Shown: in pieces, positions 1 to 64,000 of the stretch
Numbering within the stretch: position 1 is the stretch's first letter
Layout: every line of letters starts with the position of its first letter
Position numbers and translations under genes: made by a program
Notes under the pieces: generated by a model
The model's database searches: none
Seen by the model: only the letters and a program-made list of their open reading frames with translations
What the model was told of the DNA's origin: nothing
Assembly (NCBI GenBank): GCA_027078545.1
Contig: JALWXN010000004.1
Location: forward strand, 892,133-956,132
Length of the DNA: 64,000 nucleotides
Source: Nitrososphaeria archaeon
GTDB lineage: Archaea > Thermoproteota > Nitrososphaeria > Geothermarchaeales > JDFR-13
Direction of reading: 5' to 3'

Positions 1-480
1 GCTGCCCCACCTGATATGGATCTCCCTCACACTATCCATCTTGTCATAACCTATCCTTGCCAGGATGTTGCTCGTCCCAGGATCGTCACCAGCACCTAGG
101 AGTAGTGAGAGACCCCTCCTCCTAACCTCCTCGTCCCACTCGAGCTCCTTCCTAGTCATCCAGTATAGGCCGCCCAGGTCTAGCATATCCCTACCAGCCT
201 TCAGCATCGCCTTTATAGCGTGGATGTTGAACTCGTACCACGCAGCGTTTATGACGTAGTCCCCCCTCCTCATCTGCTGGGCGGTCAGGTCTATATCCCT
301 TATATCACCCTTCTCAAGTATCACCTTCTCACTGCCTAGGGACTCGACGAAGGGCTTAGCGGCCTCCACGTTATAGTCTACGGCGTATATCCTACCCACC
401 TTCTCATTCCTGACGAGATCTCTAAGTATTACCCTACCAACATTCCCCAGGCCTATGAGGACGACATCGTAGCTACTCAT
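1..480 (-). CDS. saccharopine dehydrogenase-like NAD(P)-binding oxidoreductase (N-terminal part only; gene runs off the window start)
   Basis: Minus-strand translation from ATG (480-478) gives MSSYDVVLIGLGNVGRV (Rossmann GxGxxG) and LGAGDDPGTSNILA (GxDPGxxN, typical of saccharopine dehydrogenase family). No stop before the window edge; absent from ORF track because truncated. Confidence 0.55.
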   Translation of the reverse strand, partial: MSSYDVVLIGLGNVGRVILRDLVRNEKVGRIYAVDYNVEAAKPFVESLGSEKVILEKGDIRDIDLTAQQMRRGDYVINAAWYEFNIHAIKAMLKAGRDMLDLGGLYWMTRKELEWDEEVRRRGLSLLLGAGDDPGTSNILARIGYDKMDSVREIHIRWGS

Positions 481-571
481 CACGGGTCACTGGATACCCT
501 TTTAAGAGGCGATTCATTATCACCCCATGTATATAGTCAGCATCAATAAATAGGTGTAGAGCCCGGTGGGC

Positions 572-3310
572 CTAGTCCCTAGGGTTGAGTATGTTTGCCT
601 GTGCAGCCGCCAGCCTGGCGGGTATTATCCTATAGGGACTCGCACTTACATAGTCTAGCCCCGCCATATGGAGGAGGTGTATCGAGTCTGGGTCTCCACC
701 ATGCTCCCCACAGATACCTATCTCAATATTCCTCTTTACACTCCTCGCCTTCTCCACACAGATCCTTATCAGCTGGCCCACACCCTCCCTGTCAAGTGTC
801 TGGAATGGGTTTGTCTTTAGTATGCCTAGCTCGAGATACTTAGCCATAAACTTGTTCTCCACATCGTCCCTGCTGAAGCTGAAGACGGCCTGTGTAAGGT
901 CGTTTGTGCCGAAGCTGAAGAAGTCGAGCCTCTTGGCCAGCTCATCTCCGAGTAGGGCGGCTCTCACAGTCTCTATCATCGTCCCTATCTTCACGTCCAG
1001 CTCGACGCCATACTCCTCCTCAACCTCCCTGATCATTGGTCTGAGGATGTTGTCCACCACGTAGTCGACCTCCTCGGGTATCGCCACCTGTGGGATCATT
1101 ATCTCCGTCCTAGGCCTATAGCCCTCCTTGATAAGCTCGGCAGTCGCCTCGAGTATCGCCTTGGCCAGCCCCCTATAGATCTCTGGGTGGGTTATGCCCA
1201 CCCTCACACCCCTATGCCCCATCATCGGGTTTGCCTCCTCAAGGGCTGTGACACGTCTATACAGCTCCTCCAGCTCAGCGGTATCCTCACCCCTCTCCCT
1301 AGCCTCGTAGATCCTTTTGAGGAGCTCCCTAGAGTCGGGTAGGAACTCGTGGAGAGGAGGGTCTATAAGCCTGATAACCACTGGGAGGCCATCCATCACC
1401 TTGAGAACCTCCTTGAAGTCTGGCTTTATCATCTCGGCCAGCCTCTCCATGTTATGCATCCTCTCCTCCGGTGACTGGCTCAGGATTACGCTCCTAAGCA
1501 CCTCTAGCCGCTCAGGCTTCCTGAACATCCTCTCAATCCTCAGCAGGCCTATGCCCTCCGCCCCGAACCTCCTAGCCGTCTCTGCGTCCTCGGGGAGGTC
1601 TGCATTGGCCCATACACCCAGCCTCCTGAAGCTGTCAGCCCACTCGAGGAGCGTCTCCATCTCATCAGGCCATTTAGGGGTCTCCGTCGGGACCTTGCCT
1701 AGATATATGTTCCCCGTCGAGCCGTCTATGGTTATCCATTCACCCTCCCTCACAACTACCCCGTTGACCGTGAAGAGTTTCTCCTCATAGTTGATCTTGA
1801 TGGCCTCGGCACCGACTACCGCCGACTTACCCATAGCCCTAGCCACTACAGCCGCGTGGCTCGTGTTCCCACCCTTGGACGTCAGGATACCCTTGGCCGC
1901 ATAGAAGCCGTGTACATCGTCTGGGGTCGTCTCGACCCTCACAAGGATTACGTCAAGCCCCTCCCTAGCCTTCTCAATAGCAGCGTCGGGGGTGAAGACC
2001 ACCACGCCTGACACCGCTCCTGGAGATGCGGGTATCCCCCTGGCTATCGGTTTTCCATTATAGTCCTCACTTATCGATGGGTATAGGAGCTTCTCTACGT
2101 CTCTAGGGCTGACCTTCAGGACTGCCTCCTCCCTAGTTATTATCCCCTCCCTAGCCATGTCCACAGCCGTCTTGACCCTGGCCTTGGGGGTCATCTTCGC
2201 ATTCCTAGCCTGGAGGAAGTATAGCCTCCCCCTCTCCACGGTGAACTCTATGTCCTGGACATCCTTGTTGATCCGCTCAAGCCTCTTAGCCTTCGTCACG
2301 AGCTCCTCATACAGCTGGTCACTTATACTCCTGAGGTACTCGATCGGCTTCGGGGTCCTGATACCTGCCACCACGTCTTCCCCCTGCGCGTTGGGGAGGA
2401 ACTCGCCGTAGATCCTATCCTCACCCGTGGCTACGTCCCTTGTGAATACGACTCCTGTACCACTGTCCTCTCCCATATTGCCGAAGACCATGGCCTGTAT
2501 ATTTACAGCTGTGCCGTGGGCCATCTCCTCCGTGATCCTGTTTATATGCCTGTAGAAGATCGCCCTGGTGTTCATCCAGCTTCGGAAGACTGCCTTCACA
2601 GCCTCCTCAAGCTCCCTCCAGGGGTCGAGGATATCCTCTCCAAACCTCTCAACGATTATTGACCTATACCTCTCGACGAGCTCCTCCAAGCCCTCTACAC
2701 CGAGTCCACTGGGCTCCTCCGCACCATACCTACTGAGGACCTCCTCCTCAGCCTTGTTGAAGAGCTCCTTCCCTATGCCGAGGGCTATCTCGCCATACAT
2801 CTGTAGGAAGCGTCGATAGGCGTCCAGTGCGAATCGCTCGTCACCAGTCTGCCTCTTAAGACCTTCCAGCGTCTCGTCGTTGAGGCCTAGGTTGAGGATG
2901 GTGTCCATCATACCTGGCATTGAGACTGGTGCCCCACTCCTCACTGATACGAGTAGTGGGTTCTCGGGGTCGCCGAATCTACGCCCCATCCTCTCCCCGA
3001 GCAACTCCATATACTTCTTAACCTCATCCATGAGGCCCCTTGGGAGCTCGAGGCTCCTCACAAGCCTGTTGATCTCCTCCTCTATACGGCTCCTCTCCTC
3101 GGCCGTGGATGCATTCACCAACTGGTTAGCAAGTCTATCCAGCTCCTTTTTAACAGGCCTGTAGAACTCGACACAGGCCTCCGTGGTTATGGTGAAGCCT
3201 GGGGGGACGGGGAAGCCGAGCTGGGTCATCTGTGCCAGGCTACTCCCCTTACCCCCTAGGAGTTTCTTATTCTTCCAGTCCGCCTCCTCAAAGGTGTATA
3301 TGTACTTCAT
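572..3310 (-). CDS. ppdK: pyruvate, phosphate dikinase
   Basis: N-terminus KYIYTFEE...LLGGKGSSLAQMTQLGFPVPPGFTITTEAC, phospho-His motif GGNTSHAAVVARAMGKSAVVG, C-terminal FGTNDLTQ; about 912 aa. ORF track start 3388 is an upstream extension; the internal ATG at 3310 matches the conserved N-terminus. Confidence 0.85.
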   Translation of the reverse strand: MKYIYTFEEADWKNKKLLGGKGSSLAQMTQLGFPVPPGFTITTEACVEFYRPVKKELDRLANQLVNASTAEERSRIEEEINRLVRSLELPRGLMDEVKKYMELLGERMGRRFGDPENPLLVSVRSGAPVSMPGMMDTILNLGLNDETLEGLKRQTGDERFALDAYRRFLQMYGEIALGIGKELFNKAEEEVLSRYGAEEPSGLGVEGLEELVERYRSIIVERFGEDILDPWRELEEAVKAVFRSWMNTRAIFYRHINRITEEMAHGTAVNIQAMVFGNMGEDSGTGVVFTRDVATGEDRIYGEFLPNAQGEDVVAGIRTPKPIEYLRSISDQLYEELVTKAKRLERINKDVQDIEFTVERGRLYFLQARNAKMTPKARVKTAVDMAREGIITREEAVLKVSPRDVEKLLYPSISEDYNGKPIARGIPASPGAVSGVVVFTPDAAIEKAREGLDVILVRVETTPDDVHGFYAAKGILTSKGGNTSHAAVVARAMGKSAVVGAEAIKINYEEKLFTVNGVVVREGEWITIDGSTGNIYLGKVPTETPKWPDEMETLLEWADSFRRLGVWANADLPEDAETARRFGAEGIGLLRIERMFRKPERLEVLRSVILSQSPEERMHNMERLAEMIKPDFKEVLKVMDGLPVVIRLIDPPLHEFLPDSRELLKRIYEARERGEDTAELEELYRRVTALEEANPMMGHRGVRVGITHPEIYRGLAKAILEATAELIKEGYRPRTEIMIPQVAIPEEVDYVVDNILRPMIREVEEEYGVELDVKIGTMIETVRAALLGDELAKRLDFFSFGTNDLTQAVFSFSRDDVENKFMAKYLELGILKTNPFQTLDREGVGQLIRICVEKARSVKRNIEIGICGEHGGDPDSIHLLHMAGLDYVSASPYRIIPARLAAAQANILNPRD

Positions 3311-3320
3311 ATATCCACAC

Positions 3321-3372
3321 CATTTAAACGGAGAAGGCAAAGATAGTATTCCCGAGACCCTGTTATAAATCG
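3321..3372. promoter_or_regulatory. divergent promoter region between ppdK and asparaginase-like gene, with TATA-like boxes
   Basis: TTTAAA at 3323-3328 (about 15-20 nt from ppdK ATG on the minus strand) and TTATAAAT at 3363-3370 (about 27 nt upstream of ATG 3394). Confidence 0.3.
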
Positions 3373-3393
3373 ATTTTGAGGTGTACATGTAAA

Positions 3394-4296
3394 ATGTACC
3401 GGATAGTCATCCACGGGGGAGCGGGAGACTGGAGAGAGAGGAATGTGGAGGCCGCTCTGAAGAGTATAGGTGAGGCCCTGGAGAGGGGGCTGGAGATCCT
3501 CAGGAGTGGTGGCACAGCCGGCGAGGCCGTGGTAGAGGCGGTAGCGTCGATGGAGGACAGTGGATATTTCAATGCAGGTATAGGCAGCAGCCTCAACATA
3601 GAAGGGGTGAGGGAGATGGATGCTGGCTACGCAGACTCAGATGGCAATATAGGGGCGGTCTCAGGGGTCAGGAGGCCTAGGAACCCGGTCAGGCTGGCCT
3701 ACTGGGTAGCCATGGAGACTGACCACGTCCTACTGACGGGTGAAGGAGCCGACAGGATCTCCGCCTGGATCGGGCTCGAGGAGATAGGTGAGATACCGAG
3801 ACACGTCCTGAGGAGGTATCAAGACCTCATAACCCAGAGGAGGATCAGGGGTGAACGTAACAAGAGGGTGGTGGAGACCTACTATGGAGACACGGTCGGA
3901 GCGGTTGCGCTCGACGAGTATGGTAACCTGGCCACAGCCGTCAGCACCGGTGGGCTATGGCTGAAGCTCCCCGGGAGGGTTGGGGATACACCTATATATG
4001 GGGCGGGCTTCATAGCCAACAGGTACTACGCGGCAAACGCCACTGGAATAGGTGAGTATATCGTCGAGAGCCTCCTATGCAGGAGGGCCCTAGAGGAATA
4101 CATGGAGATGGGCGACATATACAGGAGCATCCAGGTCCCACTAAAGGAGCTGGGGCTTAGGAGGCCATCCTCCGCCGGCCTCATAGCAGTAGACAGGTTT
4201 GGGAACATAGCCTATGGACACAACACCCCTAGCATGGTGGTCGCCTACTACAACGGTAGAAGGGCGAAAACACTGCTTTCACGAAACAGCATTTAG
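3394..4296 (+). CDS. isoaspartyl peptidase / L-asparaginase (Ntn-hydrolase, plant-type asparaginase family)
   Basis: MYRIVIHGGAG N-terminus, GDTVGAVALD and autoproteolytic-site-like GxG region; ATG 3394 preferred over TTG 3376 given the TATA box at 3363-3370. Confidence 0.75.
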   Translation: MYRIVIHGGAGDWRERNVEAALKSIGEALERGLEILRSGGTAGEAVVEAVASMEDSGYFNAGIGSSLNIEGVREMDAGYADSDGNIGAVSGVRRPRNPVRLAYWVAMETDHVLLTGEGADRISAWIGLEEIGEIPRHVLRRYQDLITQRRIRGERNKRVVETYYGDTVGAVALDEYGNLATAVSTGGLWLKLPGRVGDTPIYGAGFIANRYYAANATGIGEYIVESLLCRRALEEYMEMGDIYRSIQVPLKELGLRRPSSAGLIAVDRFGNIAYGHNTPSMVVAYYNGRRAKTLLSRNSI

Positions 4297-4406
4297 GGAG
4301 AATCCGAATCAGATCATCAACTCATTTTCAATACAAACGTTTAACAGTTCTTTAAAATATATATTCAAGAGTAAATTGGAGTTTCGCCCCTAAAAGCCAA
4401 GTTGTA

Positions 4407-5714
4407 GTGGTCAGGAGGTCGATAAAATTGTCCATAGTGGAGAATAGAGAGGAGATACTTAAGAAGTTCTTCGAGAAGGTGGACCCCGCCAAGCTGATAG
4501 AGGAGAATGTGAGTAGGAAGGGGGACGTCCTAAACATCGCGGGGGAGAAGCTAGACCTAAGGAAGTATAGGAAGGTCTATCTACTGGCCTACGGCAAGTC
4601 GGCATACAGGATGGCTGTGGGGCTCTACCCATACATCTCGGACAAGCTGGTAGACTCATTCGTCATCGTCGACAGGAGGAGCGGGGCGAAGGACAGTAGG
4701 TTCAGGATCTTCTGGGGTAACCACCCAATACCTGACGAGGAGGTCTATACAGCCACTAGGGAGATCATCAAGAAGGTTAGGTACTCGAGGAAGAGCTTCC
4801 TCATGTTCAACCTCATATCGGGTGGAGGCTCCGCACTACTCGAGTATCCATTCGCAAACCTTAAGCCGATAGACCTCGAGCGTATGTGGAGGATCCTCCT
4901 AGACCTAGGGCTCAACATACACGAGATGAACACTGTGAGGAGGCACCTCTCCGCGGTTAAGGGTGGAAGGCTGGCCAAGCTCCTATACCCCAGCAGGGTA
5001 TTCAGCCTAGTCATAAGCGACGTGGTGGGAGACCCGATACACGACATAGCCTCCGGCCCAACCGCACCAGACCCGACGACATACAAGGATGCATGGAACA
5101 TCCTCCTTAAATACGATGTGAATAGGAAGTGGAAGGCCTCCAGACTCATCAAGAGAGGTATGCAGGGGGCCCTGGAGGATACCCCCAAGCCTGGAGACCC
5201 CGTCTTCCAGAGGGTTACGAACAAGATCATAGCCAACATACCCCTAGCAGCGAGGATGTTCGCCGAGACACTGGAGGAGTTCGGGATGAAGACTGAGCTG
5301 GTCGATACACAGGTCGAGGCCAGGCCTGAGGAGGCGGCTGACAGGATATTCAGGGAGCTAATGGATAGGCTCGAGCCTGGCAAGGCCTATATCTATGCCG
5401 GGGAGCTCTACGGCCCAGCCGGCAAGACGGGTATCGGCGGCACAGCCCACGAACTGGCTCTACAGCTATACCTACGCTTCAGGGATGCGGATGTAGAGAT
5501 AATAGCCTTCGACACCGACGGCCTAGACGGGAACTCACCCGCAGCTGGCGGGATACTCAGGACTAATGAGGTCGGCGTAGGTGTAAGGGATATACTAGCC
5601 GCTATAGAGTCTAAGGACACCTATACATTGATGCAGCAGGCAGGGCTCAGCCTCCACACAGGCTATACAGGGGTGAAGATGGGGCAGATATGGGCCCTAT
5701 ACAAGCCTGGATAG
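4407..5714 (+). CDS. glycerate 2-kinase (MOFRL family)
   Basis: Motifs ISGGGSALL, HLSAVKGGRLA, ISDVVGDPIHDIASGPT, C-terminal DTDGLDGNSPAAGG. Start uncertain: GTG 4407, TTG 4428 or GTG 4437; AGGAGG at 4413-4418 and TATA-like TTTAAAATATATAT at 4351-4364. Confidence 0.7.
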   Translation: MVRRSIKLSIVENREEILKKFFEKVDPAKLIEENVSRKGDVLNIAGEKLDLRKYRKVYLLAYGKSAYRMAVGLYPYISDKLVDSFVIVDRRSGAKDSRFRIFWGNHPIPDEEVYTATREIIKKVRYSRKSFLMFNLISGGGSALLEYPFANLKPIDLERMWRILLDLGLNIHEMNTVRRHLSAVKGGRLAKLLYPSRVFSLVISDVVGDPIHDIASGPTAPDPTTYKDAWNILLKYDVNRKWKASRLIKRGMQGALEDTPKPGDPVFQRVTNKIIANIPLAARMFAETLEEFGMKTELVDTQVEARPEEAADRIFRELMDRLEPGKAYIYAGELYGPAGKTGIGGTAHELALQLYLRFRDADVEIIAFDTDGLDGNSPAAGGILRTNEVGVGVRDILAAIESKDTYTLMQQAGLSLHTGYTGVKMGQIWALYKPG

Positions 5715-5766
5715 CCACGCCACAACAACCCCGATTTAAAGCCTAGTGGACCCGGAATAGCTAGGT

Positions 5767-6669
5767 ATGGAGATAAGTATAGTAGACGTATCTCCCAGGC
5801 CGGGTATAGAGGGAGATATCTGCCTCTACGCCATAGAGACTGGAGAGGGGCTGATCCTCGTCGAGGCAGGGCCACCCAACGGGTTCCAACGCCTCGAGAA
5901 ATGGCTGTTGGAGAGGGGATACAGCTTCAGCGACATCAAGTACGTCCTACTCACCCATATCCACCTAGACCATGGTGGTGGAGCTGGATACATTGTACAG
6001 AGGGGTGGGAGGCCAGAGATATATGTACATCCACGTGGGGCTCCACATCTTGTAGACCCCTCCAAGCTATGGAGGTCGAGCCTAGAGACGATAGGCGACG
6101 TAGCCAGGGTATATGGAGAGCCCCTACCAGTGCCGGAGGAGCTAGTGAAGATCCCGAGTGATGGGGAGATGGTGGAGCTCCTAGGCCTGGGCTTCGAGTT
6201 CATCTATACACCTGGCCATGCCAAGCACCACATGTCTATCTACCTAGAGGATGAGGACATACTCTTCACGGGCGACTCGGCAGGCCTATACCACGGAGGC
6301 ACGGTGATCCCGACCACCCCGCCTCCCCACAACGTTGAGGAGAGTATTGCCAGTATCAGGAGGATGATGTCCCTAGCCCCCGGGAGGCTGGGATATACAC
6401 ACTTCGGGATAGTTGACGACGCACTGGACTGGCTCGAGAGGTATGAAATAGTCTATAACAAGTGGGTCAACCACGTGGAGAGGGGCTATAGGGAGGGACG
6501 TGGCATAGACGAGATCTACAGGGAGCTGAGACGTGTAGACCTTGGGATAGAGGTCCAAGAGAGGTTCTTCAGGTATAGGGGGTATGGGGAGGAGGAGGTC
6601 CTACTCAGCCTCTACGGGATCTATAGCTACTACGAGTGGCTCGAGACTCGTTCCAGCTCAGGATCTTGA
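5767..6669 (+). CDS. metallo-beta-lactamase fold hydrolase
   Basis: LLTHIHLDHGGGAGY (HxHxDH zinc site), downstream TPGHAKHH and FTGDSAG. Confidence 0.8.
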   Translation: MEISIVDVSPRPGIEGDICLYAIETGEGLILVEAGPPNGFQRLEKWLLERGYSFSDIKYVLLTHIHLDHGGGAGYIVQRGGRPEIYVHPRGAPHLVDPSKLWRSSLETIGDVARVYGEPLPVPEELVKIPSDGEMVELLGLGFEFIYTPGHAKHHMSIYLEDEDILFTGDSAGLYHGGTVIPTTPPPHNVEESIASIRRMMSLAPGRLGYTHFGIVDDALDWLERYEIVYNKWVNHVERGYREGRGIDEIYRELRRVDLGIEVQERFFRYRGYGEEEVLLSLYGIYSYYEWLETRSSSGS

Positions 6670-6970
6670 GGTGGTAGATATAGACCTTCGTATCCCTAGG
6701 TAGCTCACCATAAATATCCCTAAGAATCCCCTGGAGCTCCTCCAACGACTCGAACCCATCTATAACCGCGTCCCACTCATTCAGGGTCTCCAGACTCTTC
6801 TCAACAATATCCTCAACCACCGCCTTACCATAGATCTTACCATTGGTATCAGCTATGTAGACCGTCTCCCCCAGCTCATACTTCTTCTCAAGCCTGATAG
6901 TCGTCCTCTTCCTCCCACTCCTGAGGAGCTCGAGATACTCCGGCCTAAACTTCATCTTCCTATGCCTCAT
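6605..6970 (-). CDS. ASCH domain protein (PUA-like; possible N4-acetylcytidine amidohydrolase-type RNA-binding protein)
   Basis: MKFRPEYLELLRSGRKRTTIRLEKKYELGETVYIA resembles the ASCH/YqfB N-terminus. Start ATG 6970 overlaps the tmcA 3' end by 11 nt; alternative ATG 6955 lies 4 nt after the tmcA stop. The track's longer N-terminal extension is rejected. Confidence 0.6.
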   Translation of the reverse strand: MRHRKMKFRPEYLELLRSGRKRTTIRLEKKYELGETVYIADTNGKIYGKAVVEDIVEKSLETLNEWDAVIDGFESLEELQGILRDIYGELPRDTKVYIYHLKILSWNESRATRSSYRSRRG

Positions 6971-9281
6971 CCCCCTCACCCTTGAGGACGTAGTAAAGCC
7001 TAAGCTTAGCCACAAGCTCCCTAGTCTTGTTAACCACCTCCTCCATATCCAGGTCGAAGTACATGGCAACCTTCTCCCAAGGCCTAGCCTGTAGAACCCT
7101 GTTTATCAATACATACTCCCACAGCCTGGGTATCCGGACCCTCTTATCGGGGCTCCTCATAAAGTGGGTCTTAACCACCTCCCTTATGGCGTCGTAGGCC
7201 CCTCCGAAGGCCATCCCGCCATAGATATACATCTTCAGCCTCTCCCTCTGGGCCCTGCTCAGGCTCGGCTTATAATCCATCTCGAAGGGGTCCATGGAGA
7301 GGAGCTGGTACGCAAGCTTTGGCTCAAGGTTGAAGTGGCACTCGAACAGGGTGGTCATCAAGAGCTTCTTAAACTCCTTCCTAGCCCTCCTGACAACCTC
7401 CTTCGCCCTCCTACTCAGCGGCCTTATAACCACTGTGCTGAACTCCCCTGAGACGGCGTTCCTAACAGGGCTTAGGTATAGGGGGGCGAAGCCGTTCCTC
7501 CACCAGAAGTCTAGGAGCTTATCAGTAGCCCCGAAGCTCGCGCCCACCCAGTCCATACCCATCTCCCTAGCCTCCTCCACAACCTTCTCCAACGCCTTGC
7601 TACCAACACCCTTCCTCATAACGTCTGGATGGGTCGCTATCCTCACTACCCTTATACCTCTCATCTCCGGTATGCCTTCAAGGTGTGGATAGTAGCGGAG
7701 GAGTATCGTGGGTATAACATGTCCACTGGGCGGGTCTCCAGCCAAGGTGCGCATCACGTCCTCCTCGGTCATCGCCCCCTCATAGGCGAGGTGTAGGCTA
7801 TTTATGACATGCCCCCTATACATCATCGCCCGCATGAAGTGGTGCGGAGCATCCATCAGGATCATCAGGTCGTTGGGCCTGTTCCTATAGTGTGCATAGA
7901 TGTAGATGCCGATATACTCCTTGAGGAGGTCACGCTTCTTGAATAGCCACTCCTCGGGATCCGGCTTGACGTATCGGAGTCTAGAGAGGTCTAGGTCGAA
8001 GATCTCCGCCTCACTATATGGATATGGGTCAGCGTCTAGGAAGAAGGTCTTGAAGAGCCAGTCCTCCACAGGGTCTTCAGGGGCGTATCGGATCGGCTCA
8101 TCCATATCCACCTCTATAAGCCTACCCCCGAAGACCTTCCTAACCATTGGTAGGAACCTTACCTGGAACCCCCTACCAGCACCCTCATAGCCGTGGAGGG
8201 TGCTTGAGAAGACCGACTTCTCAAACTTCTCGGCGATATGCTCTAGGATATGGGTGGGTATACCGCTGGCCTCATCCACAACTATGAGGTCCGCCTTCAC
8301 CTTGTAGCTGGTGGGCGGGTTGATATAGGCTATCTTACCCAGCGTACTATTGATCTCCACGATCACCCCGCCCTGCTTCTTAACATTATGCTTCACCCCA
8401 TGCTCCCTGAAGACCATCCTGATGAAGCTGAATATCTCCTTGGTGTTTACCGGGTCTGGAGCCGTGACATAGATCTTCAGCTTATCCTTCTTCGAGGCCT
8501 TCTTCAACATATAACCTGCAACCCCGAGGCCCACGGCGGCAGATTTGCCCCTACCCCTATCAGCCGTCACGACCACGCTTCCACGGGGCATTGAGGAGAG
8601 CTTATCGATAGCCCTGATCACCCTTACCTGGTCCTCGGTGAGGGCCCTCCTATATATCGACTCGTCGAAGGATATGTCGCTAGGTATCTCCGGGGGCCTA
8701 CGTACATAGTCCGGATACCTCACCTCCCTACCCGCCAGGCCACCATCCTCATGGAAGAAGACTCCTGGATGCTCCTCCAGGCTCTCGACGAAGTATCGCT
8801 GGAAGATCGTCTGTACATCCTCCAGGGTGAAGGGGGAGGTGACCATATCCCTGTGGAAGGGTGTCTTCATATTCTTCCACCTCTCCCTCTCAGGGGAGAG
8901 GACTATTATGTAGCCCCCGCCCCTCACAACCTCTATTACGCGGCCTACATCGTTCGGCCTCATATCCCTCCTGAGATCAACTATCAGGGCGTCCCAGGTG
9001 GTGCCGAGTATCCTGTTGAGATCCTTGAACTGGACATACTCAGGCCTCGCCCTCGAGTCGATACCCTTTGATAGTGGCTTCCACATATTGTTCTCAGACT
9101 TGGGCTCCTTACCCGCGAATAGTAGGCTGTAGGACTCCCCCCTCACCCCGTCATACCTATTCACGATGTCTAGGAGGGCCTCGGGGGAGGGCTCCTCGAT
9201 AACAATCATCCTCCTATGGAACTCCCTAAGCGCGTTCCCAAATATCTCCTCCGGCCTATATATCTCAACCTCCCTCTTCAT
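6960..9281 (-). CDS. tmcA: tRNA(Met) cytidine acetyltransferase TmcA (archaeal Nat10/Kre33 homolog)
   Basis: 773 aa; helicase-like Walker A TADRGRGKSAA, DEASGIP, HGYEGAGRGF, C-terminal GNAT acetyltransferase region. Confidence 0.85.
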   Translation of the reverse strand: MKREVEIYRPEEIFGNALREFHRRMIVIEEPSPEALLDIVNRYDGVRGESYSLLFAGKEPKSENNMWKPLSKGIDSRARPEYVQFKDLNRILGTTWDALIVDLRRDMRPNDVGRVIEVVRGGGYIIVLSPERERWKNMKTPFHRDMVTSPFTLEDVQTIFQRYFVESLEEHPGVFFHEDGGLAGREVRYPDYVRRPPEIPSDISFDESIYRRALTEDQVRVIRAIDKLSSMPRGSVVVTADRGRGKSAAVGLGVAGYMLKKASKKDKLKIYVTAPDPVNTKEIFSFIRMVFREHGVKHNVKKQGGVIVEINSTLGKIAYINPPTSYKVKADLIVVDEASGIPTHILEHIAEKFEKSVFSSTLHGYEGAGRGFQVRFLPMVRKVFGGRLIEVDMDEPIRYAPEDPVEDWLFKTFFLDADPYPYSEAEIFDLDLSRLRYVKPDPEEWLFKKRDLLKEYIGIYIYAHYRNRPNDLMILMDAPHHFMRAMMYRGHVINSLHLAYEGAMTEEDVMRTLAGDPPSGHVIPTILLRYYPHLEGIPEMRGIRVVRIATHPDVMRKGVGSKALEKVVEEAREMGMDWVGASFGATDKLLDFWWRNGFAPLYLSPVRNAVSGEFSTVVIRPLSRRAKEVVRRARKEFKKLLMTTLFECHFNLEPKLAYQLLSMDPFEMDYKPSLSRAQRERLKMYIYGGMAFGGAYDAIREVVKTHFMRSPDKRVRIPRLWEYVLINRVLQARPWEKVAMYFDLDMEEVVNKTRELVAKLRLYYVLKGEGDEA

Positions 9282-9313
9282 CTCCGCCCAATATAGGATA
9301 ATAGCTATGTGTA

Positions 9314-10456
9314 TTAAGCCTCGGCCACGGCTATCCTGGTTATCAGCTTCCCATGGAGGACCTGTAGATTCTCGAGAACCCTATATCCCGACGCCTCCAA
9401 CGCATCCCTTAGGAGGCGGTACTCACTTGTTATGGCGACTATCCTCCTGATACCGAGGCTCGAGAGCTCGTCAACCACATCTCTATATAGATCCTCCAGG
9501 ACCTTGCGCCGAGTCATCCTGATCCCATAGGGAGGGTTGAAGACGGCCACGCCACTCTCGAGGCTGGGTAGGTGGCTAGTCAGGTCACGGGCATCTACAC
9601 ACATGAACCTTATAGCCCTATCCACACCCGCCGACTCGGCGTTTCTCTCGGCGCCCGACATGTATCTGCAGGAGATATCGTTGTAGATTATCTCTGGCCC
9701 CTCCCCCGGTGGGAGCCTAGCGTTATAAGCCTCCTCACGGGCCTCTAGATATGTCTCCAATGGGTAGTATGGGATCTTAGTTATCATGTGGTTAGGCCTA
9801 TAGAGGCCCGGTGCATACCTATATCTATACAGTGCCGCCTCAATAGGAATGGTACCCCCACCGGCCATCGGGTCTATGAAGGGCTCATCCCAGAACCCGC
9901 TGAGCAGAACCATAGCAGCTGCCAGACTCGTCTTTATAGCGGCTGGGTGGTTCCACACCCTATACCCCCTTATGTGGAGGCTCTCACCCACCAGGTTAAC
10001 CCCAAATGTATACCTGTCATCAACGATCCTGAGGATATACTCCCTATCGGGGCTGGTCAGATCTACACTAACCTTATACCCAGCCCTCTCCAACGCCCTA
10101 TAGACAGCCGCCCCCACAACCCTATTGGCATCCAGGCTTGTGAAGCCGTGGCTCCCATACCTACTACTCCTGAGGGCGAAGGAGCCATCCCCACCGAAGA
10201 GCCTCAGGTCAAGAGACTCGACACGCCTAGCAATATCCTCCAGACTATTGAACACACCCTCGTCGAGTACATGTATCACCTTGTAGATAGTCCTACCCCA
10301 AAGGATCAGCCTAGGGACGGCCTCCACACCGAGCCTAACCCTAAGCGTATTCTCAGCCTGTATAGGCATAACACCAGTGATATCCCTAACCTCCTCAGCA
10401 GCCACCCTGGCTATCCCCTTCGTAATAGTGATTAGTATATCGGCATCGCCCGGCAA
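9314..10456 (-). CDS. THUMP-domain tRNA (guanine-N2)-methyltransferase (Trm14/Trm-G10 type)
   Basis: N-terminal THUMP-like region, SAM-binding DPMAGGGTIPIEAA, catalytic NPPYG motif; TTG start in track. Confidence 0.75.
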   Translation of the reverse strand: MPGDADILITITKGIARVAAEEVRDITGVMPIQAENTLRVRLGVEAVPRLILWGRTIYKVIHVLDEGVFNSLEDIARRVESLDLRLFGGDGSFALRSSRYGSHGFTSLDANRVVGAAVYRALERAGYKVSVDLTSPDREYILRIVDDRYTFGVNLVGESLHIRGYRVWNHPAAIKTSLAAAMVLLSGFWDEPFIDPMAGGGTIPIEAALYRYRYAPGLYRPNHMITKIPYYPLETYLEAREEAYNARLPPGEGPEIIYNDISCRYMSGAERNAESAGVDRAIRFMCVDARDLTSHLPSLESGVAVFNPPYGIRMTRRKVLEDLYRDVVDELSSLGIRRIVAITSEYRLLRDALEASGYRVLENLQVLHGKLITRIAVAEA

Positions 10457-10491
10457 TTTTATCCACCATATCCTCTAGTTAATATTCGGAA

Positions 10492-11328
10492 ATGGAGCTG
10501 GATAGGATTTATAGCGAGGCCAATCAAGATCCAGTAGGTAGTCTTGAATGGGTCCTTGAGAAGTGGATAGATAATTCTAGGGAGCTCCCAGGTCGTAGGG
10601 GTGGGGTGGTCTACCTCGAGGTTGATAGATGTCTAGTCATTGGCGATATACATGGGGACCTAGATACGCTCCATAGACTCCTCACAAAGACTTGGAGGGG
10701 CGAGCCACTACTCTTCCTGGGTGACTATATTGATAGGGGGTTCCAGCAGCTGGAGACCCTGAAGTATATAGCCCTCCTAATGGATGATGCAGATGTGATT
10801 ACCCTTAGGGGTAACCATGAGCCGCCTAGATGGCTACCGGTATATCCCCATGACTTCCCCCATATCCTCAGGACGCAGGGGGTGCACCACCTATACGATC
10901 TTGCCCAGGAGATGTTCGACAGCCTACCTATAGCAGCTGTGCTTAACGGTGAGGCCCTAGCTATACATGGTGGGATACCGGTCAGCATATCGAGGGTGGA
11001 GGAGCTTGAGAGGCCTAGGAGGGAGGTCTTGGCAGAAGCATTGTGGAACGACCCCTTCGAGGGCGTTGGTATAAAGCCTAGCCCAAGGGGTGTGGGCCAC
11101 CTCTATGGGATCGACGTGACGAGGAGGTTCCTAGGTAATAACGGGCTTAGATACCACCTCAGGGGGCATGAGGCGGTTGACGGCTATAAGGTCTTCCATG
11201 AGGGGATGGGGATAACCCTATTCTCACGGCTAGGCATACCATACGGAAACTCTAGGGCCGCGATATACATCTACGAGCCTGGCGGTAACCATCTCGACCC
11301 GGCAAGATTCATATACGTATTTAGATGA
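10492..11328 (+). CDS. serine/threonine protein phosphatase, PPP family (calcineurin-like metallophosphoesterase)
   Basis: GDIHGD, GDYIDRG, RGNHE motifs. Confidence 0.8.
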   Translation: MELDRIYSEANQDPVGSLEWVLEKWIDNSRELPGRRGGVVYLEVDRCLVIGDIHGDLDTLHRLLTKTWRGEPLLFLGDYIDRGFQQLETLKYIALLMDDADVITLRGNHEPPRWLPVYPHDFPHILRTQGVHHLYDLAQEMFDSLPIAAVLNGEALAIHGGIPVSISRVEELERPRREVLAEALWNDPFEGVGIKPSPRGVGHLYGIDVTRRFLGNNGLRYHLRGHEAVDGYKVFHEGMGITLFSRLGIPYGNSRAAIYIYEPGGNHLDPARFIYVFR

Positions 11329-11877
11329 TCAGCACCGGGACAACTGTCTAGACGCCTCCTCCAGGAACATCCTATAGATATCATCGGTGTATAGGACGAA
11401 GATCACCTTCTTAACACTCCCAGGATCAGTGGAGAAGTCCTTCACAGCCCTTATCATCCCCCTTGCAGAGACCTCGGGCTCCACCCTATAGACCCCGGTA
11501 GATATGGCTGGGAAGGCTATAGACTCTAGTCCCTCAGACTTCGCTAGGAGAAGGCTATTCCTAACTGCACGATATATCTTACTCTCCTCGTCACCCTCCC
11601 CCTTGATCGGGCCAACCGTATGTATCACCCACTTGGCCTTTAGCCTACCAGCCGTGGTCTTGACCGCGTCACCCACCTCTAGGGGGCCACGCTCCCTGAT
11701 AATCCTGTCCGACTCCTCCTGTATAACATATCCACCCCTCCTCACTATGGCTCCAGCCACACCGCCGCCATGCTGGAGATACTTGTTAGCCGCGTTGACG
11801 ATAGCATCGGCCTCCACCTCTGTGATGTCCCCCTTGATGAATATGATCTCAAGCCCCCCACACCTGAACCTCTCCAT
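11329..11877 (-). CDS. macro domain protein (ADP-ribose binding / O-acetyl-ADP-ribose deacetylase-like)
   Basis: GDITEVEADAIVNAAN...GGGVAGAI and ISTGVY motifs; internal ATG 11877 preferred (TATA-like box at about 11909-11925). Confidence 0.8.
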   Translation of the reverse strand: MERFRCGGLEIIFIKGDITEVEADAIVNAANKYLQHGGGVAGAIVRRGGYVIQEESDRIIRERGPLEVGDAVKTTAGRLKAKWVIHTVGPIKGEGDEESKIYRAVRNSLLLAKSEGLESIAFPAISTGVYRVEPEVSARGMIRAVKDFSTDPGSVKKVIFVLYTDDIYRMFLEEASRQLSRC

Positions 11878-11950
11878 AGCCAGCACCCCGCGACAGTAAT
11901 ACCATCCCCTTAAATCCGTTAAAACGGGATTCAATGGTGGTGCCTAGGAG

Positions 11951-13555
11951 ATGAAGGTATACGAGGCCATAGCCGATGCATTGGTCAGCCTAGGATATAG
12001 GAGGGCCTATACTATACCCGGGACACACATATATCATTTGAACCACGCCCTGGGAGACAGGATTCACCAGACGGTTTTCAGGCATGAGATGGGCGCCACC
12101 TTCGCGGCCGATGCATATGGAAGGGTCACAGGTACTCCAGGCCTAGCCATAGTGACGGCCGGCCCTGGCATACTAAACGGGTTATCAGGGCTTGGACAGG
12201 CATATGCAGAGGCATCACCACTCCTATACATAACCGGCGAGGTCGCCAGGGGCGAGAGGTACGGCTTCCACGGAGTTGATGACCCCCTAGCCGTCACCTA
12301 CTCATCCATACCAGTGGCTAAACGCGTATACCTCGTCGAGGATCCAGGCAGCATATGGAGCGTAATGGGTGAGGCTCACTACACAGCACTCACAGGTAGG
12401 AGGGGACCCGTACATGTATCTATCCCCTATGACGTACTGCAGAGCGAGGTTGGTGAGGGGAGGCTGGAGCAGAGGGAGACGGATGGTATAGCTAGATGTG
12501 TAGATGTTATCAATGAAGGACTTAGAGACGGTGTGAGGGGCGTCCTGGTAATCGGTATGGAGCTATACCCAGAGCTGGCGGATAGGCTACTAGACCTCTT
12601 TGAGACATGGCCCTACATAGCCACGGTAGGCCAGATAGGCATGGCTCGGCTTAGGAGGGATAGATATGCAGGCCATATAGAGAAGAAGTTCCAGATCCAC
12701 CCAGTAGCCAAGGAGATCCTTAGGGAAGCTGAATATATACTCGCAGTCGGGATACCGCCAGACTCACCAGAGGCGGAGCATATCTCAATGCTAAGCAAGG
12801 ATGCCAGGATAGACTTCCTAAGGCCTAGCGAGGCCGGGTGCAGCGTGGAGAGGATAGGTAAGGGCTACCATGTAGAGGCACCCCTCAGCGAGGCGATTGA
12901 CCTCCTAAGCCCCGGAGAAAGCGGCCTAGACCATGACGTGGAGAAGATGATGAGAGAGCGTCTTGAATGGGCTAGAGAGACTGTCTACTCCGAGAAGGGG
13001 CCAAGGATACACCAGGGAGTGGCTGCACACATGATATCCCAGCTAGAGATAGATGGCTACACAGTCACCTGTGACACTGGCGGGAATGAGCAATGGATAA
13101 GGGAGTTCATACCACCCACCCGCGACGTCAGATATCTATACTCAGGGGGCTTCGGATCAATAGGGTATAGCCTACCAGCATCCATAGGAGCCTACGACGC
13201 TGAGCGGGAGGTACTAGCCGTCACTGGGGACGGGAGCCTGATGATGAGTCTGGGCGAGCTCAAGACTATAGTGGAGCATGGATATAGGGTGAAGATAGCG
13301 GTATTCAACGACTCTACCTATGGAATACTAGAGATGCTGAGTAGGAGCGATATAGGTGAGGAGATCGAGGGAGGGATAGGGAGCGTCGACTTTGCAAAGG
13401 TTGCGGAGGCACTGGGTATGGAGTCCATGGCTGTAGAGACATATGAAGATCTTGAGGAGGGGCTTGAAGAGCTCATGGATAGTACCGGGCCATTCCTCCT
13501 AGACATCAGGTGTAGCCCGGAGGAGGTCCCTACACTACTGAGGAAGAGTGATTAA
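11951..13555 (+). CDS. thiamine pyrophosphate-dependent enzyme (acetolactate synthase large subunit-like)
   Basis: 534 aa; N-terminal TPP Pyr domain (GPGILNGLSGLGQAYAEASPLLYITG) and C-terminal TPP-binding GDGS motif (VTGDGSLMMSLGEL). Confidence 0.7.
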   Translation: MKVYEAIADALVSLGYRRAYTIPGTHIYHLNHALGDRIHQTVFRHEMGATFAADAYGRVTGTPGLAIVTAGPGILNGLSGLGQAYAEASPLLYITGEVARGERYGFHGVDDPLAVTYSSIPVAKRVYLVEDPGSIWSVMGEAHYTALTGRRGPVHVSIPYDVLQSEVGEGRLEQRETDGIARCVDVINEGLRDGVRGVLVIGMELYPELADRLLDLFETWPYIATVGQIGMARLRRDRYAGHIEKKFQIHPVAKEILREAEYILAVGIPPDSPEAEHISMLSKDARIDFLRPSEAGCSVERIGKGYHVEAPLSEAIDLLSPGESGLDHDVEKMMRERLEWARETVYSEKGPRIHQGVAAHMISQLEIDGYTVTCDTGGNEQWIREFIPPTRDVRYLYSGGFGSIGYSLPASIGAYDAEREVLAVTGDGSLMMSLGELKTIVEHGYRVKIAVFNDSTYGILEMLSRSDIGEEIEGGIGSVDFAKVAEALGMESMAVETYEDLEEGLEELMDSTGPFLLDIRCSPEEVPTLLRKSD

Positions 13556-13560
13556 AAAGG
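13553..13560 (-). terminator. oligo-T tract downstream of the protease operon (candidate archaeal terminator)
   Basis: Minus-strand T5 run (plus-strand A5 at 13554-13558) about 17-21 nt after the stop of the 1413-aa gene; convergent with the TPP-enzyme stop. Confidence 0.25.
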
Positions 13561-13574
13561 GGGAGGGGTTTGGA

Positions 13575-16500
13575 CTAGTCCTCAAGCCTAGTCCCACAGC
13601 TCATGCAGAACTTGGCAGTAGGCCTATTCACATGTCCACAGCTGGGGCAGACCTTGCCAGCCCTCTCCACCCTTGTAGGCCTCGTGGGCCTCGGGATCTG
13701 TGGCTTTGGTAGGCCTCCCATGCCACGTCTATAGAGGAGGAAGCCCGTTATACCGAGCCCTATGATAATCACTATGGTGATACCCAGCGAGGCGGGTGTG
13801 AACATTACCCCTATCTCTAGGCTGGTGGCTCCCCTCCCGAGTGAGGCTGTACTCGTCGTCACGAAACCGGTCTCTAGGACTAGATCCCTATCTGGTAGTA
13901 GGAGTGTGAACCTCCCTGAGCCGTCGGTCTGAGTGGTGGCCACCACCTCGCCTGTAGACGGGTTCACCGCCCTTACCTCTGCAGAGCCTAGTGGTAGGCC
14001 AAGGAAGTCCCTGACAGTCCCAGTCACCCTCTTCACCTCTGTGGATATAGTGACAGTGGAGTCGGAGGCTAGGCCGACCTCCTGGGTACCCACGGTGTAG
14101 CCTAGGTATCCGATCTCCACCCTATAGCTTCCTGCGGGCAGATTGTTCAGAACCGCCTCTCCACCAGCCTCTCCAGCTATTACGCTCCCATTGGGGTGGT
14201 ATACCTTGTAGCTGAAACGCTCGAGAGCCTCCCCATCCATCGTCTCGGGCCTGATGACCAGGTCGTAGATAGCCAGCTGGATAGTCTTCTCACCGGGGGA
14301 CGACTCGGCGGAGTATGTTGTTGGGAGTAGTACTCCCTGGTAGACGATGTTTGTTATCGAGATCGTCCCCTTGGGCAGGAGGAGCTGTGGATTATCCACT
14401 GGGAACTCCCTACCCTGTATCGAGAGGGTGAAGGAGACCTTCCCGAAGGGTATCTCCTCCCCATCTGCATCGACGAATCTTAGGCTGACGCTGTATACAG
14501 CCGCCTTGATTGAGAAGGACTGGTCCCCACCCGTGAACTGGATCGTCCTCTCACTTGGGAGGACGTCGAAGCCCCTCCAGCTTAGGCTCTCTATGGTATA
14601 TGTACCTATGACCGCGTACTCAAGGACGAGGCTACCCGTGACCGTATACCTCTTACCACCCGGACCGATCAGAACAGCCTCCACATCGTCCAGGACTATT
14701 GATCCTGAGGAGTCGGATACGCTTATGCCAAGCCTACCCACTGGGAGCTCAACCTGTACATCCCTGTTACCATCTAGCTGTACATCGATGCCTAGGCCAT
14801 ACTCCACACCATCGATATAGACGGCCTCTACACGCCAGAGCCCCTTCACAGCCTGTTCAACAGTCAGTCCACCGGTGAAGGTTATGGTGGATCCGTTGGG
14901 GTGTCTAAGCACGAGCCTGAAGTCTAGGCCAGAGCTGGATAGATCCCTTCCGAGGGTGTCCCTGGCGTCTAGCCTAAGCCTATAGACAGCGAGGCCCACC
15001 TGCATAGAGACGTCTCCATCGACCTGTATCGAGACGGGGCTGGGCAGTACGTTTACACCCTCCATGTAGACACCGATAAGTCTATGTGTACCCCTGGGCA
15101 TCTGGTAGGCGGCTCCCCTAGCCTCGAGGCTTATGATCCTACCAGCCACGTCCAGCTCTATCCGGAGAGCCCTGTCTATAGCCCCTCCATTGGCGTCTCT
15201 AAATGCCAGGCTGAGGTGGTAGACCTCGAGGTTAACAACAACCTCACCAGGACCATCGACGTTGAAGCTGTTCTCACTGGGCGTCACGTCCACACCTAGG
15301 TAGACCACCCTCTCAATGGTTATCGTGCCAGGCACGAGGGCGACTCCGTCAGGCGAGTATACCAGGCTGCCAAGCCGGTCATGCCTGATACTAACCTCCT
15401 CAGGCGGAGTGGTAAGGGGCTCGCCATCCCTATCCCTGAATACGAGGTTTATCCTGAATACACTGGTCTCAACAGTCCTGACCCCGCTGCTCGTCTCCCT
15501 GAAACTGGTGTTCGCCACCTCGACACCCGACCATATAACCCTTATCCTATAGTCCCCCCAGGGCGCACGGTCAACCGTTATTCTACCAGCCTCGTCGGTC
15601 CTGAAAGTCCTTACCGTGCCGTTTGGATATGTGACCTCCACATCTACATTGGGGAGTGGCTGCCCAGTCTGATCCACAACGGTGTAGCTGAGGCTTAGGA
15701 GGTAGTCCTCCACGTTGAAGGTCACGTTACCCATATTCTTGTATGCGTCGAGGGCGTTGGAGAGGGCGTTCTCATAGTTGCCAGCCCCGGACTTTATGAT
15801 GTTTATCGCGGTGGATAGGCTCTGGTTATACTGGCCAACCTGGCTCCATACATCGTCTGGTATAATGGTGAAGCCGTACCGCTTGAAAGGCTCAAGAGCC
15901 GTGTCGAGCTTACCATATGCCTTGTCGATATAGTAGAGTGCATAGAGCATACTCGCCTGCTCGATCTGGAAGACATCGTTCCTACCCCAGCTATGGAGGT
16001 AGGTCATGTATCCCCAGGTCATGCTCCAGAGCCAGAAGACATCAAGAGCCCGGCTAGGGTTACGTGTAGCCATCAACTCCCTCCAATTAATCCCGTTGTG
16101 GGGATGGTTTAGGGAGAAGATATGTCCTGCCTCGTGTACAAGTAGGGTGGTAAGCCCTAGCCATGGCGGTACCTTACTAAGTATTGTTATGTTAACGTAG
16201 GTGTCAAACCACTCGTTGTTCTGGACGAGGACTACATATGTATCCCCGATGCCACGGGGCTGGACACGGGCGTTTACCACCCCATTAAAGGTCTGCCGAT
16301 ATATGGGTGTGGGGCTACCACCGTCTAGGAACTCCCTATACCCTGCACCATCTAGAACTATTATATCCACCTCTCCGAATGTGAAGCCCTGTATAACTAT
16401 CTCCCCACCAGTGACCTTGGGGAATATTGGCACAGGTTGAGCCGCTATCTGGAAGGCGGGTAGATAGCCTATCAACGGTTCGGAGGGGATATACCCGCCG

Positions 16501-17816
16501 ATAAGTGCAGGTGTCTGTAGGACGGCTATGATATGGGATGGGATGGTGTTCTCATCGGTAAGGGCGATCCCGCCTGCATACGCTATCCTCACATCGAGGA
16601 AGATGAACATGGGGACTTCATAGACTGGGTCGGGATCCCTAAACCTATCGATATTCTCCATGATCCAGTTATGGACGACTTCCAGTGGCGCTCCCTGGCC
16701 AAAATACATATTGTAGAGAATCTCATCCCTCAGGTCGGGGAAGTCGTCAAGGGTATACAGACCCTTATCCTCATAGGTTATGTTCAACGCTCCGCCGAAG
16801 AGGTTCCTTAGCTCTGATAGGAAGACCTCAGGTGTGAAGTAGTTCCTAGGGTCTAACTGGGTGCCGTTGACTATGTAGTAAGCCTCGAAGGATATGTTGA
16901 GGGCGGGTATAGGTGGGTAGACAGCGGTGTGTACAAACTTGAAGATTACTGCAGAATCGATAACCCTAGCGAGCTGCTGGTTCAAAAGCTGCTTATCACC
17001 GGGTAGACTCAGGAACCTCATCGGCCTTATCTCGACCGATACGTTGTTGAAGGAGGTGGGGCCGGCGCTCAGGTCGAAGAAGATCAGCCTCGTCGAGCCT
17101 CCACCAGCCACCGATTGCATAGAGTCCTTCCTTAGGTAGACGTTCCACCCCTGGTCAGGGTCTGGGAGCGTTATGTTGTAGAAGTATAGGTATGAGATGT
17201 CGGGATACGTGTTTATGATAACCAGTGTATACTTCCCCTCGGTCTCGGGGAACTCCTGCCTAACCCTGTTTACGAGCCACTCCTCGAACTCCATGGCGTT
17301 GATGTAGGCGGCGTCCCTCTCACCAGTCTCGAGCTGGGCTCTGAATGGAGCTTCTCCCCAGACTCGATTATTATTGATGTAGCTGACTATATCGCTCTTC
17401 AACTGGCTAGATGCATATAGGAACCGGTAGTTCAGGGTGAAATTGATATAGATATATGCCTCACCCTTCTCCAGGATCCTCTGTAGATCAGCCCTTGCAT
17501 ACCACTTGTGTACATTCGAGAGTATATACTCCTCATCGACAAGATCTTGGCCAAGGCCTACGAAGACCACATAGATATCCAGCGGCACCCCATTAAACAG
17601 ATCCCGTAGGGTGCCCGAGACCCACTCCAGCTTCCTAAGACTAGTCGCCATCTCATCGCCCTGGGCAACCAGGTCTAGGAAGCTGTTGGCAGTATACTCA
17701 GACCCTGCACCACCAACATATCCAGATAAGTCTATAGATGGTGGTATCGGTACGGCAAGGAAGACTAGAAGGGTAAAAAGTAGTGGGAGTGGGGATCTCC
17801 TCGGCCCAACACCCAA
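13575..17816 (-). CDS. giant surface protein: signal peptide, metzincin-like zinc-protease motif, multiple beta-sandwich repeats, C-terminal TM helix and cytoplasmic zinc ribbon
   Basis: 1413 aa. N-terminal signal peptide RRSPLPLLFTLLVFLAVPIP; HEAGHIFSLNH (HExxHxxxxxH, codons at about 16104-16136); repeated carboxypeptidase-regulatory-like segments (e.g. VTGTVRDFLGLPLGSAEVRAVNPSTGEVVATTQTDGSGRFTL); C-terminal TM GITIVIIIGLGITGFLLY then CPSCGHVNRPTAKFCMSCGTRL. TTG start 6 nt after the upstream gene stop. Confidence 0.7.
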   Translation of the reverse strand: MGVGPRRSPLPLLFTLLVFLAVPIPPSIDLSGYVGGAGSEYTANSFLDLVAQGDEMATSLRKLEWVSGTLRDLFNGVPLDIYVVFVGLGQDLVDEEYILSNVHKWYARADLQRILEKGEAYIYINFTLNYRFLYASSQLKSDIVSYINNNRVWGEAPFRAQLETGERDAAYINAMEFEEWLVNRVRQEFPETEGKYTLVIINTYPDISYLYFYNITLPDPDQGWNVYLRKDSMQSVAGGGSTRLIFFDLSAGPTSFNNVSVEIRPMRFLSLPGDKQLLNQQLARVIDSAVIFKFVHTAVYPPIPALNISFEAYYIVNGTQLDPRNYFTPEVFLSELRNLFGGALNITYEDKGLYTLDDFPDLRDEILYNMYFGQGAPLEVVHNWIMENIDRFRDPDPVYEVPMFIFLDVRIAYAGGIALTDENTIPSHIIAVLQTPALIGGYIPSEPLIGYLPAFQIAAQPVPIFPKVTGGEIVIQGFTFGEVDIIVLDGAGYREFLDGGSPTPIYRQTFNGVVNARVQPRGIGDTYVVLVQNNEWFDTYVNITILSKVPPWLGLTTLLVHEAGHIFSLNHPHNGINWRELMATRNPSRALDVFWLWSMTWGYMTYLHSWGRNDVFQIEQASMLYALYYIDKAYGKLDTALEPFKRYGFTIIPDDVWSQVGQYNQSLSTAINIIKSGAGNYENALSNALDAYKNMGNVTFNVEDYLLSLSYTVVDQTGQPLPNVDVEVTYPNGTVRTFRTDEAGRITVDRAPWGDYRIRVIWSGVEVANTSFRETSSGVRTVETSVFRINLVFRDRDGEPLTTPPEEVSIRHDRLGSLVYSPDGVALVPGTITIERVVYLGVDVTPSENSFNVDGPGEVVVNLEVYHLSLAFRDANGGAIDRALRIELDVAGRIISLEARGAAYQMPRGTHRLIGVYMEGVNVLPSPVSIQVDGDVSMQVGLAVYRLRLDARDTLGRDLSSSGLDFRLVLRHPNGSTITFTGGLTVEQAVKGLWRVEAVYIDGVEYGLGIDVQLDGNRDVQVELPVGRLGISVSDSSGSIVLDDVEAVLIGPGGKRYTVTGSLVLEYAVIGTYTIESLSWRGFDVLPSERTIQFTGGDQSFSIKAAVYSVSLRFVDADGEEIPFGKVSFTLSIQGREFPVDNPQLLLPKGTISITNIVYQGVLLPTTYSAESSPGEKTIQLAIYDLVIRPETMDGEALERFSYKVYHPNGSVIAGEAGGEAVLNNLPAGSYRVEIGYLGYTVGTQEVGLASDSTVTISTEVKRVTGTVRDFLGLPLGSAEVRAVNPSTGEVVATTQTDGSGRFTLLLPDRDLVLETGFVTTSTASLGRGATSLEIGVMFTPASLGITIVIIIGLGITGFLLYRRGMGGLPKPQIPRPTRPTRVERAGKVCPSCGHVNRPTAKFCMSCGTRLED

Positions 17817-17822
17817 TCCGGG

Positions 17823-19520
17823 TCACCCCTCAAGCTTGGTTCCACACTTGACGCAGAACTTGGCGCCAGGCTTATTTGGATGCCCACAGCTCGGGCAGTA
17901 TAACGCACCCTCCACCGGCTCAGGCGGAGCCTTCCTAGGTACCTTGACCCCTACTCCTCCCCTCTTGAGGAATATGTAGGCGCCGACGCCTATTAGAGCC
18001 AGTACTGGTAGGGCGATCATCCATAGTGGTATGCCTGGTGAAGCCACCTTTACCGTGAGGGTGCTCGACGCAGGGTTGAAGTCATCGTCCCCAACAAAGC
18101 TGGCTGTGACCACGAGGTCTCCACCAGTAGATGGGGTGTATGTAAGGCTGAAGGTGTTGTCCTCACCGACCCTCACGGTACGTGTCTCGGTGTTGCCCCC
18201 AAGCTGTATGGTTATATCCACCAATACGTCTTTGAAGGAGACGTCTACGCCTAGTGGGTTGGGCCCATCATAGCTCAGCGACCCAGTTATAGTCACTGTC
18301 TCACCAGCATTCACCTCGGTGGCATTTGCCTGCAGCGATAGCGTGACGTCGCTCTTAGCACCCTCGGCCAGCTTCGACTGGGCCTTCTGGATCATGTACG
18401 ACGCGTACCAGTTGAAGGGGTAGAGGTTCCTAACATCCTCGAAGACCTTCTTGGCCCTTGAGTAGAGCCCTGCATAGAAGTATCCAACACCCTCCTCCCA
18501 CATCTGGTCGACAGGCCCACGTGTATTGTAGCTCACACCCTGCTCAGCCAGATATTGTTTAAGCACGTCACCCGGTATGAAGAAGTTGAACCCCGCTACA
18601 GGCTCTAGATTCTCATCTACAGAGGCCATATTGGCTACACCTATGACTTCACCCCTCTCGTTAACCACTGGCCCACCACTATTGCCTTTACTAATGTCCA
18701 CATTCGTCTGTATAGCCCTTACATCCGTGATCGTCCTCCTCTCACCACTGATGATACCGTTTGTATATGAGGGGAAGAGCAGAGTGTCCTCACTCAGCAT
18801 AGTGTGGAAGTTGACCACACCTGGATAGCCGAACGCGTATATCGTCTGGCCAGGCTGATACTCATCTACCTCGCTAATCTTGAGTGAAGGGGTATTCGCC
18901 ACATCAATCTTGAGTACGGCGAGGTCCCTACCCACTAGGAACGGATCGGGAGTACCTACGACCCTAGCGATTATACCATCCTCCCTAATCTTTCCTCCGC
19001 TTGACTCGCCGACCAGGACATAGACTATCCGGATGGCGTTCCTCACCTCACCATAGGTAAGGACATGGTTTATAATGAACTCTATGTCCTCCTGGGTAAT
19101 ATTATAGCCGCTCTCTATAAGGTTGTTGATGATGTCGATAGCTGCACTCCTAACTAGCTCCGTCTTCACGAAAATATCCTCGAGATAGTCCGAATGGGTC
19201 ATGGCGAAGACTACATGCCCATTGGTCACTATGTAGCCATCGTTATTAACGAAGAATCCGCTCCCAATACCCCCTATCATCGAGGTGACGGTGAAGAAGT
19301 CGGCTGTGGGGCGTCCATACCTATCCACATATGGAACCTTTATCTCGGCCTCTATAATCGTAACTATGAAAACGACTCCGGGCAGGACTAGGTCGTAGAT
19401 AGCCTCTGGACTGATAGCCTCCTGAGCCGCCACAGGCTCCACGACGGGCGTGTATGGATTAGCTGTCGGGCCGAGGAGTATTCCCAGCAGGATCAATACG
19501 ATTATCCCATTCCTAACCAT
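17823..19520 (-). CDS. membrane-anchored trypsin-like (S1/HtrA-like) serine protease with Ig-like domain, C-terminal TM helix and zinc ribbon
   Basis: Signal peptide MVRNGIIVLILLGILLG; catalytic triad context TNGHVV, DLAVLKI, GNSGGPVVN (Ser codons at about 18669-18686); C-terminal TM IPLWMIALPVLALIGVGAYIFL then CPSCGHPNKPGAKFCVKCGTKL. SD-like AGGTGA overlaps the upstream stop. Confidence 0.7.
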   Translation of the reverse strand: MVRNGIIVLILLGILLGPTANPYTPVVEPVAAQEAISPEAIYDLVLPGVVFIVTIIEAEIKVPYVDRYGRPTADFFTVTSMIGGIGSGFFVNNDGYIVTNGHVVFAMTHSDYLEDIFVKTELVRSAAIDIINNLIESGYNITQEDIEFIINHVLTYGEVRNAIRIVYVLVGESSGGKIREDGIIARVVGTPDPFLVGRDLAVLKIDVANTPSLKISEVDEYQPGQTIYAFGYPGVVNFHTMLSEDTLLFPSYTNGIISGERRTITDVRAIQTNVDISKGNSGGPVVNERGEVIGVANMASVDENLEPVAGFNFFIPGDVLKQYLAEQGVSYNTRGPVDQMWEEGVGYFYAGLYSRAKKVFEDVRNLYPFNWYASYMIQKAQSKLAEGAKSDVTLSLQANATEVNAGETVTITGSLSYDGPNPLGVDVSFKDVLVDITIQLGGNTETRTVRVGEDNTFSLTYTPSTGGDLVVTASFVGDDDFNPASSTLTVKVASPGIPLWMIALPVLALIGVGAYIFLKRGGVGVKVPRKAPPEPVEGALYCPSCGHPNKPGAKFCVKCGTKLEG

Positions 19521-19524
19521 CTAA

Positions 19525-19956
19525 TCACCTCTTGAAGATCTTCTTGACACCCCCTAGGAGACCCTCGTCCTCCACCAGCTTGGCGCCACAATTCTCACAG
19601 AACCTACTACCAGCCGCGTTTGGATGCCCACACTCGGGGCAGTAGATAATGTTACCGGTATGGCTATGCCTAGCCGGAGTCGTAGAGGTAGGCTCCGCCT
19701 GTTGTGTCTGCTGGGCCGGCGGCTGGCTCGAGACACCTCCAGACCCGCTTAGCCCACTGGTCTTCAGGAGAACCACGTCCCCAACGGCCTGGATATTGCT
19801 GAAGAAGACATAGTTCTGCTCCTCACCCTCGCCGATGACCATCACTAGGTTGCCCTTCAGGTCGAAGCCTATGTCACTGACCTTCCCGAGGATCTTCCCG
19901 TTGGCGTCGATTACGGTCTTACCGACTACATCCTCCCTTCGGAAGAAGGAAGTCAT
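19525..19956 (-). CDS. PRC-barrel domain protein with C-terminal zinc ribbon
   Basis: N-terminal PRC-barrel-like GKTVIDANGKILGKVSDIGFDLKGNLV, low-complexity linker, C-terminal CPECGHPNAAGSRFCENCGAKL. ATG 19956 preferred over TTG 19977. Confidence 0.65.
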   Translation of the reverse strand: MTSFFRREDVVGKTVIDANGKILGKVSDIGFDLKGNLVMVIGEGEEQNYVFFSNIQAVGDVVLLKTSGLSGSGGVSSQPPAQQTQQAEPTSTTPARHSHTGNIIYCPECGHPNAAGSRFCENCGAKLVEDEGLLGGVKKIFKR

Positions 19957-19984
19957 GCTATCACGAAATACAATCAATCCACAA

Positions 19985-19998
19985 ATTTATATAACTAG
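19985..19998 (-). promoter_or_regulatory. TATA-like box for the PRC-barrel / protease operon
   Basis: Minus-strand TTATATAAAT about 30-38 nt upstream of ATG 19956, in an AT-rich intergenic region. Confidence 0.3.
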
Positions 19999-20068
19999 TA
20001 TTTTCTGTGAGGAGGGGTTTGGAGGCCAGGCATTTCCATATGCTTAGAAACTTAAAAGACTCTATTCC

Positions 20069-20449
20069 CTAGATTTCTACACCGTGTTCCTTCAACATTT
20101 TTGAGAGTTTTGAAACCGTGTTGATGATATAGTCGACAGCTCTATCCATATCGATTATCCTTACTAGGAGCCTATGTCGCCAGAGGATCCTCTGGTTATT
20201 ATGGTCTATGAAACGTGTGAAGACCCTTTTAAGCTCGTCGGGAACCTGGATATCATTCTTCTTTAGGAAGAAGTCTACGTAGCACCATGTATAGGCATCC
20301 TCCTTATAGTCACTGGCATGGGCCAGGTCGAAGGATATGTAGAAGGGTATCCCGTTGGAGACGGTTATCCTATCCTCACTCCCCTCTATGGGGAACTCGA
20401 CCTCCTTGAGGCCATAGCCCTTGAGGTCGTTCCTGACTAGGAACTCCAC
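20069..20449 (-). CDS. hypothetical protein
   Basis: 126-aa ORF with no recognisable motif; divergent from the 563-aa gene. Confidence 0.4.
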   Translation of the reverse strand: MEFLVRNDLKGYGLKEVEFPIEGSEDRITVSNGIPFYISFDLAHASDYKEDAYTWCYVDFFLKKNDIQVPDELKRVFTRFIDHNNQRILWRHRLLVRIIDMDRAVDYIINTVSKLSKMLKEHGVEI

Positions 20450-20636
20450 AATAGCCCTTCGCCGCTTCTTATTCAGCTCTGCTAGATTCGAAATCGCCCC
20501 TCCCCTCCCGACTCACTGGGATCTCCATATTAGCCCGGTATTACCAATATCTAACTATATGGTTAATATATTACAAAAACACCCACCTTGACATATATAG
20601 CGCCCAAGAGGGGATGATGAGGGAGCGGTGCATATC

Positions 20637-22319
20637 ATGTCGCAGGAGATAACCCTCAACAACCTTGTGAAGGAGTATTTCTCCAGCCTCCTACAGATAT
20701 ATCCCCATCTAGGCCTAGACCTAGACATCAATATCAGCACCGAGCTTCCCGACATGTCTATAGACGTCATAGAGAGGGAGAAGGGGCTCATAAAGCTGAC
20801 CCTGGAGAGGCTGGAGGACATAAGCTTCGAGGATCTAAGCCTGGATGGGAAGGTACAATACCTAAGTTTTAGGGACTATCTCAGGCTTAGGCTCTTCTTC
20901 ATAGAGGACTGGCAGCTATGGCGTATGTATCCCGAGTCCCTCGACATACTCATCAAGATCCTGACATACATCCTATACAACCCGAAGATAAGCCTGGAGG
21001 AGAAGGTCGTACAGATAGCCGAGTATCTAGACGATCTACACCGCTTCCTAGAGCTTAGTAAGCAGAGGATTAGGAGGCCCCTGAAGCTGCTTGTGGAGCT
21101 GGGCCTCCTCATGGTGACGTATCTCAAGCAGCTACTGACATATATCGAGGAGGAGGCGGGTAAGGATCCGAAGGCTGCAAAGGTTTTCAGCAAGTATAAG
21201 CAGAGGTTCGACAGGGCGATGGACTACCTCGACGACTATAAGAACTGGCTAACCAACCTTAGGCAGAGGGAGCTCTTCGACATATCGATGGGTGAGCAGC
21301 TCCTAGAGAAGCTTATAAGGGTTAGGAAGCTGGGCTCAAGTGTCAAGAGGATTCAGAACATATTGAAGGCAGACATCCTGAAGATAGAGGAGGAGATCGA
21401 GAGGAAGCTCGCGGTCATGAACATGTCCAGCCTCAGGGACTACCTAGAATCGGTGAGGGAGGTAACGTATAAGGATCCATACATGATCTCCTCGAGGTAT
21501 GAACAGGTATTCGTCGATACTAGAAGGCTACTCCTCGAGAACAACCTACTAGAGCTGCCAGAGATAGAGCTCGACATCAACATAGTCCCCTTCAGGGCAT
21601 ACTACGTAACCCCTATATTCAGCTATAGAACAAATGTGCTCGATGGTAAGCTGAAGATAGAGATCTACATCAGGGTGAAGGACGAGGAGGACGCTAAGTG
21701 GCACAACGAGTTCGAGAGCCAGCTGAGAATCGTCAGGGACATCATACCGGGCTCAGCCCTAATAAGCTACTACCTCAAGAAGTCTGGTAACCTGCTGCAG
21801 AAGATCCTCGACATCCCCGAGTACCAGGTGGGCTGGGGATACTTCGTACAGGACATGATGGTCGATGTAGGTATACTCAGCGGCGAGGATATGGAGCTCC
21901 TAAACCTGGTGGAGAAGTATAAACTAGCACTCCTCGCAAAGATGGATCTAGAGATGAATCTGGGGAAGATAACCCATGTACAGGCGGCCAAGTTCCTGAA
22001 GCAGGCCGACGGAGTCTTCAGCGACGACGAGGTGATAATAGGGACGATGGAGATCATGACAACCCCGACTATGCACCTATCAAACTACCTCGCATACAAG
22101 TTCTACAAAAGGATGATCAGGATACTCAGGGGCATCTCAGACGAGGGGCCCTACGCAGCGGACAGGGATGCGGAGAAGGAGAGGGAGTCGAAGATCTTCA
22201 ACTATAGATGGTTCGCCGAAAAGATCTTCAAGTATGCCGTGACCCCACATAGATACCTGGAGAGCCTACTCCTAAGGGACTATGCTTCGGACAAGATAGA
22301 TAGGGAGTTTAGAGGCTAG
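20637..22319 (+). CDS. hypothetical protein, large and predicted alpha-helical (possibly DUF885-like; very uncertain)
   Basis: About 560 aa, no catalytic motif recognised (no HExxH). ATG 20637 preferred over GTG 20628; TATA-like ACATATATAG at 20591-20600. Confidence 0.5.
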   Translation: MSQEITLNNLVKEYFSSLLQIYPHLGLDLDINISTELPDMSIDVIEREKGLIKLTLERLEDISFEDLSLDGKVQYLSFRDYLRLRLFFIEDWQLWRMYPESLDILIKILTYILYNPKISLEEKVVQIAEYLDDLHRFLELSKQRIRRPLKLLVELGLLMVTYLKQLLTYIEEEAGKDPKAAKVFSKYKQRFDRAMDYLDDYKNWLTNLRQRELFDISMGEQLLEKLIRVRKLGSSVKRIQNILKADILKIEEEIERKLAVMNMSSLRDYLESVREVTYKDPYMISSRYEQVFVDTRRLLLENNLLELPEIELDINIVPFRAYYVTPIFSYRTNVLDGKLKIEIYIRVKDEEDAKWHNEFESQLRIVRDIIPGSALISYYLKKSGNLLQKILDIPEYQVGWGYFVQDMMVDVGILSGEDMELLNLVEKYKLALLAKMDLEMNLGKITHVQAAKFLKQADGVFSDDEVIIGTMEIMTTPTMHLSNYLAYKFYKRMIRILRGISDEGPYAADRDAEKERESKIFNYRWFAEKIFKYAVTPHRYLESLLLRDYASDKIDREFRG

Positions 22320-23172
22320 CAAGTATAACGGCCACGGTATAGACTACGAAGAGGTATGGACTCGTAATCTTGAAGAGCGTCCATACATCCCTCATATTGG
22401 GCCGGGTAACCACGCGGTAGGAGTAGTATAGCACCAAGATGTTAAGCGCCGCCAGGGTCCCTAGGAAGGCTGGATGGGTATATATACCACCTGCAAAGGG
22501 GAGGAGTAGGCTAGAGACCGCCAGTGCAACAGCGGATAGGCCTATGACCTTGATACTACGGTCCTCATCAAGTATAGAGGTGTACATAGGCACACCAGCC
22601 CTCCTATAGTCATCCCTATAGACGAGGGCCAATGTCCATATGTGAAGGGGAGTCCATATCACGACTAGGAGGAATAGGAGCCAGGCATCGAGCGGGATAG
22701 TCCCATCATAAGCGGCGTAGCCGATGAGTGTGGGTACACCCCCTGAGGGGGCGCCCAGAATAATGTTTAGTGGGGTCCTCCTCTTACTCCATAGGCTATA
22801 TACAACCACGTTGTCGAAGAGGCCTATAGCCATCAGGATGGCTGAGAGGGGGTTTAGGAGGAGGGCAAGGGTTATGCTCGATATGGATAGGAGGAGGCCA
22901 TAATACAGTGCATATCCAGGGTCGAGCCTCCCACTAGGGATAGGCCTCTTCATAGTCCTCTTCATAACAGCGTCTATATCCCTATCGATATACCCAGTCA
23001 ATGTGTTCGCCCCACCCGTCCCCAGGATGAGAGCTATGGTTAGGATGAGGAGCCTAGTATCTATAGAGCCACGAGAGGCTATCAGGTATCCAGCCACACC
23101 TGTATAGACCAGGAGGGACCATATACGTGGCTTAGTAACCTCGATATACTCCCTAAGCCCCATTACAATCAA
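22309..23172 (-). CDS. ctaB: protoheme IX farnesyltransferase (heme O synthase), UbiA family
   Basis: EVTKPRIW N-terminus, YIDRDIDAVMKRTMKRPIPSG (DxxxD prenyltransferase motif), multiple TM segments. Confidence 0.8.
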   Translation of the reverse strand: MIVMGLREYIEVTKPRIWSLLVYTGVAGYLIASRGSIDTRLLILTIALILGTGGANTLTGYIDRDIDAVMKRTMKRPIPSGRLDPGYALYYGLLLSISSITLALLLNPLSAILMAIGLFDNVVVYSLWSKRRTPLNIILGAPSGGVPTLIGYAAYDGTIPLDAWLLFLLVVIWTPLHIWTLALVYRDDYRRAGVPMYTSILDEDRSIKVIGLSAVALAVSSLLLPFAGGIYTHPAFLGTLAALNILVLYYSYRVVTRPNMRDVWTLFKITSPYLFVVYTVAVILASL

Positions 23173-23241
23173 GTATTAAAGTCGGGCCTACAACCGTTAA
23201 ATTGGGGTCGTATAATAGGATATATATTGGCCTCCCGGGGG

Positions 23242-24303
23242 ATGGGGCCCTTGCTAAACACGGTCTTCAACAAACAGGTATTCAGACCCGGCGAGACGAT
23301 AAAGGCATACATAACGTTGAATATCCCCGACAGGATAGAGGTGGAGTATGGCCAGCTAGATCTTAAATATATCTTCCGATCCCGGGAGGTCGACGGAGGG
23401 TTCAAGAAGATCTATATCGATGAGAGCCTAGGCTTCATGAAGCCCGGCCCCTACAACCCAGGCGTCTATAGCTACAACGTGACATATACGATCCCCACCA
23501 ACGTCCCCCCATCCTTCAGGGGGAGGATACTGGAGGGGGTGCTTCGATACGAATGTATAGTGAAGGCTAGGGGAGGCTTCTCACTCAGGAGGACGGGCGA
23601 ACTCATCATCACCAAGGGGTATGAATCGCCTAGCCAGGAGACGCTATACTCCATCTCCTCAGGCGATATACACCTCACCCTACTCCTCGACAGGCCGGTC
23701 AAGGGGAGGATACTGAGGGGTGTACTCACCATCGAGGAGGGTAGGGAGCTGGTCAGGAGGATATTCCTAGACCTATGTATCTACGAGGGCTACAGGGTGC
23801 AGAAACTCCTATTCCTGAAGAACTTCAGGGAGACGAGTAGATGTATAACGATCCACTCTATAGGGGTGGATAGGCGTGGAATGGGGAGCTACCCCTTCAG
23901 GGCCGACCTATCAAGGATGCTTGGGGGTAGGGCGATATATACAGCCCCCTATGCAGACGGCGATATCCGTTTCCAGACATACCTGAGGCTCAGGATGATA
24001 ACAAGGGAGGGTATGAGGACATACTACCAGCCCATAGAGTGGTATCCATATGAGGAGAGTGAGGATACCCAGGTAGAGACAGAGGTCCTCACCATGGAGG
24101 AGAGGATTAGGAGGGCGATCATAGAGTTTTTCGAGGTGAACCTAGAGGGGGACATCATAGATATCCAGGAATACCTTGAGGTGAAGGGCTTCAGCGTAAA
24201 TATCCACATGCTGGAGAGGATGATCAGGGGGCTGATAGAGGAGGGCGTCCTACAGGAGGCCGATAACAACCCGATACTGAAGAAATATAGGCTCAGGGGC
24301 TGA
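23242..24303 (+). CDS. hypothetical protein (possible arrestin-like/SpoOM-like beta-sandwich with C-terminal winged-helix-like tail)
   Basis: Beta-rich N-terminal region, helical acidic/basic C-terminus; ATG 23242 preferred over TTG 23227. Fold assignment is a guess. Confidence 0.4.
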   Translation: MGPLLNTVFNKQVFRPGETIKAYITLNIPDRIEVEYGQLDLKYIFRSREVDGGFKKIYIDESLGFMKPGPYNPGVYSYNVTYTIPTNVPPSFRGRILEGVLRYECIVKARGGFSLRRTGELIITKGYESPSQETLYSISSGDIHLTLLLDRPVKGRILRGVLTIEEGRELVRRIFLDLCIYEGYRVQKLLFLKNFRETSRCITIHSIGVDRRGMGSYPFRADLSRMLGGRAIYTAPYADGDIRFQTYLRLRMITREGMRTYYQPIEWYPYEESEDTQVETEVLTMEERIRRAIIEFFEVNLEGDIIDIQEYLEVKGFSVNIHMLERMIRGLIEEGVLQEADNNPILKKYRLRG

Positions 24304-25210
24304 GCCTCCTATAGACCGTATAGGCAAGGTAGCCATCCTGTACAGCGGTGCCCACACTCTTGAATATCGTCAGCTCATCACTAGACTCCCTACCAGCTAC
24401 ACGCCCAAGCAGGAGCTCCGAGAAGAGATGTACATCACCCCTGGATACCAGGCCCTCCCTAATAGCGAGTCCAACCTCACCCACTTCATAGAGGTCGGGA
24501 CTATCTATGAACACCTTGTCAGCCGACGCCACTAGCCGTGGATCCAGCTCGGCACTATCCCTACCCATATAGCCCATACTAGCTATGTGCCTACCCCTAG
24601 GCGAGGAGTCTATAACAGGCTCACTACTCGTAGTAGCTGTGATGACCACCTCAGCTCTCTCCACGACCTCGCCTGGTGAGGACACTACATATGCCTCTAC
24701 ACCCCTCCTACCCAGCTCCTCAGCATACTTCACGGCCTTCCCAACCCTCCTGTTATGGAGATATACACGCCTAACCCCTGGGAACCACTCTAGATGCATC
24801 TCTAGGCTCGCCCTCCCTATACGGCCCACCCCAATAAGCCCAATAGTCTCCGGCTCCCCGTAGAGCTCGATCGTCGATACTAGGGCCATACCAGCTGTAC
24901 GTAGAACGGTTATAGAGACACCGTCGACGAGGCATAGCGGCTCCATAGACCCCAGGTCGTATACAAAGACATATGCATTGAAGGGCCTACCGTCGAAGGG
25001 ATAGTCCACAACCTTCAGCGTATAGACCCCATACTCCCTGATGTGGCATGGCATAGCCCCTAGGAAGCGTGACCCACCCTCTATCAGGAGCTCAGACCTG
25101 GGGGGCTGGTCGACACCCGGGTCTAGGAAGCCTCGGAACGCCCTGTACACAGACTCTACGACATCCCTGAGGGGTAGAGACTCAACCTCCTCCCTACCTA
25201 TCACCCTCAT
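24293..25210 (-). CDS. ornithine cyclodeaminase / mu-crystallin family protein (archaeal alanine dehydrogenase-like)
   Basis: NAD-binding GLIGVGRIGRASLE, family-typical TIFKSVGTAVQD. Confidence 0.75.
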   Translation of the reverse strand: MRVIGREEVESLPLRDVVESVYRAFRGFLDPGVDQPPRSELLIEGGSRFLGAMPCHIREYGVYTLKVVDYPFDGRPFNAYVFVYDLGSMEPLCLVDGVSITVLRTAGMALVSTIELYGEPETIGLIGVGRIGRASLEMHLEWFPGVRRVYLHNRRVGKAVKYAEELGRRGVEAYVVSSPGEVVERAEVVITATTSSEPVIDSSPRGRHIASMGYMGRDSAELDPRLVASADKVFIDSPDLYEVGEVGLAIREGLVSRGDVHLFSELLLGRVAGRESSDELTIFKSVGTAVQDGYLAYTVYRRLSP

Positions 25211-26142
25211 GGCTCCTCTACACCCACATACTCCATGATTAGAGCCCTATACCTATCGGGATCCTCTACATAGCCCATATACATGCCCTGACCACCTCCA
25301 CCCCGGCCTCCACACTCACCCCTTATCCTAGCCTTAAGACCCTCTATATCCACACCAGAGCTGGCTAGGAAGACCCTATGCCTCTCGCCATCCCAGCTGA
25401 GTACCGAGAGGATATCTACTCCACGCTCATCCATAACGTGTCTAGCCCGGCTAGTAACCCTCTTCATATCGAGGTGGGGAAGCTCTATAGCTAGGAGGCT
25501 ATACCTACCCCTCAGCAACGGCCACCTCGAGAGGGCAGTGTCGACCACCATCCTCGAAGCCTTCTCCAACCTATCCTCAAGCTCCTTAAGACCCTCTACA
25601 CGGCTATAGAGATCCTCTAGGGACGAGCCTAGTAGGCGTGACATGCTATACATGTTGGAGGCGCTCTCAAGGGCATACTCGACGGCCCTCTCCCCAGTAT
25701 AGAACTCCAGCTCATAGAGCCCGGAGCGGACCCTCCTAAGCAGCCTAGGTACCACTAGCCGTACTTCTGACGCCCTCTCCACATGAGGGTTTATACATGC
25801 CGAGGCGTCGTAGTCACCTATCCTGACCACCCTTATAAACTCCTTATCACCCAGCCTCTCCTCATATGCCCTGAGGCCGGGATACCTTGCCCTAGCCTCC
25901 TCAAGGCTCCCGAAGACCTCCACGTGGAACGGCAGGTCATCAGTGATAGCCCTGTTAGCCATCCTCGCAGCCTCCACAACAGTCTCCCAATCAATATCGC
26001 CGTCATACCTGAGGAACGCCTTGTCCACACCTGTATCTTCATGGACTACCCTCACCACCTTGAGCCCGGGCACTAGCTTGTATAGACTACCCACGAGGAG
26101 ATGCTCCCCCGAGTGTCTAACCCTTATATCCCTGTTCTCCAC
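25207..26142 (-). CDS. alaX: alanyl-tRNA editing protein AlaX-like (AlaRS editing domain homolog)
   Basis: Zinc-binding HSGEHLL (HxxxH) and CINPHV (CxxxH); C-terminal glycine-rich CGGRGGGGQG resembling the AlaRS C-terminal motif. Confidence 0.65.
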   Translation of the reverse strand: MENRDIRVRHSGEHLLVGSLYKLVPGLKVVRVVHEDTGVDKAFLRYDGDIDWETVVEAARMANRAITDDLPFHVEVFGSLEEARARYPGLRAYEERLGDKEFIRVVRIGDYDASACINPHVERASEVRLVVPRLLRRVRSGLYELEFYTGERAVEYALESASNMYSMSRLLGSSLEDLYSRVEGLKELEDRLEKASRMVVDTALSRWPLLRGRYSLLAIELPHLDMKRVTSRARHVMDERGVDILSVLSWDGERHRVFLASSGVDIEGLKARIRGECGGRGGGGQGMYMGYVEDPDRYRALIMEYVGVEEP

Positions 26143-26216
26143 CTCGAGACACCCCGTGGGGACAAGCCATTATAAACACCCCAAGCCGGAATAATTATTT
26201 TAACACGCTCCGAGGG

Positions 26217-28910
26217 GTGGTCATTATTGAATACAACCTCAGGATCGGCCTCGAGGTACACATCCCACTCTCAACAGTAGAGACCAAGCTGTTCTGCACC
26301 TGCCCAAACCCGTTCAGACATCCTCCTGAGAGGCCTAACCAGTACGTATGCCCCACATGCCTAGGCCTACCCGGAGCCCTACCCAGCCCCAATATGGAGG
26401 CTATTAGGAAGGCGATAATCCTAGCGAAGGCCCTGAAGATGGAGATACCCAGGAAGATACAGTTCTATAGGAAGCATTATCTATACCCAGACCTACCCAA
26501 GGGATACCAGATAACCCAGTACATGGCTGGTGGAGACCTCCCAATAGGGATTAGGGGAGGGATGCTCTTCAGGGAGAGGTATATAGGGATAAGGAGGATA
26601 CAGCTGGAGGAGGATCCAGCCAAGCTGGAGCACCCAGGGGGGCTAGGCGAGTCGAGCAGGACGCTTATCGACTATAACAGGTCTGGCGCCCCACTGATAG
26701 AGCTTGTTACTGAGCCCGAGCTATACAGCCCTAGGGAGGCTAGGATATTCATAGAGGAGCTGACCAGACTCCTGGTCACCACGGGCATAATAGCTGAGGA
26801 TACACAGCCAAAGGTGGATGCAAACATATCTATCGAGGGTGGGCCTAGGGTAGAGATCAAGAACATATCCTCCCCAAGGGATGTGGAGAAGGCCCTGAGC
26901 TACGAGGCAATGAGGATGGCTAGATACATGGAGCAGGGTGTAAGGATCAGACGGGAGACGAGGCACTGGGACGATAGGAGGAGGGTCACGATACCCCTTA
27001 GGGAGAAGGAGTATGAGGAGGAGTATAGATACATACCCGATCCCAACCTCCCACCGATAGACATATCCGACATGATAGCCGAGGTCGAGGAGCCGGAGAC
27101 CCCCCTGAAGATCCTGGAGAGACTCATCAGGGATGGGGTCGATGTATACCCGGCCAAGATCATAGCCTCGGACAAGAGGCTCCTAAGAATCTACGAGGAG
27201 GCCTCGGAGGGTCTTGGTAAAAAGGCTAGGATGGAGCTGGCGAAGACACTTGTAAACGAGGCTAAACACATGCTCAACACAGGGAAGACTGTGGAGGAGC
27301 TCATAGAGACTATGAAGCCCCTATACCAGCTGGTGGATAAGGGCATCATCACCCCGGCAGAGGCGAGGAAGAAGCTCCTAGGGAGGAGGGGGCTGAGACA
27401 GGCCGACACAGGGGAGATACTCAAGACGCTTGAGGAAGTCCTCAGAGAGGTGGATCCAAGTAGGAGGAGGAGCCTAGACTACGTGGTCGGCACCGTGCTC
27501 AGGAGGCTCAGGGAGAGGGGGCTCGACGCAGATCCAAGGATTATTGCTGAGTATGCCCGTGGAAAGATCGAGACTGCTAGGAAGATAGAGGTTAGGAGGG
27601 CTAGGGCTGGAGGGGAGAGGGTGTATAAGGGCGCCGTGGAGGCCCCTAGGCCGCTGGATCCCAGCCAGCTACCCAGCCTGGTTGGCTCAGAGGCGGTCAT
27701 AGGCGGCTGGATAGAGACTCGGGCATACGTGGGGGACAAACTATTCCTAAGGCTCAGGCATTGGAGGGGCACTATACAGGTGGTGGCCCATGGGGATATC
27801 CGGGCCTACCAATACCTGTCGAGCCTCCCGAGAGAGGCATACATAGTCGTTAGGGGAAGGGTAGTCAGGGACTCCAGAGCCCCAGGCGGGCTAGAGATCC
27901 ACGCATCAGAGGTAATCCCCATAGGTACATCCACCGACCCACCAATGACGCTGATGGACCTGGCCAGGTCAAGTCTCCCAACCAGGGTCAGGCATAGATA
28001 CCTAGACATTAGGAGGCGTAGGGTAAGGGCTGTCCTATACATAAGGGCGAGGCTACTAGAGATCGTTAGGAGCCTCCTAACCAGGAAGGGCTTCGTGGAG
28101 ATACAGACACCCACGATAATAGCCTCGGCCACGGAGGGAGGGGCGGAGCTATTCCCACTGATATACTATGGTAGGGAGGCCTTCCTAGCCCAGAGCCCCC
28201 AGCTATATAAACAGATGGCTATAAACGCCTTCGAGAAGGTCTTCGAGATCGATAGCTACTACCGCGCCCAGAAGTTCGACACCCCACGCCACCTAGCGGA
28301 GTTCTGGTCCCTAGACGTCGAGGTCGCCCACCATGGGCTGGATGATCTGATCAGCCTAGCCAGGGAGATACTCCTAGAGATACATGGGACGCTCCCCTCA
28401 AAGGCGGGTGACGAGCTCATGCTCCTAGGGGTTGAACTTGAGCCAGGGCCTAGCTTCGCGGAGATGAGTTATGACGAGGCTGTGGAGATATCGGGGACGA
28501 GGTATGGCGAGGACATCTCTGCAGAGGCGTTGAGAGAGGTGTATAGGGAGGCGGGCGCTAGATACCTGTTCATAACCCACTGGCCAGAGGAGACCAGGGC
28601 CTTCTACTACCGCTCGATAGACGGTATAACCAAGAGCTTCGACCTCGTAGGACCCTTCACAGGGACGCCTATAGAGCTCGCCAGTGGCGGGGAGAGGATA
28701 AACAGCTATGACGAGCTCGTCAGGAGCATAAGGAGGAGGGGTCTGAGGGAGGAATCGTATGGATGGTACCTAGAGATGTTTAGGTATGGAATGCCCCCAC
28801 ACGGAGGCTTCGGGCTGGGGATAGACAGGCTACTAGCATCCCTCCTAGGCCTCGACTCAGTGCTGGAGGCCACTCTAGTGCCCAGGACGCCCAAGTACTA
28901 CATCCCATAG
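26217..28910 (+). CDS. gatB-aspS: apparent fusion protein: aspartyl/glutamyl-tRNA amidotransferase subunit B (N-terminal ~470 aa) joined to a complete class II aspartyl-tRNA synthetase (C-terminal ~420 aa)
   Basis: GatB part: GLEVHIPL, KLFCTCPNPF, CPTCLGLPGALPSPN, RKHYLYPDLPKGYQITQ, IDYNRSGAPLIELVTEP, EYRYIPDPNLPP, YqeY-like tail. AspRS part: OB-fold GGWIETRAYVGDKLFLRLRHWRGTIQVV, motif 1 GFVEIQTPTI, QSPQLYKQ, motif 2-like YYRAQKFDTPRHLAEFWSLDVE, motif 3 GGFGLGIDRLLASLLG. One frame, no stop between; GTG start with TATA-like boxes at 26170-26176 and 26190-26204. Confidence 0.8.
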   Translation: MVIIEYNLRIGLEVHIPLSTVETKLFCTCPNPFRHPPERPNQYVCPTCLGLPGALPSPNMEAIRKAIILAKALKMEIPRKIQFYRKHYLYPDLPKGYQITQYMAGGDLPIGIRGGMLFRERYIGIRRIQLEEDPAKLEHPGGLGESSRTLIDYNRSGAPLIELVTEPELYSPREARIFIEELTRLLVTTGIIAEDTQPKVDANISIEGGPRVEIKNISSPRDVEKALSYEAMRMARYMEQGVRIRRETRHWDDRRRVTIPLREKEYEEEYRYIPDPNLPPIDISDMIAEVEEPETPLKILERLIRDGVDVYPAKIIASDKRLLRIYEEASEGLGKKARMELAKTLVNEAKHMLNTGKTVEELIETMKPLYQLVDKGIITPAEARKKLLGRRGLRQADTGEILKTLEEVLREVDPSRRRSLDYVVGTVLRRLRERGLDADPRIIAEYARGKIETARKIEVRRARAGGERVYKGAVEAPRPLDPSQLPSLVGSEAVIGGWIETRAYVGDKLFLRLRHWRGTIQVVAHGDIRAYQYLSSLPREAYIVVRGRVVRDSRAPGGLEIHASEVIPIGTSTDPPMTLMDLARSSLPTRVRHRYLDIRRRRVRAVLYIRARLLEIVRSLLTRKGFVEIQTPTIIASATEGGAELFPLIYYGREAFLAQSPQLYKQMAINAFEKVFEIDSYYRAQKFDTPRHLAEFWSLDVEVAHHGLDDLISLAREILLEIHGTLPSKAGDELMLLGVELEPGPSFAEMSYDEAVEISGTRYGEDISAEALREVYREAGARYLFITHWPEETRAFYYRSIDGITKSFDLVGPFTGTPIELASGGERINSYDELVRSIRRRGLREESYGWYLEMFRYGMPPHGGFGLGIDRLLASLLGLDSVLEATLVPRTPKYYIP

Positions 28911-28919
28911 GTGGTGCAT

Positions 28920-30338
28920 ATGCTGAAGCTACTAGACCTCTTCGAGGCGGACGACCCGATAAGCCTGAGCGAGAAGTACTATGAAAGGTTAAAGAGATGG
29001 GAGGAGAGGATAAACATCTTCATAACACTGAGGGAGTGGGGGGAGATCCAGCTTGTCCACGAGCCTGGTAAGCCCCTCTCAGGAGGCCTGATACCCGTCA
29101 AGGACAACATATCAACAAGGGGGGTGAGAACCACCTGTGGAAGCAGGATACTCGAGAACTACATACCCCCCTATGACGCCTATGCCGTGGAGAGGCTGGG
29201 GGAGATAGGCCTAAAAGTGGTTGGGAAGACCAATATGGACGAGTTCGGGATGGGGAGCACCGGGGAGAACAGCGGGTATGGACCGACACGTAATCCATGG
29301 AACACCAGCCACGTCCCCGGGGGAAGCAGCTCAGGGAGCGCAGCAGCTGTAGCGGTGGCTGGCGGGACTTCCCTCGGGAGCGATACTGGTGGTAGTGTCA
29401 GGCTACCAGCTGCATACTGCTACGTACTGGGTTTGAAGCCGACATACGGCCTGGTGAGCCGCTACGGACTAGTATCCTACGCCGATAGCCTGGAGCAGAT
29501 CGGGATACTCGCTAGATACCCGGAGGACATGGCCTACATACTATACCACATATCCAAGCTCGATAAGAGGGACATGACCATGCCACGTACAGAGGATAGG
29601 GAGGAGCTTAGGGAGAGGCTTATAAACCTCTACACCGGAGGAGCCGATGGGCTGGAGGGGTTGAGGATAGGCTACTCCCCAGAACTGATAGAGATGGCCG
29701 ACGATGCCGTGGCGAGGGAGGCATACCGGGCGCTGAATAAGCTGGTCGAGCTGGGGGTAGAGACCCTTGAGATAGACCTGGGATTCATGGAGGCAGGCCT
29801 ACCCACCTACTACGCCATAGCTATGGCCGAGGCATCCTCGAACCTGATGAGGTACGACGGCGTCCTATACGGCTACATGGAGAGGGAGGGGGAATACTGG
29901 AGCAGCGTATATAGGACACGGGCGCTGAGGCTTGGAGAGGAGGTTAAGAGGCGCATCGTCTACGGCTCCCTAATAACCTCTGCAGGCTACAGTGGGAGGT
30001 ACTACATAAAGGCGCTCAGGATAAGGAGGTGGATAAGGGACATGATGATAGATAGGCTTAGGAGGGTCGACGCCGTGCTGATGCCAACATCACCATCCAC
30101 ACCGCCCAGGCTCGGCGAGGTTGAGGGTGTGGACATGTATGCCCTAGACCTATACACAGTGATACCCAACCTAACAGGCCATCCAGCCATAAACATCCCA
30201 GCCGGATTCGTGGGCGGCCTACCAGTGGGGATACAGCTTGTAACCAGTTATTTCAACGACGACCTATTGATAAGGATCGCCAAGGGGCTCGAGGGAGTCC
30301 TATACGACCCTTCAAAGGAGGTGGATACCGATGGATAG
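28920..30338 (+). CDS. gatA: aspartyl/glutamyl-tRNA amidotransferase subunit A (amidase signature family)
   Basis: Amidase signature GGSSSGSAAAVAVAGG...GSDTGGSVRLPAA; alternative GTG start 28911 abuts the stop of the upstream ORF. Confidence 0.85.
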   Translation: MLKLLDLFEADDPISLSEKYYERLKRWEERINIFITLREWGEIQLVHEPGKPLSGGLIPVKDNISTRGVRTTCGSRILENYIPPYDAYAVERLGEIGLKVVGKTNMDEFGMGSTGENSGYGPTRNPWNTSHVPGGSSSGSAAAVAVAGGTSLGSDTGGSVRLPAAYCYVLGLKPTYGLVSRYGLVSYADSLEQIGILARYPEDMAYILYHISKLDKRDMTMPRTEDREELRERLINLYTGGADGLEGLRIGYSPELIEMADDAVAREAYRALNKLVELGVETLEIDLGFMEAGLPTYYAIAMAEASSNLMRYDGVLYGYMEREGEYWSSVYRTRALRLGEEVKRRIVYGSLITSAGYSGRYYIKALRIRRWIRDMMIDRLRRVDAVLMPTSPSTPPRLGEVEGVDMYALDLYTVIPNLTGHPAINIPAGFVGGLPVGIQLVTSYFNDDLLIRIAKGLEGVLYDPSKEVDTDG

Positions 30339-30597
30339 GGAGGATGTGGAGAAGGCCTTAAGACTAGCCGGTATAGGGGACGACCCTGAGAAATATATTG
30401 AGCAGCTGGAGAAAGTGGAGAGGCTCTTCAGCCAACTCGACAAGTGGCTCGACGAGGCTCCTGAGAGGCCTCTCTACCATCCCCTCGACATCAATACAGA
30501 GCCAAGGAGGGACGAGCCCAAAACCAGCGACACTAGCACCTGGATAGAGGGGGATGAGGAGGGCTATGTAGAGGCCCCACCCCTAAGACGTAGATAG
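30331..30597 (+). CDS. gatC: aspartyl/glutamyl-tRNA amidotransferase subunit C
   Basis: 88-aa helical protein, start overlaps gatA stop by 8 nt; position and size fit GatC. Confidence 0.6.
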   Translation: MDREDVEKALRLAGIGDDPEKYIEQLEKVERLFSQLDKWLDEAPERPLYHPLDINTEPRRDEPKTSDTSTWIEGDEEGYVEAPPLRRR

Positions 30598-31062
30598 GCT
30601 CCCCAAGAGACTCTCAACATACCCCTCCTTAACACCCTCGGATACGATGTTGAGTATGAGCCTAGTATGGGTCCGGTCGACATACTCGATCCTCTGAACC
30701 TCCTTTATGAAGCTGTCCAGCTCACTCCTGGTGCGGAACCATGCATAGAGGGTTATGTCATACTCACCAGTAATGTCATACACGGCCTGGACATTAGGCA
30801 TCGATGCCAGTCGCTCCTCAACCTCCCTCAGGAAGCCGCCCCTAACCTTCACATCGATCATCACTGGGAAGATGTATCCAAGCTTCTCCAGGTCGATATC
30901 CACGGTATACCTCCTAATAACCCCCATGTCCTCAAGCCTCTTCCTCCTCGCCTCCACAGTTCCCACGGAGACGCCCAGCCTCCTAGAGAGTTCACGGCTA
31001 CTTATACGCCCCTCCCTCAGGAGGATCGAGAGGATCTTGAGGTCCAGCCTATCCAGCTCCAT
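30583..31062 (-). CDS. lrp: Lrp/AsnC family transcriptional regulator
   Basis: HTH LDRLDLKILSILLREGRISSRELSRRLGVSVGTVEARRKRLEDMGVIRRYTV followed by RAM domain; internal ATG 31062 used, the track's 73-aa N-terminal extension rejected. Confidence 0.8.
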   Translation of the reverse strand: MELDRLDLKILSILLREGRISSRELSRRLGVSVGTVEARRKRLEDMGVIRRYTVDIDLEKLGYIFPVMIDVKVRGGFLREVEERLASMPNVQAVYDITGEYDITLYAWFRTRSELDSFIKEVQRIEYVDRTHTRLILNIVSEGVKEGYVESLLGSLSTS

Positions 31063-31064
31063 AT

Positions 31065-31207
31065 GTATCTCTATATGCACCGCCCTACATAAACAAATGT
31101 CCAGTTTAGAGTCGACTAGATGGATGAACATTAAACATGTGTCTAGATCCGTTTTATGACTGACCCGTGAGAAGCTCTTTACATATACATCCATGGGGTG
31201 GTAATCC
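31065..31207. promoter_or_regulatory. divergent lrp / glnA promoter region
   Basis: TATA-like CTTTACATATACA at 31177-31189 (about 20-30 nt upstream of glnA TTG 31208) and minus-strand TTTGTTTATGTAG at 31087-31099 (about 25-35 nt upstream of lrp ATG). Confidence 0.3.
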
Positions 31208-32611
31208 TTGGACGAGGTTGTCGAGAAGGTATTCGAGGATATGGAGCTGAACAAGGTGAGGTGGGTAACACTCACCTTCACAGACCTAAGGGGCTACCAG
31301 AAACAGGTCACGATCAAGAGAAAGCCAGAGAAGGAGTGGCTCGAGAAGCTCTTCAAACGGGGGGTGGGGAAGCTTGACGGGAGCAGTATCGAGGGGTTCC
31401 AAGACATATCGGAGAGCGACCTGATGCTGAGGCCCGACCCCACGACCTACGCGATACTCCCGTGGGCCGGGGACACCGCCAGGCTAATATCCAACATATT
31501 GATCAGGGGTGAGGACTATCCAAAGGACCCCAGGGGAGCCCTAGCCAAGACCGTGGAGAAGATGGGTCCATACATACCATTGATGGGTGCAGAGGTAGAG
31601 TTCTTCATACTCAACGGAATATCCACGGTTGTCAACGACCTGGAATATACATTCCTGACAAGCCTGGAGACGCTCGAGGCACCAGTTACACAGGGATATC
31701 CCTACAGGCCGAAGACCGGGTACTACATGGAGTGGGGCCTCGACACTGTGATAGGCTTTAGGAGGAGGCTGGTAGAGGTGCTGGAGGGCTGGTTCGGGAT
31801 GGAGGTCGAGAGCCACCACCACGAGGTGGCCATAGCTGGGCAGAGCGAGATAAACATCAGGTATGGAGACCCCGTCTCCACGGCGGACAACGTGATGACC
31901 CTGAAATACGTGGCCCGTGTACTGGCTAGGGAGGAGTATGGGGGCATAACACCCCTCTTCATGCCTAAACCCATACCTACCGATAACGGCTCAGGCCTAC
32001 ACATGCATATAAGCCTCGTGAGGGATGGTAGGAACATCTTCTACGACCCAGACGACGAGTATGCACATCTAAGCCAGGAGGCCAGGTACTTCATAGGTGG
32101 GCTGCTCGAGCATGGACGGGCATTGTCAGCACTGGTCTCCCCAACAGTCAACAGCTACCATAGACTAGTCCCAGGCTACGAGGCACCGATATACCTGACA
32201 TGGGGAAGGTCCAACAGGAGCGCGGCTGTCAGGGTACCATTCTACGACCCCGAGAGTAGGAATGCGAAGCTGGAGTATAGACCCCCAGACCCGTCATGCA
32301 ACCCATACATAGCCATGGCAGGGATACTCGCGGCTGGCATGGACGGATTAAAGAAGAAGAGGGATCCAGGGCCACCGGTCGATGAGAACGTTTATAAAAT
32401 GCCTAAGCAGAGGGTTAGGGAGCTGGGTATAAAGACCCTACCAGCCAGCCTACTAGAGGCTCTGGAGGAGCTGGAGAGCGACATGACATTCCTCGAGAAG
32501 TATATCCCGAGGGAGCTCCTAGAGAGCTATATAGAGCTCAAGAGGGAGGAGGCCAAGACACTGGCTAAGTACCCATCCCCCGCCGAGTTCCAGCTATACT
32601 CATCCCTATAG
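31208..32611 (+). CDS. glnA: glutamine synthetase, type I
   Basis: VRWVTLTFTDLRG N-terminal beta-grasp, GAEVEFF, HHHEVAIAGQSEINIRYG, NGSGLHMHISL, SPTVNSYHRL, RVP. Start TTG 31208 or ATG 31241. Confidence 0.85.
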   Translation: MDEVVEKVFEDMELNKVRWVTLTFTDLRGYQKQVTIKRKPEKEWLEKLFKRGVGKLDGSSIEGFQDISESDLMLRPDPTTYAILPWAGDTARLISNILIRGEDYPKDPRGALAKTVEKMGPYIPLMGAEVEFFILNGISTVVNDLEYTFLTSLETLEAPVTQGYPYRPKTGYYMEWGLDTVIGFRRRLVEVLEGWFGMEVESHHHEVAIAGQSEINIRYGDPVSTADNVMTLKYVARVLAREEYGGITPLFMPKPIPTDNGSGLHMHISLVRDGRNIFYDPDDEYAHLSQEARYFIGGLLEHGRALSALVSPTVNSYHRLVPGYEAPIYLTWGRSNRSAAVRVPFYDPESRNAKLEYRPPDPSCNPYIAMAGILAAGMDGLKKKRDPGPPVDENVYKMPKQRVRELGIKTLPASLLEALEELESDMTFLEKYIPRELLESYIELKREEAKTLAKYPSPAEFQLYSSL

Positions 32612-32730
32612 CCGGCCTACCCACACACTTTTTAAACACTACATTCCTAGAGAGATCCCTGGGAAGCCTTATTTATAGAGTAGGCCCCGTATAATCTTGT
32701 TAGTCCACATCCAAGGAGTTGAAGGAGGAG

Positions 32731-33168
32731 ATGCCGAACGTATTCGTCTTCAACAGCCTGATGAGTACCTACCGCCACCCCTGGCGAGAGAGCGTGGAGG
32801 ACGGGAAGCTGAAGATACTGCTGGGGGCCTACAGGAGGAGCGTAGGCGTACTCGACGAGTACATAATAGTCTGGAAGAGGGACAGCTCCTACCCATACCT
32901 AGTCAGGGACCCCGAGGGCCTAGTAATAGGAGAGGTGATATTCGACGTACCCCAGGACGTTATAGGCGTCCTAGACGAGTATGAGATGAGTCCGAGGAAG
33001 AACTATAGGGTGGAGGAGCAGATACGCCTACCCGATGGACAGGTCGTAGACGCGTTTGTATATGTATGGAAGGGAGAGGACACCCATGAGAAGGATGAGG
33101 AGTTCAGGACACTCCTACCCGCGGATAAGATACCTGAGGAGCTGAAGAGCGAGGTAAAGACCGACTAG
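32731..33168 (+). CDS. gamma-glutamylcyclotransferase-like (AIG2/GGCT fold) protein
   Basis: N-terminal VFVFNSLMS resembles the YGSL motif of AIG2-like proteins; ATG 32731 preferred over TTG 32719. Confidence 0.5.
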   Translation: MPNVFVFNSLMSTYRHPWRESVEDGKLKILLGAYRRSVGVLDEYIIVWKRDSSYPYLVRDPEGLVIGEVIFDVPQDVIGVLDEYEMSPRKNYRVEEQIRLPDGQVVDAFVYVWKGEDTHEKDEEFRTLLPADKIPEELKSEVKTD

Positions 33169-33170
33169 AG

Positions 33171-34163
33171 ATGCTACGTAGGATAATCGAGACAGTGGGT
33201 ATAACCATACTCCTACTATTTATCCTAATAGTCCTGGGAGCCATAACCTTCTCCATAATAGAGGGGAGGAACCTACTAGACTCCCTCTACTACATGATAA
33301 CCGTCCTAACCACCGTGGGCTTCGGAGACATAACACCCCAGACCGAGCTTGGGAAGATACACTTCATGATAACCATCTTCCTAGGCCTAGCACTATTCGG
33401 ATACTTCATATCCAGCGTATCCTCAATACTTTCTGAGGATAGGCTGGCCAAGCTATTCCCCGGCCTGATCGGATATGGAGTGGAGGGGGAGAAATTGAAG
33501 AACCACGTGATAATCATAGGGTGGAACGAGTTCGCCAGCAACGCCTACCAGGAGGCGACGCTCAACGGCATCGAGGTGGTCGTCCTAGTCACCAGTGAGG
33601 ACCAGGCTAAGACACTGGCGAGGGAGGGGATAACCACCTACCCAGGCAGCCTAGACGACCCAAAGACATATGAGGAGCTGAGGATGGAGGAGGCGAGGGG
33701 GATAATACTTACCGAGCCAGACCCGACGAGGCTCATCATAGACATCCTGAAGATCAGGAAGAGGGTTAAGGAGACCCCGATAACCGTGCTTGTATATAGC
33801 TCAGAGCTGGAGGACGTCCTGAAGCAGGCGGGAGCCAACTTCGTCCTAAACATAGCCGAGGTGGGTGGGAGGCTACTAGCCAACAGCGTGATAGAGCCTA
33901 GGGCGACACATATAGAGATAGACATGCTGAAGAGGGGCGGCCTAGACATCATGGAGTACGAGGTGAAGGAGAACCTGACAGGCAAGACCATGGGCGAGGT
34001 GGAGGAGGAGATCGGGAGTGATATACTGGCGCTAGTCAGGGGCGACGAGTATATCCTCAAGCCGGACAGGAACACGAGGCTGAAGCCGGGGGACAGGATA
34101 ATACTGATGGGCTACAGCGACCAGATGCAGAGGGATATGGATAAGCTGGATAGGAAGGGGTAG
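33171..34163 (+). CDS. potassium channel with cytoplasmic RCK/TrkA domain (MthK-like)
   Basis: Two TM helices flanking pore helix and selectivity filter TVGFGD; RCK Rossmann-like HVIIIGWNEF and C-terminal TrkA-C-like region. Confidence 0.85.
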   Translation: MLRRIIETVGITILLLFILIVLGAITFSIIEGRNLLDSLYYMITVLTTVGFGDITPQTELGKIHFMITIFLGLALFGYFISSVSSILSEDRLAKLFPGLIGYGVEGEKLKNHVIIIGWNEFASNAYQEATLNGIEVVVLVTSEDQAKTLAREGITTYPGSLDDPKTYEELRMEEARGIILTEPDPTRLIIDILKIRKRVKETPITVLVYSSELEDVLKQAGANFVLNIAEVGGRLLANSVIEPRATHIEIDMLKRGGLDIMEYEVKENLTGKTMGEVEEEIGSDILALVRGDEYILKPDRNTRLKPGDRIILMGYSDQMQRDMDKLDRKG

Positions 34164-34252
34164 GGCCGTCACGGGCTATACGGATCGGGCGGAACACTTT
34201 CACACTACACATCACCTGGATGATATACACCTAGGCAGTCCATACACTATTG

Positions 34253-34894
34253 ATGAGGAGCACCGGCGTATGGTTCCTAGACGAGGTATTCGGCGGTATA
34301 AGGCCTGGGAAGACTTATGAGGTGGACGGCTATCCATGGAGCCTCCTAAAGGAGGTTATGCACCGTGTGGTGGCCCACCTCTCCATGGAGAGCCGCGTAG
34401 TCATCATATATGGACAGTACTTCGACGGGCTTGATCCATACCTCCTGATAAGGATTGGGCGTGAAGAAGGGCTAGACACGGGCCTCCTGAAGAGGAATAT
34501 AAGGCTCGCCCGCTGCTTCAAGGGGGAGGACATGGCGACGAATATCAGGAGGGGTGTTAGGACGGCTGGATACCTATTGGTGGTCGACCCCTACCTACAC
34601 ACCTACATGACTGGTAGGGCCGATCTCTATCCCATGATAGCCTCCGAACTATACAGGGCCAAGATGAGGGGTAGGGGGATACTCATCTTCAACAGGATAA
34701 GGTGGGATGGGAAGCCCCTAGGCGGAAACCTCCATCGACACTCCCTCGACTATGTAGCCAGGCTCGTTATGATGGATAGGCTTATACATGTGGAGCTGGT
34801 GAAGGCACTGGACAGGCCATCCATAAGCTTCGCCATCGACTCCTCAAACCCCTGGAGAAGGGGGATACAACACCTCCTCGACAGGTGGATATGA
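34253..34894 (+). CDS. RecA-superfamily protein with degenerate Walker A (RadA-paralog-like; function unknown)
   Basis: FLDEVFGGIRPGKTYEV resembles the RadA/RecA LDxxLGGGxxxG region but a canonical P-loop is not evident; tightly coupled to downstream genes. Confidence 0.45.
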   Translation: MRSTGVWFLDEVFGGIRPGKTYEVDGYPWSLLKEVMHRVVAHLSMESRVVIIYGQYFDGLDPYLLIRIGREEGLDTGLLKRNIRLARCFKGEDMATNIRRGVRTAGYLLVVDPYLHTYMTGRADLYPMIASELYRAKMRGRGILIFNRIRWDGKPLGGNLHRHSLDYVARLVMMDRLIHVELVKALDRPSISFAIDSSNPWRRGIQHLLDRWI

Positions 34895-34895
34895 G

Positions 34896-35162
34896 ATGGG
34901 GAGGTCTATACCCAGCCCAACCAGGCATATAGACCGTGAGATAAGGAGGATTAGGAGGCTGGCCAGGAGATACCCGATGTATAGAGAGGGGCTCGAGAGG
35001 CTGGCGAGGATACTGAGGAGGCGGAGGAGCATAGTATACCTCCTAACCGACCCTGAGGACGTGGCCGACCTACCATACCTAGTCGCCGCATCGGTGCTAC
35101 AGGGTGGTGAGGATGGGGACGGGCTGGATACTCAGGGTATTGAGAGACCTAGAGAGGGATAG
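34896..35162 (+). CDS. small arginine-rich hypothetical protein
   Basis: 88-aa ORF starting 2 nt after the upstream stop and overlapping the polB2-like start by 59 nt; Arg-rich N-terminus, acidic C-terminus. Could be spurious. Confidence 0.3.
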   Translation: MGRSIPSPTRHIDREIRRIRRLARRYPMYREGLERLARILRRRRSIVYLLTDPEDVADLPYLVAASVLQGGEDGDGLDTQGIERPREG

Positions 35163-37116
35163 ATACGTACTCGTCATCAGGGAGTTTAGTGGTAGGAAGA
35201 TCCTCAGGGACCTAGTGCACCACCCCTCGATATACGTCAGCGGGGATAGGGAGGACCTGAGGGAGCTGCTTAGGGGGCTGGAGGCCTCGGACTACCTAGT
35301 CGACTATGTATATGAGGAGTGGCTCCTCCCACCCTGGTATAGGAGGAGGGGGAGGATACTTAGGATAGACCTGCCAGGCCCTAGGGAGTATGACGAGGTC
35401 CTTAGACACCTTAGGCTGGACGGGAGGTATAGGCTGTGGAACACCTATCCAAGCGACACCCAGATGACGATGTATAGGATGGGGATAGCCCCCTCACTAC
35501 TCCTCAGGACAATGGATCTCCACCCAATAGACAATCCATGGGACATGAACTATCTAGAGCCCAGGTTCAGAAGGGTGGTCATAAGGCTCCTAGACTGGTA
35601 CGGAGAGGTGGTGAATCCATGGGCTAAGGAGCCGACGATCTACGAGGTGTCCTACAACCTGGATGGCTACTGGGACGAGGCTATCTATAGAGGGCTGGAC
35701 AGCCTCATAGACGACCTGAGGGAGTACGACCCCGACGTGGTGGAGTTCACCTCATCATCCGCATATATATGGCTGAGGGAGAGGGATGAGTTCTTCAGAG
35801 ACACTTCGAGGGCATATATAGACTATGAGAGGAACGTCCTGGAGCCCCATGAATACCACGGCTTCATAGAGCTCAGCAGGCTCAGCAGGACGGATATACA
35901 CGAGGTATCAAGATACAGCATAGGGAAGATACTCACCACGATAGAGGCCTACGAGGCACTATCAATGGGCCGCGCCATACCTGAGGTGAGGACTGAGTGG
36001 GAGGGCTTCAAGGACATCAGGCTCCTAAGCAGGGTCGACAGGGGTGGATACATAGCCAGCCCGAGGCCCGGGCTATACTGGAACGTGGCCCAGTGCGACT
36101 TCACAAGCCTATACCCCTCCATAATCGTGAGGTACAACATTGGTAACGAGACCGTCAATAGGCCTGGCTGCAGCAGGGAGATAAGGGTTCCCGAGGCTGG
36201 GCACAGGATATGCCTAGACACTAGATCCGTCGTGGCAAGCACGCTGGAGAAGCTCTTGAAGAGGAGGGTCAGGCTTAAAGACATGGCTAGGGAGACTGGC
36301 AACCCCATCCTGAATAGTCGGCAGAACGCCTTGAAATGGATACTCGTCACATGCTTCGGATACCTAGGCTATAGGAACGCCCGGTTCGGGAAGATCGAGG
36401 CCTATGAATCGGTGACCTCCTACGCGAGGCAGATAATGTATAGGGCTGCAGAGATAGCCAGGGAGATGGGGCTGGAGGTGATCCACATACTGGTGGACAG
36501 CATATGGGTATCCGGCGGAGACGAGGAGACCTATAGGAAGTACTGTATGAAGGTAACCCTAGAGACGGGGTTCAGGATGGAGCTCGAGGCCCTCTACAGG
36601 TGGCTATACATACCCCCCAACAGGTCGGGCATGGGTGAGGCGGCGATAAACAGGTATGTAGGCGGACTGATGGAGGGTGGCTACAAGGCCAAGGGTGTAG
36701 AGATGGTTAGGAGCGATGTCCCCAGGATAGTAGCCGAGTTCCAGCGCTACGCACTCGCACTACTAGCAACCGCTAAGACCCCTGAGGAGCTTGAACACAT
36801 GGCCAGTAAGATCCCAGTGCTGATAGATAAGTTCAGAGCCGCCATGTTAAGCGGGGAGGTAGAGCTGGAGGACCTCGTAGTAACACGTAGACTCTCCAAG
36901 AAGCCGGGTGAATACCTGTCTAGACAGCCACATGTAGAGGCGGCCAAGAAGCTTGGTAGATGGGTGGGCAAGGTGAAGTATATACTCACATCCAGGGGGC
37001 CGGTGCCGGTGGAGCTATGGAGACCCTCGATGGGCTACGACGTCGATAAATATGTCGAGATGATGGTTAGGAGCCTAGCCAGCCTACCAGTACCACTAGA
37101 GAGGCTGGGCCTATAA
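35104..37116 (+). CDS. family B DNA polymerase, PolB2 (Dpo2)-like, no exonuclease motifs and degenerate motifs B and C
   Basis: Motif A DFTSLYPSII intact; motif B region NALKWILVTCFGYLG diverged from KxxxNSxYG; motif C position reads HILVDSIW instead of YGDTDS; 670 aa. GTG 35104 or ATG 35113. Confidence 0.75.
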   Translation: MVRMGTGWILRVLRDLERDRYVLVIREFSGRKILRDLVHHPSIYVSGDREDLRELLRGLEASDYLVDYVYEEWLLPPWYRRRGRILRIDLPGPREYDEVLRHLRLDGRYRLWNTYPSDTQMTMYRMGIAPSLLLRTMDLHPIDNPWDMNYLEPRFRRVVIRLLDWYGEVVNPWAKEPTIYEVSYNLDGYWDEAIYRGLDSLIDDLREYDPDVVEFTSSSAYIWLRERDEFFRDTSRAYIDYERNVLEPHEYHGFIELSRLSRTDIHEVSRYSIGKILTTIEAYEALSMGRAIPEVRTEWEGFKDIRLLSRVDRGGYIASPRPGLYWNVAQCDFTSLYPSIIVRYNIGNETVNRPGCSREIRVPEAGHRICLDTRSVVASTLEKLLKRRVRLKDMARETGNPILNSRQNALKWILVTCFGYLGYRNARFGKIEAYESVTSYARQIMYRAAEIAREMGLEVIHILVDSIWVSGGDEETYRKYCMKVTLETGFRMELEALYRWLYIPPNRSGMGEAAINRYVGGLMEGGYKAKGVEMVRSDVPRIVAEFQRYALALLATAKTPEELEHMASKIPVLIDKFRAAMLSGEVELEDLVVTRRLSKKPGEYLSRQPHVEAAKKLGRWVGKVKYILTSRGPVPVELWRPSMGYDVDKYVEMMVRSLASLPVPLERLGL

Positions 37117-37212
37117 ACCCCTCCAAACATATCCGCCCCGGTATAGACCGAATCTCTGAATATATATTCAATAAGCAATATACAATGGGGACACAGATGG
37201 GTATGATGCCTC

Positions 37213-39291
37213 TTGAACCGATACCTCTACCTACTATTATCCATACCAATACTCCTCCTACTGCCACAGACAGTGGTGACGGCTAACACCTATATAGTGC
37301 CGATAGACTACCCCACCATACAGGACGCGGTGGACAACGTACCGCCAGGATCCACGATAAGGATACTCGGAACAGTGGTGGAGAACGGGATAGTGATAGA
37401 CAAGACCCTGACAATAGAAGGCGGAGTGGTGGACTATGGAGATGACTGGGGCTTCTACATAAGGCGGGGAACAACCACCTTTAGGGACATCACACTCAGG
37501 GCCAGGTATCTCTGGTACAACAGTATAATCCCGCCGACATTCACATACTCAGCCTCGGCGGGCATAATAGCGATGGACTCCGAGGTAGTTATAGACAACG
37601 TCACTATCCATACCGATGGCCGTATCCAGGATAGGTCGGAGAAGATCTCCTACTACTACGGCATAGTCGGTAGGGACAGGAGCATAGTCAGGGGCGACGG
37701 GCTCAACATATCCGAGATGGATATAGGGATAGAGATGAGCGACACCCAGAAATCTATCACGCCCCAATGCTACCTGATATACACCGCATATACGAAGTGC
37801 CTAGTAGGCGGTGTCGACAAGAGTGTTACCCTAGACGTCTCTAACGTAACTATCCAGAGCGAGGTAGGCGTAGCCATATTCAGCATGTATCCAAATGACT
37901 ACTACAGGGTTAGGGACTTCAACATCACCGGTGAGATCCCCATCTATATAAGGAACACATTCAAGGACACTAGCAAGACCGACTTCTCCACATTCATCTT
38001 CGCCGGGGGAGAACTGAGGAGCATACCCGACGAGGGAAAGTTCATTCAGCCCTATGGAACAGGGGTATACATAGTATCGATGGGGATGACCGACTTCACG
38101 CTCAGTGACGCCCTGGTATATGGCGAGAGGTATGGAGTACAGCATCAGGAGGCGGGTGGAGAGGTCAAGTATACACGTTGGCGAATAGCGGTTGAGAGGA
38201 GCAGCATACTGGCATATACAAATGGGTTTAGGTATGACTCGGCCCAACCAAAGGCAACAGTATCTAACGATGTAGACGTCTTTATCAGGGATACGTTGAT
38301 AAACTCTTATGCCAGTACTGTCAGTGAGGGAATATTTATAACATCGACAAACCCGTTGCGGAACTATCTACATGTAGAGGTGATCAACACAAATATCAGC
38401 GGCTTTTATATAGGCCTATCATTCAGGTTCGACAGGATAAACATGTTCAACTTAACGATGCACCGTCTATTCTTCCTAAACCCGAGTGGATATGGACTCA
38501 GCGTATGGACAGTAACCTTCGAAAAGGGATATTTATGGGCAGGATATAGCCTACTATACAGCATAATAGTAATGACAGAGACAGACTACCCCTTCTACCT
38601 CTATGAGACGGTCTATGACGAGAAGAACTCCCTGATCTGGGGCAAGATAGAGATAGAGGTCTGGTGGACACTCCTGACAGAGGTATTCAGCAGTCTAACC
38701 AACAACCCGATCCAGGGAGCCACGGTAACCTATAACTGGGACATAGGCACAGCCTCAGGCCTCACCGACTCCGCTGGAAGATATACCTACCAGTTCCACT
38801 ACAAGTATGGAAACGGGCCTAGATATGGGCCGGGATATACCTTTGTAAACACCATATGGGTGGGCGCCAACTACTACGGAGTATCAGCGTCGACTACGCA
38901 TCTAACATACTTTGGAGACACATTGACGAGTCCCAGCTGGTATAGACACATAGACTTCTACCTACCCGCCCTGATCCTCAAGGTCCTAGGCTTCAGCCAC
39001 GACATGGGGACTACATACCTAGTCATAAGGGGTCTTGAGGGGGCCTTCATAGGCTACTACAGCTATACACCTGACGAGATAAGGGTTCCGCCGAGTATCC
39101 AAGACCTCTCCACAGGGTATAGGAAGTACCCCCTGAGGATAGCCTCGATAATCTTCCAGGGAGCCTATACAAGGGTCGATGCACAGATATTCTACGATGG
39201 CTATTGGCAGCCGACCACGATATATATTGGACGGGTAACCGGGATGGTCTGGAGCCCAGGCCCGGTAGACTTCAGGGGCTGGCTAGGATAG
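37213..39291 (+). CDS. secreted protein with predicted right-handed beta-helix repeats
   Basis: TTG start then signal peptide MNRYLYLLLSIPILLLLPQTVVTA; repetitive Gly/Asn/Thr-rich beta segments typical of parallel beta-helix surface proteins. Confidence 0.55.
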   Translation: MNRYLYLLLSIPILLLLPQTVVTANTYIVPIDYPTIQDAVDNVPPGSTIRILGTVVENGIVIDKTLTIEGGVVDYGDDWGFYIRRGTTTFRDITLRARYLWYNSIIPPTFTYSASAGIIAMDSEVVIDNVTIHTDGRIQDRSEKISYYYGIVGRDRSIVRGDGLNISEMDIGIEMSDTQKSITPQCYLIYTAYTKCLVGGVDKSVTLDVSNVTIQSEVGVAIFSMYPNDYYRVRDFNITGEIPIYIRNTFKDTSKTDFSTFIFAGGELRSIPDEGKFIQPYGTGVYIVSMGMTDFTLSDALVYGERYGVQHQEAGGEVKYTRWRIAVERSSILAYTNGFRYDSAQPKATVSNDVDVFIRDTLINSYASTVSEGIFITSTNPLRNYLHVEVINTNISGFYIGLSFRFDRINMFNLTMHRLFFLNPSGYGLSVWTVTFEKGYLWAGYSLLYSIIVMTETDYPFYLYETVYDEKNSLIWGKIEIEVWWTLLTEVFSSLTNNPIQGATVTYNWDIGTASGLTDSAGRYTYQFHYKYGNGPRYGPGYTFVNTIWVGANYYGVSASTTHLTYFGDTLTSPSWYRHIDFYLPALILKVLGFSHDMGTTYLVIRGLEGAFIGYYSYTPDEIRVPPSIQDLSTGYRKYPLRIASIIFQGAYTRVDAQIFYDGYWQPTTIYIGRVTGMVWSPGPVDFRGWLG

Positions 39292-39381
39292 CCCCAAAAC
39301 CTATATTTTTTAACCATAGCCCCAAGACACTCCTCCAAAGCCACACCATTTAATCCCCATCATACAGGGATTATTATCCAC

Positions 39382-41295
39382 ATGGAGATGCTTTGGCACC
39401 CGCCCCAGGAGCTCGTCGAGAACAGTAATGTGATGAGGGTTATTAGGGAGCTTGGGCTGGACAGCTATGAAGACCTACTCAGGAGGAGTATAGAGGACCA
39501 TGAATGGTTCTGGGGATGGCTCCCAGAACTCCTAGGAATAGAGTGGTTCAGACCCTTCGACAAGGTCGTCGACTATAGCGAGGGCGTCGAGTGGGCTAGG
39601 TGGTACATAGGCGGCCTGATCAACGCTACATACAACGTGCTGGATAAACATATGGATAGCGAGGTGGAGAGGAGAACCGCCTTCATATGGCAGGGTGAGG
39701 ACGGATCGGTGGTGGAGTATAGCTATAGGAGGCTCTACAGCGAGGTCAACAGGCTAGCATCAGCCCTTAGGAGGAGGGGTGTGGAGAGGGGGGAGACCAT
39801 AGCCATGTATATGCCGATGATGCCGGAGACCGTGGTCGTCCTACTAGCAGCTATGAGGATCGGGGCGGTGCCCACACCCATATTCTCCGGCTTCGGTAAG
39901 GAGGCCGTTAGAACCAGGGTGGAGGACGCCCACTCCAGACTCATATTCACAACCGATGTTGGGTATAGGAGGGGGCGTAGGATAGACCTCCTAACAACCC
40001 TTAGAGAGGCGGTCGAGGGCCTAGACTATGTGGAGGACATCATAATAGTTAAGAGGGCCGGCTCAGATGGGACGGACTATAGAGACTTTATAGCCGAGGG
40101 CGGGTCATACCAGAGGCCCGAGGAGCTAGACCCCAACCACCCCGCCCTACTCCTATACAGCTCCGGAACAACTGGTAAGCCCAAGGGAATAGTGATCTCA
40201 CACATAGGCGCTTTGATCCAGCCGAGCAAGGAGATATACTTCAACCTAGACCTCAAGCCGGAGGACCTCTTCATGTGGATAACCGATATTGGCTGGATGA
40301 TGGGGCCATGGCAGATAATCGGTGTTGGAAACCTAGGGGGGACCCACGCAATCATGGAGGGGGCTCCAGACTATCCCGGGCCGGACAGGATATGGAGGTT
40401 CGTGGCTGAGCACAGGGTGACGATTCTAGGCGGCTCGGCAACACTCTTCCGGATGTTCAAGAAGTATGGGAGGAGATATGTCGAGATGCACGACACATCC
40501 TCTATAAGGATACTCGGGAACACGGGTGAGCCGATAGACGAGGACACCTGGAGATGGGTGATGGAGGTTATCGGGAGGTGGAGAGCCCCCATGATAAACC
40601 TGAGCGGGGGGACAGAGATATTTGGATGCCTAGTCCTACCCTCCCCCACAGTCCCCCTGAAGCCCTCAACCGTCTATGGACCCGGCCTAGGGATGGATGT
40701 AGACGTATTCAACGACGATGGGGAGCCCGTCAGGGAGGAGGTTGGATACCTAGTCTGCAAGACCCCAGTACCATCCATGACCAGGGGCTTCTGGCGAGAC
40801 CCGGAGAGATACCTCGAGACCTACTGGACCAGGTGGGAGGGCATCTGGTACCACGGCGACTGGGCCTACATCGACAAGGACGGCTACTGGTTCCTACTGG
40901 GTAGGGCCGACGACGTGATCAAGATAGCTGGGAAGCGCCTAGGCCCAGCTGAGGTAGAGACAATACTCAACTCACACCCCATGGTCGCCGAGTCCGCCTG
41001 TATAGGCGCCCCAGACCCGTTGAAGGGTGAGAAGCTGGTCTGCTTCGTAAAGACCGTTGGTGAGCCCGGGCCTGGACTAATAGATGAGCTAAGGGATATG
41101 GTGGGGGAGAGGCTCGGGAAGCCCTTCAGACCGGAGGAGATCTACATAGTCCCAGACCTACCCAGGACGAGGAGCGGCAAGATTATGAGGCGGGTTCTTA
41201 GGGCTATATATACGGATAGCCCGGTCGGCGACGTATCAACCCTGGAGAACCCGGAGGCACTCGAGGGGGTCAAGGAGGCTCTAGGACGCGCCTGA
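39382..41295 (+). CDS. acs: AMP-forming acyl-CoA synthetase (acetyl- or propionyl-CoA synthetase)
   Basis: AMP-binding YSSGTTGKPKG, adenylate-domain motifs, C-terminal PRTRSGKIMRR; 637 aa. Confidence 0.85.
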   Translation: MEMLWHPPQELVENSNVMRVIRELGLDSYEDLLRRSIEDHEWFWGWLPELLGIEWFRPFDKVVDYSEGVEWARWYIGGLINATYNVLDKHMDSEVERRTAFIWQGEDGSVVEYSYRRLYSEVNRLASALRRRGVERGETIAMYMPMMPETVVVLLAAMRIGAVPTPIFSGFGKEAVRTRVEDAHSRLIFTTDVGYRRGRRIDLLTTLREAVEGLDYVEDIIIVKRAGSDGTDYRDFIAEGGSYQRPEELDPNHPALLLYSSGTTGKPKGIVISHIGALIQPSKEIYFNLDLKPEDLFMWITDIGWMMGPWQIIGVGNLGGTHAIMEGAPDYPGPDRIWRFVAEHRVTILGGSATLFRMFKKYGRRYVEMHDTSSIRILGNTGEPIDEDTWRWVMEVIGRWRAPMINLSGGTEIFGCLVLPSPTVPLKPSTVYGPGLGMDVDVFNDDGEPVREEVGYLVCKTPVPSMTRGFWRDPERYLETYWTRWEGIWYHGDWAYIDKDGYWFLLGRADDVIKIAGKRLGPAEVETILNSHPMVAESACIGAPDPLKGEKLVCFVKTVGEPGPGLIDELRDMVGERLGKPFRPEEIYIVPDLPRTRSGKIMRRVLRAIYTDSPVGDVSTLENPEALEGVKEALGRA

Positions 41296-41802
41296 AGCCA
41301 AGAACCTGGAGGCCTCCCTCCTAGCTACGACCCTATCCAGTAGGAGGAGGGCCACACCTATACCCATTATCGGACCCCCAAAGACAATGGTAAAGTCGTA
41401 GTCAGGCTCAACCAAGATGTCCAGCAGCAACCTCGGCCTAGAACCATTCACCAACTCCTTGGTCGGCACCAGCTCGATATAGACATAGTAGGAGCTGGGA
41501 ACATCAGCCGTATACTCAAACTTCTCCAAACCCTCGACAACCCCTTCAAACAGCTTCTCAGGACCACCGCCAAACACACTCCTATAGATAGTTACGTAGG
41601 CCTCAGCCTCACTGATGATGCTTATCCTAACAACACCAGAGGTTAGCGAGACGTAGTTAACACCCTTCTCAGGGATTATCTCGTGGAACTCGTAGAGGAA
41701 GCTCTCCGAGATAGGCTCCTGAACACCCCCCAACACCCCCATTAGGACTATGGCTACACCGATGACGATGAAATATATCGCCAATACCCTCAACCAGATC
41801 AA
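41281..41802 (-). CDS. hypothetical membrane protein (third gene of ABC-2 operon)
   Basis: N-terminal TM helix IWLRVLAIYFIVIGVAIVLMGVL and C-terminal TM; 4-nt overlap with upstream permease. Confidence 0.45.
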   Translation of the reverse strand: MIWLRVLAIYFIVIGVAIVLMGVLGGVQEPISESFLYEFHEIIPEKGVNYVSLTSGVVRISIISEAEAYVTIYRSVFGGGPEKLFEGVVEGLEKFEYTADVPSSYYVYIELVPTKELVNGSRPRLLLDILVEPDYDFTIVFGGPIMGIGVALLLLDRVVARREASRFLASGAS

Positions 41803-42758
41803 TCCACCTCAACCCTCCTCAGGAAATAAGCAGCTAGGAGGATAACCATGAGGGATAGGCCAAGGATGACAAGGAGATAGACGGATAGGGCAACCAGGGA
41901 TCCGGGGGCATCCACATAGGGAGGAATTCCATAGGGGCTCATCATCAAGCCTCCTAGGAAACCCTCCCTCTCGAGTTCATCCAGTATGCCTAGTAGTGCT
42001 ACATAGCCAATGAATGGTGATGCTGTGGGCTCACCAAATTGAGGATTACCACTCCTTGTGAGCCATCTCTCAATATGTATGACAAGCTGTGTAAAGACCA
42101 TGTAGAGCACTGCACTCGAGAGTATGAAGGCAGGTATCTCCCTCCTCACGACCAAAGCGACGGAGAATGCTATGGATGACATCAGTATCAGCTCGGGGAG
42201 ACCCATTATAGACGCTAACAATAGAGAGGAATCGGGACGATAGAAGATGCTACCCACAACGAAGTAGGTCGAGGTCACGTAGAAAGCCACCATAACGACG
42301 TTGAAGAGAATCCTTCCAACGAAATACTCATCCCTGGTTATCGGTAGAGTCATATACCTCTTAAACACACCAGGCCTCAGCATCGACGAAGCCTCCATAG
42401 ACACATAAGCCGCGACCCCAAGTATCAGGAACATAGGCTCAATAGATACTCTCCAGACGGTCAGTAAGTGATGCGTAAAGCCGAAGATACCACTACGAAC
42501 CAAGATGTAGAGCTTCCTCTCAAGATATGCCAATCTATTCAGATTCATAACCACTTCATCGCCAGTGATTAGAGGGTCTCCGGATACCAAGATCTCTTCT
42601 AGACTTATTCTACTCCCTATACTTATCAAGCCACTTGTAACCAGTGGATAGAACATCAGTATCGTCGAGCCTACGAGAATCAGGAGATTGAGGAGGTTCA
42701 GCTGGCCTATCTCCATCCTCATAACCCTAAGTACAGCCCTAAGCCTCATCCCCACCAC
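41799..42758 (-). CDS. ABC transporter permease (ABC-2 type)
   Basis: Multi-pass membrane protein directly downstream of, and overlapping, the ABC ATPase gene. Confidence 0.6.
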   Translation of the reverse strand: MVGMRLRAVLRVMRMEIGQLNLLNLLILVGSTILMFYPLVTSGLISIGSRISLEEILVSGDPLITGDEVVMNLNRLAYLERKLYILVRSGIFGFTHHLLTVWRVSIEPMFLILGVAAYVSMEASSMLRPGVFKRYMTLPITRDEYFVGRILFNVVMVAFYVTSTYFVVGSIFYRPDSSLLLASIMGLPELILMSSIAFSVALVVRREIPAFILSSAVLYMVFTQLVIHIERWLTRSGNPQFGEPTASPFIGYVALLGILDELEREGFLGGLMMSPYGIPPYVDAPGSLVALSVYLLVILGLSLMVILLAAYFLRRVEVD

Positions 42759-43683
42759 CCAGCCGGAAGAACACCTGGGTCAAAGGATCCGGATAGAGGG
42801 AGACCTCCCAAACAGAGACCCCTAGATCACGGCAGAGCTCAAGAACCTCCATCAACGACTTACGTGGATCCCTCAGGAATATGTGGAGGCCAAGCTCATC
42901 TATATGATACTCCTCCACACCCCCTATTGTTGAGAGGCCTTCAACCAAGCCCTCCACATCACCATCCAGCCTGAAGAGGTAGTGGAACCTATCTAGACGT
43001 GAGAGGAGCTCCCTAAAGCCTCCAGACGCTACTATCCGTCCACTCCTTATGAAGACGAAGTTGTCGCAGATCGGTAGGAGGTGTGGCAGTATATGGGACG
43101 CTATGATAAAGCTCTTACCACTCCTGGACAGCTCCCTAATCAGGCCGACAAAGGTGATTATACTCTCTACATCCACGTTTGAGAAGGGCTCGTCAAGGAT
43201 GTAGAGGTCGACATCAGGGTTTAGAAGAGTTCTAGCCATCAGGAGTCTCTTAAACATACCCGTCGAGTAGCCTCCAACCCGCATCCCCAATGCCCAGTCA
43301 ATCCCGACCATCCTAGCAAGCTCGAGGATACGCCCCTCATGATCATCGATACCCATGGCCTGAGCCTCCACTTTCAACAGCTGATAGCCAGTCAGCCAAC
43401 CTGGAAACCCGATCTCATCAGGCATGACACCCATCCTGCTAAAAACCTCAGCCCTCTCCAACCAGGGGTCAAAGTCGAAAACCCTCACTACACCACTATC
43501 AGGCCTGATAAACCCACTAACAATATTGATCGTAGTAGTCTTACCAGCCCCATTAGGCCCTATAAAACCAAGGACACCCCCACCAAACTCCAGGGACAAC
43601 CCGTCCAGAGCCCTGACCTCACCAAAGCTCTTATACACATCCCTAAGCAGAAGAATCAAATGAAACCACCCCATCAAGACCAA
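42739..43683 (-). CDS. ABC transporter ATP-binding protein
   Basis: Walker A GPNGAGKTT, signature-like YSTGMFKR, Walker B LYILDEP, H-loop ASH. Confidence 0.85.
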   Translation of the reverse strand: MVLMGWFHLILLLRDVYKSFGEVRALDGLSLEFGGGVLGFIGPNGAGKTTTINIVSGFIRPDSGVVRVFDFDPWLERAEVFSRMGVMPDEIGFPGWLTGYQLLKVEAQAMGIDDHEGRILELARMVGIDWALGMRVGGYSTGMFKRLLMARTLLNPDVDLYILDEPFSNVDVESIITFVGLIRELSRSGKSFIIASHILPHLLPICDNFVFIRSGRIVASGGFRELLSRLDRFHYLFRLDGDVEGLVEGLSTIGGVEEYHIDELGLHIFLRDPRKSLMEVLELCRDLGVSVWEVSLYPDPLTQVFFRLGGGDEA

Positions 43684-43827
43684 TACTGCTCATGACAAAA
43701 TAAATCATCCATTAAAGACCTAACAAAAATGTATCTATGGAGACTATACCACAAACTACAAGTATATACAAAAAAGGCAGGGATAAGTACACAAACAAAT
43801 AAGTTATATGGGATTTAATTACATATC

Positions 43828-44349
43828 ATGAGAACCCTGATTATACTAGTGACAATAATATTAAGCCTACTAATCATAGGCAACATCTATGTACAGGGAA
43901 GGACAGCTCCAGAGTCCATCGACCCTAGATATGATGAGGACATGTATTATACGACGAGATACTTTCATTATACACCTTACTATATGTATGGAAAAGTCGT
44001 TGGATGGTACGTACCCAGGGATTCCGGCTACTTTAGGACTATACACGCTGGATCCGGTGCAGATCGATATAACAGAACACTGAGTTATTATAACCATATA
44101 GTTATGCTTCGTTTATGTGGAAGGGCCTTCGACTCCAATGGAAACATGATTGCCAATCCCTGCGTTACTGAAACCGCCACCCGCCAAGATCGGTATTTAT
44201 ATGAGGTGATTACCGTTGACTATGGAGCTGTAAGGGCGGTCAAGGCCCAGACCTATGTTTATGCCGTCTTCCACCATTATCATGATAGTACATTCGTAGT
44301 GTCATTTTCAGATAGCATTCCGTACAGCTACGTAGAGGTTAACTACTAG
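43828..44349 (+). CDS. small secreted Tyr-rich hypothetical protein
   Basis: Signal peptide MRTLIILVTIILSLLIIGNIYVQG; gene is markedly AT-richer than its surroundings. Confidence 0.5.
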   Translation: MRTLIILVTIILSLLIIGNIYVQGRTAPESIDPRYDEDMYYTTRYFHYTPYYMYGKVVGWYVPRDSGYFRTIHAGSGADRYNRTLSYYNHIVMLRLCGRAFDSNGNMIANPCVTETATRQDRYLYEVITVDYGAVRAVKAQTYVYAVFHHYHDSTFVVSFSDSIPYSYVEVNY

Positions 44350-44354
44350 GCGAG

Positions 44355-45218
44355 ATGAGGGGCCTAGCTATATCCCTCACCCTCCTATTTTTATTTATAC
44401 AGCCACACCCATACTTGATACCCCTCGACGATGAAGGCATATATATGAAATACTCTGGATTCTTCGGGCTTTACACTCCACTTTACGGGGTTTATAGTGG
44501 AGAGCCCCTTGAGCCAGAAATACTGGACGCTACCCCCTTTGTCGAAGGTGAATTGTTGGTAAGGCTCGATAAAAACTATATTGAATATGCCATCTACACC
44601 ATAGAGATCAGGTTTAAGGGGAGTTACGAGGCCCTTGAGAGGCTGGGCCTAGGCACCAGGTTCACTGTCTCTGTAAAGGTTTACAGGGAAGGGGGCATGA
44701 TAGACTTCCTGGGCCATCGCATCCCCTTCCTATTCGTAGCCGATCTTGACTATCTCTCCAATGGCCCCCATGAGATTCGAATATCTATAAACGGGACCTC
44801 CAACATCTCGATCAGTTTGCTGGAGCTTGAGGATAGGGTTGAGGAGATTGTTCTGAAGGGAGCATACTCTGTCCAGACCTTCGGATTGGACAATGGCCAC
44901 AAGTATCTGGCTGGTATATTTAATGACAAGGATAAGAGGATACTCGCCACTTATTCATATCGTGGATACGCCAGATTCTACAACTTCTTGGTTACGCCAC
45001 TGCTGAGGATGGGTATAGTCATCACCTTCCATGGCAACCTAGTAGATACTAATCTAGAGGGGGTTCAGAAACAGCCAAGCCCACTAGAGATGTATAGATC
45101 ACTACTATCCTCACTATTTGGGCCATTCGGGAGTGTCCTCTACTATACCAGCCTCATCACACTTTTAGGTCTGGTGATAGTGGCACTAGCTAAGCTAATT
45201 AGGAGGCTCAGAGGATGA
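44355..45218 (+). CDS. secreted hypothetical protein with C-terminal TM anchor (tandem paralog 1)
   Basis: Signal peptide MRGLAISLTLLFLFIQP; C-terminal TM LITLLGLVIVALAKLIRRLRG; clear similarity to the following ORF (e.g. LPFLLVIDMDYIS vs IPFLFVADLDYLS). Confidence 0.55.
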   Translation: MRGLAISLTLLFLFIQPHPYLIPLDDEGIYMKYSGFFGLYTPLYGVYSGEPLEPEILDATPFVEGELLVRLDKNYIEYAIYTIEIRFKGSYEALERLGLGTRFTVSVKVYREGGMIDFLGHRIPFLFVADLDYLSNGPHEIRISINGTSNISISLLELEDRVEEIVLKGAYSVQTFGLDNGHKYLAGIFNDKDKRILATYSYRGYARFYNFLVTPLLRMGIVITFHGNLVDTNLEGVQKQPSPLEMYRSLLSSLFGPFGSVLYYTSLITLLGLVIVALAKLIRRLRG

Positions 45219-45283
45219 GGAGATCAAGCCCTTGTTCATGATACCCCTCGCCCTAATAGTAACGAGTATAGCCGGGCCCCCAC

Positions 45284-46096
45284 ATGCTACCGCTACATGA
45301 CGAGGATACATTCTTCAGATATGAAGGATATTTCAGTGTTTATGAACCGCTTGGGGGGTTGTATGACTTGGATATTAATATTTCCTGGATCGATTTTAAG
45401 GGGTCGTTACTCGTGACTGTTGAGAAGAATTTTGTGGACTATGTGGTGTATGGCCTAGTTGTTGAGCCGTATGAAGAGATCCCTCCTGAGCTGGAGATGT
45501 TGATAGGTGTTAAGACTCTCGTAAAGGTCTCTAGGGTGGGTGGGAACATCTATATCGATGGTCAGGAGCTACCCTTCCTCCTAGTCATAGACATGGACTA
45601 CATCTCCAACGAGAACCCAGTTTATAACGTATCATTTGACGGCCTCACAAACTATACTATTTCCAACCTACGGCTGGTGGAGTCGGAAGGGGGGCTGATT
45701 CTAGAGACGAATCTCAGCATGCTATCTACGATCGTCCCAATAGGCCATGGATACCCATTCTCAATAACTTCACAGGGGAAGTATACCACCCGGATCGGTG
45801 TATATTCCCGGTATGGCTATGCAGTGAGTTACTCATATCTCATGATCCCCTTTTTCGAGAAGGGGCTCGCGATAGACTTTGTTGGTTGGCTCGTAGATAC
45901 CAATGCTGAGAGGGAGCCCGTGAATATGGTGGCGGTTCTCCTCGAGGGCTACCTTAGGTTCCTGGTGTTCAGCCTTGGGCCTCTGGGCATCGCGATATAC
46001 TATGGCACTATGATTCTCGCCGCTGGTCTAGTAGCCGCCTTTGTCTACTGGCTTGTCAGGAGGCTTAGGTGGGGTTTTGGCGTGGCCGCCACCTAG
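45284..46096 (+). CDS. secreted hypothetical protein with C-terminal TM anchor (tandem paralog 2; signal peptide encoded in a different frame, possible frameshifted pseudogene)
   Basis: Paralogous to 44355-45218 but lacks an in-frame signal peptide. A signal-peptide-like ORF MIPLALIVTSIAGPPHATAT lies at 45238-45300 in the -1 frame; C5 run at 45277-45281 is the likely shift site. Confidence 0.45.
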   Translation: MLPLHDEDTFFRYEGYFSVYEPLGGLYDLDINISWIDFKGSLLVTVEKNFVDYVVYGLVVEPYEEIPPELEMLIGVKTLVKVSRVGGNIYIDGQELPFLLVIDMDYISNENPVYNVSFDGLTNYTISNLRLVESEGGLILETNLSMLSTIVPIGHGYPFSITSQGKYTTRIGVYSRYGYAVSYSYLMIPFFEKGLAIDFVGWLVDTNAEREPVNMVAVLLEGYLRFLVFSLGPLGIAIYYGTMILAAGLVAAFVYWLVRRLRWGFGVAAT

Positions 46097-46970
46097 ATAG
46101 TCTCCTGTCGAACTCCTCGTACTCCTCGTATCCTATTAGTCTGTAGAACTCCCTCCTCTCCATCAGCCTGTCTAGGAAGGGTTTCTGCGTCCCGTGCTCC
46201 CTGAGGGCCTGGTATATCTCCAACGCGTTCTTGGCGTTGGCCCTGAATACGGTGACTGGGAAGACGACGAACTTCACCCCTACACTCCTAAATTCCTCGT
46301 AGCTGATGTATGGCGTCCTCCCAAACTCCGTCATATTGGCTAGGATGGGTGCGTCGACCTCCTCGACGAAGACCCTATACTCCTCTAGAGTCTCCAGGGC
46401 CTCCGGGAATATTATGTCCGCCCCGGCCTCCACGTATAGCTTGGCCCTCCTCAGAGCCTCCTCCAGCCCATATACATTCCTCGCATCAGTCCTCGCCACT
46501 ATCAGGAAGTCCCTACTCCTCCTAGCCTCCACAGCCGCCCTGATCTTCCTGGCCATATCTATAGGGTCCACCAGCTCCTTCCCGGAGAGGTGTCCACACT
46601 TCTTGGGGAGGACCTGGTCCTCGATCTGTATAGCGGCTGCCCCCGCATCCTCCAGCTCCCTCACGGCTCTAGCAACGTTTAAGACCTCCCCAAAACCTGT
46701 GTCGGCATCGACTATCAGTGGGATACCTACGACCTTAGTGATCAGCCTTGTGAAGAATACGAGTTCGGAGAGGGTGATAAGCCCTAGATCAGGCATGGCT
46801 AGGCTCCCGGTCAGGGCAGCCCCGCTCAGATATATAGCCCTATAGCCCACCTTCTCAGCCAGCAGGGCTGTGAAGGGGTTGTATACACCGGGGACTATAT
46901 AGGCCTCCCCATCCTCCACCAGCTCCCTCAGAAGCGGCTTTACGTCACCAGTGGGTAGGAGATGCCTCAT
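46065..46970 (-). CDS. prpB: 2-methylisocitrate lyase (isocitrate lyase/PEP mutase family)
   Basis: Family motifs IVDADTGFG and KKCGH, TIM-barrel length about 300 aa; adjacent to prpD. Confidence 0.8.
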   Translation of the reverse strand: MRHLLPTGDVKPLLRELVEDGEAYIVPGVYNPFTALLAEKVGYRAIYLSGAALTGSLAMPDLGLITLSELVFFTRLITKVVGIPLIVDADTGFGEVLNVARAVRELEDAGAAAIQIEDQVLPKKCGHLSGKELVDPIDMARKIRAAVEARRSRDFLIVARTDARNVYGLEEALRRAKLYVEAGADIIFPEALETLEEYRVFVEEVDAPILANMTEFGRTPYISYEEFRSVGVKFVVFPVTVFRANAKNALEIYQALREHGTQKPFLDRLMERREFYRLIGYEEYEEFDRRLSRWRPRQNPT

Positions 46971-46971
46971 A

Positions 46972-48354
46972 CTAGATCACCAGTAGCTCGAGGAGCTCGT
47001 AGTAGTTGTGCTTCTCGAAGTTCATCGTGACCTCTATAATCTCCTCTATCACGTCTTCGGGGTAGTAGGGCCTGAGTAGTCGGAAGACCTTCTCCCTCAG
47101 TAGGTCGTCGACGTTGTGGCCGGAGCCTGGGTATCCCCTCGGCCTTGTGACGAGGCTCTCTAGGACGGTGCCATCCCTAAGCCTGACAACCACCCTGTTC
47201 GGCACCTCCCTCGGATAGAGCCTATCGAGCTCCGGGTCGACCTTGACATCCATCTTGGCCATAACCCTCTTGATATCCTCGTCCCTAAGCTTATCGTCGC
47301 TATAGGCGTCTAGCCAGATATCGCCGTGTAGAAGGGTGTATGCCACTATATATGGGAGGCTGTGGTCAGCCGTCTCCCTATTCTCCGGCCTCCACTTCTC
47401 GGGATGCTTAACTATTATGTCGTAGGTAGCCTGCACAGTATAGACCTCCACCCTCTCAATCTCCTCCGGCCTGAGGGGCCTACCACCAAGGAGCTCGAGC
47501 ACTGCGTCGACAGCCGACTGGGCGTGATACTCCACCGGGTGGAACTTCATATACGTCCTCAGTATACCGGTGGGCTCAGGCCTCTCCCTAAGCTCCTTTA
47601 TAGGGCCCGGGTCGAACTCTATACCCAGCTGGTTAATAAACCCCATCTCACCCGTGAAGGGCTCCGCAGGCCCCTCATAACCCGCCCTAGCCAGGTATGT
47701 CGCGTACATCGCGTGTCTACATGCATCGGCGGCTGCCGAGGCCTTCCACATCGTGATCCTACCCGCACGGGTCTGCCTCAGAGCTATGTGGGGGACGGTC
47801 GCTATGGCCAATGCCTCTGCAGCCATCTCCTTAGAGAGTTTTAATAGGTTTGAGAGGGCGGCCACAGCTGCTATCATGGTGAAGTTGACGTGGTCCCACC
47901 CCTTCACACGGAGGGAGGCAGAGTCGCATAGACGGACACCCACCTCATAACCAACTGCTATAGCCGTCAATAGATCGGCCTCCGGACTCCCAGACTCCTC
48001 CAACGCGGCAGCCAAGACACCTATCATGTCGCTGGGGTGTAGGGGCTCCTTCGATAGGTAGGTATCGTTGAAGTCGAGGGCCCGGGTCATGGTGCTGTTT
48101 AGGAAGCCGGCATACTCTGGGAGGGTTGTGAAGTGGGTGAACCATATTGTCGAGCCGAGCTCCAAGGGGTATAGGCCTATGAACGCCTTCCTCAAGACCT
48201 GGACGGGCTTGAAGGGTAGAGAGGCTGCCGAGACGGCTATGGAATCTAGGAGGCGCCTCTTAGCCTCCAGTACAGCCTCTATAGGTATGTCCTCCCAGGA
48301 TATGCTCGTTGCATACTCCGCGATAGCCTCCTGTATATAGTCGTACCGACTCAT
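46972..48354 (-). CDS. prpD: 2-methylcitrate dehydratase (MmgE/PrpD family)
   Basis: MmgE/PrpD-like N-terminus SWEDIPIEAVLEAKRRLLDSIAV and overall length; internal ATG 48354 used, upstream extension in track rejected. Confidence 0.8.
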   Translation of the reverse strand: MSRYDYIQEAIAEYATSISWEDIPIEAVLEAKRRLLDSIAVSAASLPFKPVQVLRKAFIGLYPLELGSTIWFTHFTTLPEYAGFLNSTMTRALDFNDTYLSKEPLHPSDMIGVLAAALEESGSPEADLLTAIAVGYEVGVRLCDSASLRVKGWDHVNFTMIAAVAALSNLLKLSKEMAAEALAIATVPHIALRQTRAGRITMWKASAAADACRHAMYATYLARAGYEGPAEPFTGEMGFINQLGIEFDPGPIKELRERPEPTGILRTYMKFHPVEYHAQSAVDAVLELLGGRPLRPEEIERVEVYTVQATYDIIVKHPEKWRPENRETADHSLPYIVAYTLLHGDIWLDAYSDDKLRDEDIKRVMAKMDVKVDPELDRLYPREVPNRVVVRLRDGTVLESLVTRPRGYPGSGHNVDDLLREKVFRLLRPYYPEDVIEEIIEVTMNFEKHNYYELLELLVI

Positions 48355-48430
48355 GTAAACAGAATCCCAGAGAGCGTTATATGAATAGTGGCTATCGAGG
48401 AATATTTGTAAAAGAGGGGGAGAATAGTGG

Positions 48431-49144
48431 CTATGCACTGAGCCCGCTTAGGAACTCGCTGAGCGGGACATCCCTCACCTGGGAAGCCCAGCTGGGTACT
48501 GGAACGTCACCCGCAAAGGGTTTGAGGCTAACTCTCCCATCCTCCACCTTGAAGACTAGTAGGTCTGGGATGTATACCGGCTTATCCCTGAGGAGGCCGG
48601 CCATAAACGCCATATTGGATGGTATACCCTCAGGACCCATCCTCCCGTTTATCGCTATTATGACCGTCTCCCCAGGCCTGTATAGCACGTCCGTACTCTT
48701 CACAGCCATCTTCCCAGTATCGGGGTCGTAGCCATATGACCAGAGGAAGATGTAGAACCTATCCTCTGGGAACTCGCCCCTGAGAACCTCCTTCACCTCC
48801 AGGAGTACAAGTGTATTCAAACGCTTGACCTCCCGTGAGCCCAGCCTCTCAACAGTTATGTAGGTGCTCAGCTCCCTAACCTCAGCCAATACGAGGGCTA
48901 TACCCCTATCATTCAGAAACTCCTCAAGATCCTCTGGGAAGACGTCATGCCTAATCAGCGGCTCCGTAGTTACCACATACTCGCTTGGTAGGGGGCTCTC
49001 ACCCAAGGGTCTAGGCCCCTCTCCAGGGACATGTTGATAGACGGTGACGCTGGGAATATCCTGCTGGAAGAGGGATACGCCCGGGAATAATAGGATCAAC
49101 GTGACAGTCACTAGGACCACCGCTATAAGTGGGAGGCCCTTCAT
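48431..49144 (-). CDS. hypothetical membrane-anchored protein
   Basis: N-terminal TM/signal anchor MKGLPLIAVVLVTVTLILLF; no recognisable domain; sits between prpC and prpD. Confidence 0.45.
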   Translation of the reverse strand: MKGLPLIAVVLVTVTLILLFPGVSLFQQDIPSVTVYQHVPGEGPRPLGESPLPSEYVVTTEPLIRHDVFPEDLEEFLNDRGIALVLAEVRELSTYITVERLGSREVKRLNTLVLLEVKEVLRGEFPEDRFYIFLWSYGYDPDTGKMAVKSTDVLYRPGETVIIAINGRMGPEGIPSNMAFMAGLLRDKPVYIPDLLVFKVEDGRVSLKPFAGDVPVPSWASQVRDVPLSEFLSGLSA

Positions 49145-49230
49145 CTAATCCCCATCATGCACCTATTTCTAGCAAAGTATATTAGTTTAGAGATTTGTAC
49201 ACCGATAATTCTAGGGTAGATCGTTAATGG

Positions 49231-50466
49231 ATGGTTAAGCCATTCCCCAAAACAGTTGTCGACATAGCCTATACCCCGGAATATATCGCCGGCCTAGGGA
49301 TGAATATCTACATGGCGGAGGAGAGGGTGTCTATCTATAGGGGGTTGAAGAACGTCTATGTGGCTGAGTCGAGGATCTGCCTGATCGACCATGAGAGGGG
49401 GAAGATCTACTACTATGGATATGACCTGGATGAGCTGGCCCAGAAGAGTAGTTATGAGGAGGTCCTCTACCTACTCCTCCATGGAAGGCTACCCACAAGG
49501 AGGGAGTATCAGGAGTTCCTGGATAGGATAAGGGGGTCATTGCGGCTAGAGCCTGAGATCCTAGACGTTATGAGACGGATCCCAAGGGATATCGATATGA
49601 TGGAGGCCCTACGAACAGTGGTCTCATACATCGGTAACCTCCGGAGCCGGGATCCGGAGTATACGAGGGATGATGTAGTGGACTACACCGTCGACCTCGT
49701 GGCAAAGATGCCCAGCATAATAGGGGGGCTATACAGGATGTGGAGGGGTTTGGAGCCCCTCGAGCCCAGGGAGGATCTAAGCCTCGCCGCCAACCTCCTA
49801 TACCTCATAACCGGGAGGGAGTATGACGAGAGGGATGTTAGGGGCCTAGACATGAGCCTAATCCTCTATGCAGAACACGGCATGAACGCATCCACCTTCG
49901 CAGCCGTAGTGGTCGCATCAACAGGTAGCGACTACTACTCCTCCATAGTCGCGGGTATAGGGGCGCTGAGGGGCCCACTACATGGGTACGCCAACACCGG
50001 TGCATTGGAGCAGTTCCTAGAGATAGACGACCCCTCAAATGTGGAGAGGTGGTTCAAGGAGAATATCGAGAGTAGGAGGAGGCGGCTCATAGGGTTTGGC
50101 CACAGGCTATACAGGATACACGACCCGAGGGCGAAGCACTACAGGAGGTGGCTAGAGGAGAATAGGGAGAGGTTTGACGAGGAGACCCGGCGGGTATACG
50201 AAACAGCTATGAAGCTATACAACGTGGCTATGAACAGCTTCCTAGCGGAGAAGGGGATATACCCCAACTGCGACTACTGGAGCGCACTACTATACTACGC
50301 CCTGAAACTCCCAAAGGAGGTCTACACACCAATATTCGCAATGTCACGAATAGCCGGGTGGAGCAGCCACATAGCTGAGTACCGAGAGGACAACATACTG
50401 ATAAGGCCGAAGGCATACTACGTCGGCGAGAGAGACAAAAAGTACGTGCCCCTTGATGAGAGGTAG
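49231..50466 (+). CDS. prpC: citrate synthase family protein (likely 2-methylcitrate synthase)
   Basis: Citrate synthase motifs LHGYANTGA (catalytic His region), GFGHRLY, MSRIAGWSSH; divergent from the prpD-prpB unit. Confidence 0.85.
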   Translation: MVKPFPKTVVDIAYTPEYIAGLGMNIYMAEERVSIYRGLKNVYVAESRICLIDHERGKIYYYGYDLDELAQKSSYEEVLYLLLHGRLPTRREYQEFLDRIRGSLRLEPEILDVMRRIPRDIDMMEALRTVVSYIGNLRSRDPEYTRDDVVDYTVDLVAKMPSIIGGLYRMWRGLEPLEPREDLSLAANLLYLITGREYDERDVRGLDMSLILYAEHGMNASTFAAVVVASTGSDYYSSIVAGIGALRGPLHGYANTGALEQFLEIDDPSNVERWFKENIESRRRRLIGFGHRLYRIHDPRAKHYRRWLEENRERFDEETRRVYETAMKLYNVAMNSFLAEKGIYPNCDYWSALLYYALKLPKEVYTPIFAMSRIAGWSSHIAEYREDNILIRPKAYYVGERDKKYVPLDER

Positions 50467-50470
50467 ACAG

Positions 50471-51697
50471 TTATAGCTTAACCAAGACTATTTTGGAGGA
50501 GCCAATCTGGGCCTTATACAACACTACATATACTTCTCCATTATTCTCAACAAGGCCTAGCAGTCTATAGCTCTCACTGATGACCTCGTTGTCAAGCACC
50601 CCGCCACCAGGTATCTTCACCAGTGCCAGATAGGTATCGGCGAAACGCTGTCCAACCAGCAGATAATTATCACCTCCTATGTGTATCATGCTCGTTATCA
50701 GTACTGCCTCCTCAAAGGGACTTGGTAGGATTCCGACTGCCGGGGATAGGGCCTCGAGATCTATGAACTGGACCTCGCTACTTTGATCGGCATAGATCAC
50801 CGTGAAGAATATCTTTCCATCGGCGGCTCCCAGGGGAAGTACGTTTACGACGGGTGTCTCCCCACCCTGTATAGGGTATTCGAAGACTGTCTTGTTCTCA
50901 ACTATGTTATACACCATGACCTTGAAGCTGGACCCGTATCTAGTTACCGCGATAAAGTGGTCACCCACTACCCTGAACCTTATGGCACTATCAATCCTAG
51001 TTAGGAACTTCTTCCCCGAGTCATCCACAAGGTATATCTCGTCATAGGGATATAGGGTCACGACCCTAACCAGCAAATCATCACCAAAACGATATAGGCT
51101 TATAGGGGAGATACCGAAGTAGTAGGATCCTTCTACGACCAGCTCACCATCTACTAGACGTATAATACTAACATTACCATCGACCACAGCGATGATACGA
51201 TCCTCCACGACAAAGACTCTCGGGAAGGCACCGCCATCCAGTGTAATAGATGCCACTAACTCCCAGTCAATTCCATATACCCCGATCCATAGCTCGCTCT
51301 CCAAGTCGTTTGATATTAGGGCTGGTACCACCACCATATCGTCTAGGAACCGGGGCTCCAGAAATCCCAGTCTCGAATATTCGAGATGGGTGGGAAAACT
51401 CTCTAGAGTGCGGGTATCTACCTGACCATCACGTAGCTCGACGAGTACTGGATACCCCCCGGGTTCACCATCCAGACCCACGATATATAGTTTACCGTCA
51501 ACACTCCCAACGTCGCTTGGGAAATTAAGGGTTTTAACAACGATACTCTCTAGAGTTATCCCCGACACGGGAGGCCCAGTAGCTGGTATGCCAGGGAATA
51601 TTGGGAGCCAGCCCATCAACACTATCAGGATGACTATCAGACCCATGGCCACGAAGGCAGCGATTGGGAGCCTCCTATACCGATGATTTTCACCCAC
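50471..51697 (-). CDS. hypothetical membrane-anchored beta-rich protein
   Basis: N-terminal TM LPIAAFVAMGLIVILIVLMGWL, beta-strand-rich remainder, no motif recognised. Confidence 0.4.
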   Translation of the reverse strand: MGENHRYRRLPIAAFVAMGLIVILIVLMGWLPIFPGIPATGPPVSGITLESIVVKTLNFPSDVGSVDGKLYIVGLDGEPGGYPVLVELRDGQVDTRTLESFPTHLEYSRLGFLEPRFLDDMVVVPALISNDLESELWIGVYGIDWELVASITLDGGAFPRVFVVEDRIIAVVDGNVSIIRLVDGELVVEGSYYFGISPISLYRFGDDLLVRVVTLYPYDEIYLVDDSGKKFLTRIDSAIRFRVVGDHFIAVTRYGSSFKVMVYNIVENKTVFEYPIQGGETPVVNVLPLGAADGKIFFTVIYADQSSEVQFIDLEALSPAVGILPSPFEEAVLITSMIHIGGDNYLLVGQRFADTYLALVKIPGGGVLDNEVISESYRLLGLVENNGEVYVVLYKAQIGSSKIVLVKL

Positions 51698-51832
51698 GCC
51701 TATCTTTACCTCCTTACTGAAATTCTATCTCATTAAGGTGTGTAAATAATCTATGCTGATGTTATTGCTATACCGAATAGTGATGAACCATATTTAAGAT
51801 CGGCTGTGGATAGGCCAGCAACTCCTAATAAA

Positions 51833-53065
51833 CTATGTGCCTCTTGGCAGTCCTAGTACGTGTCTCGCTATGTAGTTCAGGGCGAGTTGCTGGGTTACCG
51901 GTGCTAGTCTGAGTAGGTTTATCTCTCTCCACCACCGCTCTACATCGAACTCCCTTGCATAGCCGTAGCCTCCGAAGGTCTGCATAGCCCAGTACACCGC
52001 CTCTATCCCCGCCTCTATAGCTACGTACTTCGCTATGTTGCTGTTCCTCCCAACCTCTGATAGGCCTGTAGACCTCGAGACGACCTCGTCAAAGCTCTTC
52101 GGATCCCTCGGCGGGGGCAGCCTGTCATAGGTTGCCGCGGCTCTATATGCTAGGAGGCGTGCCCCCTCGAGCATGGCGTAGGACCTGGCTAGTGGGTGCT
52201 GGACAGCCTGGTAGGAGCCTATTGGCCGGTCGAAGACGACCCTGTTCTTGGCATACTCGACAGCCCTTGACAAGGCTAGGTATCCGATGGCAACAGCACC
52301 TATTGAGAAGCCTATCCTCTCAGGGTTGAGTATGTCGAGGAGGACGTACCAACCAGCGTCGAGTGGGCCTAGGAGGTTCTCCTCGGGTATCCTTAGATCC
52401 TCTATGTAGACCTCGCAGGACTTGCTATAGTTTATCCCATGCTTAGGGATGGGGCTATACCTCACATTCTTATTCGGCATATCCACTATGAAGAGTGATA
52501 GGCCGAGGCTCCTCCTCCCAGCCTCCTCGGGGGTCTTAGTGCGGGCGACGAGTATGAAGGCCCGAGCCCTATCTATCCCGCTTATGAAGACCTTCCTCCC
52601 ATTAACGACGTACTCGTCACCCTCCTTCACGGCTGTCGTCTTTATCGATAATGTGTTTGACCCTACGTCCGGCTCGGTAAGGGCTAGGGCCCCCTCGATC
52701 CTCCCCTCCGCTATGCCTGGGAGATACTTCTCCTTCTGCTCCTTAGTACCGAACCTAGCTATGGGCAGTGCCAGGAATATCTCGGTAAGCATTATGTACC
52801 ATACACCGGCCATCCCCGCACCTCCCCTCACGAGGCCCTCTATAGCGACGGCCAGCTCCTCCAGTCCATAGCCGCTCCCCCCATACTCCTGGGGTATAAC
52901 GATACCCATGAACCCCTGCTCGGCTATCGCCCTGAAGAACTCCTCCGCAAACTCCTCCCTAAGATCCTTCTCCCTCCAGTACTCGGGTGGGAACTGGCTT
53001 GAGACCTCGTAGGCCGTCCTGTATATAAGCTCCTTATCCCCTGATAGGTCGGGAGGTATCTCCAT
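51833..53065 (-). CDS. acyl-CoA dehydrogenase
   Basis: ACAD N-, middle- and C-domains (ALTEPDVGSN, GRKVFISG, C-terminal helical domain with QTFGGYGY). Confidence 0.85.
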   Translation of the reverse strand: MEIPPDLSGDKELIYRTAYEVSSQFPPEYWREKDLREEFAEEFFRAIAEQGFMGIVIPQEYGGSGYGLEELAVAIEGLVRGGAGMAGVWYIMLTEIFLALPIARFGTKEQKEKYLPGIAEGRIEGALALTEPDVGSNTLSIKTTAVKEGDEYVVNGRKVFISGIDRARAFILVARTKTPEEAGRRSLGLSLFIVDMPNKNVRYSPIPKHGINYSKSCEVYIEDLRIPEENLLGPLDAGWYVLLDILNPERIGFSIGAVAIGYLALSRAVEYAKNRVVFDRPIGSYQAVQHPLARSYAMLEGARLLAYRAAATYDRLPPPRDPKSFDEVVSRSTGLSEVGRNSNIAKYVAIEAGIEAVYWAMQTFGGYGYAREFDVERWWREINLLRLAPVTQQLALNYIARHVLGLPRGT

Positions 53066-53098
53066 AGGAGACTATATCCAGCCCGGATGATTTAAGCC

Positions 53099-53461
53099 CT
53101 AGGGGGCGAGGGCGAGTAGGAGTAGCTGATAAGCCACAAACAATATGGTCAGGGGGATCAAGAGATACTTAAGACTCTCTAAGATACCCCTGTACTCCCT
53201 CATGGCTAGGAATGCTAGGTATGCCCCAACACCCAGGAGGAATATCATGACGAGTATATCCCCATCGACCCCAAAAGTATCCATGACCCACCTCCCGAAG
53301 AGGGTATATATGATGAATAGTATGGAGAAGTGGACGGCCAGCATAGCGCCCTTCCTAGCCCCACCAGCCTCTGAACCCCTATAGATGGTTATCCACCCCC
53401 TGGGAGCCCCAACAATATACATTGTACAATTTAGATGTGGATATAAGGCCCCAGCACCCAA
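53099..53461 (-). CDS. hypothetical small membrane protein
   Basis: Three predicted TM helices; no motif. Confidence 0.35.
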   Translation of the reverse strand: MGAGALYPHLNCTMYIVGAPRGWITIYRGSEAGGARKGAMLAVHFSILFIIYTLFGRWVMDTFGVDGDILVMIFLLGVGAYLAFLAMREYRGILESLKYLLIPLTILFVAYQLLLLALAP

Positions 53462-53600
53462 CTATATAGCCGTTGACCAAAGACCGTCTATGGATGGCTC
53501 ACCACACTCTGATTAGACGGTTTCCGGATAGAAAAGGGTAGCTTGATACTGGTGACTCTAAATATGTATGTGGTGGATAGGATGATCAGGGTGGGTCTCC

Positions 53601-53765
53601 ATGATGATCCAGATTAGTTTCGACGATGAGGCGAATGCACTATATGTAAAGTTGAGGGAGGATGCTGTTGAAGAGTCTAGGGAGGTCGCTCCAGGAGTCA
53701 TAATAGACTTTAATAGGGAGGGGAGGGTTGTCGGTATAGAGGTTCTGAGGGATATAAGTGGGTAA
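53601..53765 (+). CDS. small DUF2283-like protein (not in ORF track because under 60 aa)
   Basis: 54-aa ORF MMIQISFDDEANALYVKLREDAVEESREVAPGVIIDFNREGRVVGIEVLRDISG; pattern fits the short DUF2283 family. Confidence 0.45.
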   Translation: MMIQISFDDEANALYVKLREDAVEESREVAPGVIIDFNREGRVVGIEVLRDISG

Positions 53766-53795
53766 CGCCTCGGCTCCCGATGGCTGGTAAGCGCT

Positions 53796-54248
53796 CTATA
53801 CTGGGATTATCGCTACATAGTGATACCCCTCAGGCTCCCTCTGCCTAACCTCGAGCCTCACCTCAATATCCGGCTTCAGTGAGTCGAAATCACCCTCCAC
53901 TAGGCCTAAGACCTTGAAGCCGTCGATCTCGGCTACGCCCACTATGTAGTCTGGGTAGTGGCTATGTGTCTTCGGCTTAACATTTATCTCAGTATATGTC
54001 ACAAGCCTGCCCACCCCCTCTATCCTCCTCTCCTCCAGATCCCTAGAGCCGCAGCTCCTACATATGGGGCCGGGTGGGTACTGCCTATACCCACAGGCCC
54101 TACATATCTGTCCAAGTATTACGCCCTCCTCCAGCATCCTATAATACTTCTCCAGGCCGCCTAGTGAGCTCCTCAGGCTCAGTGGGAAGACCCTCTGATC
54201 CTCGAGGACCGGCATACCAGTCTTCTCATCCCTTGATATCCTACCCAT
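53796..54248 (-). CDS. DUF35 zinc-ribbon/OB-fold protein (thiolase-associated)
   Basis: CRACGYRQYPPGPICRSCGS rubredoxin-like zinc ribbon followed by OB-fold region; immediately downstream of the thiolase gene. Confidence 0.75.
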   Translation of the reverse strand: MGRISRDEKTGMPVLEDQRVFPLSLRSSLGGLEKYYRMLEEGVILGQICRACGYRQYPPGPICRSCGSRDLEERRIEGVGRLVTYTEINVKPKTHSHYPDYIVGVAEIDGFKVLGLVEGDFDSLKPDIEVRLEVRQREPEGYHYVAIIPV

Positions 54249-54254
54249 AACGCC

Positions 54255-55418
54255 TCACCTCGATAGGATCGATACATAGGCGTACTGCCCAACACCACCT
54301 ATGTTGTGGGTCAGGCCTACACCCCTCCTTATAACGGCCTGCCTACCCCTCTCCGCTTCACCACGTAGCTGCTTAACAATCTCCACGTACATCGCCACTC
54401 CGGTGGCCCCGACTGGGTGGCCCTTCGCCTTCAAGCCGCCGTCGAGGTTGACCTGCACCTCTCCCCCCACATATGTCTGCTCCTCCCTGATAAGCTCCAC
54501 GCCACGCCCCCTATCGGCGAAGCCTAGATCCTCATAGGCCAGGATCTCCGCAATGGTGAAGCAGTCATGGACAGTGGCCACGTCTATCTCCGCCCTGGGG
54601 TCCTCTATCCCCGCAGCCTTATATGCCTTCTCAGCCGCCCTCCTAGCAGACTCTATCGAGGTGTAGTCGGCCCTACCCGTCAGGCTGGCCGGCATCGATG
54701 AGTAGCCTATCCCCCTTATCCATATAGGGGTATCGACTCTTAGCTCCCTGATCGACTCCTCACTACTTATGACCACCGCTGCTGAGCCGTCGGTGATCGG
54801 GCTACAGTCATAGAGCTTTATCGGCCTAGCTATATACCTACTCCCCATACACTCCTCGAGGCTTATCTCCCTCTGGTACTGGGCCTTAGGATTCCTGGCA
54901 CCGTAGAAATGGTTCTTCACAGCCACTCGGCAGAAGTCCTCCTCCGTAGCCCCATACTCATGCATATACCTCGTCATGAATAGGGCGTAGTAGCCTGGGA
55001 ATGTTATGCCGTAGTCCCTAACCTCCCAGAAGTATGAGCCCAGCCTAGCTAGATACTCAACGGCACCCGGAGTCCCGAACTCATTCATCTTCTCCAGCCC
55101 AATGACGAGTACGTTCTTGGCGGCCCCACTCCTAACCATGTTGTAGGCGGTGTAGATCCCAGCACTACCCGAGGCGCAGGCCGCCTCTACCCTATGAACA
55201 GCTATTGGGTTAAGCCCTAGATGCTCGATATAGACCCCTGCAGGGCTGAACTCTGGTGTGAAGCCCGTGCTCGTGAAGACGATATAGTCTATATCCTCAG
55301 GCGATACGTAGCCCTCGTCCCAGACCTCCCTCACAGCCTCCTCGACAAGCTCGAATATGTTGACGTCAGTCCTCCTACCGAAGCGTGACATGCCTATCGA
55401 CGCTACTCCTACCCTCAT
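54255..55418 (-). CDS. thiolase (acetyl-CoA C-acyltransferase, SCP-x-like archaeal type)
   Basis: Active-site Cys context HRVEAACASGSAG, C-terminal GHPVGATG and catalytic His/Cys region; ATG 55418 (MRVGVASIG) preferred over 55430. Confidence 0.85.
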   Translation of the reverse strand: MRVGVASIGMSRFGRRTDVNIFELVEEAVREVWDEGYVSPEDIDYIVFTSTGFTPEFSPAGVYIEHLGLNPIAVHRVEAACASGSAGIYTAYNMVRSGAAKNVLVIGLEKMNEFGTPGAVEYLARLGSYFWEVRDYGITFPGYYALFMTRYMHEYGATEEDFCRVAVKNHFYGARNPKAQYQREISLEECMGSRYIARPIKLYDCSPITDGSAAVVISSEESIRELRVDTPIWIRGIGYSSMPASLTGRADYTSIESARRAAEKAYKAAGIEDPRAEIDVATVHDCFTIAEILAYEDLGFADRGRGVELIREEQTYVGGEVQVNLDGGLKAKGHPVGATGVAMYVEIVKQLRGEAERGRQAVIRRGVGLTHNIGGVGQYAYVSILSR

Positions 55419-55460
55419 CCCAATCCACATGATTGTATAGGGGGTTTACAATCCATAAGT

Positions 55461-55895
55461 CTATACTGTGAATATCCCTCCATACCCCAGGTACGCCAGG
55501 CCTAGTAGGAGGAGTATACCCAGTAGGAAGCCCAGCCTCCTACCCGTGAGGAGCATAAGCCCCGAGGGGATATGTATAGCCCCCAGCAGGGGGAGAACCA
55601 TGAACCATTCAACAGGCTCGAGGGGCATCAATAAGGTGTATATGATTGGGGTGGCCAGCAGTATTGATCCGAGGATCTTGGCTAGGGCTCCGTCTCCACG
55701 TATCGATATGCTCCCAACCAGGATTAGGATCGACGAGAATAGGTATATGGCTCCTCCTATCAGGGCGAGTACTAGGAAGAGGCCTATGGCTCCAAGCCCA
55801 CCCTTGAAGTCCGTCAGCTCCCTCAGGAGGTACCACCCAACTATAGATAGGAGCTCGCCGGAGAGTATTAGGAGGATCCCTAAGCGACGCGACAC
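55461..55895 (-). CDS. hypothetical membrane protein
   Basis: Four predicted TM helices, Gly/Leu-rich; no motif. Confidence 0.35.
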   Translation of the reverse strand: MSRRLGILLILSGELLSIVGWYLLRELTDFKGGLGAIGLFLVLALIGGAIYLFSSILILVGSISIRGDGALAKILGSILLATPIIYTLLMPLEPVEWFMVLPLLGAIHIPSGLMLLTGRRLGFLLGILLLLGLAYLGYGGIFTV

Positions 55896-55931
55896 ACCTA
55901 GTAAATGGGTTGGGAGGGATAAATTAATGGG

Positions 55932-57161
55932 CTATCCCCTGATATACTCCCTCCCTATATAGTCCCTGGCGATGATGATCTTCATGATGTTCTGGCCGCC
56001 CTCAGCCCCTACGAGGTAGCTGAGTATACCTAGCCATCCACGGTATACGTTGGACTCCTTCATATAGCTATAGGCACCCATCCACTTCATAACCTCCTCA
56101 TATATCCTGGCCGCAGCCTCAGGCCCCTTATACTTCGCCAGGGCGACTGGGATATTCAGGTCCTTAGGGTTTAGGGTAGGGTCGCCCTCACGGTATATCC
56201 TGTCAACCATCCAGGCAGCCCTGAGTGTGAAGAGCCTAGCCGCCTCCAGCTCGGCGTAGAGCTCTGAGAACCTCATGTATATCCCCTGGAATGAGGAGAG
56301 CCTCCGTCCATTGAAGAGCCTCCTATTACGTATCCACTCGACACCCTGGTCCAATGCCCACCTGGCACTCCCTACACAGGCGGCTGCCACGAGGATCCTG
56401 GCTATGTTGAAGCCCTCCATCAGGATGTAGAAGCCCTTCCCCTCCTCACCAACCCTATACCTATCCTCGATGGGGAAGCCCTCGACCTTGAAGCCCCCTG
56501 TTGAGAGGCCGCCCCTACCAATCTCCTCGAATATCGTGTAGTCTATCTCGCCCAGGAGCTCACCATCCCTCCTGGGTAGGAAGGCGAAGGTCGTTATATT
56601 CCTATGCCCATAGTCGAGGCTCCCAGTCTTGGATACGAGGAGCCAACCACCACCATCGAGCTGCTCCAACACCTCCCGGACACCGCTTATATAGATCTTC
56701 TCGCCACTCACCCTCCAAACACCATCACCCTTCTCGGCGAAGGTTTTTATACCAGCCACGTCGGAGCCTCCATGGGCCTCTGTAGAGGCTATCCCGAAGA
56801 AGTACTCGCCCCTCACTACCCTGGGCAGCACCTCGGCCTTCACATCGTCATTGGCATAGAGCTGTAGCAGGTATGGCCACCCATTGTTGAGGAGTACGTA
56901 TACAGCTATAGCTACGGCCGGGTCGTGGTATGCGAGCTCCTCTATCGCTAGGGCCGTCCTGAGATATGTCTCCCCCAGGCCTCCATACTCCTCGGAGATC
57001 GGCATACCTAGGAGGCCCTGCTCCCCCATCCTCCTGATGAGGTCCGTGGGTATCACGCCCGACTCGTCGATCTCCACCCACCTAGGCTCTATATACTCCT
57101 TGGCAAACTCGGCTACATTCCTCTTGAAGAGCTCATCCTCCCTGGATAGGCTGAAGTCCAT
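55932..57161 (-). CDS. acyl-CoA dehydrogenase
   Basis: ACAD-type N-terminus MDFSLSREDELF, STEAHGGSD, C-terminal helical domain; internal ATG 57161 used. Confidence 0.85.
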   Translation of the reverse strand: MDFSLSREDELFKRNVAEFAKEYIEPRWVEIDESGVIPTDLIRRMGEQGLLGMPISEEYGGLGETYLRTALAIEELAYHDPAVAIAVYVLLNNGWPYLLQLYANDDVKAEVLPRVVRGEYFFGIASTEAHGGSDVAGIKTFAEKGDGVWRVSGEKIYISGVREVLEQLDGGGWLLVSKTGSLDYGHRNITTFAFLPRRDGELLGEIDYTIFEEIGRGGLSTGGFKVEGFPIEDRYRVGEEGKGFYILMEGFNIARILVAAACVGSARWALDQGVEWIRNRRLFNGRRLSSFQGIYMRFSELYAELEAARLFTLRAAWMVDRIYREGDPTLNPKDLNIPVALAKYKGPEAAARIYEEVMKWMGAYSYMKESNVYRGWLGILSYLVGAEGGQNIMKIIIARDYIGREYIRG

Positions 57162-57210
57162 CTCAGGACACCTAGGTATTAGATCCCGGATCCCCGTATT
57201 TATTGCCGGC

Positions 57211-58101
57211 CTACTCCCCACGCCTCCTATATGGCATGCCCAGAGTCCTAGGCGCCCCGACCAGCCTCCTCAGCCTAGGTATGTGGAGCATGGTTAGGAA
57301 GATTATCGTCGCTATGTAGGGCGTGGTAGAGGCTAGGCGGGAGTCTATCGGGATGCCCAGAACCTGAACCAGTATACCCGCCTGTGTCAATAATCCGAAG
57401 AGGTGTGACACGGGCAGAGCAAGTAGGGGGTTCCACAGGGAGGTTATCACCAGTGCAAGGGCTATCCATCCCCTTCCACCGGATACGCCGAAGCTCCATA
57501 CAGGGATTAGGGAGAGGGTGAGCTTGGCACCCGCCAAGCCTACTATGAAGCCACCAATAACTACAATGTAGAGCCTAAGCCTATAGACGTCGTAGCCCAG
57601 GTAGTCCAGCCCCTCAGGATTATCCCCGAGACCCCTGATGACTAGGCCGGTCTTCGTCCTACTCAGTATGATGTATAGGGTCGGGGCTAGGAGATAGGCC
57701 AGTAGTGTCAGGATATCCAGCATCGGGAGGAGCTGTGGGAGCTTCTCAACCTCAATACCTGTGAACCCACTACCCAGTGCACTGCTTAGGCCCAGGCCTA
57801 TGAAGAGGACGGCCAGCCCACTCAGGACCTGGTCGCCCCGCAGGTATATGCTTAGGAAGCCATGGATAGATGCTAGGAGCGACCCTGCCAGGCCGGCTAG
57901 TAGGATGGCCAGGAGGTGGCTCCCAGTTGTGATGTAGACAGCGACCGCTGTGAGGGCGGATAGTGATATGATCCCCTCGACGCCCAGGTTTAGTATACCC
58001 GCCCTCTCCTTCAACAGCTCCCCAAGCGACGCGAGCAGTAGTATGGTGGAGGAGTCTATAACTAGCTGGACTATAGCCTCCTGGCCAGCCATCCTATCCA
58101 C
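57211..58101 (-). CDS. ABC transporter permease (BMP/nucleoside-type)
   Basis: Multi-TM protein with family-typical LNLGVEG segment; overlaps neighbouring permease. Confidence 0.75.
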   Translation of the reverse strand: MDRMAGQEAIVQLVIDSSTILLLASLGELLKERAGILNLGVEGIISLSALTAVAVYITTGSHLLAILLAGLAGSLLASIHGFLSIYLRGDQVLSGLAVLFIGLGLSSALGSGFTGIEVEKLPQLLPMLDILTLLAYLLAPTLYIILSRTKTGLVIRGLGDNPEGLDYLGYDVYRLRLYIVVIGGFIVGLAGAKLTLSLIPVWSFGVSGGRGWIALALVITSLWNPLLALPVSHLFGLLTQAGILVQVLGIPIDSRLASTTPYIATIIFLTMLHIPRLRRLVGAPRTLGMPYRRRGE

Positions 58102-59099
58102 CTCTCCAGGTACTGGGTAGAGACGAGCATAGCGAGGAGGAGGCCAGTCATCAGGTATGTAGCCTCCGTAGGGATGTCAGCCACTATGGCTAGGGTATAG
58201 GAGCCGTACAGGAAACCCGCAAAGAGTATAGACGCTATGGGGACTAGCAGGGGGTGGTTAGAGGCTAGTAGTGCTACTATAATAGCCGTGTATCCGAGGC
58301 CGGAGGAGAACCTCGGCATAAGCCTGTAGTAGCTCCCGAGGAAGTCGCCAGCACCCGCCAGGCCAGCCAGGAAGCCGCTTATGAAGAGGCCGCTCACTAT
58401 GATCATCCTCCTGTCATATCCAGCATACTCAGCCGCCTCACGGTTAAGGCCGTAGACCCTCAATTTGAAGCCATACCTCGTGTGGAAGAGGAGGTGGTAC
58501 AGCACAGGCGCCAGTAATAGCATGATAGCCAGGCCCCCCACGAACCCCCCTATCTCAGGAAGCCTATAGAGACTGGGTATCTCAGGCGTGACGGGGAACC
58601 CGGTCTGGGGATCCCTCCAGACACCGTAGACCACGTAGTAGAGGAGGTATAGAGCCACGTAGTTCAACATGAGGGTTGTGAGCACCTCGTTAACCCCTAG
58701 CCTCCACCTCAACACCCCTGGGAGAGCCGCGTATAGACCACCTATCAACGCACCCATTAGGAGGGGGACTACAGGCCCTCCACCGTGGAGGCTAAGGATA
58801 TATACTACATATCCAGCAGCCAGCCCTCCAAGGACATACTGCCCCTCGGCACCTATGTTCCAAAGACCCGCCCTGAAGACTATGGATAGGCCCAGCGATA
58901 TTATCCCTAGGGCCGCCGCAAGCCTCATCGTCTCCCTCAGACCGTAGGGGTCTAGGAAGGCGTTCCTAAACATCTTGAGGTAGGCCTCAACAGGGTCTCC
59001 ACCATATAGGATGATCACACCACTATAGGCGGCGACGGCTATAGATACTGCTAGTAGAGTGGCCAATCCCCTGTATAGCTGCATAGGGCTCAGCTCCAC
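58071..59099 (-). CDS. ABC transporter permease (BMP/nucleoside-type)
   Basis: Multi-TM protein with LWNIGAEGQ segment; overlaps ATPase and second permease. Confidence 0.75.
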   Translation of the reverse strand: MELSPMQLYRGLATLLAVSIAVAAYSGVIILYGGDPVEAYLKMFRNAFLDPYGLRETMRLAAALGIISLGLSIVFRAGLWNIGAEGQYVLGGLAAGYVVYILSLHGGGPVVPLLMGALIGGLYAALPGVLRWRLGVNEVLTTLMLNYVALYLLYYVVYGVWRDPQTGFPVTPEIPSLYRLPEIGGFVGGLAIMLLLAPVLYHLLFHTRYGFKLRVYGLNREAAEYAGYDRRMIIVSGLFISGFLAGLAGAGDFLGSYYRLMPRFSSGLGYTAIIVALLASNHPLLVPIASILFAGFLYGSYTLAIVADIPTEATYLMTGLLLAMLVSTQYLERWIGWLARRL

Positions 59100-60406
59100 C
59101 CGATCCCGGACATAAGCATCTTGAGACGGTCTACATCTGCCTTATCAGCGGGCACCGGCTCGGATACCCGGCCCCTATAGACTACAGAGACTAGACCCCC
59201 CAGCATAAGGGCCTCCTCAATATCCTCCGTGAAGTATATCACCTCACAGCCCCTCTCAACCGCCTCCCAAACCCTCCTATGTAGGAGGGCCATGCTCCTC
59301 ATGTCAAGGCCCCTGGTTGGATACATGAGGACACACCTATCCTGGGAGAGCTCCACCTCCCTACCTACTATGAACCTCTGCATATTCCCACCGGATAGAC
59401 GGTCTATAGGGGTATAGATATCCTTGGCGACCACCTCATAAGACCTCACGATCCTAAGTGTAAACTCCTCATAATCCACATCCCTCTCGAGAACCCTGAA
59501 CCTGACATTGTCCACCAGTGACATACCCGGTACCACAGCCCGGTAAGGATTGCCCGGCACATAGCCCGTGAAGCCCCTCGAACCCGATAGATACATGTTA
59601 GCCAGCTCCTCCTGACCATTACCCTCGATCCCCAGGTAGACCCTAAGCAGATCGGTCCCCCCACCACCATGCCTGTCCCCAAGGAACTCCTCCCCCCTGA
59701 ACATCAGTCTATAGAGCCTATCCACGTCATCAACACCACCTGTATAGGCTACCTGCCCATCCCTAAGGACGGTGACCCTGTCACATATCTCGACGACCTC
59801 GTCCAGCCTATGGGATATAAATATGAAGGAGAATCCAGCACCCCTGAGAGCCCTTAGAAGCCGGGCCAGGTCCTCCACCTCGACGGGCGACATGACGGAG
59901 GTGGGCTCATCAAGTATAACTATCCTGGCGCCGGTGGATAGAGCCCTCAGTACCTCTATCTTCTTAACCATACCCCTCTCAAGCCTCTCTACAGGCGTCT
60001 CCAGGTCTACCTCCAGACCCAGCTCATCAACTATCCTGTGGACCCTCTCCACAGCCCCTTTTCCATTGGATAGGCGTATATTCTCGATCCCTGTGAGGCT
60101 GGGTATCAATACGTTGTGCTGTGGAACCATGAATATCCCGTGTCTCCGGGCGTCCTGGGGACTCGATATCCGTGTCTTGACACCCCTTATAGATATCTCG
60201 CCGGCCGAGGGCCTCACCACGCCGTAGAGTACATGGACGAAGCTCGTCTTACCAGCCCCATTCTCACCGACCAGGCCGTGTATCTCCCCCTCGTAGAGGG
60301 TTAGGGATACCCCCTTATTCGCAACCGTCCCGTCGCTATAGACCACCCAGATATTCCTAGCCTCTAGGAGTGGGCTACTCCTCCCCTGGGAGGTCACCCA
60401 CCACAC
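59090..60406 (-). CDS. ABC transporter ATP-binding protein (two nucleotide-binding regions)
   Basis: Walker A GENGAGKTS, Walker B VILDEPTS, second ABC region with LSGGNMQR signature. Confidence 0.85.
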   Translation of the reverse strand: MWWVTSQGRSSPLLEARNIWVVYSDGTVANKGVSLTLYEGEIHGLVGENGAGKTSFVHVLYGVVRPSAGEISIRGVKTRISSPQDARRHGIFMVPQHNVLIPSLTGIENIRLSNGKGAVERVHRIVDELGLEVDLETPVERLERGMVKKIEVLRALSTGARIVILDEPTSVMSPVEVEDLARLLRALRGAGFSFIFISHRLDEVVEICDRVTVLRDGQVAYTGGVDDVDRLYRLMFRGEEFLGDRHGGGGTDLLRVYLGIEGNGQEELANMYLSGSRGFTGYVPGNPYRAVVPGMSLVDNVRFRVLERDVDYEEFTLRIVRSYEVVAKDIYTPIDRLSGGNMQRFIVGREVELSQDRCVLMYPTRGLDMRSMALLHRRVWEAVERGCEVIYFTEDIEEALMLGGLVSVVYRGRVSEPVPADKADVDRLKMLMSGIGWS

Positions 60407-61514
60407 CCTCTAGGAACCACTTCATACTGAGCAGCTCAGACTTGGTCAGCTGCCTACCAGGCTCCGCCCTAACCCTTCCACGCCTATCGACTAGGGGGCC
60501 TGTGAAGGGTTCATAGCTATTCTCAGCCATCAACTCCCTAATCCTCATTATCTCCTCCCTTACATCCTCGGGGACCACGTCCGATATAGGGGAGATCTCT
60601 ACAGCCCCCTCGTAGAAGCCCCACCAATAGTCCTTACTCTCCCAGACACCTGTGTATGCCCTTATAAGTACATCCTCATAGATCACACCCCAGTTAGCCA
60701 GGTGACCAGTCAGGTGGGCGTTGGGGCCATACTTAGACATGTCGCTATAGTGGCTGAAGCTATAGACACCATTCTCCTCAGCCACCTGGAGAACGGTGGG
60801 CGTATCCTCGGTGAAGGCTAGGACGTCGCAGCCAATGCCTATCAACTGCTCAGCAGCTGCACGGGCGGCCTCTGGGTTGAACCATGCGTTTATCCATATC
60901 ACATGGGTCTCAACATCGGGGTTCACCCTCCTAGCCCCGAGGTGGAAGGCGTTGATATGCCTTATGACCTCAGGGATCGGGTGGGCAGCCACATATCCAA
61001 GCTTGTTAGACTCGGTAACGGCACCTGCAGCCATACCGTTGAGGTAGAAGGGCTGATACATACGTATGAAGTATGTACCCACATTCTCCCTCCTCTTGAA
61101 GCCGGAGCAGTGCATGAATATCCTGTCGGGATACCGCCTACCAGCCTCTATAGTGTCGTCCATGTAGCCGAAGCTGGTCGTGAATATGACCTCATACCCC
61201 TCATTGACTAGCTGGGTAATCACGGGTAGAGACTCATTCTCAGGCACAGACTCCACATACTCCGTCTCGAGGAAGTCCAGCCTCTCAGCCACATATCGCC
61301 TACCAAGGTCATGTGCATATGTCCAGCCGAAGTCCTCGACATTGGAGATGTATATCCAGGCGGCCCTAAGAACATCCCTCTCTCCGCCAGGGGTGGCAGC
61401 CTCCTGAGCATCCCCACCAGCGGATAGCCTACCCGCCAGGAAGCCACCGGCTAGGCCTGCAACACCAGCCCCAAACACCTTAACGAACTCACGCCTATCG
61501 CTCATGTTTGACAC
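60375..61514 (-). CDS. BMP-family ABC transporter substrate-binding protein with twin-arginine signal
   Basis: N-terminal Tat-like SDRREFVKVFGAGVAGLAGG; periplasmic binding fold of the basic-membrane-protein (PnrA-like) family. Confidence 0.75.
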   Translation of the reverse strand: MSNMSDRREFVKVFGAGVAGLAGGFLAGRLSAGGDAQEAATPGGERDVLRAAWIYISNVEDFGWTYAHDLGRRYVAERLDFLETEYVESVPENESLPVITQLVNEGYEVIFTTSFGYMDDTIEAGRRYPDRIFMHCSGFKRRENVGTYFIRMYQPFYLNGMAAGAVTESNKLGYVAAHPIPEVIRHINAFHLGARRVNPDVETHVIWINAWFNPEAARAAAEQLIGIGCDVLAFTEDTPTVLQVAEENGVYSFSHYSDMSKYGPNAHLTGHLANWGVIYEDVLIRAYTGVWESKDYWWGFYEGAVEISPISDVVPEDVREEIMRIRELMAENSYEPFTGPLVDRRGRVRAEPGRQLTKSELLSMKWFLEGVVGDLPGEE

Positions 61515-61620
61515 CTTGACAAAAATGTTTAAAACATGGGACTTGAATAAAAATAAATTTTAAGTGTTTATGTAAAGTATGGCATATAAGGGGTCAAGGG
61601 TTTAACGATATGCTTAAATA

Positions 61621-62403
61621 ATGTGGGGTGGATTATTTAGAGAGACCAGCGAATTTAAAGGGTTGTTTAAAATGAAGATGAAGTATGGATACATTGTCAA
61701 GACGATGTATTTCAGGGAGCTCCTGAGGCAGGCCAAGAAGCTCTATAGCTGGGAGCAGATAAGGGAGAGGACTGGGATAGCCCCCTCCACACTCAGCAGG
61801 TATCTACATGGCAGGATAATCCCGAGTCCCGAGAGGCTCGACAGCCTGATAACAATCCTCGAGGAGATGGTGGATATTAGGGAGCTTATACTAAACTACC
61901 TCGCCACGGATAGGTATGGATACCTCAACAACCAGAGGATCATAAGCGACATAGGACTCCTCAAGTTCATAGCCATCAAGACCAGCGTGAAGTATGGAGG
62001 CACACCCGACGTCGTCCTGAGCCCCGCCACGGACGGGGTTCCATACGCAACCCTAGTGGCGGAGTATCTAGGGACACCACTGGTTATAGCTAAGGATAGG
62101 AAGGAGGTGGGTGTCCAGAGGCATATCGAGGCATCAGTGATAAACGAGGATGGGAGTGTGAGGACGCTCTACATAGCCCGTGGCCTCATAAACAAGAACT
62201 ATAGGGTCCTGATAGTTGATGACGTGATAAGGACTGGGGAGACCCATAGGGCGTTGCTACAACTGGTGAAGAAGGCTGGTGCAATACCCATAGGGATCCA
62301 CGTCATAGTAGCGGTTGGCGAGAGGTGGAGGAGCCTGGTGGAGGAGCATGGCGTGGAGGTGGATGCTATCGTCCAGATAGGTTCGCGGCTCGGACAAGGC
62401 TGA
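61621..62403 (+). CDS. HTH-domain / phosphoribosyltransferase-domain protein (putative PRPP-sensing transcriptional regulator)
   Basis: N-terminal HTH-like region (IAPSTLSRYLHG) and C-terminal type I PRTase fold with PRPP-binding VLIVDDVIRTGET; alternative ATG at 61672. Confidence 0.6.
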   Translation: MWGGLFRETSEFKGLFKMKMKYGYIVKTMYFRELLRQAKKLYSWEQIRERTGIAPSTLSRYLHGRIIPSPERLDSLITILEEMVDIRELILNYLATDRYGYLNNQRIISDIGLLKFIAIKTSVKYGGTPDVVLSPATDGVPYATLVAEYLGTPLVIAKDRKEVGVQRHIEASVINEDGSVRTLYIARGLINKNYRVLIVDDVIRTGETHRALLQLVKKAGAIPIGIHVIVAVGERWRSLVEEHGVEVDAIVQIGSRLGQG

Positions 62404-62585
62404 ATACGTCATCCCCCGGGGTAGGTCAGCTCCGGGTAGTGTCGTCATAGCCACTCATCAATATTTACAGATCATCCTGATAAGGCTTCTACTCATTTCT
62501 GATACTGAATATAGATACGCCGGGTCGATACATGCATAGCTTGGTCCACCGTTAAATCCCTTCTACGCCCTACTATCTCTATGCG

Positions 62586-63194
62586 ATGAGGAGGAGTAAG
62601 TATATCGCCCTCACCTCAGTCTTCGGTGGACTCGCAATCCTAACATCTATATCCGGCCTATCCAGGGTATTGGTCTACCCACTAGTCCCATACCTGAAGT
62701 TCGATCCGGCCGAGATCTTCATAGTAATAGCATACCTGATAGGGGGTCTACACGTAGGGCTCACCACATCGCTTATACACCTGGCCGGACTGATGCTCCT
62801 GGCTGACGAGCCTATAGGCCCGGTTATGAAGTTCCTAGCCGTCGCCTCGATGCTCCTAGGGCTGGAGATAAGCGGTAGGCTCGGCCTGGACAGGCTGAAG
62901 AGATACGTATTGACGACGGGGCTCAGGGTCTCCGTGATGACCCTTGTCAACGCTGTGGTCCTATACTTCCTATTCCCAGGCTTCCTAGAGTTCTTCAATG
63001 GATACGTCTCCAGCCTTGGGCTCGAGGGGGCGCTCGCCGCGCTATTCCTAGCTTTGATACTCACAGGGGTCTATAACGCCATCCATACAGTCTTCACCCT
63101 CCTACCCTCCGAGGCTGTGGTTGCCAAGATACTCCCCATCATATCTCCTGTATCACCCTTACGACATCGAGGCGACGAGCCTTTAGATAGTTGA
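62586..63194 (+). CDS. membrane protein (possibly ECF-transporter S-component-like)
   Basis: About 200 aa with 5-6 predicted TM helices; assignment tentative. Confidence 0.4.
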   Translation: MRRSKYIALTSVFGGLAILTSISGLSRVLVYPLVPYLKFDPAEIFIVIAYLIGGLHVGLTTSLIHLAGLMLLADEPIGPVMKFLAVASMLLGLEISGRLGLDRLKRYVLTTGLRVSVMTLVNAVVLYFLFPGFLEFFNGYVSSLGLEGALAALFLALILTGVYNAIHTVFTLLPSEAVVAKILPIISPVSPLRHRGDEPLDS

Positions 63195-64000
63195 CCAGGT
63201 AGACAACACCAAGAACCAGTAGGAATACGATGAGGATGTTCTCGCTGAATAGAGAGGCTATAGGCCTCAAAGGCTCGACGTAGCCAATAGCCGTGGCTCC
63301 ACTCCTAGAGATAAGGTCTGCGAGGAGCATCCCAACGCCTAGGGCCAGGGGCGCGGCTATCGGGAGTATAACCACCAACTGTAGGACGCTGAGCCCCGCT
63401 ATCAAGCCGTTCCCCATACCCAGGCTCTTCATTATGGCGAGCTCCTTGTTACGGGCCTCCGAGTCCACGGAGTAGATCGATGATAGGCTTATAAGGCTGG
63501 CTATTAGGAGGGCAAATACTATGCCCGTGTTGAGCCCCAGTATGAAGTTCATCATGAACTGTATATTATCGATGATCTCCTCCTTCGTGACGTAGTCAAC
63601 GGAGACCAGTGGGTTCTCCTCAATGGCCTCCTTTACCTGCTCAGAGACCTCCTCAGGGTCTCCGGAGACGTCGAGATAGGCGACTAGGGAGCGTCTACCA
63701 AGCTCATCCTCAGGTGTATCAGTCATGAGTATGTACTGCTCCTGGGTCACGAGGAGGTAGTACCCATTATTAAGCCTCGAGATGGAGATACCCACCACCT
63801 TCAGCCTATATATGTCCCCATCAACCGCCGCCTCAATATAGTCACCCACATCTACACCCTTGAGTAGGGCCAGGCTCCTAGATATGACAGCCTCACCTAG
63901 GGCACTAGGGTATCTACCCCTCTCCAGTGGGAAGGCCACACCGGGGTCTCCTGCTAAGCCAGTCACGATCTGTGAGACCTCTACCTGGCCGAAGACGTCT
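63139..64000 (-). CDS. FtsX-like ABC transporter permease (C-terminal part; 5' end probably beyond window)
   Basis: Extracytoplasmic domain followed by three C-terminal TM helices (MacB/FtsX architecture); reading frame stays open to the window edge upstream of the first Met at 63966. Confidence 0.5.
   Translation of the reverse strand, partial: DVFGQVEVSQIVTGLAGDPGVAFPLERGRYPSALGEAVISRSLALLKGVDVGDYIEAAVDGDIYRLKVVGISISRLNNGYYLLVTQEQYILMTDTPEDELGRRSLVAYLDVSGDPEEVSEQVKEAIEENPLVSVDYVTKEEIIDNIQFMMNFILGLNTGIVFALLIASLISLSSIYSVDSEARNKELAIMKSLGMGNGLIAGLSVLQLVVILPIAAPLALGVGMLLADLISRSGATAIGYVEPLRPIASLFSENILIVFLLVLGVVYLVNYLKARRLDVVRVIQEI

Follow-up and report, generated by a model that had tools for sequence, protein, structure and literature searches.

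A Geothermarchaeota ABC-2 exporter locus with divergently encoded secreted proteins, probably inherited in place and varied by allele replacement

Two divergent gene clusters lie side by side in the 64,000-nucleotide stretch that was analysed (the window; Table 1). The initial annotation had placed an operon of an ABC ATPase, an ABC-2 permease and a small membrane protein beside an islet of secreted proteins, and a DrrA-like ATPase, an ABC-2 permease and a protein with two transmembrane (TM) segments were indeed found there. The ATPase (306–314 aa, depending on the start codon) matched Pfam ABC_tran (4.7e-14) and aligned over its full length to NCBIfam TIGR01188 drrA (6.2e-42), with GldA as the second-best model (4.8e-33); all such scores of the module were below the curated cutoffs. 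In a scan of GTDB species-representative genomes, the nearest ATPase outside the Geothermarchaeota shared 40% identity and belonged to an unrelated NatAB-like operon. Three of the four permease orthologs matched PF12679 ABC2_membrane_2 (Pfam, best E 1.8e-6), one of the orthologs additionally matched ABC2_membrane_5, and the match to the DrrB model was weak (E 0.006). As in the DrrAB and other ABC-2 (type V) exporters, including NosFY and GldAFG, a six-TM permease is encoded in one operon with the ATPase, and the two genes overlap. The permease gene in turn overlaps that of the accessory protein by 4 nt. Hydropathy placed the TM segments of the accessory protein at residues 6–24 and 137–155, and the roughly 110 aa between them form an extracytoplasmic domain. 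With its N- and C-terminal TM anchors the accessory protein recalls GldG, but GldG is several hundred residues long, whereas the accessory protein has 173 aa and no detectable homology to it; nor did the accessory protein match anything in Pfam, NCBIfam or the PDB. Its orthologs occupy the same position in the relatives L006, L086 and L093; the distant orthologs share 37% identity with it. The region between the clusters presumably holds the archaeal promoters of both operons; direct reading of the sequence located a TTATAT element at 43804–43809, about 22 nt 5' of the g1 ATG.

Table 1. Genes, segments and single-site features of the locus, by position in the window
Feature	Position	Strand	GC	GC3	GC3 z	Remark
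Small accessory membrane protein, 173 aa	41281..41802	-				last gene of the ABC operon
ABC-2 type permease, 319 aa, 6 TM	41799..42758	-	0.482	0.553	-2.15	six hydrophobic segments
First hypervariable segment (permease core)	~41860-42639	-				sharp edges at ~41860 and 42640 against L006
DrrA-like ABC ATPase	42739..43683	-		0.59		conserved core between the two variable segments
Divergent intergenic region	43684..43827	.	about 0.35			AT-rich, between the two operons
g1, exported Tyr-rich protein, 173 aa	43828..44349	+	0.427	0.454	-4.1	N-terminal signal peptide or anchor
Second hypervariable segment	43920..45899	+				from after the g1 signal peptide to ~residue 205 of g3
g2, type-I membrane-anchored protein, 287 aa	44355..45218	+	0.468	0.542	-2.4	signal peptide, ectodomain, C-terminal TM helix, RRLR tail
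g3, tandem paralog of g2, disrupted here	45238..46096	+				signal peptide (45238-45281) and body in different frames
g3 body	45284-46096	+	0.487	0.587	-1.5	
C5 homopolymer	45277..45281	+				C4 in relatives
TGG codon	46070..46072	+				g3 stop TAG in relatives

The divergent genes encode proteins with few relatives. The hydrophobic N-terminus of g1 spans residues 4–22, C97 and C112 are invariant across orthologs, and the conserved C-terminus IPYSY(V/I)EVN(Y/W) is lost in L093. Orthologs of g1 stand 5' of g2 in L004, L006, L087, L092 and L093; among 5.8e9 proteins only 2 matches were obtained, no described family fits, and the AF2 model failed (pLDDT 39). The ectodomain of g2, about 230 aa, is all-beta and carries the conserved motif LVDTN...GP(F/L/Y)G. 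The g2 model resembled LolA/LolB/YmcC-like open beta-barrels (PDB 4fvs, 3fzx, 9tp6, 8t5j) at only 5–10% sequence identity; the model is of moderate confidence, no Foldseek match reached E 0.001, and true transmembrane barrels scored equally. For these reasons the predicted fold similarity goes no further than a curved antiparallel sheet and assigns g2 to no family. The earlier reading of two of the proteins as tandem paralogs was borne out by g2 and g3, which shared 34% identity (E 2e-37). Its count of three secreted or membrane-anchored proteins held for g1 and g2; g3, as it stands in the window, lacks a signal peptide. A signal-peptide-like stretch, MIPLALIVTSIAGP, begins at 45238 in another frame, and the extra C in the homopolymer shifts the frame and uncouples it from the g3 body. 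The alignment revealed a C4 run and an intact g3 ORF in L002 and L003, in the form MIPLALIVTSIAGPHMLPLHDED, and a separate Logan assembly (L001) was 100% identical to the window over 14 kb, C5 run included. The stop of g3 is also lost, so that its frame extends by 8 residues and enters the convergent PrpB-like gene at the 3' end.

All five gene types invariably co-occur, in one order and with the same metabolic flanks. The module lies between acyl-CoA synthetase (ACS) and PrpB/PrpD in at least four deeply branching lineages of the Geothermarchaeota, which are vent archaea, with GC contents of 0.33–0.53, and all sampled lineages retain it. L086 and L093 share the arrangement ACS, small protein–permease–ATPase, g1–g2 and the PrpB-like gene, with PrpD next in L086. 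The syntenic module occurs at GC 0.37 (L086–L088) and 0.34 (L093) as well as in the 53%-GC genus; in L092 (GC 0.33) synteny is partial, and g3 is a duplicate limited to the genus of the window. Between the window and haplotype C, identity was 86–91% in the islet and 89–92% in the flanks. Since the islet is about as diverged as its neighbours, the window islet was inherited with them. The module is thus probably a vertically inherited, Geothermarchaeota-specific ABC-2 exporter accompanied by two or three proteins that are secreted or anchored in the membrane.

Comparison with the congener L006 revealed a different pattern in two segments. The identity profile was 0.88–0.95 in the flanks, 0.48–0.67 in the permease core and 0.12–0.57 in the islet, and it changed sharply at the segment edges. 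The permease shared 62% amino-acid identity with that of L006 (dN 0.275, dS 1.08), a synonymous divergence 2.7-fold above that of the flanks (dS 0.30–0.57); g3 reached dS 2.45 and g1 was saturated. The ATPase, at 94% identity and dS 0.40, resembled the flanks, and a membrane protein at 50471–51697 provided a contrast, with high dN (0.138) at normal dS (0.379). In L006 the second segment consists of g1' and a single g3', with a GC of about 0.32; the replaced part had a GC of 0.321 and GC3 of 0.279, and the native C-terminal portion of that gene 0.502 and 0.538. The AT-rich Geothermarchaeota L092 and L093 (GC 0.33–0.36) match the replaced segment in composition. Across the right flank L006 and L091 agreed at 99% identity, but their islets could not be aligned, L091 having kept the window-type islet. 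When the four haplotypes were compared, identity between C and D was 99% over PrpB/PrpD, 91% over the 5' part of the ATPase and about 48% over the islet; two haplotypes occur within one species. These patterns indicate that the permease core and the g1–g3 segment of L006 were replaced by homologous alleles whose donor was AT-rich, and the idea of horizontal transfer survives in that form. Import and long-maintained balanced alleles within the genus cannot be separated here, because the L006 alleles are no closer to those of L086, L092 and L093 than the alleles of the window are.

The description of the region as a fast-evolving cell-surface module is well supported by the rates. Identity to L086/L087 was 70.6% for ACS, 76.4% for PrpB, 61.6% for PrpD and 72.4% for citrate synthase (62–76% overall), and 52.8% for the ATPase, compared with 27–40% for the membrane and secreted proteins (small protein 37.2%, permease 33.8%, g1 40.4%, g2 29.0%, g3 26.8%). 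Between close relatives, represented by four haplotypes, all metagenome assemblies, dN/dS was raised to 0.34–0.47 in g1, g2 and the permease and was 0.27 in g3, against 0.10–0.16 in acyl-CoA synthetase and the ATPase. The ATPase changes about as fast as the neighbouring genes; for the permease, accessory protein, g1 and g2/g3 the rate is several-fold higher. The gene that is broken or reshaped differs from one close lineage to the next: the window has the g3 frameshift and stop loss, L002/L003 a 5' deletion in g1, and L004/L005/L091 a g2::g3 fusion, while in L002 the permease and small protein look broken by indels and g2/g3 are intact. Some of these lesions may be assembly errors, as even the acyl-CoA synthetase gene of L002 carries frame-breaking indels.

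Such lesions, together with the raised dN/dS and a GC3 that falls as dN rises, would suit a decaying, largely dispensable module in which relaxed selection and AT-biased mutation produce both the AT-richness and the variability. However, dN/dS stays well below 1 even between the divergent alleles (permease 0.25, g3 0.17), invariant residues, paired cysteines and motifs are kept across lineages in which the flanking enzymes themselves share only 62–76% identity, and the module persists in every lineage sampled. Decay also cannot raise dS 2.7-fold or more inside sharply bounded segments, and we consider it unlikely.

An archaeocin producer-and-immunity locus would make g1, perhaps with g2/g3, a secreted or vesicle-borne antimicrobial, with the exporter and accessory protein providing self-protection and the anchored g2/g3 serving as a LanI-like binding protein. 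In lantibiotic producers, the LanFEG plus LanI immunity systems similarly combine an ABC-2 exporter, an anchored extracellular beta-rich protein and a secreted product at one locus (PMC4828448, PMC5786555). The joint replacement of permease and secreted proteins in L006 with the ATPase kept is what matched toxin and immunity specificities predict, the coexistence of two haplotypes in one species fits as well, and the lantibiotic-protection ATPase model scored 2.9e-28. That score, however, reflects generic ABC-2 similarity below the model cutoff. Neither in sequence nor in fold was a match to LanI, LanE or LanG detected, g2/g3 are anchored by a C-terminal TM helix and not by lipid, lantibiotic biosynthesis genes and other modification or processing genes are absent, g1 (about 150 mature residues) matches no toxin family, and the lesions of L002 fit poorly with a simple immunity logic. 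The resemblance is one of analogy only, and a role of this kind seems improbable.

Diversifying selection acting in place, for example for evasion of viral receptor recognition, could in principle account for the variable segments without recombination, as the variable parts are surface-exposed and the cytoplasmic ATPase is conserved. It is quite unlikely as the sole cause: the L006 segments have elevated or saturated synonymous divergence and GC3 as low as 0.28, the permease substitutions are conservative and spread through the TM helices instead of being concentrated in loops, and haplotype C lies nearer the window over the 5' part of the ATPase, yet over the right flank it matches L006 at 99% identity.

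The window has a GC of 0.534, and the 43.7–46.1 kb stretch 0.43–0.49. Against 45 other ORFs (GC3 0.66 ± 0.05), g1 had the lowest GC3 of the 51 ORFs in the window, g2 was also low, and that of g3 alone fell within the background tail; codon usage against the pooled rest gave z = 3.7 (g1), 3.0 (g2) and 2.5 (g3). The claim that 43684–46100 is AT-richer with atypical codon usage therefore stood, but the dip also spans the permease (Table 1), and the islet is less singular than supposed, with comparable troughs at other membrane or secreted genes of the window (50471–51697, GC3 0.523; 38250–38700, GC 0.41–0.45). Islet orthologs in haplotypes B and C had the same GC3 as the window. Across 15 genes GC3 was negatively correlated with dN (rho -0.73, p 0.002), and significance was lost without the permease, g1 and g3 (rho -0.50, p 0.09). 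AT-richness would then be an old, stable trait common to the orthologous islets of sister species, arising from weak codon selection in fast-evolving genes, possibly with ancient input from AT-rich relatives, and recent foreign origin would not be its source. Recent horizontal acquisition of three AT-rich genes beside a resident ABC operon, which the initial annotation had suggested, is consistent with the low GC and GC3, the ORFan character of the proteins and the AT-rich allele imported in L006, but it is highly improbable for the window. On the initial annotation's own terms it fails there, since each of the five gene types has orthologs that keep their order and flanks across deep lineages. 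In addition, the islet is about as diverged from haplotype C as its neighbours, GC3 is alike in sister species, no tRNA gene or flanking repeats were found at the locus, no integrase among the genes within about 10 kb scanned against Pfam, and no homologs in phage, plasmid and viral-contig collections.

The best explanation, which we hold to be moderately probable as a whole, joins an inherited module, a variable envelope locus and a proposed export mechanism. We infer that variation here follows the pattern of a replacement-type hypervariable envelope locus. Replacement flexible genomic islands have been defined in Alteromonas and other aquatic prokaryotes (PMC4119200 and Lopez-Perez et al. 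2014, cited there). The locus shares with them a fixed position with fixed flanks, deeply divergent genes of similar role, surface-exposed products, lower GC, probable exchange by homologous recombination and the coexistence of different versions within one species. Those islands span 7–70 kb and carry different glycosyltransferase sets, whereas the locus comprises only about 2–3 kb in two segments and alleles of the same protein families; unlike them, it belongs to an uncultured hyperthermophile lineage and has a variable transporter membrane subunit.

Under this replacement reading, one operon would encode a DrrAB/NosFY-type ABC-2 exporter of ATPase, six-TM permease and two-TM accessory protein, and the divergent operon a soluble exported g1 with one or two type-I anchored beta-rich proteins (g2, g3). 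Strict co-occurrence and joint replacement in L006, the two observations that bear on the point, suggest that g1, g2/g3 and the small protein are functionally coupled to the exporter. The exporter would move a putative substrate, probably hydrophobic or envelope-bound, across the membrane, and the open-beta-barrel-like anchored g2/g3 and the secreted g1 would cooperate with it at the external side. Homologous recombination anchored in the conserved ATPase and gene ends would exchange the alleles of those parts that are exposed, and selection that viruses or competitors exert at the cell surface may maintain the variability.

At the locus, a 144-nt intergenic region (43684-43827; GC about 0.35) lies between two divergent operons, confirming an ABC operon divergent to the islet genes g1, g2 and g3, as described in the initial annotation; the further claim that g2 and g3 are tandem paralogs also held (34% identity, E 2e-37). 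On the minus strand, the permease gene shares 20 nt with the ATPase gene and 4 nt with the small-protein gene. The flanks contain an acyl-CoA synthetase (ACS), a PrpB-like lyase and PrpD, followed by citrate synthase and acyl-CoA dehydrogenase genes. These five form an apparent methylcitrate-cycle cluster around the module, and a methylcitrate-like embedding is also kept in the AT-rich relatives L086/L087 and L093.

Features of the locus and of compared regions, with base composition (GC3 z against a background of 45 ORFs, 0.66 +/- 0.05)
Feature	Coordinates	Strand	Product	GC	GC3	GC3 z	Codon usage z
Small protein	41281-41802	minus	173 aa, 2-TM
Permease	41799-42758	minus	319-aa membrane protein		0.553	-2.15
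ABC ATPase	42739-43683	minus			0.59
g1	43828-44349	plus	173 aa	0.427	0.454	-4.1	3.7
g2	44355-45218	plus	287 aa	0.468	0.542	-2.4	3.0
g3	45284-46096	plus	270 aa as open frame	0.487	0.587	-1.5	2.5
ACS	39382-41295		flank, ordinary metabolism
PrpB-like lyase	46065-46970		flank, PEP-mutase/ICL family
PrpD	46972-48438		flank
Apparent methylcitrate-cycle (propionate) cluster	39382-41295, 46065-48438, 49231-50466, 51833-53065
Secreted protein	37213-39291	plus	692 aa, no confident domain	0.41-0.45 (trough, 38250-38700)
Membrane protein	50471-51697	minus	408 aa		0.523
Deviant ORF	30667-31092	plus	GC1 0.70				7.3

The ATPase matched Pfam ABC_tran (4.7e-14, over the gathering score), in keeping with a DrrA/CcmA-subfamily ATPase bearing Walker A/B and signature motifs. 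It aligned to TIGR01188 (drrA) over positions 1-301 of 302 (6.2e-42); since its 143.9 bits lie below the cutoff of 312, it is DrrA subfamily-like and not an equivalog. Hydropathy analysis revealed six hydrophobic segments in the permease and one TM segment at each end of the small protein. The window permease itself had no Pfam match, and the NCBIfam scan gave only DrrB (E 0.006); three of four permease orthologs matched PF12679 (ABC2_membrane_2, best 1.8e-6) and one matched PF13346. A separate 6-TM permease of an ABC2_membrane family is thus encoded adjoining the ATPase, as in ABC-2 systems. These results show that a DrrAB/NosFY-type ABC-2 system, a putative exporter, is present at the locus. 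The exporter co-occurs strictly with three protein families without described relatives (g1, g2/g3 and the 2-TM partner), and the machinery is a new, distant ABC-2 exporter member with novel partners. Scanning the genome collection with the ATPase yielded one ortholog, L006 (WAKB01000001.1, Candidatus Geothermarchaeota, a name also borne by a member of the P0009 cluster), the other 79 matches being generic ABC ATPases. L007 was rejected as an unrelated NatAB-like pair. In JGI metagenomes, none of the 600 pattern matches to the C-terminal domain of the ATPase was a relative, and a 29-mer DNA pattern matched only unrelated Walker-A regions. PADLOC matches to the ATPase represented generic ABC similarity.

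The initial annotation considered all three islet products secreted or membrane-anchored, which was borne out by hydropathy for g1 (hydrophobic N-terminal signal) and g2 (signal peptide, then a C-terminal TM helix followed by RRLR), while the signal peptide of g3 is out of frame. Two cysteines are invariant in the g1 family, whose C-terminus is conserved; g2/g3 are type-I anchored and conserve the motifs LVDTN and GP(F/L/Y)G N-terminal to the TM helix. In g3, the signal-peptide-like stretch MIPLALIVTSIAGP begins at 45238 in a frame different from that of the g3 body. At 45277-45281 the window has a C5 run; L002 and L003, two relatives, have C4 there, and their g3 ORF is uninterrupted. In place of the TAG stop of the relatives, the window reads TGG (46070-46072), which adds eight residues. 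The Logan assembly contig L001 (SRR14510437) is identical to the window over 14 kb, including the C5 run. We also considered programmed frameshifting or phase variation at C5; as C5 and C4 were the only states observed and the stop loss accompanies the frameshift, simple damage is more economical. The g3 gene of the window genome was most likely damaged recently.

Searches of 5.8 billion proteins returned only two to three matches each for g1 and g2, which are near-ORFans, and six credible members emerged when 1.84 billion cluster representatives were searched in full with HMMER profiles. P0011, a 4413-aa bacterial repeat protein, matched g2 profile positions 107-182 in ten repeats (summed E 1e-6); it was rejected as a g2 homolog, the match being judged compositional and resembling an acidic beta-repeat match. 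Pfam, NCBIfam, PHROGs and PADLOC scans of g1, g2, g3, the small protein and the window permease found nothing specific, profile searches of PDB sequences with all four novel families gave nothing below E 0.1, and the g2 fold had no significant match among BFVD viral folds. In the comparison with LolA/LolB-like lipoprotein carriers, whose fold is an unclosed antiparallel beta-barrel with a hydrophobic cavity under a helical lid, no Foldseek match of g2 came to E 0.001. AF2 modelling of g1 from a two-sequence alignment gave an unusable structure (pLDDT 39). Judged by these sequence searches, g1, g2/g3 and the 2-TM partner are three new protein families without described relatives. The hhalign comparisons among the g1, g2 and small-protein families found no relationship beyond a 16-column N-terminal motif (E 0.022, probability 2%). 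This short motif lies right behind the signal peptide in g1 (43915-43953, IDPRYDEDMYY), g2 (44412-44453) and g3 (45284-45322), reading LIPLDDEGIYMKY and MLPLHDEDTFFRY in g2/g3, and may serve in processing or docking, or may have arisen by chance. In the g2 family, the C-termini (45095-45218 and 45970-46069) have a three-part layout in which GP(F/L/Y)G precedes the TM helix and RRLR, resembling archaeosortase/PGF-CTERM signals; no NCBIfam sorting-domain model matched the g2/g3 C-termini at E<=1, so that by these models they do not classify as archaeosortase-type sorting signals.

The reported AT-richness and atypical codon usage of the islet (43684-46100) were partly upheld. Against a window GC of 0.534, all three genes showed lowered GC3 and deviant codon usage (see table), a deviation in composition of the kind used to recognise acquired islands. 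The GC dip is not confined to the islet and extends into the permease and ATPase genes, and comparable dips occur elsewhere at membrane or secreted genes (50471-51697 and the trough at 38250-38700). The window islet does not differ in GC3 from its orthologs in the close relatives of haplotypes B and C. Separately, codon usage in the window deviates most in the ORF at 30667-31092, which had no Pfam or Rfam match and may not be a real gene.

Comparison with distant lineages revealed deep synteny of the module. In the AT-rich Geothermarchaeota contigs L086-L088 (GC 0.37) and L093 (GC 0.34), the order is small protein, permease and ATPase, then g1 and one g2-like gene, with an acyl-CoA synthetase on one side and a PrpB-like gene on the other in L086 and L093; the short contig L092 (GC 0.33) shows a truncated ATPase, g1 and g2. 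The module was found between ACS and PrpB in all related loci recovered (L002/L003, L004/L091, L006, L086-L088 and L093, and partly in L092), so its distribution at this site is not patchy as in an acquired island. Relative to haplotype C, the islet is 86-91% identical and the flanks 89-92%. Hallmarks of mobility were also lacking: there are no tRNA genes in the 64 kb and no Rfam family at the gathering threshold, flanking repeats are limited to short chance repeats, no integrase was found among the Pfam-scanned genes within about 10 kb of the islet, and phage, plasmid and IMG/VR collections contained no g1 or g2 relatives. Since the module is syntenic across lineages whose flank enzymes are only 62-76% identical, the islet is about as diverged as its flanks and its GC3 is the same in haplotypes B and C, the window islet is not foreign, and the suggestion that it was horizontally acquired is wrong; the initial annotation had itself listed synteny-conserved orthologs among the findings that would refute it. 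AT-rich ORFan patches in such genomes can thus be old resident loci and not necessarily recent arrivals, which matters to composition-based island-prediction methods.

The second suggestion of the initial annotation, a fast-evolving surface module, proved right. Among the close relatives, whose flanks share 88-97% nucleotide identity, we distinguished four haplotypes. Haplotype A (the window) has g1, g2 and the broken g3. Haplotype B (L002/L003) lacks window positions 43900-44208, a 309-nt deletion that leaves a 65-aa g1 remnant, and the sequence directly upstream aligns poorly. Haplotype C (L004/L005/L091) has g1, with g2 (to window position 45151) joined to the end of g3 (from 45998), a fusion equivalent to deletion of one repeat unit. 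Haplotype D (L006) has g1' and a single g2-family gene. L002 (ENA JOHN19-1 scaffold_6542) additionally carries frame-breaking indels in ACS (8 nt, 39877-39884), the small protein (46 nt, 41347-41392) and the permease (2 nt, 41982), the last also with a 24-nt in-frame deletion; they point either to errors of assembly or to gene decay on a wide scale in the population concerned. A 67-nt frame-breaking deletion (38406-38472) affects the 692-aa secreted protein gene in the same contig.

Protein identity between the window and a distant relative was 53% for the ATPase, 37% for the small protein, 34% for the permease, 40% for g1, 29% for g2 and 27% for g3, compared with 71% for ACS, 76% for PrpB and 72% for citrate synthase. 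Among close haplotypes, g1, g2 and the permease had dN/dS values of 0.34-0.47; g3 was intermediate (0.27), and ACS and the ATPase were lowest (0.10-0.16). Compared with L006, identity of 0.88-0.95 in the flanks fell abruptly to 0.48-0.67 in the permease core (about 41860-42639) and to 0.12-0.57 at about 43920-45899, with the ATPase between the two segments at 0.88-0.97. The dS values were 1.08 for the permease, 2.45 for g3 and saturated for g1, against 0.30-0.57 in the flanks, and dN/dS in the variable segments was still 0.17-0.25. As a control for fast protein evolution without replacement, 50471-51697 showed a dN of 0.138 with a normal dS of 0.379. Its product, which has no Pfam match, is 74.5% identical to that of L006 and gives no sign of allele replacement; in L086/L087, a 407-aa gene adjoins a 222-aa ABC ATPase.

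In the L006 g3-like gene, GC is 0.321 and GC3 0.279 in the replaced part, versus 0.502 and 0.538 in the native C-terminal part. Both the composition of the replaced segment and the architecture of the cassette are those of the AT-rich Geothermarchaeota lineages. Haplotype C is mosaic: the identity of L091 to L006 is 99% over PrpB/PrpD, drops to about 48% across the islet and is 91% for the 5' part of the ATPase, where L091 is nearer the window (95%). Judged from the 99% identity over about 1.4 kb of right flank, next to unalignable islets, at least two radically different versions of the module look to be present inside one species. Divergence and GC step sharply inside conserved gene ends, with dS 2.7-fold above the flanks or saturated, and we read this pattern as the swapping of exposed module parts by homologous replacement; on these alignments, the locus is probably a hypervariable site driven by recombination. 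The sampled AT-rich lineages were rejected as donors, the L006 alleles being no closer to those of L086, L092 and L093 than the window alleles are. The L006 alleles could instead be very old ones maintained within the genus; the GC of the segment favours import. Such an import would have spanned a 20-point GC gap, in an apparent case of compact surface-locus allele replacement in Thermoproteota.

The module resembles the replacement flexible genomic islands of aquatic bacteria (PMC4119200): deeply divergent content of similar function with surface-exposed products occupies the same location between the same flanks, with probable homologous exchange in these conserved flanks. It differs from them in being miniature, in consisting of protein alleles and in belonging to an uncultured vent archaeon. 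The exporter would move a hydrophobic or envelope-bound substrate, g1 and g2/g3 would act with it on the outer face, and the exposed parts would be selection targets of viruses or competitors. Variation and joint replacement of the permease core and the secreted proteins, with the ATPase left unreplaced, may result from such selection. We put forward, with low confidence, that the module may be an undescribed archaeal self/non-self or virus-interface system. In such a system, specificity would reside in matched sets of the exposed parts (permease core, g1 and g2/g3). Geothermarchaeota species would maintain these sets as discrete allelic types of deep divergence, and lineages of disparate GC would trade them as cassettes around a constant ATPase engine. 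By analogy with the lantibiotic immunity system LanFEG plus LanI (PMC4828448, PMC5786555), one might speculate about an archaeocin/immunity locus, with which the joint replacement of permease core and secreted proteins would also fit. Simple decay of the module is contradicted by dN/dS below 1 and conserved residues.

The uncultured Geothermarchaeota have been found at deep-sea vents and below the seafloor, and to our knowledge nothing is known of their cell envelope. The locus defines a clade-conserved module with three protein families without described relatives. If its allelic types reflect pressure from viruses or competitors, the locus would be a marker with which vent metagenomes could be used to follow host-virus dynamics and population structure.

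What the first reader, a model, noticed from the sequence alone, without database searches (positions are those of the whole stretch)
45238..46096. Second tandem paralog has its signal peptide in a different frame, split at a C5 homopolymer
ORFs 44355-45218 and 45284-46096 are clear paralogs (secreted domain plus C-terminal TM anchor). The first has an N-terminal signal peptide. The second has none in frame, but a signal-peptide-like mini-ORF (MIPLALIVTSIAGPPHATAT) sits at 45238-45300 in the -1 frame. Deleting one C from the C5 run at 45277-45281 would join them as MIPLALIVTSIAGPHMLPLHDED..., which aligns to paralog 1 (PHPYLIPLDDEG). This is a recent pseudogene, a sequencing error at a homopolymer, or slippage-prone on/off switching.
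Basis: seen in the sequence. Interest (0 to 1): 0.55.

Follow-up and report, generated by a model that had tools for sequence, protein, structure and literature searches.

The report
Frameshifted surface-protein gene, recent pseudogene
One extra C in a short run of Cs has cut the export signal off the second of two neighbouring surface-protein genes in this uncultured hot-vent archaeon; close relatives have the intact gene, so this is most likely an ordinary recent gene inactivation.

Summary
The run at 45277-45281 is C5. A 20-22-codon signal-peptide-like ORF (45232/45238-45300) lies one frame behind a 270-codon ORF (45284-46096). That ORF is a 34%-identical paralog of the intact gene at 44355-45218. 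Two close strains (GCA_027037395.1 and an ENA metagenome scaffold) carry C4 at this site. More distant Geothermarchaeota orthologs are also uninterrupted, so C5 is a derived 1-bp insertion. An independent re-assembly of run SRR14510437 reproduces C5 in a 14-kb contig identical to the window. Twenty neighbouring genes holding 54 homopolymers of 5 or more bases show no frameshift, so a sequencing error is unlikely. The window copy also has a lost stop codon (TAG to TGG) and three replacements at otherwise conserved residues. This suggests relaxed constraint, but the numbers are small. C5 is unremarkable here: the window has 164 G/C runs of 5 or more, and two G6 runs in the same gene are stable. 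No frameshift stimulator is present and the shift is not conserved. Phase variation and programmed frameshifting are therefore poorly supported. Verdict: a recent strain-specific pseudogene or null allele in a hypervariable, copy-number-variable surface-protein island. Interest is low.

The parts
44355..45218 (+). Paralog 1 (287 aa), intact. It has an N-terminal signal peptide, a beta-rich ectodomain and a C-terminal GPFG-TM-RRLRG anchor.
   Evidence: ORF list. 34% identity, E=1e-38 to the repaired paralog 2. Orthologs P0009 (87%) and P0010 (80%) in other strains.
45223..45225 (+). ATC codon, in frame with the signal-peptide mini-ORF. Strains L002 and L012 have ATG here (start of MKPLFMIPL...), 4 nt after the stop of paralog 1. 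It may be a lost native start codon, but the polarity is unresolved.
   Evidence: Alignment of window, L002 and L012; L002 sequence.
45232..45300 (+). Orphaned signal-peptide ORF (TTG 45232 or ATG 45238; MFMIPLALIVTSIAGPPHATAT*), ending at TGA 45298-45300.
   Evidence: hydropathy. Its first 16 residues are identical to the N-terminus of the intact P0001/P0004.
45277..45281 (+). C5 run, the site of the derived +1 C insertion. It is C4 in L002 and L012.
   Evidence: The same C5 is in the Logan re-assembly L001.
45284..46096 (+). Body of paralog 2 (270 codons from the first ATG): ectodomain plus GPLG-TM-RRLR anchor, with no signal peptide in frame. A gene caller took only a 242-aa piece of it (P0005).
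   Evidence: 96-97% identical to the intact P0001/P0004.
46070..46072 (+). TGG codon where L002, L012 and L005 have the TAG stop. This window-specific stop loss adds WGFGVAAT and lengthens the convergent overlap with the methylisocitrate lyase gene.
43828..44349 (+). 173-aa predicted secreted protein, the first gene of the plus-strand cluster. Its N-terminal two-thirds are deleted in strains L002 and L012.
   Evidence: hydropathy.
41281..43683 (-). Divergently transcribed ABC exporter genes: 173-aa protein (41281-41802), ABC-2-type permease (41799-42758) and DrrA-type ATPase (42739-43683).
   Evidence: ATPase: TIGR01188 drrA E=6e-42; permease: weak DrrB match E=0.006.
43650..45880 (.). Hypervariable island: intergenic region, 173-aa gene, paralog 1 and the ectodomain of paralog 2. 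It lies in a backbone that is 88-93% identical to L005.
   Evidence: Identity in 150-bp bins; BLASTN break points.

Best explanation
This is a genuine, recent, strain-specific 1-bp insertion (C4 to C5) at codons 14-16 of the second of two tandem paralogous genes. These genes encode signal-peptide-bearing, C-terminally membrane-anchored surface proteins of a Candidatus Geothermarchaeota archaeon. The insertion puts the signal peptide in a frame that stops six codons later. The 270-codon remainder has no export signal, so normal translation cannot deliver the ectodomain to the cell surface. In this strain the gene is a null allele, or at best severely hypomorphic, that is, a young pseudogene. 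The loss is tolerated because the locus is a fast-evolving island with variable gene content, and an intact paralog lies immediately upstream. Shown here: the lesion, its derived polarity, its reproducibility in a second assembly, and the intact state in relatives. Inferred: loss of function, tolerance through redundancy, and relaxed constraint.
For: (1) Two close strains have C4 and an uninterrupted gene whose product begins MFMIPLALIVTSIAGPHMLPLHDED. These are L002 (GCA_027037395.1) and L012 (ENA ERZ23491340). (2) More distant orthologs P0002 and P0003, and remote family members P0011, P0013 and P0014, all have an in-frame hydrophobic N-terminus, so the intact state is ancestral. (3) Logan's independent assembly of run SRR14510437 gives a 14,177-bp contig 100% identical to window 38304-52480, including C5. 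(4) All 20 other genes in the 21-kb block syntenic with L005 align as single in-frame HSPs, although they contain 54 homopolymers of 5 or more bases and 200 of 4 or more. (5) The window copy alone has TAG to TGG stop loss and R>W, D>N and A>V at residues conserved in L002, L012 and L005 (R and D also in L004). In the conserved tail the window branch has 4 nonsynonymous and 2 synonymous changes. The L002/L012 branch has none, and the long L005 branch has 2 nonsynonymous and 9 synonymous. The adjacent lyase 3' end shows equal rates on both branches. (6) dS between the window and L002 in this gene is only 0.036, so the lesion is young. (7) The locus tolerates gene loss. L002 and L012 lack most of the 173-aa gene. 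L013 and L014 have one chimeric gene. L004, L005 and L011 have one paralog. (8) The 90% cluster holds only P0001, P0004 and the 242-aa truncated call P0005, so no repaired version of the window allele is on record.
Against: No read-level data were available, so the C count rests on two assemblies that probably derive from the same reads. The evidence for relaxed constraint is weak statistically (Fisher p=0.11; 6 vs 0 changes on sister branches). Overall dN/dS against L002 is 0.40, no higher than the intact paralog's 0.48. CCC-C is an intrinsically +1-slippery motif in bacteria (PMC4519876). A +1 slip on CCC 45277-45279 would recreate the ancestral protein exactly, so some residual expression cannot be excluded. 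C4 versus C5 between strains is also what a switch would look like.
Confidence: 0.8

Rival explanations
1. Sequencing or assembly artefact: the true genome has C4, the gene is intact, and the extra C is a homopolymer miscall.
For: The lesion is a 1-bp length change in a homopolymer, the classic error type. The very long source contig (1.14 Mb) could come from long reads. No reads could be inspected.
Against: A k-mer-based re-assembly of SRR14510437 (Logan) reproduces C5 within a 14-kb contig that has no difference from the window. None of 20 syntenic genes with 54 runs of 5 or more bases is frameshifted, and the two G6 runs inside the same gene are in frame. The copy also carries substitution-type lesions that homopolymer errors do not explain, namely the stop loss and conserved-site replacements.
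Confidence: 0.08
2. Phase variation: the C tract is a contingency locus that switches the surface protein ON (C4) and OFF (C5) by slipped-strand mispairing.
For: The tract length differs between close strains (C4 in L002 and L012, C5 in the window). The tract lies at the 5' end of a gene for a hypervariable surface protein, the typical target of such switches. Short tracts such as A6/A7 in Listeria inlA can mutate about 1000-fold faster than average sites (PMC2831843).
Against: The tract is only 4-5 bases, whereas recognised poly-G/C contingency tracts are 7 or more (e.g. C. jejuni, PMC4965091). It does not stand out: the window holds 164 G/C runs of 5 or more, with a maximum of 6. The longer G6 tracts at 45353 and 45689 in the same gene are invariant in all three strains. 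More distant orthologs do not keep a C tract here, since their N-terminal sequences differ. Only one OFF allele has been seen, and it has accumulated further lesions. [quoted passage not shown]
Confidence: 0.05
3. Translational rescue: ribosomes shift +1 on CCC-C (P-site tRNA-Pro slips from 45277-79 to 45278-80). The next codon read is then CAC, and the ancestral protein ...AGPHMLPL... is made, either as a selected programmed frameshift or as leaky expression.
For: The 0-frame reads GGG-CCC-CCA-CAU. CC[C/U]-[C/U] is a documented +1-slippery motif, with up to about 1% shifting at CCC-C in an E. coli reporter (PMC4519876; also PMC7577736). The shifted product would equal the natural protein of the C4 strains. 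The Pro-Pro context could pause the ribosome (this last point is inference).
Against: The frameshift is not conserved: all relatives are in frame. There is no rare or stop codon in the A site; the 0-frame stop is six codons downstream. No SD-like stimulator lies just upstream. The downstream RNA is no more structured than shuffles (z=-0.70). In Archaea only one cellular programmed frameshift is established, a -1 event in S. solfataricus fucA1 with an A-AAA-AAT heptamer (PMC8211752, PMC1616953). An expected yield of 1% or less amounts to a hypomorph, not a regulated gene.
Confidence: 0.04
4. The downstream ORF is still used on its own. It would be translated from ATG 45284 (or by re-initiation after the 22-codon upstream ORF) as a signal-less, tail-anchored protein with a new, cytoplasm-facing role.
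For: A 270-codon ORF with an ATG remains open, and its dN/dS against L002 is below 1 (0.40). The mini-ORF stop overlaps the region just after that ATG, which could allow coupling.
Against: No SD-like sequence precedes 45284. Every family member, including remote ones, has an N-terminal hydrophobic signal, so the ectodomain is built for the outside. Most of the dN/dS signal predates the lesion. The window branch shows excess replacements and loss of the stop codon.
Confidence: 0.03

Closest known systems
Frameshift-disrupted genes (young pseudogenes) in prokaryotic genomes
   Same: A single-base indel in a short mononucleotide run splits one gene into two ORFs in different frames. Intact orthologs exist in close relatives. 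A redundant paralog is present. Further lesions are beginning to accumulate.
   Different: Nothing essential. The gene family itself is uncharacterised and confined to a small archaeal lineage: 6 cluster representatives in 1.84 billion proteins.
Homopolymer contingency loci (phase variation by slipped-strand mispairing; e.g. Campylobacter/Neisseria poly-G/C tracts, Listeria inlA A6/A7)
   Same: A length change of a mononucleotide run near the 5' end of a surface-protein gene turns the reading frame off. The tract length differs between strains.
   Different: The tract is only 4-5 bases and is not longer than the genome background. Longer tracts in the same gene are stable. There is no evidence of reversibility or within-population variation. 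The OFF allele carries additional, non-reversible lesions.
+1 ribosomal frameshifting at CCC-C / programmed frameshifting (E. coli prfB, tRNA-Pro slippage; archaeal -1 PRF in fucA1)
   Same: The junction contains the slippery quadruplet CCC-C, and a +1 slip would restore the ancestral protein. As in fucA1, an archaeal gene is split into a short upstream and a long downstream ORF with an overlap.
   Different: The shift site is absent from orthologs, which are in frame. No stimulatory element was found. The direction and motif differ from the only proven archaeal cellular case (-1 at A-AAA-AAT).
LolA/LolB-like and lipoprotein half-barrel folds (for the protein family, not the frameshift)
   Different: The model has only moderate confidence (pLDDT 67). 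There is no sequence similarity to any Pfam or NCBIfam family. The protein is anchored by a C-terminal TM helix rather than being a soluble carrier or lipoprotein.

Membership tests
Frameshift pseudogene / disrupted gene | Close homologs encode the two ORFs as one continuous reading frame | tested here: met
   P0001 (277 aa) and P0004 (279 aa) span both ORFs. Their DNA in L002 and L012 differs at the junction only by C4 versus C5.
Frameshift pseudogene / disrupted gene | The interrupted state is derived, not ancestral | tested here: met
   The outgroup orthologs P0002 and P0003, the paralog, and remote members P0011, P0013 and P0014 all have an in-frame signal peptide.
Frameshift pseudogene / disrupted gene | The lesion is real in the DNA, not a sequencing error | tested here: inconclusive
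   The same C5 is in the independent Logan assembly, and there is no other frameshift in 20 syntenic genes. Reads could not be inspected.
Frameshift pseudogene / disrupted gene | Relaxed selective constraint after the lesion | tested here: inconclusive
   In the conserved tail the window branch has 4 nonsynonymous changes (including stop loss) and 2 synonymous. The sister branch has 0, and the outgroup branch has 2 and 9. Fisher p=0.11. Whole-gene dN/dS is 0.40 against 0.48 for the intact paralog.
Phase-variable contingency locus (slipped-strand mispairing) | A hypermutable repeat tract clearly longer than the genomic background (about 7 or more for G/C runs) | tested here: not met
   The tract is C5 (C4 in relatives). 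The window has 164 G/C runs of 5 or more and none above 6. The threshold is taken from PMC4965091.
Phase-variable contingency locus (slipped-strand mispairing) | Tract-length polymorphism within a population, or recurrent changes among close strains | tested here: inconclusive
   There is one C4/C5 difference among three strains. The G6 tracts in the same gene are invariant. No repaired window-type allele is in the 15-billion-protein collection. The metagenome scan for the site found nothing. Within-sample variation was not testable.
Phase-variable contingency locus (slipped-strand mispairing) | Reversible ON/OFF switching of expression | not testable with these tools
   This needs cultures or deep read data.
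Programmed +1 ribosomal frameshift | Frameshift site and two-ORF arrangement conserved in orthologs | tested here: not met
   All orthologs are in frame.
Programmed +1 ribosomal frameshift | Slippery codon that allows P-site tRNA re-pairing in the +1 frame | tested here: met
   The sequence is GGG-CCC-CCA, with CCC 45277-79 and CCC 45278-80. The motif is described in PMC4519876.
Programmed +1 ribosomal frameshift | Stimulators: a slow or stop codon in the A site, an upstream SD-like element, or downstream structure | tested here: not met
   The A-site codon is CCA, the 0-frame stop is six codons later, and no GGAGG-like element lies adjacent. The 101-nt downstream fold has z=-0.70. Codon usage and tRNA abundance were not measured.
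Sec-type secreted, C-terminally anchored surface protein | N-terminal hydrophobic signal plus C-terminal TM helix and basic tail | tested here: met
   Hydropathy maxima of 2.45-2.9 at the N-termini of the repaired protein and its homologs. AF2 helices at 230-246 and 248-276, and an RRLR end. No dedicated signal-peptide predictor was available.
Archaeosortase substrates (PGF-CTERM and related sorting domains) | Match to a curated C-terminal sorting-domain model | tested here: not met
   No NCBIfam hit at E<=1 for P0001, P0002, P0003 or paralog 1. The family-wide GP[LFY]G-TM-basic tail is only a resemblance.
LolA/LolB-like fold | Significant structural match of a confident model | tested here: inconclusive

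The most novel reading that the evidence does not exclude
The C4/C5 tract behind the signal peptide is a working ON/OFF device for a hypervariable surface protein of an uncultured thermophilic archaeon. It would act either by reversible slipped-strand mutation or by low-level +1 slippage of tRNA-Pro on CCC-C that restores the ancestral protein. That would be an early example of phase variation, or of cellular +1 recoding, in Archaea.
Probability: 0.06. Interest if true: 0.6.

Novelty: new member of a known kind. Interest (0 to 1): 0.15.

Why it matters
The finding matters little in itself. It is a correctly spotted single-base frameshift that should be annotated as a pseudogene (or 'frameshifted') rather than as a 242-aa protein, which is how gene callers currently record it (P0005). 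It also flags a small strain-variable island. That island holds an orphan family of anchored surface proteins and an ABC-2 exporter whose permease varies along with them. The island may be a site of diversifying selection, for example from virus or environment interactions, in Geothermarchaeota. If the rescue or switch reading were true, it would add a rare case of recoding or phase variation in Archaea. The evidence does not favour that.

Tried and rejected
1. The exact-protein look-up of ORF 45284-46096 found nothing, because gene callers used a shorter 242-aa start.

2. The metagenome-contig scan with the protein alignment, and a DNA pattern allowing C4-C6 at the site, both found nothing. 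No further strain variants could be obtained from that collection.

3. The genome-contig scan gave only one locus, L011. It names the lineage (Candidatus Geothermarchaeota) but is an L005-type single-copy locus.

4. Pfam and NCBIfam scans gave no family for paralog 1, paralog 2, the 173-aa proteins or the orthologs.

6. I first read L012 as carrying several frameshifts in neighbouring genes. The DNA alignment showed these are runs of N in a scaffold, so that idea was dropped.

7. A paper search for the run accession SRR14510437 found nothing, so the sequencing platform is unknown.

8. I considered using P0003's near-identical C-terminal tail as evidence of recent recombination. At the DNA level L002 and L005 are 93.8% identical there, with almost all differences synonymous. 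Purifying selection on the TM tail explains it, so recombination is not required.

The contig was reached through its neighbour P0009.

Full report
**1. What is in the sequence**

Window 45277-45281 is a run of five C. An ORF starting at TTG 45232 or ATG 45238 encodes M(FM)IPLALIVTSIAGPPHATAT and stops at TGA 45298-45300. A 270-codon ORF starts at ATG 45284, one frame ahead, and runs to 46096. The gene immediately upstream (44355-45218, 287 aa) is a paralog of it: 34% identity over 272 residues, E=1e-38. The alignment begins at the P-[YH]-x-[IL]-P-L-x-[DE]-E motif that follows the signal peptide of paralog 1.

The mini-ORF is as hydrophobic as the N-termini of the paralog and of orthologs (11-residue Kyte-Doolittle maxima 2.45 versus 2.5-2.9). 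The N-terminus of the 270-codon ORF is hydrophilic. Removing one C gives MFMIPLALIVTSIAGPHMLPLHDED....

**2. Relatives show that the join is real**

The closest is P0001, 277 aa and 96% identical. It begins MFMIPLALIVTSIAGPHMLPLHDED, which is exactly the predicted fusion. Its DNA (L002, contig JALWAV010000117.1 of MAG GCA_027037395.1) is identical to the window around the junction, except that the run is C4.

A second strain, on ENA scaffold ERZ23491340/JOHN19-1 scaffold_6542 (L012; protein P0004, 279 aa), also has C4. Across the whole paralog 1-paralog 2 stretch, L012 differs from the window by only a 3-nt indel and this 1-nt indel.

More distant orthologs all have an in-frame hydrophobic N-terminus followed by the same motif. 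These are P0002 (67%), P0003 (52%) and the remote family members P0011, P0013 and P0014. The intact state is therefore ancestral, and C5 is a derived one-base insertion in the window's lineage.

The lineage is Candidatus Geothermarchaeota, according to the record title of locus L011.

**3. Is it a sequencing error?**

Reads were not available. Logan's independent assembly of run SRR14510437 contains a 14,177-bp contig that is 100% identical to window 38304-52480, C5 included.

The 21-kb block that is syntenic with L005 (GCA_027060065.1) is about 88% identical in DNA. All 20 other genes in it align to their orthologs as single in-frame segments. Together these genes contain 54 homopolymers of 5 or more bases and 200 of 4 or more. 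The disrupted gene itself holds two G6 runs (45353, 45689) that are in frame and identical in the three strains.

The assembly is therefore not prone to homopolymer errors. I put the artefact explanation at about 8%.

**4. Other lesions in the same copy**

At 46070-46072 the window has TGG where L002, L012 and L005 have the TAG stop. This adds eight residues (WGFGVAAT) and lengthens the convergent overlap with the methylisocitrate lyase gene.

I assigned changes in the conserved C-terminal tail (45881-46072) to branches by parsimony, with L005 as outgroup:

| Branch | Nonsynonymous | Synonymous |
|---|---|---|
| Window | 4 (R>W, D>N, A>V, stop>W) | 2 |
| L002/L012 | 0 | 0 |
| L005 (long branch) | 2 | 9 |

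Fisher's exact test on the window and L005 rows gives p=0.11. In the adjoining lyase 3' end, the window and L002 are equally distant from L005.

The pattern suggests relaxed constraint in the window's copy only, but it is not statistically secure. Whole-gene dN/dS against L002 is 0.40 (7 synonymous, 9 nonsynonymous changes). That is no higher than the 0.48 of the intact paralog 1. dS is only 0.036, so the lesion is young.

Five codons upstream of the TTG, L002 and L012 have an in-frame ATG (MKPLFMIPL...) 4 nt after the stop of paralog 1. This would give the signal peptide a normal basic n-region. The window has ATC there. I could not polarise this difference.

**5. Switch or recoding?**

*Phase variation.* C5 is ordinary in this window, which has 62 C5, 72 G5, 17 C6 and 13 G6 runs and none longer than 6. 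Recognised poly-G/C contingency tracts are 7 or more bases (PMC4965091). [quoted passage not shown] The longer G6 tracts in this gene do not vary between strains. The 90% protein cluster contains only P0001, P0004 and the truncated call P0005, so no repaired version of the window allele is on record.

*Ribosomal frameshifting.* The 0-frame reads GGG-CCC-CCA-CAU. A +1 slip of P-site tRNA-Pro on CCC-C would give ...AGPHMLPL..., which is the ancestral protein. CC[C/U]-[C/U] is a known +1-slippery motif, with up to about 1% shifting at CCC-C in an E. coli reporter (PMC4519876; PMC7577736).

Against this, the shift site is not conserved, because the orthologs are in frame. The A-site codon is not a stop, and the 0-frame stop lies six codons downstream. 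The downstream RNA folds no better than shuffled sequence (z=-0.70). The only established cellular programmed frameshift in Archaea is the -1 event in fucA1 (PMC8211752, PMC1616953). Trace rescue is conceivable, but a selected mechanism is unlikely.

**6. Context**

The gene lies in a small cluster. On the plus strand are a 173-aa secreted protein (43828-44349), paralog 1 and paralog 2. Divergently transcribed on the minus strand are a DrrA-type ABC ATPase, an ABC-2-type permease and a 173-aa protein.

Against L005, the backbone is 86-94% identical in 150-bp bins. Two blocks with sharp edges are far more divergent:

- the permease body, 41850-42600, at 52-77% identity;
- 43650-45880, at below 50% or unalignable. 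Identity jumps back to 92% exactly where the TM tail of paralog 2 begins.

Gene content varies between strains:

- L004, L005 and L011 have a single paralog-2-type gene.
- L013 and L014 have a single gene with a paralog-1-type body and a paralog-2-type tail (P0010).
- L002 and L012 have both paralogs but lack the N-terminal two-thirds of the 173-aa gene.

Losing one member in the window's strain fits this pattern.

**7. The protein family**

There is no Pfam or NCBIfam match. A full HMM scan of 1.84 billion representatives found six proteins. All share the signal peptide, an LP(L/F)x(D/E)E motif, an LVDTN motif, and a C-terminal GP[LFY]G motif followed by a TM helix and a basic tail.

**8. Verdict**

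Sequencing error (about 0.08), phase variation (about 0.05), +1 translational rescue (about 0.04) and an independent signal-less product (about 0.03) remain as minor alternatives. It is a new instance of a well-known kind of event, and interest is low.

Noticed in passing
window 41850-42600 and 43650-45880 (compared with L005:6650-12300): There are two sharply bounded hypervariable blocks in a backbone that is otherwise 86-94% identical. One is the body of the ABC-2 permease (52-77% identity). The other covers the secreted 173-aa protein, paralog 1 and the ectodomain of paralog 2 (below 50% or unalignable). Identity returns to 92% exactly at the TM tail of paralog 2. The permease and the surface proteins seem to vary together.
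   Followed up: partly
L013:1087-1971 and L014:713-1570 (protein P0010); L004, L005, L011: The paralogs vary in copy number. Some strains have one gene with a paralog-1-type body and a paralog-2-type C-terminal tail next to the lyase gene, which looks like an unequal-crossover product. More distant relatives have only a paralog-2-type gene.
   Followed up: partly
window 43900-44208 versus L002 and L012: Strains L002 and L012 have the intact paralog 2 but lack about 310 bp covering the N-terminal two-thirds of the 173-aa secreted-protein gene. Only residues 115-173 remain alignable, at 73%. Different strains have therefore lost different members of the cluster.
   Followed up: partly
window 45940-46096 and 45060-45218; P0011, P0013, P0014: All family members end with GP[LFY]G, a TM helix of about 23 residues and a basic tail (RRLR). 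This tripartite C-terminus is reminiscent of archaeosortase/exosortase sorting signals. No curated CTERM model matches it.
   Followed up: partly
window 44355-46096 versus L002: Synonymous divergence differs fourfold between the adjacent paralogs (dS 0.154 for paralog 1, 0.036 for paralog 2). This suggests mosaic ancestry or recombination within the island.
   Followed up: no
window 46065-46096: The stop loss in paralog 2 lengthens its convergent overlap with the 3' end of the methylisocitrate lyase gene (46065-46970, minus strand) from 8 nt in relatives to 32 nt. The G/A difference at 46071 is synonymous for the lyase (CCC/CCT Pro).
   Followed up: yes
window 46065-50466 and 51833-55430: The island is embedded in a conserved block. 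This block holds methylcitrate-cycle genes (methylisocitrate lyase, PrpD-type dehydratase, citrate synthase family) and acyl-CoA metabolism genes (acyl-CoA dehydrogenase, thiolase, ChsH2-like OB/zinc-ribbon protein), with an acetyl-CoA synthetase-type ligase upstream at 39382-41295.
   Followed up: no
L012:2700-5500: Genes that appear split on ENA scaffold L012 (ACS-type ligase, permease, 173-aa protein) are interrupted by runs of N from scaffolding. They are not real frameshifts.
   Followed up: yes

Follow-up and report, generated by a model that had tools for sequence, protein, structure and literature searches.

A predicted archaeal purine-base importer divergently paired with an uncharacterized HTH-phosphoribosyltransferase protein

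Divergent locus and gene starts

Five open reading frames, four on the minus strand and one on the plus strand, lie at positions 57211 to 62403 of a 64,000-nucleotide stretch (the window) of contig JALWXN010000004.1 from a Nitrososphaeria archaeon, and all five were confirmed by sequence reading where the first-pass annotation had put them. The host is an uncultured thermophilic archaeon. The minus-strand genes encode two BPD_transp_2 ABC permease subunits, both syntenic in relatives (57211-58101, Pfam 100 bits; 58071-59099, Pfam 133 bits), a 435-aa ABC ATPase (59090-60397; Pfam, NCBIfam, and alignment with relatives), and a 376-aa BMP-family substrate-binding protein (60375-61505; Pfam Bmp and PDB matches). 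The plus-strand gene (61672-62403) encodes a 243-aa protein (Pfam HTH_3 and Pribosyltran, NCBIfam NF006328), hereafter the HTH-PRT protein, with an XRE/Cro-C1-type helix-turn-helix domain (residues 18-63; 61723-61860) and a type I phosphoribosyltransferase (PRT)-like domain (residues 98-220 by Pfam; 61963-62331).

Starts were set from the gene calls of a contig (L084), its products showing 99-100% identity in tblastn. Before refinement, the spans were 60375-61514 (minus), 59090-60406 (minus), and 61621-62403 (plus). The L084 calls place the binding-protein start at 61505 (376 aa) and the ATPase start at 60397 (435 aa), and the HTH-PRT protein starts at M18, base 61672, according to the L084 calls, a 243-aa database protein with 100% identity (P0001), and the NCBIfam match. 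With these starts, the divergent intergenic/promoter region spans 61506-61671 (166 bp) rather than 61515-61620; the earlier description of a four-gene minus-strand BMP-family ABC operon with a divergent HTH-PRT gene stands, apart from its intergenic bounds.

Importer and predicted substrate

The binding protein belongs to Pfam Bmp (PF02608, 173 bits, E 9e-51). The twin-arginine motif S-D-R-R-E-F-V-K of its Tat-type signal (61479-61502, minus strand) precedes a hydrophobic stretch, and a motif of the (S/D/N)RR(E/D)(F/A)(L/V/I)K twin-arginine type was present in every orthologue examined. Its best solved relatives are AtzT from Pseudomonas sp. ADP (6PI5; E 3e-85, 290 bits) and 3S99, a Brucella BMP lipoprotein (E 3e-74, 253 bits), with ~40% and 36% identity, respectively, over the full domain, whereas the nucleoside-binding TmpC/PnrA type gave only 25.9 bits. 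AtzT binds guanine (Kd 0.11 μM) and adenine (2.5 μM) but not GTP, and every heteroatom of its bound guanine is satisfied by the protein (PMC6834077); adenine is modelled in the 3S99 structure. The window protein shares with these relatives a Tat signal (reported for AtzT in PMC6834077) and an aromatic sandwich with Ser/Phe/Glu purine-base contacts, retaining equivalents of the stacking pair, Ser97, Phe98, and Glu165, and with adenine-containing 3S99 it shares Trp and Asp at positions 45 and 220. It differs from them in its archaeal host, in having no lipobox cysteine, in a ligand that is predicted, and in two replacements found in the archaeal clade (Asn218 to Thr and Asn169 to His). The pocket residues W-S-F-(F/Y)-E-H-W-T-D occur in 10/10 clade sequences, save for a third-position F to Y in L008. 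This homology and the clade-invariant pocket support a purine-base substrate, and the binding protein falls in the AtzT/3S99 subgroup, with free purine bases a likelier substrate than nucleosides.

Nucleoside uptake, as proposed on the first pass and as in PnrA, BmpD, NupD, or BmpA-NupABC, would suit the PnrA-like name of the Pfam family, the experimentally studied archaeal BMP system TK0657-0660 of T. kodakarensis, which is a nucleoside transporter (PMC12628685), and an AtzT binding table in which nucleosides are not among the listed ligands (PMC6834077). We consider it unlikely, given the scores (290 bits to AtzT and 253 to 3S99 against 26 to TmpC), the retained base contacts, and the fully satisfied guanine of AtzT, which does not accept GTP. 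Judged from its sequence, the transporter does not appear to be of the sugar type, the contrary case raised earlier.

The ATPase, first described as having two nucleotide-binding domains, was matched in two stretches by NCBIfam and as a single ABC_tran (residues 31-170) by Pfam. Its first half has a degenerate signature (LERGMVKK); its second half retains an LSGGNMQR signature, but its Walker A (GNGQ) lacks the lysine and its Walker B (VLMYPTRGLD) the acidic pair. Alignment revealed deletions in the subclade (435 aa versus 490-525 aa in relatives). Of its two nucleotide sites, one is predicted to be consensus and the other degenerate and truncated; the two-domain description is correct in part.

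Domains and family placement of the HTH-PRT protein

As anticipated on the first pass, both domains exceeded their Pfam cutoffs: HTH_3 with 30.8 bits (cutoff 23) and Pribosyltran with 57 bits (cutoff 26.3; E 1.8e-15). The protein also matched NCBIfam NF006328, "adenine phosphoribosyltransferase", over nearly the full model length (194.3 bits; cutoff 184), a family that occurs in >400 archaeal species genomes. A literature search for NF006328 and PRK08558 found no experimental study and no experimental basis for the name, and the residues of adenine phosphoribosyltransferase (APRT) catalysis are absent from the window protein. Scores were below cutoff for NF002620 (43.8 versus 115 bits) and the xanthine phosphoribosyltransferase (XPRT) family NF006671 (50.7 versus 177), and far below it for the separate archaeal APRT/HPRT families NF009211 (38 versus 188) and NF040646 (49 versus 200). 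Membership in the PurR family (TIGR01743, 48 bits versus 259; XRE/HTH_3 in place of the PurR winged helix) and in the GfcR family (NF045507, 17.7 bits versus 300) was rejected, and the "PurR-type" and "GfcR-type" labels of the first-pass annotation do not apply in that sense.

The AF2 model of the protein had a pLDDT of 88.7, and that of the HTH domain 91.8. Nearly all of the top 50 Foldseek matches of the HTH domain were XRE-type DNA-binding domains, including SinR, P2 C, DdrO, ClgR, and P22 c2 (probability 0.9-0.99, TM ~0.5-0.6, E 0.1-0.7), and the recognition-helix motif LSRYxxG..P is invariant family-wide.

In the PRT domain, the hood region begins near residue 80, and the PRPP/ribose-5-phosphate binding motif VLIVDDVIRTGET (residues 179-191; 62206-62244), like the twin-arginine DRREFVK, was read directly in the window where first reported. 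Within the motif, which aligns with PurR D203-T211, L180, V182, D184, G189, and T191 are invariant in the family and I181, D183, and V185 nearly so. The best solved match of the family profile was Bacillus subtilis PurR (E 5e-23, 85 bits; XPRT 50 bits, APRT 46 bits), and the top Foldseek matches of the HTH-PRT model were XPRT (6w1i/1y0b), PurR (7rmw), and APRT (2dy0); the target-normalised TM was 0.49 with PurR 7rmw_A and 0.82-0.86 with the XPRT and APRT enzymes. The domain most closely resembles PurR and XPRT of B. subtilis. PurR (1O57/1P4A/7RMW) likewise joins an N-terminal DNA-binding domain to a type I PRT effector pocket, and its pocket residues (from PMC8789054) are largely retained: Asp203, Asp204, and Thr211 are the same, Tyr102 is Tyr or Phe, and Lys207 is Arg. 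Unlike PurR, which has a winged helix (PF09182), the protein has an XRE/HTH_3 domain, Val for Phe205, and, in the pyrophosphate loop, an Asp invariant in the family (Lys in PurR, Arg in APRT, Ser in XPRT). PRPP sensing, as first proposed, is a hypothesis, the loop holding this invariant Asp. The XRE-HTH/PRT fusion is archaeal and looks independent of that in PurR.

XPRT (1Y0B/2FXV/6W1I; TMt 0.82) is similar in its hood (FLNHQ versus YLNNQ here) and loop (TASVYS versus EASVIN here) but has no DNA-binding domain. Haloferax volcanii GfcR, an archaeal HTH + PRT-domain transcription factor, keeps the 5'-phosphate loop and two Asp, has no pyrophosphate contacts, and senses phosphorylated metabolites without catalysing (PMC10838023); it shares the architecture described here, but its PRT domain is PyrE/orotate-PRT-like and its target is sugar catabolism. 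APRT Arg67, Glu104, and Tyr105 were not conserved in the family alignment; a predicted HTH and missing APRT residues were found where full catalytic residues and no DNA-binding region had been the alternative. We infer a loss of catalysis; the missing residues are no proof of it, since the active enzyme XPRT also lacks the APRT Arg and Glu-Tyr, and strong conservation across the active-site region and its flexible loop would suit an enzyme and a sensor equally.

Gene linkage and the shared promoter region

The divergent pair occurs in every member found of one monophyletic subclade (~13 lineages from genomes and metagenomes; identities of 43-74% for the regulator and 43-85% for the binding protein), and the nine linked regulators included in a neighbor-joining tree fell in one clade. 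Divergent orientation and the shared promoter region are retained throughout, whereas gene content downstream of the regulator varies; this supports a functional link between the importer operon and the HTH-PRT gene. A further 72, more distant, members of the family have the gene amid housekeeping genes, without the transporter; housekeeping neighbours are seen in Bathyarchaeia, Thermococci, and Asgard archaea.

The intergenic region is AT-rich, with several TTTAAA boxes and one ATGTAAA word; most of the blocks that it shares with close relatives are TTTAAA boxes of TATA-like appearance. The ATGTAAA word, in 7/8 orthologous intergenic regions (0/300 shuffles match for that word), may be a TATA variant. 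A palindrome search, suggested on the first pass, found none beyond chance in the window's intergenic region (dinucleotide shuffles): the best, ATGTTT-A-AAACAT (61525-61537), is a candidate operator only, with arms of at least 6 in 48% of shuffles, and was not conserved in L081, L083, or L001. The intergenic regions of L003, L006, and L007 hold 16-18-bp TWACA-N6-TGTWA palindromes, which favour the regulatory reading; of just 8 exact matches found in 956 kb, 5 are theirs, and between L006 and L007 the two arms change symmetrically. An Rfam search found no riboswitch or other element competing as regulator at the locus.

On balance, and with moderate confidence, we read the locus as a purine-base importer with a ligand-responsive HTH-PRT regulator acting on the shared promoter region. 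The four minus-strand genes would form a Tat-exported BMP-family ABC importer of free purine bases (adenine/guanine-like). The XRE-HTH protein would bind the 166-bp region, with its C-terminal XPRT/PurR-like domain as ligand sensor, and set transcription of the importer, and probably its own, in response to the purine or phosphoribosyl status of the cell. Candidate effectors are a purine nucleoside monophosphate and PRPP, the effector of B. subtilis PurR. To our knowledge, both characterized HTH + PRT fusions, PurR and GfcR, are regulators and neither is catalytic; the PurR regulon also takes in purine-base transporters. The HTH-PRT protein, uncharacterized and labelled as an enzyme in databases, is most likely a regulator. 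Against this stand a window without a demonstrable operator, the place of a PRT gene beside a purine transporter (the classic salvage-enzyme arrangement), and the enzyme name that NCBIfam gives to a family with 72 distant members lacking the transporter.

Purine salvage, alone or joined to regulation in a bifunctional trigger enzyme, is a real rival. A trigger enzyme, comparable to PyrR and BirA, would combine active XPRT-like salvage of the imported base with HTH regulation of the locus. The active enzyme XPRT as top structural match, the similar hood, the strongly conserved flexible loop and PRPP motif, and the family name would fit, as would a position mirroring B. subtilis xpt-pbuX, where a PRT gene also adjoins a purine-base transporter, there a permease and not an ABC system. 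It is nonetheless rather improbable, as the pyrophosphate loop holds an invariant Asp, unlike the Arg or Ser of known enzymes and the Lys of the regulator PurR, the domain is by profile nearer non-catalytic PurR than XPRT or APRT, and neither characterized fusion catalyses.

Quite unlikely is a plain adenine/purine phosphoribosyltransferase whose N-terminal helical domain serves oligomerization or another role instead of DNA binding and whose linkage to the importer is metabolic only. The equivalog name and score of NF006328, the spread of the family among housekeeping genes (a pattern more usual for an enzyme than for a specific regulator), and the missing operator speak for it, but it is opposed by HTH_3 over cutoff, the invariant recognition helix, the XRE structural neighbours, the missing APRT residues, and the poor archaeal APRT/HPRT scores.

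A regulator with targets elsewhere (e.g., purine/nucleoside salvage genes), adjacent to the importer by inherited synteny, would suit the family members away from a transporter (the majority), the IF-2B-family isomerase-like neighbour in 28 Bathyarchaeia loci, and the window without a visible operator, but is very unlikely given a pair that persists despite changed downstream genes, its constant divergent orientation, and palindromes within the shared region in L003, L006, and L007.

The divergent locus and its conservation

The first-pass annotation had placed a four-gene minus-strand ABC operon divergent from a gene for a helix-turn-helix (HTH) protein with a phosphoribosyltransferase (PRT) domain, and the ORF map and domain scans confirmed this layout. 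On the minus strand, the operon encodes a Bmp-family binding protein (60375-61505; PF02608; E value, 9e-51; 173 bits versus a cutoff of 24.1), an ABC ATPase (59090-60397; ORF map and domain scan), and two BPD_transp_2 permeases (58071-59099 and 57211-58101; domain scan). The plus-strand HTH-PRT gene, here called the regulator gene after its proposed function, starts at 61672 and encodes 243 amino acids (Pribosyltran, 57 bits). This start was fixed by a 100% identical database protein (P0001), by the gene calls of a contig with 99 to 100% identical products (L084), and by the NCBIfam alignment. The L084 calls (376-amino-acid binding protein and 435-amino-acid ATPase) put the starts of the first two importer genes at 61505 and 60397; with the regulator start, this leaves a divergent intergenic region of 61506-61671. 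No other purine genes were found among the larger ORFs scanned across the 64-kb window.

Out of the best 80 genome loci with regulator relatives, the 8 closest (43 to 59% identity) all had the divergent BMP operon. The remaining 72 (≤42% identity) were without it; one of these, L020, had BMP-type ATPase and permease genes ~2.4 kb upstream. The operon was also found in closer relatives from other assemblies (L081 to L084) and at 9/9 metagenome loci, so that the pair recurs without exception in ~13 distinct lineages. In a neighbor-joining tree, the nine linked regulators that were included were monophyletic, and they share signatures in the hood [G(Y/F)(L/I)(N/D)NQ] and in a loop [SP(A/S)(T/A)DG]. 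Downstream of the regulator, the neighbor varied by lineage (ECF-S-like protein, oxidoreductase, epimerase, aminotransferase, or membrane protein); the conserved unit is regulator plus transporter.

In the window, the gene directly downstream of the regulator (62586-63194, plus strand) encodes a 202-amino-acid membrane protein with weak, subcutoff similarity to ECF S components (PF12822, 21 bits). It holds the same position in L001, L081, L083, L084, L086, and L087, lies ~1.9 kb downstream in L002/L088, and did not turn up in the flanks fetched for L003 to L008; it may or may not be part of the module. Outside the subclade, 28 Bathyarchaeia loci carry an IF-2B-family gene (MtnA/ribose-1,5-bisphosphate isomerase-like; for example, L063 8785-9819 and L011 8750-9763) just downstream of the HTH-PRT homologue, a possible link to nucleoside or pentose-bisphosphate salvage. 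This neighbor (PF01008; E value, 1.5e-95) is always downstream, in either orientation. Other homologues outside the subclade sit among tRNA-synthetase, Kae1/Bud32, and Ham1 genes.

The importer and its predicted substrate

The best solved relatives of the binding protein were AtzT of Pseudomonas sp. ADP (6PI5; E value, 3e-85) and a Brucella BMP lipoprotein (3S99; E value, 3e-74). AtzT copurified with guanine, binds guanine (Kd, 0.11 μM) and adenine (Kd, 2.5 μM) but not GTP, and carries a TAT signal; adenine was modeled in the pocket of 3S99 (PMC6834077). The AtzT contacts (Tyr45, Ser97, Phe98, Thr139, Glu165, Asn169, Trp194, Asn218, and Asn220) were mapped onto the window protein, where they read W-S-F-F-E-H-W-T-D. 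The aromatic sandwich (45 and 194) and the Ser97, Phe98, and Glu165 contacts are thus retained as W, W, S, F, and E. At positions 218 and 220 it has T and D; W at 45 and D at 220 are common to it and the adenine-containing 3S99. The pocket pattern was kept in 10/10 archaeal orthologues at overall identities of 43 to 85%, with exceptions at position 3 (Y instead of F in L008) and position 4 (F or Y).

By this homology, the substrate is most likely a free purine base rather than a nucleoside. Nucleoside uptake, as the first-pass annotation had it, fits less well, since the closest solved relatives are of the purine-base type and the nucleoside-binding TmpC/PnrA type scored only 25.9 bits; we regard a nucleoside importer as unlikely. 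A vitamin B6 or sugar transporter was rejected, with the NF0479xx and sugar-ATPase models far below their cutoffs. The importer would extend the purine-base-binding BMP subgroup to archaea.

The twin-arginine signal noticed earlier is present: taking an S/T-R-R-x-F-L-K motif ahead of a hydrophobic region as the Tat criterion, the window protein has S-D-R-R-E-F-V-K followed by hydrophobic VFGAGVAGLAGGFLAG, and a motif of this type occurs in all binding-protein orthologues examined. By its signal motif, the binding protein is predicted to be Tat exported.

The "dual-NBD" label applies to the ATPase with reservations. The Walker A and B motifs of NBD1 are canonical, and its signature is degenerate (LERGMVKK); NBD2 keeps its signature (LSGGNMQR), with GNGQ as Walker A and MYPTRGLD, without the acidic pair, as Walker B. 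The ATPase is therefore predicted to have one consensus ATP site. Deletions shorten the subclade enzyme to 435 amino acids (490 to 525 in relatives), and the window ATPase is 55 to 90 residues shorter than the L002, L004, L007, and L008 orthologues. The deletions are common to L001 (448 amino acids in the alignment), and the short form (435 amino acids by gene call) also occurs in L081, L083, and L084.

The putative regulator: family, fold, and candidate effectors

Among the PurR, GfcR, APRT, XPRT, archaeal HPRT, and NF006328 models, the regulator passed only NF006328/PRK08558, "adenine phosphoribosyltransferase" (194.3 bits versus a cutoff of 184; residues 33-253, profile positions 15-237 of 238). 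The first-pass comparison with PurR-type and GfcR-type regulators does not extend to family membership. The PurR model TIGR01743 gave 48.4 bits versus 258.7, over the PRT part only, and Pfam returned HTH_3, HTH_31, and HTH_19 and not the PurR N-terminal winged-helix domain (PF09182); the GfcR models gave 17.7 bits (NF045507; cutoff, 300) and 43.8 bits (NF002620; cutoff, 115). Canonical APRT (TIGR01090, 32.9 bits; cutoff, 185.85), XPRT (NF006671, 51 bits; cutoff, 177), and archaeal HPRT (NF040646, 49 bits; cutoff, 200) were likewise rejected. With each species represented by one genome, relatives were encoded at no fewer than 407 loci, in Geothermarchaeota, Bathyarchaeia, Thermococci, Asgard lineages, Brockarchaeota, and others. 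The enzyme label is carried in >400 archaeal species genomes, among them those of Thermococci, Bathyarchaeia, Asgard archaea, and Geothermarchaeota, and annotation pipelines propagate this name for a widespread HTH-PRT family. No characterization of NF006328 turned up in the literature, whether under PRK08558 or under archaeal HTH-PRT or purine regulators.

The N-terminal domain qualifies as XRE/Cro-C1 type (PF01381), both by score (HTH_3, 30.8 bits versus a cutoff of 23) and by its modeled five-helix fold. Modeled alone, the first 78 residues gave a pLDDT of 91.8, and nearly all of the top 50 Foldseek neighbors were XRE-type DNA-binding domains, including SinR, P2 C, DdrO, ClgR, and P22 c2 (probability, 0.9 to 0.99 for these five; E values of only 0.1 to 0.7 because the domain is short). 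A sequence search of this domain alone against the PDB was uninformative. The recognition-helix motif LSRYxxG..P is invariant family-wide.

The full-length AlphaFold model, built from a 23-sequence alignment, had a pLDDT of 88.7 and a pTM of 0.85. Its C-terminal ~180 residues superpose on the PRT domains of XPRT, APRT, and PurR, with target-normalized TM scores of 0.82 to 0.86 for the XPRT/APRT enzymes and 0.49 for PurR (7rmw_A). By profile, the order was B. subtilis PurR, which is noncatalytic (85 bits), then XPRT (50 bits) and APRT (46 bits).

The ribose-5-phosphate motif (D-D-x-x-x-T-G-x-T) is intact. PurR contacts PRPP or ppGpp through Y102, D203, F205, K207, and T211, with Tyr102 stacking on the purine (PMC8789054); in the alignment, Tyr102 corresponds to a conserved Y/F in the regulator family, D203 to D, Phe205 to V, Lys207 to R (a conservative change), and Thr211 to T. 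At the pyrophosphate-loop position, the family has an invariant Asp (D121 in the regulator), where APRT has Arg67, PurR a Lys, and XPRT a Ser, and the positions of the APRT catalytic pair Glu104-Tyr105 (human numbering) are not conserved. These positions follow the human APRT sequence, with which an R. marinus APRT fragment agrees at the Arg position. GfcR is reported to have kept its 5'-phosphate site and lost its pyrophosphate contacts (PMC10838023). The regulator family shows a similar pattern, with the ribose-5-phosphate motif intact and Asp in the pyrophosphate loop; because of this resemblance, PRPP is only one candidate effector, and a purine nucleoside monophosphate would be equally plausible.

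Catalysis by the regulator is possible: XPRT lacks the APRT residues yet is active, and the regulator family strongly conserves its flexible loop. A bifunctional trigger enzyme, both catalytic and regulatory, would accommodate the conserved loop together with the XRE domain; set beside the invariant Asp and the PurR-first profile ranking, we judge it improbable. In xpt-pbuX, a salvage enzyme gene lies beside its transporter gene. A plain salvage enzyme of that kind would agree with the family's enzyme name and its genomic position, and it would leave the invariant recognition helix aside; we give it little credence.

Candidate control of the importer and other features of the window

On balance, we lean toward a PurR-like logic, in which the XRE-HTH/PRT-sensor protein would bind the shared regulator/importer promoter region and, in response to a phosphoribosyl ligand, would adjust expression of the purine-base importer. 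More tentatively, and with somewhat less than even confidence, NF006328 may be an archaeal equivalent of PurR, having arisen when an XRE HTH became joined independently to an XPRT-like sensor; in the Geothermarchaeota-like subclade, it would control a purine-base ABC importer. On this view, the invariant pyrophosphate-loop Asp would suggest that the protein senses something other than PRPP, for example, a purine nucleotide. Throughout, we infer function for both regulator and importer.

The palindrome search proposed in the first pass gave nothing above chance in the window intergenic region; the best candidate (ATGTTT-A-AAACAT, 61525-61537) was equaled by 48% of shuffles and was discarded as evidence. 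Across orthologous intergenic regions, ATGTAAA/TATGTAAA was overrepresented (7/8 and 6/8 regions; word matched by 0/300 shuffles; family-wise p of ~0.02 for 8-mers). When the closest relatives were aligned, the conserved blocks were mainly TTTAAA-type boxes and Shine-Dalgarno-like sequences. An ATGTAAA-like word upstream of distant family members was rejected as an operator, being the Thermococcales promoter BRE/TATA.

The regulator/binding-protein intergenic regions of three deeper relatives contain 16- to 18-bp palindromes, TTWACA-N6-TGTWAA (core, TWACA-N6-TGTWA), at L006 2193-2208 and 2276-2291, L007 7892-7907 and 7975-7990, and L003 1456-1471. Across the 956 kb of fetched loci, the pattern has only 8 exact matches, and these sites make up 5 of them. 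The palindrome occurs twice in both L006 and L007, with one copy ~20 bp upstream of the regulator start, and the arm changes between the two loci are symmetric; the palindromes are likely operators in those relatives. The core is absent from the window intergenic region, even with one mismatch, and the operator evidence overall is suggestive in relatives and absent in the window. In T. kodakarensis, a repressor has been postulated at ATTTAC-N5-GTGAAA upstream of RuBisCO (PMC12628685); its likeness to the TTTACA/TGTAAA half-site is no more than speculation. A regulator with targets elsewhere would suit the lack of an operator signal in the window and sits poorly with the exceptionless pairing across lineages, and we consider it very unlikely.

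Control by a riboswitch or leader RNA instead was rejected: the Rfam scan of 57000-63300 gave no hit beyond one subthreshold C/D-box match, and the leader fold had a z score of −1.35. That match, to C/D-box sRNA sR60 (62380-62416, minus strand; 26.6 bits versus a gathering score of 50; E value, 0.004), overlaps the 3' end of the regulator gene and has RUGAUGA-like and CUGA-like boxes nearby on the minus strand.

The PRT fold is already known as a transcription-factor sensor in PurR and GfcR. The XRE HTH, the XPRT/PurR-like PRT domain with its invariant Asp, the archaeal host, and the pairing with a purine-base BMP importer together form a distinct variant. No characterization of an XRE HTH and XPRT/PurR-like PRT domain joined to a purine-base importer was found in the literature search, nor was a purine-responsive archaeal transcription factor found in the open-access papers. 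If the family is regulatory, a systematic misannotation would be corrected, PurR and GfcR would be joined by a third, independent case of the PRT enzyme fold turned transcription-factor sensor, and the control of purine salvage and uptake would become accessible in the tractable Thermococcales as well as in several archaeal lineages that are uncultured.

The region 39382-57221 is a propionate and fatty-acid catabolism neighborhood, with PrpD (46972-48438), a PEP-mutase/ICL-like methylisocitrate lyase (46065-46970), a citrate or 2-methylcitrate synthase (49231-50466), an overlapping thiolase-like and DUF35/OB-fold pair (53796-55430), an acyl-CoA synthetase, and two acyl-CoA dehydrogenases, one of which adjoins the importer permease and is syntenic in L001 and L083.

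An ORF at 26217-28910 (plus strand) encodes an 897-amino-acid protein with a GatB_N domain (9-287), a helical tail, an OB anticodon domain, and a class II tRNA-synt_2 core (589-891), a GatB-AspRS(ND)-type fusion of a GatB-like amidotransferase subunit with a class II Asp/Asn-type tRNA synthetase. A GatA-like amidase gene follows directly (28911-30338, plus strand). Homologues of the fusion form at least 30 protein clusters (36 to 93% identity, mostly 860 to 956 amino acids), one of them named aspartate--tRNA(Asn) ligase in a Baldrarchaeia MAG; longer versions (~1,110 to 1,170 amino acids) have a bacterial-type GAD domain. The fusion may represent a single-polypeptide "transamidosome"; a keyword search of the literature found no report of a GatB-tRNA synthetase fusion.

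Two adjacent minus-strand genes encode a 1,413-amino-acid protein with CarboxypepD_reg/Ig-like repeats (13575-17816) and a 565-amino-acid trypsin-like protease with an Ig-like domain (17823-19520). Both end in a C-terminal zinc-ribbon domain, which is odd for presumably extracellular proteins.
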